Of a stretch of DNA of 36,447 nucleotides, positions 1-36,447 are shown one piece after another. The stretch lies in the IMG/VR virus record IMGVR_UViG_3300032213_003164, positions 1 to 36,447 of that record; one strand, given 5' to 3'. A model generated the notes under the pieces. It was not told where the DNA came from. It did not search any database and saw nothing but the letters and a program-made list of their open reading frames with translations. The position numbers and the translations under genes are program-made. The DNA is from a virus. Lineage: Duplodnaviria > Caudoviricetes. The stretch's first letter is position 1. Each line of letters begins with the position of its first letter.

Positions 1-465
1 CCTAATGGCAGATTTAAATCGGGAAAATTCGTACCAAGAAATCCCGAGATGTATATTGGCGATATTCACAACATAATCTATAGATCATCATGGGTAGGGA
101 GATTTTGCATGTATTGCGATCAGAATCCTAGCATCTTAAAATGGGCTTCAGAAGCGGTGCAAATAGAATATTGGAATCCCATTGATAAAAAAACCCACAT
201 TTACCACCCCGATTATTACATAAAGGTTCAAAAAGGGGATATGTCAACTGAGGATTGGATTATTGAAATAAAACCATCTTCCCAATATCAGTTAGAAAAA
301 AAACCAGTTCTAAAAGAACCAATGACAGAAAAGAGAATTAGATCCCATAACGATCAAATGCAAATCTGGATCGTGAATAGGGCTAAATTTGATGCTGCAA
401 TGAATTTTGCAAAATTCAACGGATATAAGTTCGGAGCTATAGATGAAAATTTCATTTTTAGATAA
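1..465 (+). CDS. gp4: Head completion nuclease, T4 gp4-like (TnsA-type endonuclease fold); 5' truncated by window
   Basis: Motifs GKFVPRNPE-YIGD, IIYRSSW, YCD-NP, W-SE, Y-PD, IEIKP. Frame is open from base 1 (PNGRFKSGKFVPRNPE...), so the true start lies left of the window, not at 49. Confidence 0.85.
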   Translation, partial: PNGRFKSGKFVPRNPEMYIGDIHNIIYRSSWVGRFCMYCDQNPSILKWASEAVQIEYWNPIDKKTHIYHPDYYIKVQKGDMSTEDWIIEIKPSSQYQLEKKPVLKEPMTEKRIRSHNDQMQIWIVNRAKFDAAMNFAKFNGYKFGAIDENFIFR

Positions 466-1037
466 TGGATTTTAAAATAGAAATAAGAGATGCTATAGAG
501 CAAGCTGGATCCCCCGCAAAATTAGCGGAGGAAAGCTTCCTGAATTATTCAAAGAACTATGCAGTACTCAGCAATTCAGAGTCACTTAGAAGTTTGGTTC
601 AGGGAAAGATCTACACATTTTATTATGATTCAGATATTAAGGCAGATAAGGGATTTGTTAATAGAAGACCCGTAGTGTTCTTTGAATCAAAAGAGATAAC
701 CCCATCAAAAAGCATAATAAAAGGAATAGACATGATCTTGCTAAGTCCAAAAGACAGAAAGAATTTCTTCATCCGATTACATTCTATTTATGGTAAAATC
801 ATGGATCAGAACGAAAAAAGAGATAGATCTGCGCACATGCCTTTAAGATTTGACCCCTCAGTATTAGAAACTTTAATGGGAGGTATCAAGTATAATCATG
901 CATACACCGGATACAAAATGGAAAAAATAAAAGGATTGAAAGAAATAGGGAGGGAAGAGTGGAGATATCTAGTATATCTAAACACCAAATCTATTGAGGG
1001 GGCTGATTTGAACGATATATACAACAAATATCAATAA
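465..1037 (+). CDS. Probable DNA end-protector protein, T4 gp2-like
   Basis: GKIYTFYYD..K....NRRPVVF resembles the gp2 G-x-Y-x-F-x-YD-x-K...P-x-V block; directly after gp4 with TAATG overlap. Confidence 0.55.
   Translation: MDFKIEIRDAIEQAGSPAKLAEESFLNYSKNYAVLSNSESLRSLVQGKIYTFYYDSDIKADKGFVNRRPVVFFESKEITPSKSIIKGIDMILLSPKDRKNFFIRLHSIYGKIMDQNEKRDRSAHMPLRFDPSVLETLMGGIKYNHAYTGYKMEKIKGLKEIGREEWRYLVYLNTKSIEGADLNDIYNKYQ
1014..1021 (+). promoter_or_regulatory. Putative late promoter GATATATA before portal 1
   Basis: Exact motif 15 nt upstream of ATG 1037; recurs at similar spacing before 9 other genes. Confidence 0.65.
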
Positions 1038-2629
1038 TGGCAGGATTTTTAGGAGATAATAGGAGCAATCCATTTTTTAGTAACGTTCTAAATAACCTTA
1101 GAAAAATAGGGTCTTTCGGAATGAACTATGGTGACATGGTTGTTAAAAACTCCCAAGCGGTGGGTACTACCGAAGCAATGTTCTTAAAACAGGGTGGGAT
1201 TCAGGATGAAAATTTCTTATATGCTTTAAGAAAGGCAGATACTACAGCTAAACAGTACATAGCTTATTTTGATAGGGATTATATTAATAAAAAAACATAT
1301 CTTAGAAGCTTTGCACTTAATCCTGAAATAGAATTTATTTTAGATACAGTTTGCGACGAAGCTATTGTATATGATGATAAAAACTTCTTCTCCTATTTTG
1401 TATCAACCGACATTAAGGGTATTGGTGAAGAGATGGAACAACAAATACAAGACAGATATAAAGAAATTTATAGTCTCTTTGGTTTTAATGAAGGAATATC
1501 TGCATGGCACTTTTTTAGAAACTTTTTAATTGATGGTATATTAGCATTTGAAATCATATTTGACTCAAGAGGAAAGAATATTATAGGATTTAAAGAATTG
1601 GATCCTGCATCATTATTGCCTTCTGTCGAAAAACAACTTGATGGTAATTTTGTAGAATGCTGGATTCAATACCCAGACAATCCTTCTTTATCTAGAAAAT
1701 TGTACGATTCACAGATTATTTATATTTCATACGCTAAAGGAAATACCACAACAAGAGTAAGCTATATAGAAAGATTGATCAGATCTTTTAATCTATTAAG
1801 AATTATGGAACATACCAGAGTGATTTGGAATGTTATGAATTCATCCTATAGAATGACAATGACTGTTCCAGTAGGAACAAAATCTCCACAAAAAGCAAAA
1901 CAATCATTGGCTGAATTAATGAGTATCTATAAAGAAGATATTAGCCTTAATCAAGATAGTGGTGAGCTTTTTGTAAACGGTAAACCAAACATTCAGTTCT
2001 TTAAAAATTACTTGATGCCTTCTACTCCTAACGGAACTCCTGATATAACACCATTAGCAGGAAGCGGAGATGCAACACCTTTTAGTGATTTAAAAGCTTT
2101 AGCATATTTTGCAGATAAACTTAAATTGGATTCTAAAATCCCGTATTCAAGATTCGATAGGGAAGATAGGGGTACACAAGGTACATTCAGTGGTAATGCA
2201 GAAGGATTAGATCAAGAAGAAATAAGATTCTTTAAATTCATTACAAGATTAAGATCAATCTATCAGGATATACTTCTAAAGCCTTTATGGATACAATTTT
2301 GCTTGGATCATCCAGAGCATAAAAAGGATTTCATGGTTAAGAGTCAATTCGGTTTAGATTATGTTAAAGATAATTCCTTTGCTGAAATAAAATATATGGA
2401 GATTCTTAATGCTAGAAAAGATCAGGTAACTAAAATTGCAGGTCTTTTAGATGCCGACGGAACACCATATTTCTCGTTAAAATATGTATTAGACAAATAT
2501 CTTGGAATGACCGATGATGATAAGATAGCTAACGAGAAAGCAAAGGAGGCAGCAGAGAAGAAGAAAAAAGAGAAGGAGAAAGAAGCAGAAGAAGCAGGGG
2601 AAGAACCAGAAGGAGAATTTAAACTTTAA
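1037..2629 (+). CDS. gp20: Portal protein, T4 gp20-like (paralog 1)
   Basis: LRSFALNPEIEFILD..DEAIVYD, FRNFLIDG, ELDP, SYIERLIRSFNLLRIME, PVG..SPQKA.Q.L.ELM..YK, YF..KL...SKIP.SRF, EEIRF.KFI.RLR; typical gp20 length. Confidence 0.9.
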   Translation: MAGFLGDNRSNPFFSNVLNNLRKIGSFGMNYGDMVVKNSQAVGTTEAMFLKQGGIQDENFLYALRKADTTAKQYIAYFDRDYINKKTYLRSFALNPEIEFILDTVCDEAIVYDDKNFFSYFVSTDIKGIGEEMEQQIQDRYKEIYSLFGFNEGISAWHFFRNFLIDGILAFEIIFDSRGKNIIGFKELDPASLLPSVEKQLDGNFVECWIQYPDNPSLSRKLYDSQIIYISYAKGNTTTRVSYIERLIRSFNLLRIMEHTRVIWNVMNSSYRMTMTVPVGTKSPQKAKQSLAELMSIYKEDISLNQDSGELFVNGKPNIQFFKNYLMPSTPNGTPDITPLAGSGDATPFSDLKALAYFADKLKLDSKIPYSRFDREDRGTQGTFSGNAEGLDQEEIRFFKFITRLRSIYQDILLKPLWIQFCLDHPEHKKDFMVKSQFGLDYVKDNSFAEIKYMEILNARKDQVTKIAGLLDADGTPYFSLKYVLDKYLGMTDDDKIANEKAKEAAEKKKKEKEKEAEEAGEEPEGEFKL

Positions 2630-2632
2630 TAA

Positions 2633-4357
2633 ATGGCAGGATTCATAGACAATTTTTCACAGAGTAACCCAAACATGGGACGTATACTCAAAGCCGTAAG
2701 TAAAATCGGAAGCTTCGGAATGGAGTATAAAGATCTTGTTGTGAAAAATTCTCAAGCAATTGGGGTTTCAGAAGCAATGATGAGACAAAAATTAGCATTA
2801 ACGGATTCTGATGAGGATTTTATTTTTAGCCTTGCAGCTGCAGATACCACTAGTAGAAAATACATTGCTTATTTTGATAAAGATTATCCATACAAAAGAG
2901 ATTTTTTAAGAAGCTTTGCACTCAATGCCGAGATAGAGTGGATTTTAGATATCCTTGCTGATGAAGCTATAGTTTATGATGATAGAAATTTTTGTTGCAG
3001 TCTATCACTGGTTAATATGGATCTAAAGGATGAAATAGCAGACTCATTAAGGGAGAATTTCAGAAAGATCTATGTTTCCCACGGATTTAACAACGGAATT
3101 TCAGCTTGGCAGTATTTTAGACAATTCCTAATAGATGGATTTTTATCTTTTGAAATAGTTTATTCCGATGATGGAAAACAAATAGTAGGATTTAAGGAAT
3201 TAGATCCAGTTTCATTGACCCCTTCTGTAGAAAGAAACCCCGGTGGCCAAACGGTTCAAATCTGGTATCAATACTACGGAGACAGCGTTAGAGAAAGAAA
3301 GCTATACGATGCTCAGGTAATCTATGTTTCTTTTGCAAACGGTAATAGCACAAGCAGAACAAGTTATGCTGAAAGATTAATTAGATCTCATAACCTTCTT
3401 AAGATAATGGAGCACACCAGAATCATATGGAATGTTATGAATGCTTCTTTCAGATTGAAAATGACTATCCCAGTTGGTTCAAGATCTCCACAAAAAGCAA
3501 AAGAGACATTAGGTGAATTAATGAATATGTATAAGGAAGACATAAAACTTAATACTGATTCCGGAGAATTGAGTATTAATGGACGTCCAAATTTACAATT
3601 CTATAAGAATTATCTTTTCCCAGTACAAGGAGGGGAGTCACCTAAAATTGAGACTATTAATAATGCAGGTCCTAATCTAAATGTTATAGATGCTGTGGTT
3701 TATTTCTTTAATAAATTAAAAGCAGATTCTAAAATACCATTTAATAGATTCGCTGCTAGATCCGGTGGAACTGTAGGAACCTATAAGATAGGAGCAGAAT
3801 CTGCAGAAAGAGACGAGATTAGATATAATAAATTCATTAATAGAATTAGATCGATCTATCAAGAGATCATACTAAAACCATTATGGATTCAAATGACTTT
3901 AGATTATCCAGAACTTGATAACGATCCTATATTTAGATCTCAATTAGGTCTTAAATTTAACTCAGATAATCAGTTTGGCGAATCTAAAGAGATTGAACAA
4001 CTAATTAAGAAAATAGATTTTATAGCCGGACTTTCCGAAATAAAGGAAAAGAAAGGGGAGGAAGAACTTCCATATTTTAGCCAGGATTTCCTTATAGATA
4101 AATTTTTAGGATTAACCAACGAAGATAGAAGAGTTAATAATATCTACAAGAAAAAGGAGGAGGAGGAGGAAGGCAAACAAGCAGCAGCTGCTTCGGGATC
4201 TGCTACCCCAGCACCAGCAGGGGGAAGTGACGCAGCAACCCCAGCAGCAGAAACTGGAGGCGATGAAGCAGCACCAGCAGAAGCTGCACCTGCGGAAGAA
4301 GCACCAGCACCAGCAGTAGAAGCTGCACCTGCAGCAGAAGAGACAGAAGCACCCTAA
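2633..4357 (+). CDS. gp20: Portal protein, T4 gp20-like (paralog 2) with Ala/Pro/Glu-rich C-terminal tail
   Basis: Same gp20 blocks colinear with paralog 1 (LRSFALNAEIEWILD, FRQFLIDG, SYAERLIRSHNLLKIME, RDEIRYNKFINRIR). Confidence 0.9.
   Translation: MAGFIDNFSQSNPNMGRILKAVSKIGSFGMEYKDLVVKNSQAIGVSEAMMRQKLALTDSDEDFIFSLAAADTTSRKYIAYFDKDYPYKRDFLRSFALNAEIEWILDILADEAIVYDDRNFCCSLSLVNMDLKDEIADSLRENFRKIYVSHGFNNGISAWQYFRQFLIDGFLSFEIVYSDDGKQIVGFKELDPVSLTPSVERNPGGQTVQIWYQYYGDSVRERKLYDAQVIYVSFANGNSTSRTSYAERLIRSHNLLKIMEHTRIIWNVMNASFRLKMTIPVGSRSPQKAKETLGELMNMYKEDIKLNTDSGELSINGRPNLQFYKNYLFPVQGGESPKIETINNAGPNLNVIDAVVYFFNKLKADSKIPFNRFAARSGGTVGTYKIGAESAERDEIRYNKFINRIRSIYQEIILKPLWIQMTLDYPELDNDPIFRSQLGLKFNSDNQFGESKEIEQLIKKIDFIAGLSEIKEKKGEEELPYFSQDFLIDKFLGLTNEDRRVNNIYKKKEEEEEGKQAAAASGSATPAPAGGSDAATPAAETGGDEAAPAEAAPAEEAPAPAVEAAPAAEETEAP
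4141..4354 (+). repeat. Low-complexity GCA/CCA-rich coding repeat (AAPAE-type) at portal 2 C-terminus
   Basis: Repeated gcaccagca / gaagctgcacctgc units encoding AAPAEAAPAEEAPAPAVEAAPAAEE. Confidence 0.8.
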
Positions 4358-4390
4358 TTTGAAACATTTTTTATAATCGCGTTTTTTATT

Positions 4391-4398
4391 TACATTTG
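4391..4398 (+). promoter_or_regulatory. Bacteroidota-type -7 promoter box (TAnnTTTG) before DNA ligase
   Basis: TACATTTG in the intergenic gap, 18 nt before ATG 4417. Confidence 0.55.
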
Positions 4399-4416
4399 AC
4401 CTGTAAATAAACAAAC

Positions 4417-5739
4417 ATGAATAAAGAATTAGAACTATTATTAGAAATTGAAGGATCCACCGGTGAGGGGTCTCAAAAAAGAAAACAGGAATTAATTTCC
4501 TCTAATCTAACTCCTGAATTGGAGTATATCTTATCCATTTGTTTTGATCCATTCGTTACAACAAAGCTACACAAGCTAAATTATAGCGAGATCTCAAATT
4601 CCACAGAAAATTCGAACCTATTTACACAATTTGTTGATCTATGTGAAGAGCTTAAGAAAGCACCAGCTATAAACGATCATTTAAGGACCAAGGCTGAACG
4701 TTTGGTTGAATCTACTGGTTATCATACAGAATTAAATAAAGTACTCGCTAAAGTGCTTACAAAGCGAATGAATATAGGGGTGGGTGCTAAACTCATTAAT
4801 AAAGCAGTGGGAAAAGAATTAATTCCCGATCCTAGCTTAATGTTAGCAGAGGATGATCACAAAGCTATTGATAAATGGAATTCCATTGTTTGCGAAGAAA
4901 AATATGATGGAGTTAGAGTTATTTGTGTCATAGAAGACAGAATTCCTAAATTCTATACCAGAGCATTTAATGAACTAAATAGCAAATTTCTAACAAAAAT
5001 AGCAAACCAACTATTAATCATTTCAAAAGGAATAGATGGTATTTTTTTCGACGGAGAGCTTACCGATTTAGACAGAAAGGGTGTTAGCGGCAAGGTTAAT
5101 CAAATGCTTAAAGGATCACCAAAAGAGTCCATAGGCGACGATCTACTTTTTAACACATTTGACATAGATCCTATTACATCTATCAGAAGCGGCAAAGGAA
5201 GTACTCCATACACAGAACGCAGGGATTTACTAGAAAAACTTTTTGAAAATGCAGAAACCCCTAATATAGTTTTAGCAAGAAAATGGGAAGCAAAGACTAA
5301 GGAAGAATTAATGCCAATTTATGATCAGATAGTAGCTAACGGAGGCGAAGGTGTTATTATGAAAGATCCTAATCACGTATACGAATGCAAAAGATCTAAA
5401 TCTTGGATTAAATTTAAGGAAGTAGAAGATTGTGATTTAGAAGTTACTGGTTGGTATCCAGGTGAAGGAAAAAGAGAAGGATTTATCGGAGGATTTAATT
5501 GTAAAGATGCATCAGGAGAATATCAGGTAAAAGTTGGATCTGGATTTACAGAAGCAGATCTTATTTCTCTATCTAAAAATCCTGATTCTTTGATTGGTAG
5601 AATTGTAACATTACAATATAACGTCCCTATAGAAGATAAGAACGGTAGTAAATCTTTATTCTTACCTAGATTTATAGAAGTTAGAAGTGATAAGACAGAA
5701 CCAGAAAACCTAGTAACAAGATTTAACAAAAAGAAATAA
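4417..5739 (+). CDS. lig: ATP-dependent DNA ligase
   Basis: Motif I EEKYDGVR, FDGEL, EGVIMK, WIKFK, OB-fold KVGSGF and SLFLPRF. Confidence 0.95.
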   Translation: MNKELELLLEIEGSTGEGSQKRKQELISSNLTPELEYILSICFDPFVTTKLHKLNYSEISNSTENSNLFTQFVDLCEELKKAPAINDHLRTKAERLVESTGYHTELNKVLAKVLTKRMNIGVGAKLINKAVGKELIPDPSLMLAEDDHKAIDKWNSIVCEEKYDGVRVICVIEDRIPKFYTRAFNELNSKFLTKIANQLLIISKGIDGIFFDGELTDLDRKGVSGKVNQMLKGSPKESIGDDLLFNTFDIDPITSIRSGKGSTPYTERRDLLEKLFENAETPNIVLARKWEAKTKEELMPIYDQIVANGGEGVIMKDPNHVYECKRSKSWIKFKEVEDCDLEVTGWYPGEGKREGFIGGFNCKDASGEYQVKVGSGFTEADLISLSKNPDSLIGRIVTLQYNVPIEDKNGSKSLFLPRFIEVRSDKTEPENLVTRFNKKK

Positions 5740-6683
5740 TGATCAATATTCTATTAACTGAGAAATTAAGGCCAAAAGAGCTAAAGCACATGATCCTTCC
5801 ACAAAGGATTAAAGATGCTTTTCAGAACGGACTACAACAGAACGTTTTATTAACTGGATCTCCTGGATCTGGTAAAACGTCTCTTGCTAAGATACTTTCT
5901 AATGATTCGCCAAGATTATTCATTAATGTTTCTGACGAAAGCTCGGTAGACACGGTAAGAGAAAAGATAACAGGATTTTGCTCTACTATCTCCATTATGA
6001 ACGAGGAGAATGCTATGAAGGTTGTAGTGCTGGATGAGTTTGATGGTGCATCAGATCAATTCTATAAGGCTCTTAGAGGAACTATAGAAAAATTTGCTAA
6101 GACCACTAGATTTGTTGCAACATGTAACTGGATCAATAAAGTTCCTCCTCCGATGCAAAGTAGATTTCAGGTTTTTATTTTTGATCCGGTAAATAAGGAA
6201 GAAGAAGAGGATCTAAGGAATCAATGGAGATCTAGAATTAGATTGATTCTAACAAAGATGGATATTTCGATCGACGATAATGCATTAGACTCTTTTGTTA
6301 AGAAATATTATCCAGATATGAGATCTGGATTAAATTGTATTCAAAGATGGCAAATTCAAGGATTAGGTGCTATAACAGAAGAAAAGGTTTCTGAATCATC
6401 TTGGGATTACGAAGAGCTGTATGAGATGATCTTTGAAAAATTGGATCCAGTAAAAAGCTACCAAGTTATAGTTGGACAGTACTCTAATTCAGTTGGAGAA
6501 ATTATGGAATCACTAGGAAGAGAATTTATAGAATGGGTAAAAGAAAAGAAACCAGGGAAAGTTCAGATGATCCCAGCATCTATGATTCTTATTGCACAAC
6601 ACCAGGCTCAAAGAAATCAAGTAATAGATCCAGTTGTTAGCTTGCTGTCCTTATTCTATTCTTTACAAAAATTAACACAGTAG
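5739..6683 (+). CDS. gp44: Sliding-clamp loader ATPase subunit (T4 gp44 / RFC small-like)
   Basis: TEKLRPK, Walker A GSPGSGKT, Walker B VVVLDEFD, ALRGTIE, RFVATCN, QSRF, YYPDMR. Confidence 0.92.
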   Translation: MINILLTEKLRPKELKHMILPQRIKDAFQNGLQQNVLLTGSPGSGKTSLAKILSNDSPRLFINVSDESSVDTVREKITGFCSTISIMNEENAMKVVVLDEFDGASDQFYKALRGTIEKFAKTTRFVATCNWINKVPPPMQSRFQVFIFDPVNKEEEEDLRNQWRSRIRLILTKMDISIDDNALDSFVKKYYPDMRSGLNCIQRWQIQGLGAITEEKVSESSWDYEELYEMIFEKLDPVKSYQVIVGQYSNSVGEIMESLGREFIEWVKEKKPGKVQMIPASMILIAQHQAQRNQVIDPVVSLLSLFYSLQKLTQ

Positions 6684-7154
6684 ATGAGAAATAAAATAGT
6701 AATTGTCGGAAGAGGAGGCTCAGGCAAAGATTTTTTAAGAAAAAAATTTGAATTAAGGGGATTTAAGTATTGTGTTTCGTGTACGAGTAGGCCTATTAGA
6801 GAAGGTGAAGAAGATGGGAAGGATTATAAATTTACTGACGTTAATTTTTTTGACAATAATGTCATTAAGTTCTATGAAATTGACGAGTTCAATGGATGGA
6901 AGTATGGAACTTTAATAGAGGACTTTGAGGATGCAAATTTATTTATTATGACACCAAGGGGTGTTAATAACATAAGAATAAAGGATAGAAAAAATTGCTT
7001 TGTTGTCTTTATAGATCCTGATAAAGAAACGATTAGAAAAAGATTGCTTGAAAGAAGAGACGCAGATTCTGCAGATAGAAGAATAGAAGCCGACGATAAG
7101 GACTTTTTTGGGTTTTCTAACTATGATATGAGAGTAACAAATAACGATTTTTAA
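6684..7154 (+). CDS. gmk: Guanylate kinase-like protein
   Basis: P-loop GRGGSGKD, SCTSRPIREGEEDGKDYKF, FNGWKYGT. Confidence 0.88.
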   Translation: MRNKIVIVGRGGSGKDFLRKKFELRGFKYCVSCTSRPIREGEEDGKDYKFTDVNFFDNNVIKFYEIDEFNGWKYGTLIEDFEDANLFIMTPRGVNNIRIKDRKNCFVVFIDPDKETIRKRLLERRDADSADRRIEADDKDFFGFSNYDMRVTNNDF

Positions 7155-7155
7155 T

Positions 7156-8286
7156 ATGGTTAGTGTAATTATAGATGGGAACTACTTATTTCATAAGACG
7201 TTCGCTATATTTTCAGATTTTGGTGCTAAACAACCAGGTGAGGTTCTTTCTCAAGAAGCTGATCAAGGTATGTTTATGAGAAAGATAATGACAGATCTTT
7301 GTTATTCATTAAATCAAATTCCAGTAAATGGACATGTTATATTTTGTAAGGATTCTAGATCTTGGAGAAAAGACTTAAAGATTGAAAGAGCAGACTATAA
7401 AGGATCTAGGGTAAAAGATGAAAAAGTAGATTGGGGATCGTTCTTCGATCTAATGGACGAATTTGGAAAATTCCTAGAATTAAGTGGGTACATCTATTCT
7501 AAATCTAATGGGGCGGAAGGAGATGATCTCCTTTGGTTTTGGAATAAAAAGTTAAGAGGTCTGGGTCATAATGTTGTAGTGTATTCGGGAGATAAAGACA
7601 GCCATCAATTAGTAGGGCACGAAGAAACATGGACTATATGTTGGAATGCAAATTCTAAAAATAATAAAATATTTTGTCCAGATAATTGGAAAGATAATTA
7701 TCTTAATAAAGAAAGAGAAACTTCGATTTTTAATCTGGATTTTATAGCTGATAACGAAAAAGATAAAATGGTGCATCTATCTTCATCAGCTACTTTAGAA
7801 TATACTGATCCTATCCGATTGACTTTTGAAAAAATTCTAACGGGCGATAAAGGAGATGACGTACCAAGTGTTTTCTCTTATGAAAAAACACCGGGTAAGA
7901 TATTTAAGTTAACAAAATCAAAAGCTGAATCGATCTATGAAAGTTTTAAACAATCAGGATGGGGAAATTCAAGGTTAGAAGATGTTTGGAAAGATGATGA
8001 ATTTATGGATTGGATTTCTGGATATGTTTTAAGATCCTTGAATTATACAGATAATGCTAGTAACAGAAAAGAGGTATCTAATAATTACCAAGAAAATGCA
8101 CAATTGGTTTGGCTATCAGATCAAGTCATTCCCGAAAAGGTTTTAGCAGATATGGAATTTGCATACACAATGATAGATCTTGAGGTTAAACCCGTATTAA
8201 TAGATAAGAAAAATTTAATTGGCAGATCAAGATGGGATCAATACGAAGCCCCTTCTGCCTTCAATCCTTTTAAGAGTTTTAAATAA
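7156..8286 (+). CDS. rnh: 5'-3' exonuclease / T4-type RNase H (FEN family)
   Basis: IIDGNY, D.RSWRK, YKGSR, AEGDD, SGDKD..QL, KILTGDKGDDVP. Confidence 0.9.
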   Translation: MVSVIIDGNYLFHKTFAIFSDFGAKQPGEVLSQEADQGMFMRKIMTDLCYSLNQIPVNGHVIFCKDSRSWRKDLKIERADYKGSRVKDEKVDWGSFFDLMDEFGKFLELSGYIYSKSNGAEGDDLLWFWNKKLRGLGHNVVVYSGDKDSHQLVGHEETWTICWNANSKNNKIFCPDNWKDNYLNKERETSIFNLDFIADNEKDKMVHLSSSATLEYTDPIRLTFEKILTGDKGDDVPSVFSYEKTPGKIFKLTKSKAESIYESFKQSGWGNSRLEDVWKDDEFMDWISGYVLRSLNYTDNASNRKEVSNNYQENAQLVWLSDQVIPEKVLADMEFAYTMIDLEVKPVLIDKKNLIGRSRWDQYEAPSAFNPFKSFK

Positions 8287-8684
8287 TGGAATTATTTGAT
8301 ATTTTAAAAGCCTTCTTTAATAAAAAGAACTGGGAAGATGTATCTAATCACGATAAGGCTAGAAATTTCTTTATGATCAATAGAATAATGGGTATTGCAT
8401 TCCCGTTACAAGCTAATGCCTTTAATAGCACTAAAATAGATCCAGTTTCAGTGGTTAATTATTGGAAAGAGACATTAAACACCAAATACAAAGCCCCTCC
8501 TGGATGGTTTTTTACAGCCACCAGAAAGAAAGAAAAATCCAATGCTTTTTCTCCGGAGGAAGAGGTTTCTGAATTTATTAAATTCAGGTATGAAATTTCT
8601 AACAGAGAAATCCAAGATCTAGGTAAGTATTTCCCAAAAGAGTTTAAAGAATTTTCTAAATCGATTAAAGATGTACTAGGTTAG
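8286..8684 (+). CDS. Probable clamp-loader small subunit (T4 gp62-like)
   Basis: NFFMINRIMG...ANAFN resembles the gp62 F-M/I-x-N-R...AN-x-x-N block; size and position in the replication operon fit. Confidence 0.55.
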   Translation: MELFDILKAFFNKKNWEDVSNHDKARNFFMINRIMGIAFPLQANAFNSTKIDPVSVVNYWKETLNTKYKAPPGWFFTATRKKEKSNAFSPEEEVSEFIKFRYEISNREIQDLGKYFPKEFKEFSKSIKDVLG

Positions 8685-8702
8685 TACTGCTTATTTTCTT
8701 CG

Positions 8703-8710
8703 GATATATA
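8703..8710 (+). promoter_or_regulatory. Putative late promoter GATATATA
   Basis: Intergenic, 19 nt upstream of ATG 8730. Confidence 0.7.
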
Positions 8711-8729
8711 AGTAAAGTATCAACCCGAA

Positions 8730-9656
8730 ATGACAGAACTAACAGAATTAAATCTACGATCCATTTTAAATTCGCAGGATTATAGGCTAACAACAGAAAC
8801 CAATTTTCAACAAATACAAGAGGCCATAGATTTGCTTCAGTCCTCTTTTGGGATAGTCTTCGATCCCAATCCAACAATAAACTCACAGAGCGCATCATTT
8901 ACGTTGGACGTGATAAAAGGTAATTCAATTAAATTACCATCTATAGGAACAACTAAGATTAGTTTAGACGGCACAAACGGGGGTATAATAGGTTCTTCTA
9001 TAAACGCATCTAAAAATGTTTATGTTGGTGGGGATCTTTTACTTTACAACGATTCTGGTAGCGATGGTAGAATTAAATTCTCAGTAGATAAAGTAAATGA
9101 TGAAATAAAGGCACCAGAGGTTGGTCAAATAAGATTTACTGGTAGCGCATTTCAAGGGTATGCATTTCAAGATGAGGTTTCTTCTAAATTTTCTTTCACT
9201 ATAGGATCCACAGGAAGTGGGAATCTTACATTATCTTATGATGGATCTGCAATCTTAACAATCGCTTGGCAAGGAACGGCGCATTCAACTGCTAATAAAA
9301 TAGTTTCTGCAATAGCAGATCTCTCTGATATAGAAAATGTAAACGGACCGGCAATAAAGGCATCATCTTCAATAAATACGGTAACTATCGAATCGTTACC
9401 AGGATTTGCGTCAGCAATGAATGGTGTTGCAGTTTCAGTATCTGCTTCTAGCATGACAGTTACACCTTCATCAGGTAATATGACAGGGGGTATAGATGGA
9501 ACAGCAGGATGGATAAACTTTTTTAACGGGGAAACAGTTTCTTACACACCAGGTACGCCTAGTAATTGGAACGGTACAGCACCTACAACCTTACAAGGGG
9601 CTATAGACAGATTAGCGGCATTAGTTAAAACATTAAACAGTGGAACCGGGGCGTAA
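8730..9656 (+). CDS. Putative fibre/decoration-type virion protein
   Basis: Gly/Ser/Thr-rich; GQIRFTGSAFQGY and C-terminal PTTLQGAIDRLA resemble phage fibre motifs; preceded by GATATATA. Confidence 0.5.
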   Translation: MTELTELNLRSILNSQDYRLTTETNFQQIQEAIDLLQSSFGIVFDPNPTINSQSASFTLDVIKGNSIKLPSIGTTKISLDGTNGGIIGSSINASKNVYVGGDLLLYNDSGSDGRIKFSVDKVNDEIKAPEVGQIRFTGSAFQGYAFQDEVSSKFSFTIGSTGSGNLTLSYDGSAILTIAWQGTAHSTANKIVSAIADLSDIENVNGPAIKASSSINTVTIESLPGFASAMNGVAVSVSASSMTVTPSSGNMTGGIDGTAGWINFFNGETVSYTPGTPSNWNGTAPTTLQGAIDRLAALVKTLNSGTGA

Positions 9657-9689
9657 TATTAAAATAGCAAAATAAACGACAGTACTAAT

Positions 9690-10220
9690 ATGTCTAAATT
9701 AACAGAGGTAGATAAAAAAATAATAGATGGCGTAATATCATCTATTGATTGGGGTCAAATAGTTAAATTCTATAAGATACTAGACAGAAGAATCGGATAT
9801 GAGCAAGTTAGAATAAAAGGCATAGAAAGAAGTTCTAAAATAACAATAGATTCTGCAAAAGAAGAATTGTACAAGGTTTTAGAATATGTTATTGAAGGGG
9901 ATCTTCCCGAAATGTCATATGGACCTTGGGCAATTATTTGGGTTAATGGAGAATGGGAAATTATAGAGAGCATACAGGTGAACGAAGACGAACCTGCTGA
10001 AGAAATTCAAATCCCTATTATGGAATCTAAACTTCAGGTTCATTTTGTACCACAGAGTGTAACAATGAAAGAAGAAGTTGATTTTCCCCAAGAATTTTTT
10101 CAGATGGACGATATGATAGTTTTAGAAGGCAGACTTAAAGAATGTGTTGAAGAAGAAGATTATGTACTAGCTGGAAAGATAAGAGATGTTCTTGATGAAC
10201 TTAATAAAAGAAAAAAATGA
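9690..10220 (+). CDS. Hypothetical protein with C-terminal UvrB/UvrC (UVR) interaction motif
   Basis: LKECVEEEDYVLAGKIRDVL matches the UVR consensus (A/V-x-x-E-D/E-Y-x-x-A-x-x-I-R-D). Confidence 0.6.
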   Translation: MSKLTEVDKKIIDGVISSIDWGQIVKFYKILDRRIGYEQVRIKGIERSSKITIDSAKEELYKVLEYVIEGDLPEMSYGPWAIIWVNGEWEIIESIQVNEDEPAEEIQIPIMESKLQVHFVPQSVTMKEEVDFPQEFFQMDDMIVLEGRLKECVEEEDYVLAGKIRDVLDELNKRKK

Positions 10221-11140
10221 GCATTAAAAAATTAAACGAGCAATTTGCTCAGACATTTAGTGGTGATGGATTTAATAGCTCTAATGGAGTTTTTAAAGTT
10301 AAATACAAGGCTTTTGATGATTTATCAAAGGCTAAAGGAAGAGAGATAAATCCATACGATCACATTCAGGGTGAAGAGTACCAAATAGGAGATATAGTTT
10401 TAGCAAGATTGAGTGGAAATACCAAAAAGAAGCGAATAAAAGCTGAGGTTATATCCTCAACAAGAACGGAAGATGGCAAGGGCACTGAATTTAAAGTAAG
10501 AAGCCTTGCTTCTAAAAAAATCTACACAGTTCCTTCGTATGCAATTGAATTTTATGACGACAGAGGACATATAGAAAGAAGCAGAACTGGCGGTAGTACT
10601 ATTAGCAATAAAGAAAAATTCTTAAACTCTTTAAAGTATAATAATGGTAATTTTATTTGGGGATCAATGGAATCTAAAACAAACGATATGAGAAATGATA
10701 TGCTATTAAAAGAAGGGGATTCTGTTTCAGAAAGACCTAGTATTATAGACCCTTCTATAAATGTTATATTGATAGACACTAATCATCCTGATTATGATCT
10801 TCACATAGAAAATTTCAAAAAATTGGGTGGCATTTATACTATACCAGAAAATAAAAGTATTTATATTCATAAAGAAGATCCTAATTTTTCTAAATTCAAC
10901 GATAGTCATTTAACTGTTATAGAGGCAGTTGAAATTGCAAAGATGCTATCTAAAGAATCATCGGTTGATGAAAAATATAGCGACGTTCTTGCAGCACAGA
11001 TTCTTAGAAACAAAGGACACAAGGATGCATATAAGATTATAGCTTCCAATTTTTTAAAGAAGCATGGTATTTCCTATGGGGAGGCGGTTGATGAATTTGC
11101 CCCCTCAATGAAGAACCATCTACCAGAAAGAGAAATGTAA
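10217..11140 (+). CDS. Hypothetical protein, possible virion-internal protein with SH3/KOW-like segment
   Basis: ATGA overlap; N-terminus MSIKKLNE; YQIGDIVLAR...AEVIS beta-barrel-like pattern. Confidence 0.45.
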   Translation: MSIKKLNEQFAQTFSGDGFNSSNGVFKVKYKAFDDLSKAKGREINPYDHIQGEEYQIGDIVLARLSGNTKKKRIKAEVISSTRTEDGKGTEFKVRSLASKKIYTVPSYAIEFYDDRGHIERSRTGGSTISNKEKFLNSLKYNNGNFIWGSMESKTNDMRNDMLLKEGDSVSERPSIIDPSINVILIDTNHPDYDLHIENFKKLGGIYTIPENKSIYIHKEDPNFSKFNDSHLTVIEAVEIAKMLSKESSVDEKYSDVLAAQILRNKGHKDAYKIIASNFLKKHGISYGEAVDEFAPSMKNHLPEREM

Positions 11141-11844
11141 TGTCCATAGATAGAATAAGAAGAATCCCATTCCCTGAAAATATCAAGAATAATAATCCCC
11201 ATGTTATTGAACCCGAAAAATTCAAAAACAGAGATATTGGGGAGTACAGAAATTTCATCAATAAGCATTCCCAAGAATCATTTATAGTTTGTGCATGCGG
11301 GGTTTCCCTGAATGATTATAGCGATTTTGACAATCATATAACTATCGGGGTAAATGATGCAGGTAAAAAAGTTTGGTGCAAGTATCTGGTTGTGGTTAAC
11401 GAACCAAGCACTTTTAAATTTAAAAGATGGCCAGATGTACAAAGCAATAACTCTGAATTTGTTTTTACTCACTTAAAAAGTCTGCCAATAGATAATGCAG
11501 CAGGAAGGGTAATAACGGTTAATCTTGGAAAATACGAAGGGATAGATTTAGACAATTACGGATTTATAGATTACACAACCAATTCTCCTTATATGGCTAT
11601 AGTTATAGCATATCAGATGGGAGCTAGAAAAATAGGATTAGTAGGGGTAGACTTCACAATGAATCACTTTTTTGGGGAAACGGGTAAGCACCAAATAATG
11701 AGAGAAATAGAAAGGGTTAAAGAACAATATTCCTCACTAGGCAAGGCATTAATCGAAAAGGGAATCAAGATAGCTAACCTGTCAAAAGACAGCCTTATTG
11801 AGTCATGGCCGAAAATGACCCTCGAGGAATTCGAAACTATATAG
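11140..11844 (+). CDS. DUF115/Maf-like putative glycosyltransferase (CstII-like fold)
   Basis: FIVCACGVSL, ITIGVN, NSPYMAIVIAYQMGARKIGLVGVDF. Confidence 0.65.
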   Translation: MSIDRIRRIPFPENIKNNNPHVIEPEKFKNRDIGEYRNFINKHSQESFIVCACGVSLNDYSDFDNHITIGVNDAGKKVWCKYLVVVNEPSTFKFKRWPDVQSNNSEFVFTHLKSLPIDNAAGRVITVNLGKYEGIDLDNYGFIDYTTNSPYMAIVIAYQMGARKIGLVGVDFTMNHFFGETGKHQIMREIERVKEQYSSLGKALIEKGIKIANLSKDSLIESWPKMTLEEFETI

Positions 11845-11865
11845 GGTTTAAAAATTATAATACTT

Positions 11866-12633
11866 ATGAGTGATCAAAAAACAGGATTATTAATAAGATT
11901 CCCACTAAGCCCCAAGAAAGGAAAAAAATCTTCATATACAGTTTCTTTCTACGAATTTATGGAAAGAAAGATATCGGAGGGAATTAACCTAGGATATAAA
12001 TGTTTTATCTTCGAGGTCTCCGATGATGATTTTGATGTTTTAGATTTTGAAGTACATGGCGACATTAGGCAATCTATAAATTCTTACCTGAGAGAGGGAA
12101 TAAGATTAGCAATCTACATAAAGGTAAAGAAATATTTAACCTCGGATTCAATTGATGAGATTAATGAGGCACACAGCCAGATAACTACATGTCTTAATTT
12201 TGTAAAAAACTTTACCATCTTAGATCCTCAAGAATTCCCTATCATCCTACACGTTGGTGGTGCTAAGGGCGATAGAAGAGGTACAATGGAAGATTTTTGT
12301 AAAAAAGTAGAAAAATTATTTAATCCAGAAGATATTCTAAGTCTTGCTGTTGTTAACGACGAGAAGCCAAGTCTTTTCTCAGTCAAAGATCTTCTTCCTG
12401 GGGTATTCTATAAAATAAGAATTCCTATAGTTTTTAGATCGACGTCATATCCTACCAATCAGGGAAACCTAACTCTTAATGAGTCTTTATTCTTAGCAGC
12501 TTCTACGTGGAAAAGAACTATTAATCCTATTTTTGTTTACCTTCCAGGCAACACCCAAATTAACGGAGATCAAACTAAACCCTTTGGTTTGGAATTAGAT
12601 TTTGTCTTCGATAACAGATTACCAGAACCATAA
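11866..12633 (+). CDS. uvsE: UV-damage endonuclease (UvsE/UVDE) homolog, degenerate active site
   Basis: IILHVGGAKGD, LAVVNDEK..FSVKDL, IPIVF match UVDE blocks; several metal ligands appear absent. Confidence 0.65.
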   Translation: MSDQKTGLLIRFPLSPKKGKKSSYTVSFYEFMERKISEGINLGYKCFIFEVSDDDFDVLDFEVHGDIRQSINSYLREGIRLAIYIKVKKYLTSDSIDEINEAHSQITTCLNFVKNFTILDPQEFPIILHVGGAKGDRRGTMEDFCKKVEKLFNPEDILSLAVVNDEKPSLFSVKDLLPGVFYKIRIPIVFRSTSYPTNQGNLTLNESLFLAASTWKRTINPIFVYLPGNTQINGDQTKPFGLELDFVFDNRLPEP

Positions 12634-12659
12634 CATTTTATTCTCTCGGGGATTTCTAT

Positions 12660-12667
12660 TATATTTG
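12660..12667 (+). promoter_or_regulatory. Bacteroidota-type -7 promoter box (TAnnTTTG) before Nei
   Basis: TATATTTG in the intergenic gap, 15 nt before ATG 12683. Confidence 0.55.
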
Positions 12668-12682
12668 TAAAAATCTTTTGCA

Positions 12683-13504
12683 ATGCCCGAAATCAGCGAA
12701 GTAAGGATTATGTCGGAGTTTATTAACAAGGTTGCACGTGATGTTGATTACTTTATTGGCATATCTAAAAACCCAGAACACAAAAGCAAAACAACTCTAG
12801 TTATTCCCTTTGACCATTTTCAGATTAAAGCATATTCACGAGGAAAGGAATTAATGCTCAGATTTATAAATCTGGATTTTTCATATTCTGACATAACCGA
12901 TCTTAAGCCCCTGGTTTTTACTATGGGAATGAGCGGCAATTGGAATTATTCAAAAACTATGTTTGAAATACCTAAGCACACTCATTTTATGATCATGGGT
13001 TCTGATGGTAGTGTATTAGGTATGAATGATGTTAGAAGATTTGCCCGCTGGGATTGGAGAGGATGGAACGAAGAGAGAGGAAGCGATCCCGTACAGGAGA
13101 CAGAGATTTTTAAAAAAAAGATCTTAGAAAATTTGACGAAGGATAGGGTATTCCAAAAGCCAATCTTTGAAGTCATGATGAATCAGAAATATTTTAATGG
13201 CATTGGTAATTATCTAAGAGCTGAAATTCTAGGTAGAATAGATTTAGATCCAAGACTATCTGCTGGGGATTATATCACTAGAGCTGGAGATAAATTTTTT
13301 AATATGACAGAAAAAATAATTGTTGAATCATATGAACTTGGTGGAGGACAATTTAAAGACTGGTATAATCAAGCAGATCTAGAAAAAAAGAAAAGTAAAG
13401 AATTCCAGGCATGGATGCAATTTTATTTTAATAAAGATGCATGCGTTCCTATTAAAGATAAAAACGATCGTAATTTTTGGATCGATAAAAAATGGCTAAT
13501 ATGA
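12683..13504 (+). CDS. nei: Fpg/Nei family DNA glycosylase/AP lyase (zinc-finger-less, NEIL1-like)
   Basis: N-terminal MPE, RGKEL, MGMSG, DVRRF, H2TH MNQKYFNGIGNYLRAEIL; no CxxC pairs at the C-terminus. Confidence 0.9.
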   Translation: MPEISEVRIMSEFINKVARDVDYFIGISKNPEHKSKTTLVIPFDHFQIKAYSRGKELMLRFINLDFSYSDITDLKPLVFTMGMSGNWNYSKTMFEIPKHTHFMIMGSDGSVLGMNDVRRFARWDWRGWNEERGSDPVQETEIFKKKILENLTKDRVFQKPIFEVMMNQKYFNGIGNYLRAEILGRIDLDPRLSAGDYITRAGDKFFNMTEKIIVESYELGGGQFKDWYNQADLEKKKSKEFQAWMQFYFNKDACVPIKDKNDRNFWIDKKWLI

Positions 13505-14196
13505 TAAGCAAGGACACACTTAAGAAGATTCTATATTTCGATATAGAAACCGCAGGAATCAGTGAAACGTTTTCTGATCTAAAAAATTCAGATCCCAGAC
13601 TTGCAAAGATTTGGGAAAAAAGATGTGTCTGGCTAAGAAAGAATTCAGGGGATGAATATAAAGAAGCAACAGAGGATCAATTGTGGGAAGACAAATCTTC
13701 ATTGCATCCAGAATTTGCTAAAGTTGTTTGTATTAGCTTTGGCGCATATAATGGGGATGATATTAAAATCCAATCGGTTATAGGCGAAGAAAGTGAGATT
13801 CTTATTAATTCTAATAAGATATTTAATAATGCAGTGGCTAAAGGCTGGAAGCTTGGAGGACATACAATTAAGAATTTTGACATTCCTTTTGTCGGAAAAA
13901 GAATGATTATTAATCGAATAGATCCATCTCCTCTAATTGGCCAACTAAATAGAAAACCTTGGGATTCCCCAGTTATTGATATCTCTGAGATTTTTGCATT
14001 TGGTGGATATGGGCAAACCCACTCTTCTTTAGATCTTATGTGCTCTGTCTTTGGTCACGAGTCACCGAAGGATGAAATGGACGGATCCCTTGTCCATCCA
14101 TATTTTTACTCTGGAAGAATAGAGGAAATTAAGAAATACTGTGAAATGGACGTTAAGTATTTAATGAAGTGCTACGAATCATTCTCTTTTGATTAG
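13492..14196 (+). CDS. Stand-alone DEDDy 3'-5' exonuclease (PolB-exo-like)
   Basis: ExoI FDIET, ExoII GHTIKNFDIPF, ExoIII YCEMDV. Confidence 0.85.
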   Translation: MANMISKDTLKKILYFDIETAGISETFSDLKNSDPRLAKIWEKRCVWLRKNSGDEYKEATEDQLWEDKSSLHPEFAKVVCISFGAYNGDDIKIQSVIGEESEILINSNKIFNNAVAKGWKLGGHTIKNFDIPFVGKRMIINRIDPSPLIGQLNRKPWDSPVIDISEIFAFGGYGQTHSSLDLMCSVFGHESPKDEMDGSLVHPYFYSGRIEEIKKYCEMDVKYLMKCYESFSFD

Positions 14197-14212
14197 CCAC
14201 ATAAACTTAATG

Positions 14213-14220
14213 GATATATA
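14213..14220 (+). promoter_or_regulatory. Putative late promoter GATATATA
   Basis: Intergenic, 15 nt upstream of GTG 14236. Confidence 0.7.
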
Positions 14221-14235
14221 CAATAAAATATCCGG

Positions 14236-14982
14236 GTGGGCAATCGTATCAAAAATTTTAAACAGTGGATTTTAAATGAAGGTGAATTCTATCAGAATGA
14301 GCTTAATACCCATTTTTGGTCCAATTCGGAGTTTGATCCATCTATCAGAGAGAAGCTACTTCAGATAGCTAATGAATTTTATCAAACATTCAAATTAGAG
14401 ATACCAATCTCTGATATTCAATTAACCGGATCTTTAGCTAATTATAACTGGACACTTAAGTCAGATCTTGATGTTCACGTTTTAATAGATTTTTCTAAGC
14501 TTAACCCTGATATTGCTTTAGTTAAAAAGGGGATAGACGGACAAAGATTTATTTGGAATCTTAGACATAATATAGTTATGAGAGGGCATGATGTTGAATT
14601 ATATCTACAAGATATAAATGAACCCCATGTTGCTTCTGGCTTATTTTCGCTTTTAAACAATGAATGGATAAGAATTCCCAAGTATAATCCACCTCAGATA
14701 GACGAGATGGATGTTCAAAAAAAATTCGAAGGTATAGTCAATGATATAGATCAATTAGAAGCTAGTCTTCAAAGTGGAAGCCAAGATATCTCTCCAAGAG
14801 AGCTTTATGACCACTCAGAAAAAGTTAAATCTAGGATCATGAAAATGAGAAAAGATGGACTTGCAGAGAGGGGAGAATTCTCCGTAGAGAATTTAGTGTT
14901 TAAAAAGCTCAGAAACGAAGGATATATACAGAATCTTATCGACCTAATATCTAGGTCATATGAGAAAATTTATAACGAATAA
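14236..14982 (+). CDS. Pol-beta superfamily nucleotidyltransferase
   Basis: LTGSLANYNW...SDLDVH (GS...DxD) plus a third acidic residue in DVELY; GTG start. Confidence 0.8.
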   Translation: MGNRIKNFKQWILNEGEFYQNELNTHFWSNSEFDPSIREKLLQIANEFYQTFKLEIPISDIQLTGSLANYNWTLKSDLDVHVLIDFSKLNPDIALVKKGIDGQRFIWNLRHNIVMRGHDVELYLQDINEPHVASGLFSLLNNEWIRIPKYNPPQIDEMDVQKKFEGIVNDIDQLEASLQSGSQDISPRELYDHSEKVKSRIMKMRKDGLAERGEFSVENLVFKKLRNEGYIQNLIDLISRSYEKIYNE

Positions 14983-14993
14983 AAACTAAAAAG

Positions 14994-17528
14994 ATGTCAG
15001 GAATTTACAAAGGGTATAATCCTATTTTCGAATCAATGAAGCAAGAGCTTTTTGAGGAAGAGACTAAAATAGACACAGATTCACTTATTAGAGCAATCTA
15101 CGATACGTTTATTAACCTAATAGTTAATGGAACAGACGAGGCAGTTAAAACTCCTGATGGATTTAAAGCATACATGGAGAAGGCCTTACAAGCAAGCTCA
15201 TTAAATGGTATTCAGGCTGAATTTGAAAAAAGAATAGATTTAATGGCTGCTACTGATAAAAGTCAAGCAGAGGCATTAAACCAATCTAGATCTTACGTTG
15301 GACAATTATTCTCAACATTAAAATCTGCAGTAGGTGAAGATTCTAAAGGATTACAAAAGGTTATAGATAAAATGACCTCTTTAATGGGATCTACTATTTC
15401 TAGTTTTCAATCTGTTGAAGTTGAACTACAAAAGAACGAAAGCTTAATTACTAGATACCTAGCAGAAGATAATGAAAAGCTAACTGGCGAAGAGGGTGAT
15501 TCAGAAGATGGCTTAGCAGATAAGTGGTATACCCAATTATCTAAGAACCTTCTAGATAGTGCAACATCATTCAAAGGCGAAACAGCATCTGCAATGGCTA
15601 GCAAAAACCTAGCTGGTAATTCCGAAGTTCAAAGTTTCTCCCAATCTTCTCAACAGTATTTAGAGCAAGCAAAGCAATTATCAATATCAGGAGGTAGAAG
15701 AGGATTATTCCAAACAGGAAAACTCCAAACAGCTTCAGGCCCTATGAAAGCTAAAGATTATAGAGTGAAGGCTCAGAGTCTTGTTAATGAGATAATCAGA
15801 CAAAGAGAAGAATTTAGAAAATTAAATTACAAGCTATCTAATATCCCTGCACCAACAAATCCGATCGTGGTTTGTCCAACAGGTATGACATTCGATACCG
15901 CAAAAAATGCTTGCGTTTTTGTTAATGTTCCCGTGGTTAATACAGGCGGTGGTACAAGACCTCCGAGACCTAATCCAACACCAAACCCAACACCAAACCC
16001 GGTTAAAACTAATTGTTCTTTCCCGGTTGCTGTAGGAGCATCTAAATGTTCAGAGGTTGCATCGCTTCAAGGTAAATTGATTAGCATGGGATCTTGCATT
16101 GCTGATATATTAAATGCAGCAGGTGGAGCAGATGGAAGATATGGTAAGGTAACTGCTAAATTAGCAAATATAGCATATGCTTACATGTCTAAATCAAATT
16201 CTTTTAATGCATCTGGAGAATTAACCAAAACGATGTACGATACTATAATGGCTGGGGGTCAACCAACATTCCAAACAGTAGACGCACAGCAAAAAGAATC
16301 TTTAAATGTTTCTAAAGTTTTAGAAAGTAAAATGTTCGAAAAAGAGCATAAAGCAGGAACACCAGTTTTATCGTTCGGAGATTTTTCTAAAGTCTTAACA
16401 GAAGCTTCATATTTAAGCGAGGACGTGGCTTCATCAGGAAGCTTAGCATCTTGTATATGTTCAACATATCAATCTGGAAATATAGATACAAATTGTTTCT
16501 CAATAGTTCCAGTTCCAGTTCCAAATCCTACAGGGGGAACAGGAGCGACGGGGGGAACAGGTAGTGAACCACCAGTTCCAACCAGAGACGATTGGCAAGG
16601 ACTTAAATATGTTAATACAGGATCATATCCAATTTCATTCGACGAGAGTCTTTTAAGTTTCTGGACTAAAGAAATAATAATAACTGCTTTAACGTGGTGG
16701 GCACCAGGAGGTAAATATGTACTGAAAGCTGGATCTACTGCTGTTAAATCGTTAGGGATTAAAACAGCCGGTAGAATTGGATTGACTAAGTTAGCTACAA
16801 AAATAGCAACTACAGCATCATCCAAAGTTGCTACAATAGGAGCACAAAAAGTAGCCACTAAATTGGCTACTGTCTCTGCAGGATATTTTGCTAGATATGG
16901 AGCAATACCCATTGCTAAAAGAGCAGCAGGAGGTCTTATTGGAGGAACACTTGGAGCATCAGCTTTAGAGTTCTTATCAGGAAGAGACACATTTGTTATT
17001 ACTACAATAGAAGGATTTATAGAAAGAAATTTGATAATGGGTGCATCTAAAGGATTAGTTAATACATTAGATGGATATGTTAGCGACGATGATTGGGCAT
17101 CAATCACTCAAATGTTAGCTATAGTTAAAGGAGGATGGACAGTCAACGAAGAGGATAAGCCAGTATCAGCATGGAGCGAACTTAAAAGATTCTATATAGA
17201 ATCCGAAGGTGAAGATCTAATAGAAGACATAAAGAGCGTTAGAGCTAAGATGGGTGATGTTGAAGGATATCCTAACGTTAAATCGCTTTCACCTCTTTCA
17301 AGCCTATCTGATCTTGACTGGGATTTAGCAAAAGCTGAGACTAATAGATTTGTTGATGCACTTGAAAGAAATGAAAGTAAGTTAGCAGAAAATCTTGCTA
17401 AATTGCCTCAAAAATACGTTCAAGCACACGTAGAAGGTAATTACGTAGAAATCGACGAGGAAGGAGAAGGCACTCCGCTTAATGGAGATAAAGCTCCTGA
17501 AGAGAAATCAGTAAACAAAACCCTGTAA
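14994..17528 (+). CDS. Large putative virion-internal/ejection protein (PG-binding-like domain, hydrophobic Gly-zipper segment, annexin-like C-terminal region)
   Basis: EVASLQGKL...GADGRYGKVT; Pro-rich linkers; AAGGLIGGTLGASAL; Y....GEDLIEDIKS; directly upstream of the protease and capsid genes. Confidence 0.5.
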   Translation: MSGIYKGYNPIFESMKQELFEEETKIDTDSLIRAIYDTFINLIVNGTDEAVKTPDGFKAYMEKALQASSLNGIQAEFEKRIDLMAATDKSQAEALNQSRSYVGQLFSTLKSAVGEDSKGLQKVIDKMTSLMGSTISSFQSVEVELQKNESLITRYLAEDNEKLTGEEGDSEDGLADKWYTQLSKNLLDSATSFKGETASAMASKNLAGNSEVQSFSQSSQQYLEQAKQLSISGGRRGLFQTGKLQTASGPMKAKDYRVKAQSLVNEIIRQREEFRKLNYKLSNIPAPTNPIVVCPTGMTFDTAKNACVFVNVPVVNTGGGTRPPRPNPTPNPTPNPVKTNCSFPVAVGASKCSEVASLQGKLISMGSCIADILNAAGGADGRYGKVTAKLANIAYAYMSKSNSFNASGELTKTMYDTIMAGGQPTFQTVDAQQKESLNVSKVLESKMFEKEHKAGTPVLSFGDFSKVLTEASYLSEDVASSGSLASCICSTYQSGNIDTNCFSIVPVPVPNPTGGTGATGGTGSEPPVPTRDDWQGLKYVNTGSYPISFDESLLSFWTKEIIITALTWWAPGGKYVLKAGSTAVKSLGIKTAGRIGLTKLATKIATTASSKVATIGAQKVATKLATVSAGYFARYGAIPIAKRAAGGLIGGTLGASALEFLSGRDTFVITTIEGFIERNLIMGASKGLVNTLDGYVSDDDWASITQMLAIVKGGWTVNEEDKPVSAWSELKRFYIESEGEDLIEDIKSVRAKMGDVEGYPNVKSLSPLSSLSDLDWDLAKAETNRFVDALERNESKLAENLAKLPQKYVQAHVEGNYVEIDEEGEGTPLNGDKAPEEKSVNKTL

Positions 17529-17532
17529 TTGG

Positions 17533-17540
17533 GATATATA
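17533..17540 (+). promoter_or_regulatory. Putative late promoter GATATATA for the protease-capsid operon
   Basis: Intergenic, 19 nt upstream of ATG 17560. Confidence 0.75.
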
Positions 17541-17559
17541 GTAAAATAAATAAAATAGA

Positions 17560-19641
17560 ATGAGTCTTAACCCTGAATTCGTTTTAGTCTTGGAAAAATC
17601 TTCACACAACCTGAAGTCCGAGAAGAATGGTAACGAATATTATCTTGAAGGTATAGCAGCAGTATTTGGTAAAGAGAATTCAAACCAAAGAATCTATGAG
17701 GAGAGAGAATATCTTCCCCATTTGCAGTATCTAAAAGAAAAGATAGAACAAAAAAGATTAGTAGGTGAATTAGATCACCCTAAGGAATTTGATGTGTCTT
17801 TAAAGAATATTTCGCACCTAGTTGAAGAGCTTGCTTATGACCAAGATAATAGAACTTTAAGAATTAAAGTTAGACTTTTAGATACACCAGCTGGTAAAAT
17901 AGCTAAATCTTTAGTTGATGCTGGTATTCCAGTTTCTATATCATCAAGAGCAGCAGGTAATGTGATGGAAAACAAAAAAGTACAAATTAAGAAGATTTTT
18001 ACATATGATCTAGTTGCTGATCCTGGATTTGAGAACGCTCAATTAGAGAGAGTTTATGAAAGCTACGGATACAATCTTAATGAAAAGTCAAAAAATGAAT
18101 CCATTTTAAATGGTCTTCCTTTGATGAACGAAAGCTTAGGATTAGAAAATGATTCAAATTTTAAGATATATAGAATCAAAGATCAAGATAAGATACAAAA
18201 GCTTCTAGATAAGGAGCCAAATAAGAGTTTAATCATGGAAAATAATTTCGTTACAGCGGAAGAAATGAATGGATATTCTAAACTAATCAAAAAAGAAATG
18301 GACACTATTAAAGGGTCTATTGAATCATTGAAAGGGATTAAAGAATCTTCCAAAATAACAGAATCATCTTCTCTTGAGGAAAGAGTTGGTAAGTTAGAAA
18401 AGTATGCTGATTATTTAGCAGAAAACCTAGAGGCATCTATTAAGTATGGTGAATACCTAGCTGAAAATTTAGAAGATTCAGTTTCTTATTCTAAGTATCT
18501 TGCAGAGAACCTAGACAAATCTATTTCTTATGCAAAATATCTTGCTGAGCATTTAGATCACAATATCTCTTATTCTGAGTACATTGCAGAGAACGTTGAC
18601 AACAACGTAACAGCAGTTAAAGGTCTAACAGAGAAAGTTGATCAATCTATTGCTTATGCAGAATACGTAGCAGAAAACGTAGACAAGAACATTAAGTATA
18701 GCGAATACCTTGCTGAAAACCTGGATAAGAACATTTCTTATTCTGAGTATCTTGCTGAGAGCGTAGATAAGAACATTTCTTATTCTGAGTACTTAGCAGA
18801 AAACCTAGATAAAGGTTTAGCTTATAGTGAATACTTAGCTGAGAAATTAGATAAGAACATTTCTTATTCTGAGTACTTAGCAGAAAACCTAGATAAAGGT
18901 TTAGCTTATTCTGATTATCTTGGGGAGAGCCTAGATAAGACAGTTCATTACAGTGAGTATATCGCTGAAAAATTAGCTAATAACATCAGCTATGCAGAAT
19001 ACATTGCTGAGTCTGTAAATGCAGCTTCAGGAACAGGAGAGGTAAAAGAAGCAGTAACAAAAGCAATTTCTGAAAACACAAGAACTTCAGGATATGCAGG
19101 AGATTACACAGAGATCTCTTCTAAAATTGACAATTTATTGAATACTGTCGGTAAACAAAAGACAGAAGAAATAGCAGAAAATAAGAACTATCCTTTCTTA
19201 AAGCTTATGGGCGAACAAGGACAAAGAGAATTCTTATCACTGCACGAAGGCCAAAAACAAAAGGTCGCCAAATCCTTAAACGAAAACAATTACTCATCCG
19301 AAAAAGAGGTAGTTGAAATTATGGGTAAAACTCTGAATGAACAAAATCAATCCGGAGAAAAATTCCTAGATTTAATGCCAGAAAAATACAAAACTACCTG
19401 GGATAATATGAACGAGTCTCAAAAGGCTTCTCTATTAGCTCAAAGTAAGTTTCATAAACTGGACACACCTTACCAAATCCAGAATTTCTGGGCTACAAGA
19501 GGTCTTACAGTTACTAAGGCAAATATCGAAAGAATAGACGAATCCCAAGAACAAATAATCGCAGCTCCTCAGCCAAAAGGAATTTCTAGAGAATATCTAG
19601 ATAATCTTTCTGAAGCTTTAGAAGCTAGATTTAAAAAATAA
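17560..19641 (+). CDS. gp21: Prohead protease (T4 gp21-like) fused to a scaffold/core domain
   Basis: LEGI, N.NQRIY, GELDHP, ISH, LLDTPAGKI, ISSRAAG, TYDLVADPGF in the first ~165 aa; then coiled-coil repeats; immediately upstream of MCP. Confidence 0.9.
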   Translation: MSLNPEFVLVLEKSSHNLKSEKNGNEYYLEGIAAVFGKENSNQRIYEEREYLPHLQYLKEKIEQKRLVGELDHPKEFDVSLKNISHLVEELAYDQDNRTLRIKVRLLDTPAGKIAKSLVDAGIPVSISSRAAGNVMENKKVQIKKIFTYDLVADPGFENAQLERVYESYGYNLNEKSKNESILNGLPLMNESLGLENDSNFKIYRIKDQDKIQKLLDKEPNKSLIMENNFVTAEEMNGYSKLIKKEMDTIKGSIESLKGIKESSKITESSSLEERVGKLEKYADYLAENLEASIKYGEYLAENLEDSVSYSKYLAENLDKSISYAKYLAEHLDHNISYSEYIAENVDNNVTAVKGLTEKVDQSIAYAEYVAENVDKNIKYSEYLAENLDKNISYSEYLAESVDKNISYSEYLAENLDKGLAYSEYLAEKLDKNISYSEYLAENLDKGLAYSDYLGESLDKTVHYSEYIAEKLANNISYAEYIAESVNAASGTGEVKEAVTKAISENTRTSGYAGDYTEISSKIDNLLNTVGKQKTEEIAENKNYPFLKLMGEQGQREFLSLHEGQKQKVAKSLNENNYSSEKEVVEIMGKTLNEQNQSGEKFLDLMPEKYKTTWDNMNESQKASLLAQSKFHKLDTPYQIQNFWATRGLTVTKANIERIDESQEQIIAAPQPKGISREYLDNLSEALEARFKK
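18403..19020 (+). repeat. 42-bp (14-aa) tandem coding repeat, 14 units plus a partial 15th, consensus YSEYLAENLDKNIS
   Basis: Register exact: 18991-18403 = 14 x 42. A 62-bp identical stretch occurs at 18764-18825 and 18848-18909. Confidence 0.95.
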
Positions 19642-19654
19642 CATTTTTCAAAAA

Positions 19655-21412
19655 ATGCAACTTATCAATCAACATGAAATTTTTGAAACCTGGGCACCAA
19701 TATTGGAAAGCAAAACAGGTATTCAAGAGAGAGGTAAATTAGACTGGTTAACTAAATACTGTCATTACCACTCATTAAACGAATCTGCCGGAGCGTATAA
19801 CTCTTTAGGCGTATTAAACGGTATGGGCCAAGTATCTCCTGCTTCTAACGTAGGTTTATCTGGCGGTCCTGCTGGCTTTTATGCAGGCGGATCTTATTCT
19901 GGAACTGGTCTTGGTTCTGGCGATAAATTCCCTTCTCTTTTACCTTTAGCTATTCAAGTAGCTGCTAAAACAGTAGGTTTTGATATCGTTCCAGTTATCC
20001 CAATGAGCGGTCCTACAGGCGTATTATCATACTTAGACTATGTTTACGCAGGTGGTAAATTATCTGGTACTGACTCTGTATCTCCATACACAGCAAACAC
20101 TCCAGATTTAATTAAAGTTCCAACAACAACAGCTTCTCCTGTTACTGGTTTAACAGTAGGATCTACTTACCTTTTAGGTGCTTCTGGTCTTTCTTCAACA
20201 AAAGATTTGGACTCTGCAGGTGTAGGTGCTTTAGTAGCTGGTAAATTCGTCGGTAGTTCAAGAATCGATGGTTTCCCAATTTTCCAAGTGGTAGCATTAA
20301 CTGTAGGTTTCTCTATTGCTGACGCAATCGGTGCAGACGCAGTTATTTACTCTGGTTCATATAATACAAGTACAAAGGTTTATACAATCTCTGCAACAGT
20401 AGGATATGCAAACGGTGCTGCTCAATTAGTTAAAACTTTAGAAGATCACGTACAAGGATTCACTGGTTCTGGCGTTGCTAACGACGGTACATGGTCTGGT
20501 CCTTATGTAGACGGTACTAAAGCTTACGATCCAATGTCAAGAGGAACTGCAGAAGGCACTTACTTTAAATCATTAGGTCTTTCTACATTCACTAAGTTTG
20601 TAGAGGCTGGTACATTCCAAGTTGCTGCTTCTGTTACAACTGAGCAAATCCAAGATTTGAACAAGCAATTCGGTATCGACGTAGTTTCTATGATCGAGAA
20701 CGCACTTGTTAACGAGGTTTCTCAAGCGATCAACAAGCACATCTTATCTAGAGCATTTGCTTTAGGTTGGTCTAACCACTATGAATTTGCAAACACCGAA
20801 TTAGGTGGAGCATCTTCTGCTTCTCTAAACATCAATTTAAATATTGGTTCTGGTGGAGCTTCAACTGCATCTTTCATCGGTAAGGACAATGGATCTTTAA
20901 CAATCTATACTCCTGGCGATATTGCTACAGGCGGATACGAGAACCAATCAACTGTACAAAGAAGATTATTCTCAAGAATCTTGGCTGCTGCTAACGTAGT
21001 AGCAAACAGAGGAAGAAGAGGACCTGCTAACTTTATTGTTACTAACGCTCAGGTAGCTTCTGCTTTACAAGATATCTCACAATTCACATTTGCTCCTTTT
21101 ACAAACACGTTAACTCAAAATAACGGTACTTTATATCCAGTTGGTTCAATTGCTGGTATGACCGTTTATGTTGATCAAAACATGTCTTTTGGCGATACGA
21201 GAGTATTGGTTGGAAGAAAAGGTGCTGATGACGAACCAGGTATGAAATTTATGCCTTACATGATGGCTGAGTCAATCCAGACTATCTCTGAAGGTACAAT
21301 GTCACCTAAAATTGCAGTTAAATCTAGATACTCTCTAGTAGAGGCTGGACACCATCCTCAAACAATGTACATATGCTTTAAAGCTATAGTACCTGCAACT
21401 GGTATCGCTTAG
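19655..21412 (+). CDS. gp23: Major capsid protein, T4 gp23-like
   Basis: WAPILE, V.PMSGPTG, T.EQIQDL..QFGID, GRRGPANFIV, GMTVYVD, FMPY, PKIAVKSRY; strong codon bias; followed by a terminator. Confidence 0.95.
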   Translation: MQLINQHEIFETWAPILESKTGIQERGKLDWLTKYCHYHSLNESAGAYNSLGVLNGMGQVSPASNVGLSGGPAGFYAGGSYSGTGLGSGDKFPSLLPLAIQVAAKTVGFDIVPVIPMSGPTGVLSYLDYVYAGGKLSGTDSVSPYTANTPDLIKVPTTTASPVTGLTVGSTYLLGASGLSSTKDLDSAGVGALVAGKFVGSSRIDGFPIFQVVALTVGFSIADAIGADAVIYSGSYNTSTKVYTISATVGYANGAAQLVKTLEDHVQGFTGSGVANDGTWSGPYVDGTKAYDPMSRGTAEGTYFKSLGLSTFTKFVEAGTFQVAASVTTEQIQDLNKQFGIDVVSMIENALVNEVSQAINKHILSRAFALGWSNHYEFANTELGGASSASLNINLNIGSGGASTASFIGKDNGSLTIYTPGDIATGGYENQSTVQRRLFSRILAAANVVANRGRRGPANFIVTNAQVASALQDISQFTFAPFTNTLTQNNGTLYPVGSIAGMTVYVDQNMSFGDTRVLVGRKGADDEPGMKFMPYMMAESIQTISEGTMSPKIAVKSRYSLVEAGHHPQTMYICFKAIVPATGIA

Positions 21413-21435
21413 TATTAATTAAGTTAACCTTTAAT

Positions 21436-21467
21436 AAAAAGCCTCTGAGAGATCAGAGGCTTTTTTT
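21436..21467 (+). terminator. Intrinsic terminator after MCP (possibly bidirectional)
   Basis: aaaaa GCCTCTGA gaga TCAGAGGC ttttttt: 8-bp stem, GNRA loop, T7 tail. Confidence 0.92.
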
Positions 21468-21490
21468 ATTCTCTTTCGAATCTATTGTGG

Positions 21491-21498
21491 GATATATA
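21491..21498 (+). promoter_or_regulatory. Putative late promoter GATATATA
   Basis: After the MCP terminator, 16 nt upstream of ATG 21515. Confidence 0.75.
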
Positions 21499-21514
21499 AA
21501 GAAAAAGTTTACAC

Positions 21515-22627
21515 ATGAAGCTTATTGAAAATTTTAAATCATATAGTGATTGCAAAGAAGCATTAATAGAATCGTATGGCGATATTGATATTGCAAAAAC
21601 CAAATTAATTAAAAAGGGATATTCACCGGATGATTTAGACGAAAGTTTAAATGCAATCAAAGAATCATTAGGCGATAAGATTATTAACTTTTTTTCTAAA
21701 AATCTAGGAGGGGGTATTTCTAAAATAGACAAGATACTAAGAGATATGAAAGAGGAAGAAATTAGATTTAGTAGAGATGAGCACGAGGCAGAATCTAAGT
21801 TCTATAAATTAAGTACAGCTTTGGGTCAATTAAAAAAAGATAAGGCAGATAAATCAGAAACAGACCAATATGTTATTAAATTGAACAAGATTCAAAAATT
21901 AATAAAAGATTTAGTTTCTTCACATAGCTCTATCATGGATAGCTTAGAAAAACAAGTAGATGTTCTAACTAATAAGAAGAATAGAAGAAGCGAATACTAT
22001 AACCTAAAAAGAGCAGAGGATGCTGTAGAGACTAAAAAACTAAGAGCAGAATTTAAAAGAAAGCTTATTAGTCAGGAAGATGATTCTGAGTATTTAAAAG
22101 ACATACAAAAGATTCTAGGAAGTCCTAAAGATGCAGAGAAAGATCTAGAAAAAGCCAAAGAGGATTTAGCTAAAGAAAAAGGAGAAATAGGAGCAAGCGA
22201 TGAGATTTCTAAAATGTCACCAGATAAAATAGAAAACATCCTAGATGAATACCATAAAGAAATTATGGCTTCATTAAAAGATGTTAAGGACTATACAGAA
22301 AAATCATTAGATAGGATTCAAGAGCTTTCCGATAAAAAAGAAATGAATAGGGGAGCTTATAACACCATGAAAAATACATTTGAATCTAAGGTAAGTAAGA
22401 TTTCTAAGTATGTTGAAGAAGCTAAGAGTAAAATATCACAAATAGGAACATCAGATAAAGAAGTAGGAGAAGATTCAAATAAAGCAATAGAATATCTTCT
22501 AAATCTAGGAAAAGCAGTTACCAATATAAAATATTATACCTGGCCAGCTGATGATCTTTCAAAAGAGAAAAAAGAGATTCAATCTGCTTTAGAAGTAGTA
22601 GAAGAAGAAATACAAAAAGCAGCTTAA
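21515..22627 (+). CDS. Coiled-coil hypothetical protein, putative head-internal protein
   Basis: K/E-rich helical ORF; N-terminus MKLIENFKSY; late motif upstream. Confidence 0.55.
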   Translation: MKLIENFKSYSDCKEALIESYGDIDIAKTKLIKKGYSPDDLDESLNAIKESLGDKIINFFSKNLGGGISKIDKILRDMKEEEIRFSRDEHEAESKFYKLSTALGQLKKDKADKSETDQYVIKLNKIQKLIKDLVSSHSSIMDSLEKQVDVLTNKKNRRSEYYNLKRAEDAVETKKLRAEFKRKLISQEDDSEYLKDIQKILGSPKDAEKDLEKAKEDLAKEKGEIGASDEISKMSPDKIENILDEYHKEIMASLKDVKDYTEKSLDRIQELSDKKEMNRGAYNTMKNTFESKVSKISKYVEEAKSKISQIGTSDKEVGEDSNKAIEYLLNLGKAVTNIKYYTWPADDLSKEKKEIQSALEVVEEEIQKAA

Positions 22628-23454
22628 TGAAGAAGTACTCAGACTTCATATTAGACAATTCTCTTAACGAGGGATTTATAAAGAACCTCTTCGGAAAAAT
22701 AGGATCTTTCCTTAAGGGAAGTAAGAGATCTATTTTAGATAAGATCTCTAAAATGAAAGATGCAGAAAAGGAATTTATTAATAAATCTGACGAATTAAAT
22801 TATAATATATTTTCTTCAGAGATAGGAAGAAATCAAGATCCAAATTCAAGACAAAGAGCATTGATGAGCACAAGAGCACTTGAAGCTTTAAGACTTGCAA
22901 AAAATGGTGAAATAAATTTCATAGTAAAAGAAGTGCAAGAGATATGTGGTTCTGACCCTTCCCTGGTAAGTTTTTACAATCAACAAAAAATGCTAGCAGA
23001 TACAGAGCTTGCACAATATGCTTATGAGAAAGCCAAAAAATTCAAGGATAATGATTATGAGAGGGATTTTTATAATCAATGGAAAACACTAGACTCAGAG
23101 GTTCAAAAAGTTAAATTTGATAGCTTTGACGACGAGGATGACACTGTTGCTAATTTGGGAATGTTTGATCTTCCCCTAAAAGAATTTGTTAGCCAAATTC
23201 AAGGATTACCTAAATCGGACATAGCCCAATTGTTGAGCGATGCCAATGATTTAAAATGGAAAATCGCAGACGACTATAGAAAAAAATCCATGAGCATCAG
23301 AGAGTTAAAGAATAAATCATATAGATCTGGAGATATACCAACTTTTAATTTTTCTAGAGAGAAATTTGAGGAAATGAAAAATATATACAGAAAGGCTACT
23401 GTCTCTATAGACAATAAAATGTCAATGCTAAAAAACAGATTAAAGAATATATAA
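22627..23454 (+). CDS. Coiled-coil hypothetical protein, likely distant paralog of the preceding gene
   Basis: MKKYSDFIL..SLNEG; TAATG coupling; similar helical blocks to 21515-22627. Confidence 0.55.
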   Translation: MKKYSDFILDNSLNEGFIKNLFGKIGSFLKGSKRSILDKISKMKDAEKEFINKSDELNYNIFSSEIGRNQDPNSRQRALMSTRALEALRLAKNGEINFIVKEVQEICGSDPSLVSFYNQQKMLADTELAQYAYEKAKKFKDNDYERDFYNQWKTLDSEVQKVKFDSFDDEDDTVANLGMFDLPLKEFVSQIQGLPKSDIAQLLSDANDLKWKIADDYRKKSMSIRELKNKSYRSGDIPTFNFSREKFEEMKNIYRKATVSIDNKMSMLKNRLKNI

Positions 23455-23465
23455 TATAAAAAAAG

Positions 23466-25823
23466 ATGAAAAATAACATCTATAACCCACTTTTCGAAAG
23501 CTTGCTTAAAAAGGTAAACGATTACGAAAATCCACAAGGCATCTCAGAACAAGATGGCGCAGTAAAAGGTACAATTTTTAGCGACTACATGAAAGCTATG
23601 TCCCAATTAGGAGCTAAATTAGTTTCACAATATGCTAATGCTATTCAAACCTATCCTAAGACTGCTGTTAAAACAGAATACATGAAAACCTTTACTGATA
23701 AATTAAAGGCGATTGAGAATTCTATTGATATTACTAAAACACCATCAATTCAATTAGATGGTTTATTTAATAATGTTAAAACTGAGGCAACAGCATTTTT
23801 TGGTCTTGGAGCTAAAGAAGATAAAAGACTTACTAAGCATTTAGAGCCTTGGAGAGATTCATTCAGAACAGGATTTCAGCTTTATACCCAAGCATTTAAA
23901 AGCTTGATGGAATATGTCAAAAAACAAGAAGAGAGCGGACAAGCTAAAATTAGTGAGACTGAAAAAGGTATGATGAAAGCAGGCGTTAGCAAATTTATTG
24001 CATCACTTACTGCATCTTTCGAAAAGAACAAGACAATCACAGATACTAAATGGGGTGAACCAGTTGTTGGCGAGTCTTTAGTTAGAGAAAACTCAGTTAT
24101 AGAAAGATTAATTCAAAATAAAATTTGTGTTGATTTTAACACATTTAATACAGTAATTAATGAGGCTAAAGAGGATAGAGTTGCAAGAAGAGCATCTAGA
24201 GCAATAAGACCTAAGATAGAATCTTTACAAGCAAATATCTCTAACGTGTTAAATCAGATAGGGGGAAGACTTGGAGATCCAGCAAAAGCTAATTTTAAAT
24301 CGTTAGCAATGGCTTCCGAATTCAATAAGATCGCAAACACTCTAGTTTCTATTCAAGATGAATTATCAATCGATAAGGCAGAATTGAAGAATGTTCAATT
24401 TGATGATTTAAATAAACAAGTTGATAATTTAGTTGATCTTTTTAATTCTAAAAAGGAGTCTTATGATAAGACATATTCTGAAGAAGAGAAAACATTAAGA
24501 AGTTCTAAAACACTAGAAATTGCAACTCCAGAAGTTGCCAAATTTATTGCAGACGGCGATGCTCAATTCGATGCATTATCAGATTTAGCCCAAAAAGGAG
24601 CTAATCTTTTCTCTGCAGATATTGAAAAAGAAAAACAAGACAAATCACAAGCTGATAAGCTAAAGGGAGAATCTCAACCAAAGAATCCGGGCAAGAAAGA
24701 CGGAGAGATACAAAAAGGTCAAGACGGAGCAGATTGGAAATGGGACGCTAAAGCAAAGGTTTGGAATAAAGTAGAGGTCTCTGATACTGTTTCTACTTCA
24801 AATATTAAACTTGCATCTCCTCTTAAAAAAGGTGCTAAAGGCGATGAGGTTAAAGCAGTTCAAAAATTGATCATGGATAAAATGGGTACAAAATTAAAAG
24901 ATGTACCTCAGTATAAGAAATTTGCTAAATTTGGAGCAGATGGTAAATTTGGGGGATCTACAGAGGCATTAATACCAGCATTGAAATCTGGTCTAGGCCT
25001 AACTGACACATCATCAGAGATCACACAGGAGTTAGTTGATAAATTAGCAGCAGTTAAAGAATCTTTCGTTTTTGAGCAAGAGTTTAACATGGAAGCTTTT
25101 AATAAAACAATTGGAAGCGGAGGTGGATCATCTTCTGGGGGAGGATCAAAAGGATCTGGGGGAGGATCACCAAAGAAGTCTTCGGCTTTTAAATGTATCA
25201 AAGATTTAGAGAGTGGATTGTCCGTAAGCGGTGGTACTGCAACCCTGAAAAGAGATAACGGAAACATCCACGAATTTAAATCAGATGGAACTTATAGATT
25301 TTATTACAAAGACAAGTGGATGGAAGGAACCTGGAAATGTGTAGATGGTGGATTCGAAGCTTACAGTAAAGAAGATAGCGATACCTATTATGGTAAAGCA
25401 GGAGTTAATAATTGGAAAAGTAATCTAGACAAGGATAAAGCAGCAGCGGCAGCAGAAGCAGCAAAAGCAGCAGGAGCTATTAGGGAAAAGGGACAAGAAG
25501 CAGCCAAAGGTCTATTAAACGCACTTGGGGGAAATGCTGAAGATGAAAAAGCTGTTTATAAAATATTCAAAGAGCAAATCACATCTAAAGAGATTTTTGA
25601 TGCAACAGAAGCAGCTTGGGGTTCAATTTGGCCATCATCGCAAGATCTAGGATATGGAAGTGGATATTACGGAAAAATGTCATGGGCAGAAATTTTCAAG
25701 AAGCATCACAGTTATACAGGAAAAAAAGGATTTAGTCTTAGAGGGGCAATAGATAACCTTTTTAGCGATGCAGAAGTTGGTAGACTTAATGGGTATTTAC
25801 CGTCAGGAGTTGCTAAATTCTAG
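23466..25823 (+). CDS. Large putative virion-internal protein with peptidoglycan-binding (PG_binding_1-like) and annexin-like domains
   Basis: LKKGAKGDEVKAVQKLI...GADGKFGGSTE; C-terminal LLNALGGNAEDEKAVYKIF; N-terminal YNPLFES shared with the 14994 gene. Confidence 0.6.
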   Translation: MKNNIYNPLFESLLKKVNDYENPQGISEQDGAVKGTIFSDYMKAMSQLGAKLVSQYANAIQTYPKTAVKTEYMKTFTDKLKAIENSIDITKTPSIQLDGLFNNVKTEATAFFGLGAKEDKRLTKHLEPWRDSFRTGFQLYTQAFKSLMEYVKKQEESGQAKISETEKGMMKAGVSKFIASLTASFEKNKTITDTKWGEPVVGESLVRENSVIERLIQNKICVDFNTFNTVINEAKEDRVARRASRAIRPKIESLQANISNVLNQIGGRLGDPAKANFKSLAMASEFNKIANTLVSIQDELSIDKAELKNVQFDDLNKQVDNLVDLFNSKKESYDKTYSEEEKTLRSSKTLEIATPEVAKFIADGDAQFDALSDLAQKGANLFSADIEKEKQDKSQADKLKGESQPKNPGKKDGEIQKGQDGADWKWDAKAKVWNKVEVSDTVSTSNIKLASPLKKGAKGDEVKAVQKLIMDKMGTKLKDVPQYKKFAKFGADGKFGGSTEALIPALKSGLGLTDTSSEITQELVDKLAAVKESFVFEQEFNMEAFNKTIGSGGGSSSGGGSKGSGGGSPKKSSAFKCIKDLESGLSVSGGTATLKRDNGNIHEFKSDGTYRFYYKDKWMEGTWKCVDGGFEAYSKEDSDTYYGKAGVNNWKSNLDKDKAAAAAEAAKAAGAIREKGQEAAKGLLNALGGNAEDEKAVYKIFKEQITSKEIFDATEAAWGSIWPSSQDLGYGSGYYGKMSWAEIFKKHHSYTGKKGFSLRGAIDNLFSDAEVGRLNGYLPSGVAKF

Positions 25824-25854
25824 TTTTACATTTTTTAACTAAGGGAAACTTTAG

Positions 25855-25862
25855 TACATTTG
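25855..25862 (+). promoter_or_regulatory. Bacteroidota-type -7 promoter box (TAnnTTTG) before the kinase/asnB pair
   Basis: TACATTTG intergenic, 21 nt before ATG 25884. Confidence 0.5.
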
Positions 25863-25883
25863 GGGATATAAAATATAAATTTT

Positions 25884-26423
25884 ATGTCCCTTTTTGTTAT
25901 AGAAGGAGCTAGAAAATCAGGTAAAACCCATTTTGTTAGTTCCCAAAGTTGGATCCCAGTATTTAAATTTGATTTCAATGGATTGTACACATCCCTGGAT
26001 CTTCCTGCAGAAGGCGAGAAGACCCATCATATTGGGCTGGGTAAAGAATTGATGGTCCAGCAATTAAATCGAGACGGATTCCTTTCTGACCTAATGATGG
26101 ACCGAGGGATTATTACTAATTCAGTCTGGGGTATTCTAAATAAAAGGGTAACCAAAAAATCAGTTTATAAAGAGCTAGATTATATGCTCGGGAACAATCT
26201 TTTCAAAGACACCTTCTTTTTTTTAATTGTAGGGACATCCCCAGAAAATAGAGAAAAAGATGTTTGGGATTATATGGACAAGAAGATTCCAGAAGAGAGC
26301 GCTCTTTTTCTAGAATTCAGCGATTACCTTTCCGAAAGGGGCGTTAAGATTCAGACCATAGAAAATAGATTCGATGCTGAATCACTCTCCACATTTCAAA
26401 CTATAATTAAGAATTTAAAATAA
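25884..26423 (+). CDS. P-loop deoxynucleoside monophosphate kinase (thymidylate kinase-like)
   Basis: VIEGARKSGKT P-loop and MMDRG (DR motif). Confidence 0.7.
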   Translation: MSLFVIEGARKSGKTHFVSSQSWIPVFKFDFNGLYTSLDLPAEGEKTHHIGLGKELMVQQLNRDGFLSDLMMDRGIITNSVWGILNKRVTKKSVYKELDYMLGNNLFKDTFFFLIVGTSPENREKDVWDYMDKKIPEESALFLEFSDYLSERGVKIQTIENRFDAESLSTFQTIIKNLK

Positions 26424-27856
26424 TGTGCGGAATCCTAATTGCCCATAATCCTTCTCAAGCAAGGATAAATTCTATAGCTCATAGAGGCATAGAATTTTCT
26501 ACACACTCCGATGAGTCAGGATTAACTCTGTGTCATCATAGATTGCCTATCCAAACAGCAATAGGTGACGGATGGATTCAACCTGTAGAGATATCAAAAG
26601 ACAAGTACCTTCTATTTAACGGGGAAATTTTTAATTATCCCACGGAGCTATACGATTCAGATACTGCATATCTAGCTAGCCTTTTTTCTACCTGCCTAGA
26701 CTTTTCTTCACTTGAGATGTTTAGCGCTCTCTACGAGCCTCATATTAAGAGCTGGGATGGTTTCTGGGCTATTTGCCTGGTTGACATGAAGACAAAGAAT
26801 GTTATTTGCTTTACTGATCCATTAGGTAAGAAATGCCTATACTACAACGATCTTGGCGAAATATGCTCAGAAATGAAAGGACTTATTAACAGTAGCTCCT
26901 TTTTAGATCAGGCTTTTATGGGAGGAGTAAGAAAATGGGGATACGTTCATAATGAATCTACCCCGTTTGAGAACATTCAAAAGATCCGGCCTAATTACTT
27001 TTATCAATGGAATTTTGCTGCTCCTGACTTCAAGAAGCTATACGGTCCCTATTTCCCATTTAAACCCCCCAAATTTGACTTTAATTCTGAGGATGAGATG
27101 TTAGATTGGGTTTGGCATAAAGTTGAAGCAGCAACAAAGAATAGGCTGTTAAGCTTAGACTATCCAATATCCATCTTACTCTCAGGAGGACTAGATTCAT
27201 CTATTATTGGTGGACTTCTTCTTAAACTTGGAGCTGATGTTAGCTGGTACACCATAAACAATGGTCCAGACAATGATTATGTTAGAGAATGTGAGAATTA
27301 TTGGGGGATTAAGGTAAACCAATTAGAATACACAATGGGTGAGGATAGTATGGATCTAGATGAATTGTATTTTAAATGGAACGAATCTCCTATAGATCTT
27401 GGCAGTGTAGTTCCTCAGTACTTGTTATTTGACGCAATTAAAAAAGGAACGGACACCAGGATAGTCTTATCAGGGGACGGTGCGGATGAAATGTTTGGGG
27501 GATATAGAAGAATAGATGAGTATGACTCTCAAGGATCTGATGTTTTCCACGAATTAACATATTACCATTTACCAAGACTTGATAAGATGAGTATGGCTCA
27601 CACTCTAGAGCTTAGAAATCCATTCCTGAATTTAGAGCTTTTACAAATGGCTCTAAATCTTCCTATGGATCTAAGAAAGCATAAGACAATTCTTAAGAAG
27701 GCATTTAAGGGATTAGTTCCGGATTCGGTAATAGACAGAAAGAAGCATCCTCTAAAGAATGAAAAGATAGTAAAAGATCCTATGGAATATAGAATAGAAT
27801 CTATCGAAAGATTTAAAAAGGGTTACAGCGATTTTTTAGAAAGAGGAGAATATTAA
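26423..27856 (+). CDS. asnB: Asparagine synthetase B-like glutamine amidotransferase
   Basis: N-terminal MCGI (Ntn Cys), HRG, HHRL, FNGEIFNY, DPLGKK, LLSGGLDSS, LSGDGADEMFGGY, RLDKMSMAHTLELRNPFL. Confidence 0.9.
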   Translation: MCGILIAHNPSQARINSIAHRGIEFSTHSDESGLTLCHHRLPIQTAIGDGWIQPVEISKDKYLLFNGEIFNYPTELYDSDTAYLASLFSTCLDFSSLEMFSALYEPHIKSWDGFWAICLVDMKTKNVICFTDPLGKKCLYYNDLGEICSEMKGLINSSSFLDQAFMGGVRKWGYVHNESTPFENIQKIRPNYFYQWNFAAPDFKKLYGPYFPFKPPKFDFNSEDEMLDWVWHKVEAATKNRLLSLDYPISILLSGGLDSSIIGGLLLKLGADVSWYTINNGPDNDYVRECENYWGIKVNQLEYTMGEDSMDLDELYFKWNESPIDLGSVVPQYLLFDAIKKGTDTRIVLSGDGADEMFGGYRRIDEYDSQGSDVFHELTYYHLPRLDKMSMAHTLELRNPFLNLELLQMALNLPMDLRKHKTILKKAFKGLVPDSVIDRKKHPLKNEKIVKDPMEYRIESIERFKKGYSDFLERGEY

Positions 27857-29340
27857 TAAAGCTCAATTCCTGCTAAGGATTCTCCTTTAGCATTAAGGGG
27901 TGAATAATCTTCTGGCTCGTCGGTTAAAAGGAAGGTTTTACTTCCGTCGACAACCAAACCAGCTATTCCCATAAATCCTCTGTTAATTAGCATTGGAGTA
28001 CTTTTGTTGGTTCTGTCAACAATTGAGAATTTAACTTTCTTGTAAACCATCTCGCCAAATTCAATGTCTAATAGAATAACAGGTCTTTTGTCTGTTTGAT
28101 CGCCAACCTCTGCATGGGAATATTCCATTATTCTGTTGCTAAACGATTTGCCCCCAACTGTCCAGTTTAAGAATCCATCAACCTCTTCTGAAAAATCTGC
28201 ATGAAGTGAACATGCAATAGCTCCGTTGCCTGTATCTAATTTACCGATAAATTTACCAACTCCTTTAACATCAAAGATCTCTCTAAATCCAACCATTTTT
28301 CTAGGATAATTCCAGTTCTTCTTATCAAGTATAAAGTTTAGTATAATTCCTGTAACATCAAGACCAGTTGCTATTTCTATTCCATCAGTTCCTGGAGATG
28401 CGTTTACCTCCAGAACATATGGTATTCCTGTATTTTTTCCAATAATAATATCAACACCACACCATGAGCATTCTGTTGCTTTAGCGGCGTTTATTGCTAT
28501 TTTTTCTATCTCTTTTGGTATTTCTACCGCCTCTGCTATTCCACCTAAAGAAACGTTGGTTCTAAAGTCATTCTCTATTCTATGTCTTTTCATAGAAGCT
28601 ATGATAGTATAATTATCACCATCTCCTGTAGAATTTCTAGATCCAACCACATGTATTCTTAAATCATAGTCAGCTTCTATTTTTTCCTGAACTATCAGTT
28701 CAGTTTCAGGTGAAAGTTTCCACATTGTTTGCAATGTTGAAATAAGAGACGCTTTAGAATCTATTTGAAATACACCTATTCCTTTGGTACCACTTAATGT
28801 TTTTACTACAATTGGGTATTTTCCTCCTATCTTATTTATAGCATTTTCTATATCATCCTCTGATGAGATTAAGGCAGTTTTTGGTGTAGGTATTCCTTTT
28901 TCTTGAAGTTTCTGAACAGTATCTAGTTTGTCTTCGCAAAGAAGAACAGATCTTGGTGAATTTACAGATACGAATCCAAGTGATTCTAGTTTTTCAAAAA
29001 ATTTAACAGCGGCTGTTGAGTTTATTGATGATCTTCTAGCAAGTATTACTGTATTTTTAATATCAATTTCATACTTGTTGTTACTTCCTTTATTTCTAAT
29101 AAAGAAGCTTCCAGTCTCGCTTTTTTCAATTTCCCCTTGCGAAGTGTTAATTACTATGCATTTAAATCCCAGAGAACTGGATTTCTCCATCATTTTTTTA
29201 ACTGTTGGAGCAAGAGTATTTTTCTTTGATTCTAATTTGGTTGTAAGAATCACAAGAGAAATTGGCTTTTTAGGTCCTATCTTTGGCTTTCCAGCTCCTT
29301 GAAAAACAAAATCCTCTTCTTTGGTCAATAAATTATCCAT
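27853..29340 (-). CDS. rimK: RimK-family ATP-grasp ligase fused to a C-terminal retropepsin-like (RimB-type) protease
   Basis: DK..T...L...GIPTPKT, PIVVKTLSGTKGIGV, QEKI, DLR, FRTNVSLGG, GVDII, LEVNASPG; then KLDTGNGA..SLHA, RPVI, DRT...P.LINR. Confidence 0.9.
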   Translation of the reverse strand: MDNLLTKEEDFVFQGAGKPKIGPKKPISLVILTTKLESKKNTLAPTVKKMMEKSSSLGFKCIVINTSQGEIEKSETGSFFIRNKGSNNKYEIDIKNTVILARRSSINSTAAVKFFEKLESLGFVSVNSPRSVLLCEDKLDTVQKLQEKGIPTPKTALISSEDDIENAINKIGGKYPIVVKTLSGTKGIGVFQIDSKASLISTLQTMWKLSPETELIVQEKIEADYDLRIHVVGSRNSTGDGDNYTIIASMKRHRIENDFRTNVSLGGIAEAVEIPKEIEKIAINAAKATECSWCGVDIIIGKNTGIPYVLEVNASPGTDGIEIATGLDVTGIILNFILDKKNWNYPRKMVGFREIFDVKGVGKFIGKLDTGNGAIACSLHADFSEEVDGFLNWTVGGKSFSNRIMEYSHAEVGDQTDKRPVILLDIEFGEMVYKKVKFSIVDRTNKSTPMLINRGFMGIAGLVVDGSKTFLLTDEPEDYSPLNAKGESLAGIELY

Positions 29341-29357
29341 CTAAAACTTAATTGATC

Positions 29358-29365
29358 TATATATC
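29358..29365 (-). promoter_or_regulatory. Putative late promoter GATATATA before rimK
   Basis: tatatatc on + strand, 17 nt upstream of the minus-strand ATG at 29340. Confidence 0.7.
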
Positions 29366-29375
29366 CCCGGCAAAT

Positions 29376-29405
29376 AAAAAAGGAGATCTTAGAGGATCTC
29401 CTTTT
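29376..29405 (-). terminator. Intrinsic terminator after the acidic protein gene
   Basis: AGGAGATC / GATCTCCT inverted repeat with 6-nt loop, flanked by A and T runs; T-tail on the minus strand. Confidence 0.85.
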
Positions 29406-29428
29406 GCGTATTTTGTTTTAATTTATTG

Positions 29429-30010
29429 TTAATTGAAAAATCTATTAAAAGCAGGGTTTAGAATTTCTTCGGATTCTTCTTCTTCGTGATCCATTTCTTC
29501 ACCTTCTTCCATTTCATCTTCCTCCTCTATTTTTTCTTCCTCTTCCATTTCTTCCTCTTCCATTTCTTCCTCTTCCATTTCTTCTTCATTAACCTCTTCT
29601 TCGTCTTCTAATTCTTCCTCTTCGTTATACTCATCTAGGTCAATTTCCTCTTCCTCACCATCTTCTTCATCTTCATCTTCCTCGTTCATATTTTCTTCCA
29701 TATCTTCTTCCCCTTCCTCTTCCATTTCTTCTTCCTCCTCTTCTTCTTCCTCTTCTTCGTTATCTGCCATATCGTCTTCAGAAGCTATATCATCTTCCAT
29801 ATCAAATGATGAATCTACACCATCAGTTTCTTCGTTTTCATCCTCCATTTCATCGTCAGCAGGAATAGAATCTGCACCACCATCGGTTTCAGTTTCTTCT
29901 TGGTCTGCAGTGTCTGCAGTATCCATATCCATTTCTGTATTGTCTTGACCAAGTGTTCCTTCAGTATATTGTTTAGAAAACTCCTCAAAACTTAATATCT
30001 TTTTTTCCAT
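29429..30010 (-). CDS. Extremely acidic (poly-Glu/Asp) low-complexity protein
   Basis: MEKKILSFEEF N-terminus, then E/D runs including 15-bp EEEME repeats near 29541-29585; own promoter motif and terminator. Confidence 0.8.
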   Translation of the reverse strand: MEKKILSFEEFSKQYTEGTLGQDNTEMDMDTADTADQEETETDGGADSIPADDEMEDENEETDGVDSSFDMEDDIASEDDMADNEEEEEEEEEEEMEEEGEEDMEENMNEEDEDEEDGEEEEIDLDEYNEEEELEDEEEVNEEEMEEEEMEEEEMEEEEKIEEEDEMEEGEEMDHEEEESEEILNPAFNRFFN

Positions 30011-30028
30011 TTTTGAATTATTTATATG

Positions 30029-30036
30029 TATATATC
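30029..30036 (-). promoter_or_regulatory. Putative late promoter GATATATA
   Basis: 18 nt upstream of the minus-strand ATG at 30010. Confidence 0.7.
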
Positions 30037-30055
30037 TTTTTGCGTGATCGCATTC

Positions 30056-30310
30056 TTATTCTGTTGCGTCCCCCATATTAGAAGCACCGCCTGATTCTGC
30101 TGCTCCTTTACCCGGGTAATCTATCTTAGATTGATTTTTAAAGATAGCATCTCCATAACCAACATACTCGTAAGGCTTTTCTAGTTTAATCTCATGGAAA
30201 GGGGATCTATCCTCTTTACTCATGTTTTTAGGATTCCATGGGTCTGCTATAACTTTTAAGAAGTCTTTAAACTCTAAGATCTCCCTCTTTTTTACATTTT
30301 TCTGATGCAT
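30056..30310 (-). CDS. Small hypothetical protein
   Basis: Fills the gap between co-oriented genes; contains ILEFKDFL, resembling the shared N-terminal motif. Confidence 0.65.
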   Translation of the reverse strand: MHQKNVKKREILEFKDFLKVIADPWNPKNMSKEDRSPFHEIKLEKPYEYVGYGDAIFKNQSKIDYPGKGAAESGGASNMGDATE

Positions 30311-30324
30311 CTTTTCTTTTTTTA

Positions 30325-31023
30325 TTATCCTAGTCCTAAAAGACTTAATATTCCAGTATTAGAACCGCCTGTTCTATCGGCAGATTTTGCTGATGTTTTA
30401 GCTGCAGTAGCTAAATCTTTTTCTGAGAATTTCCCTCCTCCAAATATGCTCTTAAATGAAGTTCCTTCTCCACAAACTACTCCTTCCAATTTAGCTTCTA
30501 GCATATTTACAAAAGCAGTAGAGTTTATATAGTTAGTTAATGCCTCTCTTATTGAAGCAACAAAAGTGCCACCTAAACCAGATTCAAAATTAATATTAAT
30601 TCCTAAACCTCTAGAAAGTATTAATGTAATAGCTTTTTCTTCTATTGTCTCAAGTAATCCCTTTGAGATTGCATCCGTCCAGTATTTACAAGATCCTGCT
30701 CCAAAATAACTGCCGATGTGCATGAATGAGATGTTTTCCACTATATTCTTAGCAAATTCACTCATAAAACCACCATCATTTGGTAATCCTAATTTATCTA
30801 GAAGCCATCCAGCAGCATAGTTTTTTAACCTATCTTCAAATCCACCCATCAATTTACCGCCCAATCCACTAATTAAATCCCAAAGACCCTCATTTATTTG
30901 ATCTACGGATTCTCCTTTATGTAGCATATCATTATAATGGGCTTCTAATCCTTCCACTATTCTGAAATATTCTTCATCCGTTACATTAATCTTTGTAAAT
31001 TCTGAATATTTGATGACTTTCAT
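30325..31023 (-). CDS. Hypothetical protein (start re-called to 31023, MKVIKYSEF...)
   Basis: GATATATA lies 17 nt upstream of ATG 31023; the longer 31092 start would run through the divergent promoter region. Confidence 0.7.
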   Translation of the reverse strand: MKVIKYSEFTKINVTDEEYFRIVEGLEAHYNDMLHKGESVDQINEGLWDLISGLGGKLMGGFEDRLKNYAAGWLLDKLGLPNDGGFMSEFAKNIVENISFMHIGSYFGAGSCKYWTDAISKGLLETIEEKAITLILSRGLGININFESGLGGTFVASIREALTNYINSTAFVNMLEAKLEGVVCGEGTSFKSIFGGGKFSEKDLATAAKTSAKSADRTGGSNTGILSLLGLG

Positions 31024-31040
31024 TTCTACTTTATTTTTAT

Positions 31041-31079
31041 TATATATCTCACCTATAATAATAAAACCAAAGATATATA
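31041..31079. promoter_or_regulatory. Divergent pair of GATATATA motifs
   Basis: Minus copy 31041-31048 points to ATG 31023; plus copy 31072-31079 points to TTG 31101. Confidence 0.75.
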
Positions 31080-31100
31080 ACCATATAATCAAGTCACCAA

Positions 31101-31673
31101 TTGAAACACCTCCTAAGATATAGAGATTTATTCGAAAGTACCTCCGCTGGATCCCAAGATAGAGGGTCTTCTGATGTGCCTCCGTTTAAATTTGCTATAA
31201 ATTTTGATTCTAGATTGGGCTACACTAAGCATGATTTTATTCAGGATTTAACTGAGATTTATCTAGGATACTCATTAAAAGACCGTAGGGATCTTATGGA
31301 CACTGTTTTTAAAAGCGCTGGCGTTTTTAAAATATCAGACATACAGGATCTCCCCCAAGACAGAGTAGACCGATTAATTAAAAGTGTAGAAGAATACATG
31401 GAAAGTAAAGCTGAGTATAAATTAGAAATACTTCCAGATGGTTTTGTTCTTTGTTTCGAAGGACTTAAGCACAGGAAAAGAACCTGCGATGTTTATTACT
31501 CCCCCACAGAGAGAAAAGTGAAAATATCATACACTGACACCTACCCAGAAAATGAAGATCTAATGATAGGAATAGACGGATTTTCTCCTGTATCTGTAGG
31601 GGTTGAGGTTGATGATTTTATAGCAACTGTTGAAAAATGTGACGATTATGCTAAAAAGACCAATCCTTTATAG
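31101..31673 (+). CDS. Hypothetical protein (TTG start)
   Basis: 190 aa ORF, MKHLLRYRDLFES N-terminus, late motif 21 nt upstream. Confidence 0.7.
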   Translation: MKHLLRYRDLFESTSAGSQDRGSSDVPPFKFAINFDSRLGYTKHDFIQDLTEIYLGYSLKDRRDLMDTVFKSAGVFKISDIQDLPQDRVDRLIKSVEEYMESKAEYKLEILPDGFVLCFEGLKHRKRTCDVYYSPTERKVKISYTDTYPENEDLMIGIDGFSPVSVGVEVDDFIATVEKCDDYAKKTNPL

Positions 31674-32396
31674 CATAGAGAGATAATCCCTGTAATTATT
31701 AACTATAAATTCTATAGACTTATCCTTAATAAGCTCGAACGGTATTTCATCTTCCCCTTTGGTCTTTTCTAAATCAACAATAATAAAGCAATCTGTATAC
31801 TTAGAAAAGTTTTTAATCTCCTTTTCAAAAAAGTTATAGATCTTTTTGTCAGATTTTGTATACTCAGGTAACGGATCCATTAATTCGCTTAACAAGAGCC
31901 CTACCTGCTCTATCTCATCGACCTTGATGACCGAAAATAACCAGGAATAAATTTTCATTTTCTTATTCTTGTTATTTCTCATCACAACGTATCCGCGGTC
32001 TCTTGAGAAAAAATCCTCGTTATGAATCTTAAATTCCAAAGATTTTTCTATTTCTTCTAAATACGGATTTAGCTTTTCCATGAAGCTATCTAACACTTCT
32101 AATGTTCCATCTATGATTAAATGAACTTCTTCGTTGTCATCAACCAGGGTTGTTAGCTCGTGGGTTTTTTCTATTTCGTCCTGGGTCATGTTTTTAACAG
32201 TCTTATCGCTGAGCTTGTTAAACTTTTGAAAACTCTTTACATCATTGTAAACCCGGGTTATTTTTTGGATTTGCTCAGAGTACTTTTTCTTTCCAAGATC
32301 TGATTCCACAGATTGCAGGAAGTCCATCAGAATATAATACTTATGCTCTGCATCTATAGGATCTTGTAAAAACCAATATGGTTGTAAATTTTTCAT
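31668..32396 (-). CDS. Hypothetical protein
   Basis: 242 aa ORF with N-terminal WF...PID.E.K.Y.L..FLQ.V block; no function recognised. Confidence 0.7.
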   Translation of the reverse strand: MKNLQPYWFLQDPIDAEHKYYILMDFLQSVESDLGKKKYSEQIQKITRVYNDVKSFQKFNKLSDKTVKNMTQDEIEKTHELTTLVDDNEEVHLIIDGTLEVLDSFMEKLNPYLEEIEKSLEFKIHNEDFFSRDRGYVVMRNNKNKKMKIYSWLFSVIKVDEIEQVGLLLSELMDPLPEYTKSDKKIYNFFEKEIKNFSKYTDCFIIVDLEKTKGEDEIPFELIKDKSIEFIVNNYRDYLSML

Positions 32397-32542
32397 TGCT
32401 TACTACTATAATATATAACCCAAAACAGGATTGATTCCTCCGTTTAAAAAAATATTTCTTGATTTTGGAAACTTTCCGCTAAAACACAACTAAGATTGTT
32501 ATCTATTAACATCCTGGGTTATGAATATATCTATAGTCTCTT

Positions 32543-33130
32543 ATGAGCCCCTTTCTAATAATAGCTTATTATACCTTAGGCAACCACTACCAGCAACTCT
32601 CGGAAAATCTTAAAAAATCATGTCAAGAATTTAATCTTCCCCTGTTTTTAAAACCTATAGAGGATCTTGGATCATGGGAAAAAAATACACATTACAAGGC
32701 AAACTTTATCAGCGATTGTTTGGAAGGATTCTCGGAAGATCTAGTTTATGTAGATGTGGATGCAGAGTTTAAAAGATACCCCTACCTGTTTGAGTCCTTA
32801 GATTGTGATATAGCATATAGAACAGAGAACTTCAGATGGAGGAAGGATGAAGCTTTAAGTGGAACGATCTTTCTTGGGAATAATGATGAGGTAAGATCCC
32901 TAGTTAATCTTTGGAAATCGATCAATGAATTAACCCCAGCTATCAGAAATAAGCCAGACACATGGGAACAGGCTAATCTGCAAAGGGCAACCCAACAGAG
33001 CCCCGAAATAATCTATGAAAATCTGCCCCCTGAATACACCTACATATTTGATCACACCAAATCCATGTATCCGAACATCTCTCCTGTAATAGAGCACTTT
33101 CAGGCATCAAGAAAATCAACATTAAGATGA
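32543..33130 (+). CDS. GT-A fold nucleotide-diphospho-sugar transferase
   Basis: IIAYYT, W..N..YKA.FI, LVYVDVDA (DxD), SGTIF, WEQ, LPPEYTYIFD, IEHFQASR. Confidence 0.75.
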   Translation: MSPFLIIAYYTLGNHYQQLSENLKKSCQEFNLPLFLKPIEDLGSWEKNTHYKANFISDCLEGFSEDLVYVDVDAEFKRYPYLFESLDCDIAYRTENFRWRKDEALSGTIFLGNNDEVRSLVNLWKSINELTPAIRNKPDTWEQANLQRATQQSPEIIYENLPPEYTYIFDHTKSMYPNISPVIEHFQASRKSTLR

Positions 33131-33173
33131 TACTTAAAACTACAAGCTATAGATTAGGATCTTAAATAAGAAT

Positions 33174-33181
33174 GATATATA
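33174..33181 (+). promoter_or_regulatory. Putative late promoter GATATATA before the glycosyltransferase operon
   Basis: Intergenic, 19 nt upstream of ATG 33201. Confidence 0.7.
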
Positions 33182-33200
33182 AAAAAGAATAAAACATAGC

Positions 33201-34316
33201 ATGTTCCTCGGGAAAATAAGCAAGATAAGAAAAATTTGGGGCCCTACTGCCAATTCCGAATCTGATACTGGAAGTTCAGAAAAAAAGGTGCTAGCAAATA
33301 TCACGATGGGATTTGTTAAACCCAAGATTATCAGTTACTATTCAGATTATGAAGAAAAAAAATACTACGAAGGCTTTGCCAAAACCCTTATAAATAAATG
33401 CAAAGAATTTGGCTTAGATTATGATATTTCTGAACTGCAATCTAGGGGAAATTATGGGGATAACTGTCTAATGAAGCCTGAGTTTATTCTTGAAAAAATA
33501 AAGCAGTATAAAAAGCCCTTAATTTGGATGGATTGTGACACTGATTTTAGAGAGCCCTTTGATCATTTCAATGAGGTCACCGAAGATATAGGAATGGCAA
33601 CACATAGCGGTAAATTTGATGGGATCAAAGCATCGCCCTTATATTTCAATTACACGAAGGGTGCTTTTAGGATAATAAGAGAATGGGTAGTTCATTGCAG
33701 AGAATGCTATACTAATGGTATAGTTGAACTTGATCATGATGCTTTAAAGCACTACGTTCTAAATGCAGTAAAAGGTGCTTATTCAGCCCATCTTTTAACT
33801 GACAATTGGAACGACTTTGTACACGGGCGTTATATTTGGAATGGAAATTCAAGGGTAGAAGGAAAAGTCCAGATTCACAGAAAGGTAGGGGTTAGCGATG
33901 AAACAAGATTAACCTACTCCCAGAACGTTAGGTGTTTTAAAATTATATTTAAATCACAAAACCCAGGGGACTTTAAATCAGCATTGATTTTATTGGACAA
34001 TTTTTCCAATCAATCTAGAATTAATTTTATTTTTCCAAGAAATCCCCTAACACAATTAGTTGATAACGAGGATTTTAATAGGCTTAAAATAGAGTCGGGT
34101 GGATTAGTATATTTTGATCCTTCAGAATTTGATTCCATTGAGCCTGGAAAATCTGACATTATTATAGAAGTTAAAGATGTAAAAGAGATAGAGAAAGAAT
34201 GGGATCTTAAAATTAGATCAGCCATAGACACTGAACAAAATCCTCTTAATATTTTAAAATTTAATAAAAAAGAAGGAAATATCAGAATAAAAACCATAAA
34301 AAAATTATGGATTTAA
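33201..34316 (+). CDS. GT-A fold glycosyltransferase, related to 32543-33130, with extra C-terminal region
   Basis: IISYYS, NCLMKPEFI, LIWMDCD (DxD), ASPLYFN, DH. Confidence 0.7.
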   Translation: MFLGKISKIRKIWGPTANSESDTGSSEKKVLANITMGFVKPKIISYYSDYEEKKYYEGFAKTLINKCKEFGLDYDISELQSRGNYGDNCLMKPEFILEKIKQYKKPLIWMDCDTDFREPFDHFNEVTEDIGMATHSGKFDGIKASPLYFNYTKGAFRIIREWVVHCRECYTNGIVELDHDALKHYVLNAVKGAYSAHLLTDNWNDFVHGRYIWNGNSRVEGKVQIHRKVGVSDETRLTYSQNVRCFKIIFKSQNPGDFKSALILLDNFSNQSRINFIFPRNPLTQLVDNEDFNRLKIESGGLVYFDPSEFDSIEPGKSDIIIEVKDVKEIEKEWDLKIRSAIDTEQNPLNILKFNKKEGNIRIKTIKKLWI

Positions 34317-35161
34317 TTAAAGGCACGGGAATGCCATTTCCCCAAAATTTTTCTTCATGTTCTAATCTACCTCCTAAAGAATTTTGCTGGGATAAAGATG
34401 CTGGAATAGCAGAGATCTATATTGATGATAAAATAATGGATGGATTACAAACCCCAAAGAATGATTATAAATTCGGATGGCTATGCGAATCCAGAGAAAT
34501 TGCGATAGACATTTTTAACAACATATTGCAAAATCCGCAAAAATTTAAAGAAAAGTATGCGGGTATCTTTACGTGTGATAAGACTCTACTTGGGTGTGAC
34601 TCTTTATTCATATATGCACCTCCGGGATCTAACCTTCCGTGGACCAAGCCTGAAGAAATATTAATTTATGAAAAAAGTAAACTATGCTCTATGTTATGCT
34701 CGCCTAAGGCAAGAACAGAAGGGCATAAACTTAGATTAGATGTTGCAAAATCATTAATGAATAAGATCGATCTATTTGGGGGTGCGCACGACTCGCCTAG
34801 AATAGGTGAGGGATTTGGACCAAAGCAGGATTGGTGGAGATCTAAATTACCAGCTTTAAAAGATTACATGTTTTCAATTGTTTTCGAAAATGCTGTTTAT
34901 GACAAGTATTACACTGAAAAAATAACAGACTGTTTTGCAACAGGGACAATTCCAGTTTATTGGGGAACTAGAAAAGTAATAGAGGATTTCAATCAGAATG
35001 GAATAATATTCTTTAATGACATAAAGGGTGACATAGGAATACTATCCGAAGATCTATACAAATCTAAGATGGATGCAATAATAGACAACCTAGAAAGAGC
35101 TAAAGCTTTGGAATCTGCAGATGATATTATTTATAAAAAAATTAAATCGTGCATAAAATAA
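34307..35161 (+). CDS. GT10 family (alpha-1,3-fucosyltransferase-like) glycosyltransferase
   Basis: Signature YMFSIVFEN....YYTEKI.DCF..GTIPVYWG. Confidence 0.88.
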   Translation: MDLIKGTGMPFPQNFSSCSNLPPKEFCWDKDAGIAEIYIDDKIMDGLQTPKNDYKFGWLCESREIAIDIFNNILQNPQKFKEKYAGIFTCDKTLLGCDSLFIYAPPGSNLPWTKPEEILIYEKSKLCSMLCSPKARTEGHKLRLDVAKSLMNKIDLFGGAHDSPRIGEGFGPKQDWWRSKLPALKDYMFSIVFENAVYDKYYTEKITDCFATGTIPVYWGTRKVIEDFNQNGIIFFNDIKGDIGILSEDLYKSKMDAIIDNLERAKALESADDIIYKKIKSCIK

Positions 35162-35922
35162 CATTAGGGGCAGCTTCAAGAAATAGGCCAGATCAAATGT
35201 CATCTGTTATCAATAATTGGATAGCTAAATCCCTTAATAGAGAAAGGATTGAAGTAGTAATATCTATCGATGAAGATGATCCCACTGTGGATTCATATAA
35301 ATCCGTGATAGAAAAAGATTCAGATTCTCTAGGAATAGACATAAAATTATTAATCAATAAAAACACAAATACTGTTCAAGCAATAAATAGAATAAAGGAT
35401 GTATTTACTGGTGATATTATAATCATATTCTCTGATGATACTGATTGTTTTACGGAATGGGATAATGCTATAGACGAGGTTTATTCTAGAATGCCAGGAA
35501 GCTATATTATAAAAACTAGCGATGGAATTGACAAGGACCTAATAACTATGCCTATTTTCACTAAAAGCTATCTGGATCATAAACAATGGATTTATTATCC
35601 TGGATATAAACATATGTTCTGTGATACCGAATTAACATGCATTGCATACATGGAGGACAAAGTAATCGACGCTTCCGATCTTGAATTTATGCATTTACAT
35701 TATTCTCAGGGTCATTCAGAAAAAGACTATGTTGATAGGAAAAATCAAAATACATTCTATGATGGATTTAATGTTTTTAGAAAAAGAATTTCTAGAAATT
35801 TTCATTTGCATGATAATCTACCAAAAGAAAAAATACCTTCTTCTATCTTAGAATGGATAGAAAAAAATCATAAGGATTTTCCTGAAAGGGAATTAGGGGA
35901 AGAAGAATTATTTATGGAATAA
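35149..35922 (+). CDS. GT2-like glycosyltransferase
   Basis: ASRNRP, EVVISIDEDD, AIN, IIIFSDD, YKHMFCDTE, HLH; GTG start overlapping the GT10 stop. Confidence 0.75.
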   Translation: MHKITLGAASRNRPDQMSSVINNWIAKSLNRERIEVVISIDEDDPTVDSYKSVIEKDSDSLGIDIKLLINKNTNTVQAINRIKDVFTGDIIIIFSDDTDCFTEWDNAIDEVYSRMPGSYIIKTSDGIDKDLITMPIFTKSYLDHKQWIYYPGYKHMFCDTELTCIAYMEDKVIDASDLEFMHLHYSQGHSEKDYVDRKNQNTFYDGFNVFRKRISRNFHLHDNLPKEKIPSSILEWIEKNHKDFPERELGEEELFME

Positions 35923-35943
35923 TAAAATAACAAAAAAAAATTA

Positions 35944-36063
35944 ATGGATTTCATAAAAATAAATTGGCATTGTAGTATTAATTTAGAAAGAGTCAGATCA
36001 TTAAAGTCTGGAGATGATTGTGTTTATTCTGCTATAAAAACAATTCAAAATGCAGAAAAATAA
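35944..36063 (+). pseudogene. 39-codon remnant of a GT10 paralog (internal deletion)
   Basis: Hand translation MDFIKINWHCSINLERVRSLKSGDDCVYSAIKTIQNAEK; start resembles MDLIK and end resembles NLERAKALESADDIIYKKIK of 34307-35161. Confidence 0.55.
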
Positions 36064-36447
36064 AACTATCTTAGTAACCCAATTTTACATTCCCGATGAC
36101 GTTAAAAGATATCAGGAATTAAAGTATTGTGTAAAAGAGAATATTTCCAATACACTAATAGATCAAATTGTTTTGGTTGTTGAAAGGGGAACTTCTGATA
36201 GACTGATCCCATTCCACAAGAAAATAAAAATTAATTGGATAGAAAATAGGCCAACATACCAAGATCTTTTTAAGATAGCAAAGAAAACACTCGGAAACAA
36301 AAAAGGATTAATGGTAATATCTAATAGTGATATTTTTTATGATGAAGATTGTATTTCTAAAATGTACGAAAAAGTTTCTAATAGTGAAACCCTAGCCCTT
36401 TCAAGGTGGGAATTTAAAATGGGAAGTAATCCTGTCCATCATGATAC
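36050..36447 (+). CDS. Putative glycosyltransferase, 3' truncated by window (not in ORF track)
   Basis: Hand translation MQKNKTILVTQFYIP..RYQELKYCVKEN...RPTYQDLF...VISNSDIFY...ALSRW, open to the window end; NSD in a DxD-like position. Confidence 0.6.
   Translation, partial: MQKNKTILVTQFYIPDDVKRYQELKYCVKENISNTLIDQIVLVVERGTSDRLIPFHKKIKINWIENRPTYQDLFKIAKKTLGNKKGLMVISNSDIFYDEDCISKMYEKVSNSETLALSRWEFKMGSNPVHHD

Follow-up and report, generated by a model that had tools for sequence, protein, structure and literature searches.

Diverged tandem gp20-type portal genes in uncultured large aquatic phages may encode a mixed portal ring

To our knowledge, the tailed phages that have been studied build their portal ring, in general, from one protein encoded by one gene. 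Heads of the T4 type are nucleated by the portal at a single vertex. In T4 the portal is a ring of one protein, gp20, from one gene (PMC9958956, PMC4493910), and T4 portals function with up to about half of their positions occupied by gp20-GFP or Hoc-gp20 fusion subunits (PMC9958956). Two kinds of subunit are thus tolerated in these engineered rings, which are nonetheless artificial, share the same core sequence and contain no natural paralogs. Here we describe a 36,447-nucleotide stretch of viral DNA (IMG/VR record IMGVR_UViG_3300032213_003164; hereafter the window) that carries two portal genes and belongs to a group of uncultured large aquatic phages. Ranked by portal, its nearest single-portal huge phages are G015, a 482-kb IMG/VR record (about 50% identity), and LR756500 (45%); portals of LR756501-4, LR745206 and the Lak phages (proposed Grandevirales) are 33-38% identical. 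The gp4-gp2-portal gene order is common to the window and these single-portal phages, each of which has a single full-length portal and a single tail tube wherever the tube was searched for. Lak megaphages read TAG as glutamine and have genomes of 476-660 kb (PMC11165621). Compared with the window group on portal and tube, they are 35-38% and 36% identical, respectively; however, Lak portals read through TAG, whereas the window uses table 11, under which its genes read open, and complete relatives of the window measure 373 kb.

Two further collections are relevant. The bS21-encoding freshwater Bacteroidetes phages (PMC9723584) are likewise large, freshwater and T4-like, and their abstract refers to 'portal vertex proteins'; among 30 of the 231 supplementary places there is one portal row per scaffold, and the gene order differs from ours. 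The bS21 gene was absent from all eight records searched in this analysis. Similarly, in 30 of the 41 places for the PMC13573597 isolates each jumbophage has a single portal row. The literature searched, a scope outside which subscription journals and bioRxiv supplements lay, yielded no account of a phage with two portals.

All features of the window described here lie on the plus strand. Portal paralogs A (1037..2629, 530 aa) and B (2633..4357, 574 aa) match the T4 portal family PF07230 (Portal_T4) at E values of 2.2e-66 and 8.4e-64, A over profile positions 7-429 and B over 9-426 of 433, and their 224.9 and 216.3 bits, against a cut-off of 22.9, mean that both pass along nearly the entire model. 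Both also match PHROG 213 and begin with MAGF. At the junction (2627..2635) the TAA stop of A is followed by a 3-nt gap, itself a second TAA, and then by the ATG of B. The proteins are identical at 263 of 507 positions (52%) and colinear from residue 1 to about residue 500; the codon-aligned DNA is 61% identical over 495 codons (45% at third positions), with a longest identical run of 19 nt, values that rule out an assembly repeat. Contigs, as distinct from raw reads, span the junction in three of four sequencing runs (X1, possibly the source sample of the window, 2282-5739; X5, 2564-2816; X6, 2269-2782). The first-pass annotation's description of two tandem, intact, diverged gp20-type portals is therefore borne out by full-length family matches and by protein and DNA divergence, and its concern about a chimeric join did not materialize.

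As in T4, the neighbours are a gp4-like head completion protein (1..465, 5' end open; PHROG 218, E 3e-40) and a gp2-like DNA end protector (465..1037; PHROG 429, E 1.3e-5), whose stop overlaps the start of A, and relatives carry T4-like terminase, neck, sheath and capsid genes. Unlike T4, which has one gene and a homododecamer, there are two genes here, each about 17-20% identical to gp20, and they lie 13 kb from the prohead protease (17560..19641; PF03420; single copy with a long C-terminal extension) and the gp23-family major capsid protein (19655..21412; PF07068). A sigma-70 promoter and terminator scan of the window gave matches at chance level, and the T4 late TATAAATA box had no match near the portals and a single one at 33389. 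The sequencing runs listed as carrying this DNA included none of RNA.

The portal pair is tandem in every fetched relative with both genes, a set of 119 unique complete pairs; left out of this count were 51 loci whose second ORF is partial and 20 single loci truncated at an edge. In an IQ-TREE analysis of 55 rows, A and B were each monophyletic (support 100/99 each) with mirrored branching and stem lengths of 0.23 and 0.21. FastTree recovered the same clades from 44 pairs and 26 singles (support 100 and 99), with all 26 single-portal outgroups outside both clades and no flanked single portal inside either; L034-L037 (22% identity) were removed from later trees. On this phylogenetic evidence, A and B are products of one old tandem duplication. 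The comparison with gp20 homologs called for at first pass thus places A and B in separate clades that relatives keep together, and no flanked single-copy relative inside the clades spoke against the pair. The sole in-clade B seen without an upstream A, L260, is a 2.5-kb low-coverage contig in which an rpoC end precedes a truncated B; we set it aside as a likely chimera. In the two edge-cut loci read besides L260 (L047 and L048), the upstream bases are the end of A.

Complete genomes G011 and G013, which have terminal repeats, carry two tail tubes and, like the window, two full-length portals rather than one portal per genome; together with G012 they are near-copies from one sub-lineage. A tblastn search of GenBank phages with B gave matches in 2,044 records at 2,046 places, the two-place records among the matches listed being LR756501, whose second place is a 58-position match within a 101-aa frame, and LR756503. 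By sequence, the two-portal state is rare among GenBank phage records.

Median dN/dS was 0.015 for A and 0.014 for B across the 16 unsaturated genome pairs (the other 725 of 741 being left out for saturation or dS < 0.05), and the highest value was 0.044. Across all 741 genome pairs, the dN slope between the two copies was 1.04 (r 0.99), and domain-by-domain conservation was similar. By these measures strong purifying selection acts equally on A and B. Trees and dN/dS together uphold the earlier proposal of an old duplication retained under selection, and dN/dS of about 0.015 in both excludes neutral evolution of one copy. At 90% conservation only five positions are fixed yet differ between A and B, four of them in the clip, the stem or the start of helix 8; near singles match B at two of these five and A at the other three. 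Sites common to A and B within a lineage showed no genome-wide excess (10.2 versus 10.6 per quartet); this test of concerted evolution was null overall, although residues 250-325 showed a local excess, picked out post hoc.

Monomer models were of low confidence (pLDDT 61 for A and 55 for B); their best Foldseek matches were nonetheless T4 gp20 (E ~1e-14; TM 0.35-0.42, rmsd 18-24 Å). Because the models were too weak in the stem and clip, interfaces and features were placed by alignment. The wing, stem, clip, tunnel loop and crown of T4 gp20 (PDB 3JA7, 6UZC, 9MKB, 9LU6/9LU7; boundaries from PMC4493910) were all found in A and B. The clip tips, residues 280-289 of A (1874..1903) and 282-291 of B (3476..3505), align to the terminase-contacting residues 290-299 of gp20 (PMC4493910). 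Their lysine, corresponding to T4 K296, is invariant (K286 in 63 A rows, K288 in 62 B rows), T4 N291, M292 and R295 are not identical, and the T4 inner-clip basic pair R338/K342 is absent from both. The alignment indicates that the clip-tip region, which would face the terminase, is kept in A and B.

The copies differ at the tunnel loop (residues 369-387 of each; A 2141..2197, B 3737..3793), which aligns to T4 376-392. In 44 of 44 representatives the net charge is −1 to +1 in A, and in 44 of 44 it is +2 or +3 in B, where R376 is invariant; T4 tunnel loops contact neighbouring subunits and affect ring size (PMC4493910). At the C terminus, A closes an acidic tail with the hydrophobic-x-hydrophobic motif FKL (2618..2626), and B has a low-complexity Ala/Pro/Glu tail (4178..4354), predicted to be disordered, without a terminal motif. 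Across the 119 pairs the motif occurs in A only (60), B only (38), both (18) or neither (3), so that exactly one copy bears it in 98 of 119, and in 39 of 39 pairs of the first set, against a background of 33 of 872 other ORFs; it also occurs in 9 of 27 unique singles and in the 7 singles of the L032/L313-L318 branch. Few events underlie this pattern: roughly one loss from B and at least two from A. The motif thus sits on A, B or both according to lineage; A and B alike seem capable of providing it, consistent with a common location.

On balance we favour the reading in which A and B build one mixed ring at a single portal vertex, serving packaging and tail attachment, because two diverged, equally conserved portal copies lie side by side. 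The adjacent genes would be produced together, and the ancestral homomeric ring would have become mixed immediately upon duplication; complementary changes would then have made both copies needed, candidates being the basic tunnel loop of B, residues of the clip, stem and helix 8 fixed differently in A and B, and a tail motif on either copy. Duplication, retention, equal constraint, a single set of vertex partners and copy-specific residues are shown by the sequences and fit such a ring. Counting against it, five fixed differences are few for an obligate alternating interface, the concerted signal is null overall, the tail pattern has three exceptions and is matched by 9 of 27 singles, and a co-duplicated tail tube is equally consistent with two particle types. 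A complex prediction of two A chains (88-420) with one B (91-420) scored 0.01 against a mark of 0.32, with the partner fold uncertain, and supports neither side. Of the three mechanisms offered at first pass, a hetero-oligomeric portal fits best; its 6+6 alternation stays conjectural, A6B6 being the simplest subunit order. The fuller proposal of an obligate alternating A6B6 ring throughout a lineage of roughly 300-370 kb phages, with a six-fold DNA gate, alternating basic and neutral-to-acidic tunnel loops and a two-paralog tail tube, is possible but doubtful.

The strongest rival, which we consider unlikely, holds that A and B form two homomeric rings with different jobs, either on one head, with one vertex for packaging and another for neck and tail, or in two particle types that each pair a portal with a tube paralog. 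The opposite tunnel-loop charges suit it, as do the tail tubes: 14 double-portal records have two, and five of five single-portal records holding the gene have one (the closest complete genome of the single-portal kind carries a single portal and a single tube); the tube tree gave no date for the tube duplication (supports 56/45 and 46/6). Separate homomers are also the commonest fate of duplicated homomers in E. coli, at about 55% (PMC7480870). Against two rings, the other vertex components are single within search sensitivity for distant paralogs: terminase wherever found (5 of 5 relatives; 9 of 13 in a second set), the gp13-like neck adaptor (4 of 5; 8 of 13), sheath and prohead protease (6 of 6 each) and the major capsid gene, a single set that holds in terminal-repeat genomes G011 and G013. 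A and B retain the clip-tip region and every domain at equal rates, the tail motif shifts between copies across lineages, and a T4-type portal starts the head at one vertex (PMC4493910). The earlier suggestion of two specialized vertices is weakened by the single terminase, neck adaptor and sheath of complete genomes and by the clip tip in both copies.

Rather improbable is a division in which a homomeric ring of one copy is the functional portal and its paralog forms a portal-derived ring (an assembly initiator, a stacked or internal ring, or a transient prohead part). Tails and channel charge do differ, and A lacks a 3-residue crown segment present in B and most singles; however, neither copy is fast by dN or stem length, and ancestral residues are divided between the copies. 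Equal rates and equal domain conservation likewise weaken the first-pass idea of a paralog repurposed in head assembly. We give slightly less credence still to the idea that A and B are interchangeable, retained either for dosage or for a use that depends on host or defence, and that they mix randomly or are used by turns. The tight tandem layout and shared clip tip would suit this, and bacteria have immune sensors that recognize portal proteins, but redundancy predicts losses or homogenization, and there are zero losses in 119 unique pairs diverged to about 53-59% identity, with copy-specific invariant residues. There is a negligible chance that the pair reflects misassembly, fusion by read-through or an extra copy in decay: A and B share one frame in the window, but only 63 of 119 pairs have a gap length divisible by three, which rules out a fusion, and DNA divergence, bridged junctions and low dN/dS oppose the rest.

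A mixed portal ring would follow the route proposed for the 20S proteasome, chaperonins and Lsm rings (PMC7480870), in which a homomeric ring is duplicated and both copies are retained; there, mostly in eukaryotes, heteromery has been shown structurally, whereas here we infer it from genes. Whichever mechanism holds, a long-term need for two portal copies breaks the one-gene rule. If the mixed ring is real, its subunits could divide conflicting jobs among the five-fold capsid and motor, the twelve-fold neck and DNA gating, asymmetric, subunit-level tests of the tunnel loop and clip would become possible, and these phages would provide a viral example of the passage from homomer to obligate heteromer.

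The window, a linear virus record of 36,447 bases that is about 13% complete, carries two T4 gp20-type portal open reading frames (ORFs) on the plus strand, A (positions 1037–2629, 530 amino acids) and B (2633–4357, 574 amino acids), both beginning MAGF, with three bases between the stop of A and the start of B. Each matches the T4 portal family profile nearly end to end; the two are 52% identical in protein and 61% in DNA, their longest identical DNA run is at most 19 nt, and contigs from three of the four sequencing runs compared span the A–B junction. These family matches, the divergence and the bridged junction bear out the first-pass annotation of two tandem, intact, diverged portal genes. 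A read-through A–B fusion was rejected as not conserved, since the gap is in frame in only 63 of 119 unique pairs. Genes resembling gp4 and gp2 lie upstream; ligase, clamp loader, guanylate kinase and exonuclease genes follow downstream, with protease and capsid genes 13 kb downstream of the portal region. The protease (17560–19641 in the window, 693 amino acids; also L138 14801–16791) has a long C-terminal extension, and the protease region of the related genome G001 comprises two ORFs (413 and 199 amino acids), which may be a genuine split or may come from misassembly. Accessory genes at 11866–14196, 26423–29340 and 34307–35922 encode a UvdE-like endonuclease, a MutM-like glycosylase, a 3'-5' exonuclease, asparagine-synthase-like and RimK-like ATP-grasp proteins and glycosyltransferases.

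Portal loci were drawn from scans of viral and metagenome contigs plus five GenBank loci, and form a sample because the best 80 were kept in two scans. At least 303 loci, many redundant, had a portal match: at least 188 complete tandem pairs (at least 119 unique), at least 51 loci with a partial second ORF, at least 44 flanked single portals (at least 27 unique) and at least 20 singles at a contig edge. Pairs were still found at about 53–59% identity to the window's copies. Two terminal-repeat genomes (373 kb) contain both copies, and G015, the nearest complete single-portal genome (482 kb), contains one. Across GenBank phages, 2,044 records gave 2,046 portal places, which makes a second portal uncommon beyond this group. 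One copy is broken into two ORFs in L107 (B, 7650–9250) and L227 (A), probably by assembly error; the gene is intact in close relatives. L260 (1–1582), a likely chimeric contig, has a truncated B after an rpoC C-terminus ending in the same residues as A.

In an IQ-TREE phylogeny of 55 rows, first copies and second copies each formed one clade (100/99 each) with mirrored branching, jointly supported at 94/80. FastTree, with 114 rows from 44 representative pairs and 26 singles, again separated A (100) from B (99), with none of the 26 singles inside either clade and weak joint support (68). The proposal of an old duplication gains from these separate, mirrored clades in both trees, which fit a single event behind the pair; where that event falls with respect to the nearest singles is uncertain. 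Other ORFs separate the portal from the protease and capsid genes in near singles (L313–L320, L070, L306), whereas the three adjoin in distant single-portal relatives, so this separation likely predates the duplication. Portal-profile matches also occur, weakly, in a 106-amino-acid frame of G015 (260068–260241, plus strand; profile 248–307, around the clip; E 5.6e-4) and, far from the full portal gene, in a 101-amino-acid frame of the single-portal huge phage LR756501 (L098; LR756501.1 15166–15351, minus strand; C-terminal profile 374–431).

Retention under selection, also proposed at first pass, is upheld by dN/dS far below 1 and nearly equal in the two copies: across 39 unique pairs, the 16 of 741 genome comparisons unsaturated in both genes gave medians of 0.015 (A) and 0.014 (B) and a maximum of 0.044. 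Over all 741 comparisons, dN of A and B scaled 1.04 to 1, and conservation was alike domain by domain.

In relatives, targeted searches gave a single terminase, gp13-like adaptor, sheath and protease in each record that had the gene in question. The capsid search gave one strong hit, plus a weak and distant capsid-like match that turns up in double-portal genomes and in single-portal ones too. When the 226 ORFs of a 219-kb relative (79 annotated) were compared with one another, we read two of the paralog pairs as head/tail core: one is the portal pair, the other a pair of tail tubes in tandem. The tubes lie at L136 17464–18632 (G001 93464–94632), are 46% identical in G001 and recur in 13 other double-portal records (G016 ends at a contig edge with one tube partial); all five single-portal records holding a tube gene have one. 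A tail-tube tree did not resolve when the tube was duplicated. G001 also carries twice, at 67825–71186 (minus) and 208080–211516 (plus), a block of three genes that includes an AAA ATPase (25–30% identity), which may resemble the MoxR-type chaperone modules described in the available part of PMC7824862.

With domain limits taken from T4 (PMC4493910, available sections), alignment shows the clip tip, which in T4 contacts terminase according to those sections, kept in both copies. Five differences are fixed at 90%: one N-terminal, one in the clip, one in the stem and two where helix 8 begins. Net charge of the tunnel-loop region is +2 or +3 in all 44 B copies and −1 to +1 in all 44 A copies; 12 near singles have 0 or +1. 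A hydrophobic-x-hydrophobic motif closes the acidic tail of A in the window's sub-lineage, of B in a second and of both copies in a third. Of 119 pairs, 60 have it on A alone, 38 on B alone, 18 on both and 3 on neither, counts that reflect few independent events. The motif ends 33 of 872 other ORFs and 9 of 27 singles, including all 7 of one near branch, and may bind an assembly partner. The motif is missing from A, and from B where complete, in L170, L171, L173, L244, L231, L232 and L249; in L231 and L232, A and B share their last four residues. The weak monomer models only point to the portal family.

In T4, a portal ring can accommodate two kinds of subunit (PMC9958956, in the part available), so a fresh duplicate would mix with the original in one ring. 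The single set of partners, the intact clip of each copy and a tail motif that either copy can hold suggest that A and B act at one location. The two would be expressed jointly, would co-assemble and would each be needed. The hetero-oligomer proposed at first pass keeps a slight preference as a mixed ring. Against it stand a null concerted-change test, the few fixed differences, the finding that duplicates in E. coli most often end up as separate homomers (PMC7480870, in the part available), and the doubled tail tube, which would suit two particle types too. Its strict form, an obligate alternating A6B6 portal, is doubtful. Two homomeric rings, at two vertices or in two particle types, are an unlikely alternative that the single partner set speaks against. 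Repurposing of one copy as another ring is improbable, and redundancy slightly more so. An artefact is almost certainly not the explanation.

In one relative, 7 of 145 genes have a Shine-Dalgarno-like word upstream, versus 13.6% of random positions; Bacteroidetes usually lack them (PMC9723584, available part), and the near named portals are those of Prevotella-assigned Lak phages and Tenacibaculum phages, which together make a Bacteroidota host likely. Run labels are lake water (X5, X7) and freshwater (X6), with a marine label on some related contigs.

The literature searched gave no account of a phage with two portals, though supplements or subscription papers outside our view could list such a pair without comment; the portion of supplement rows available for PMC9723584 and PMC13573597 contains no genome with two portals. 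The A/B portal belongs to the same family as T4 gp20 and differs as a duplicated variant. The pair is a real, lineage-wide and strongly conserved duplication of an otherwise single-copy gene.
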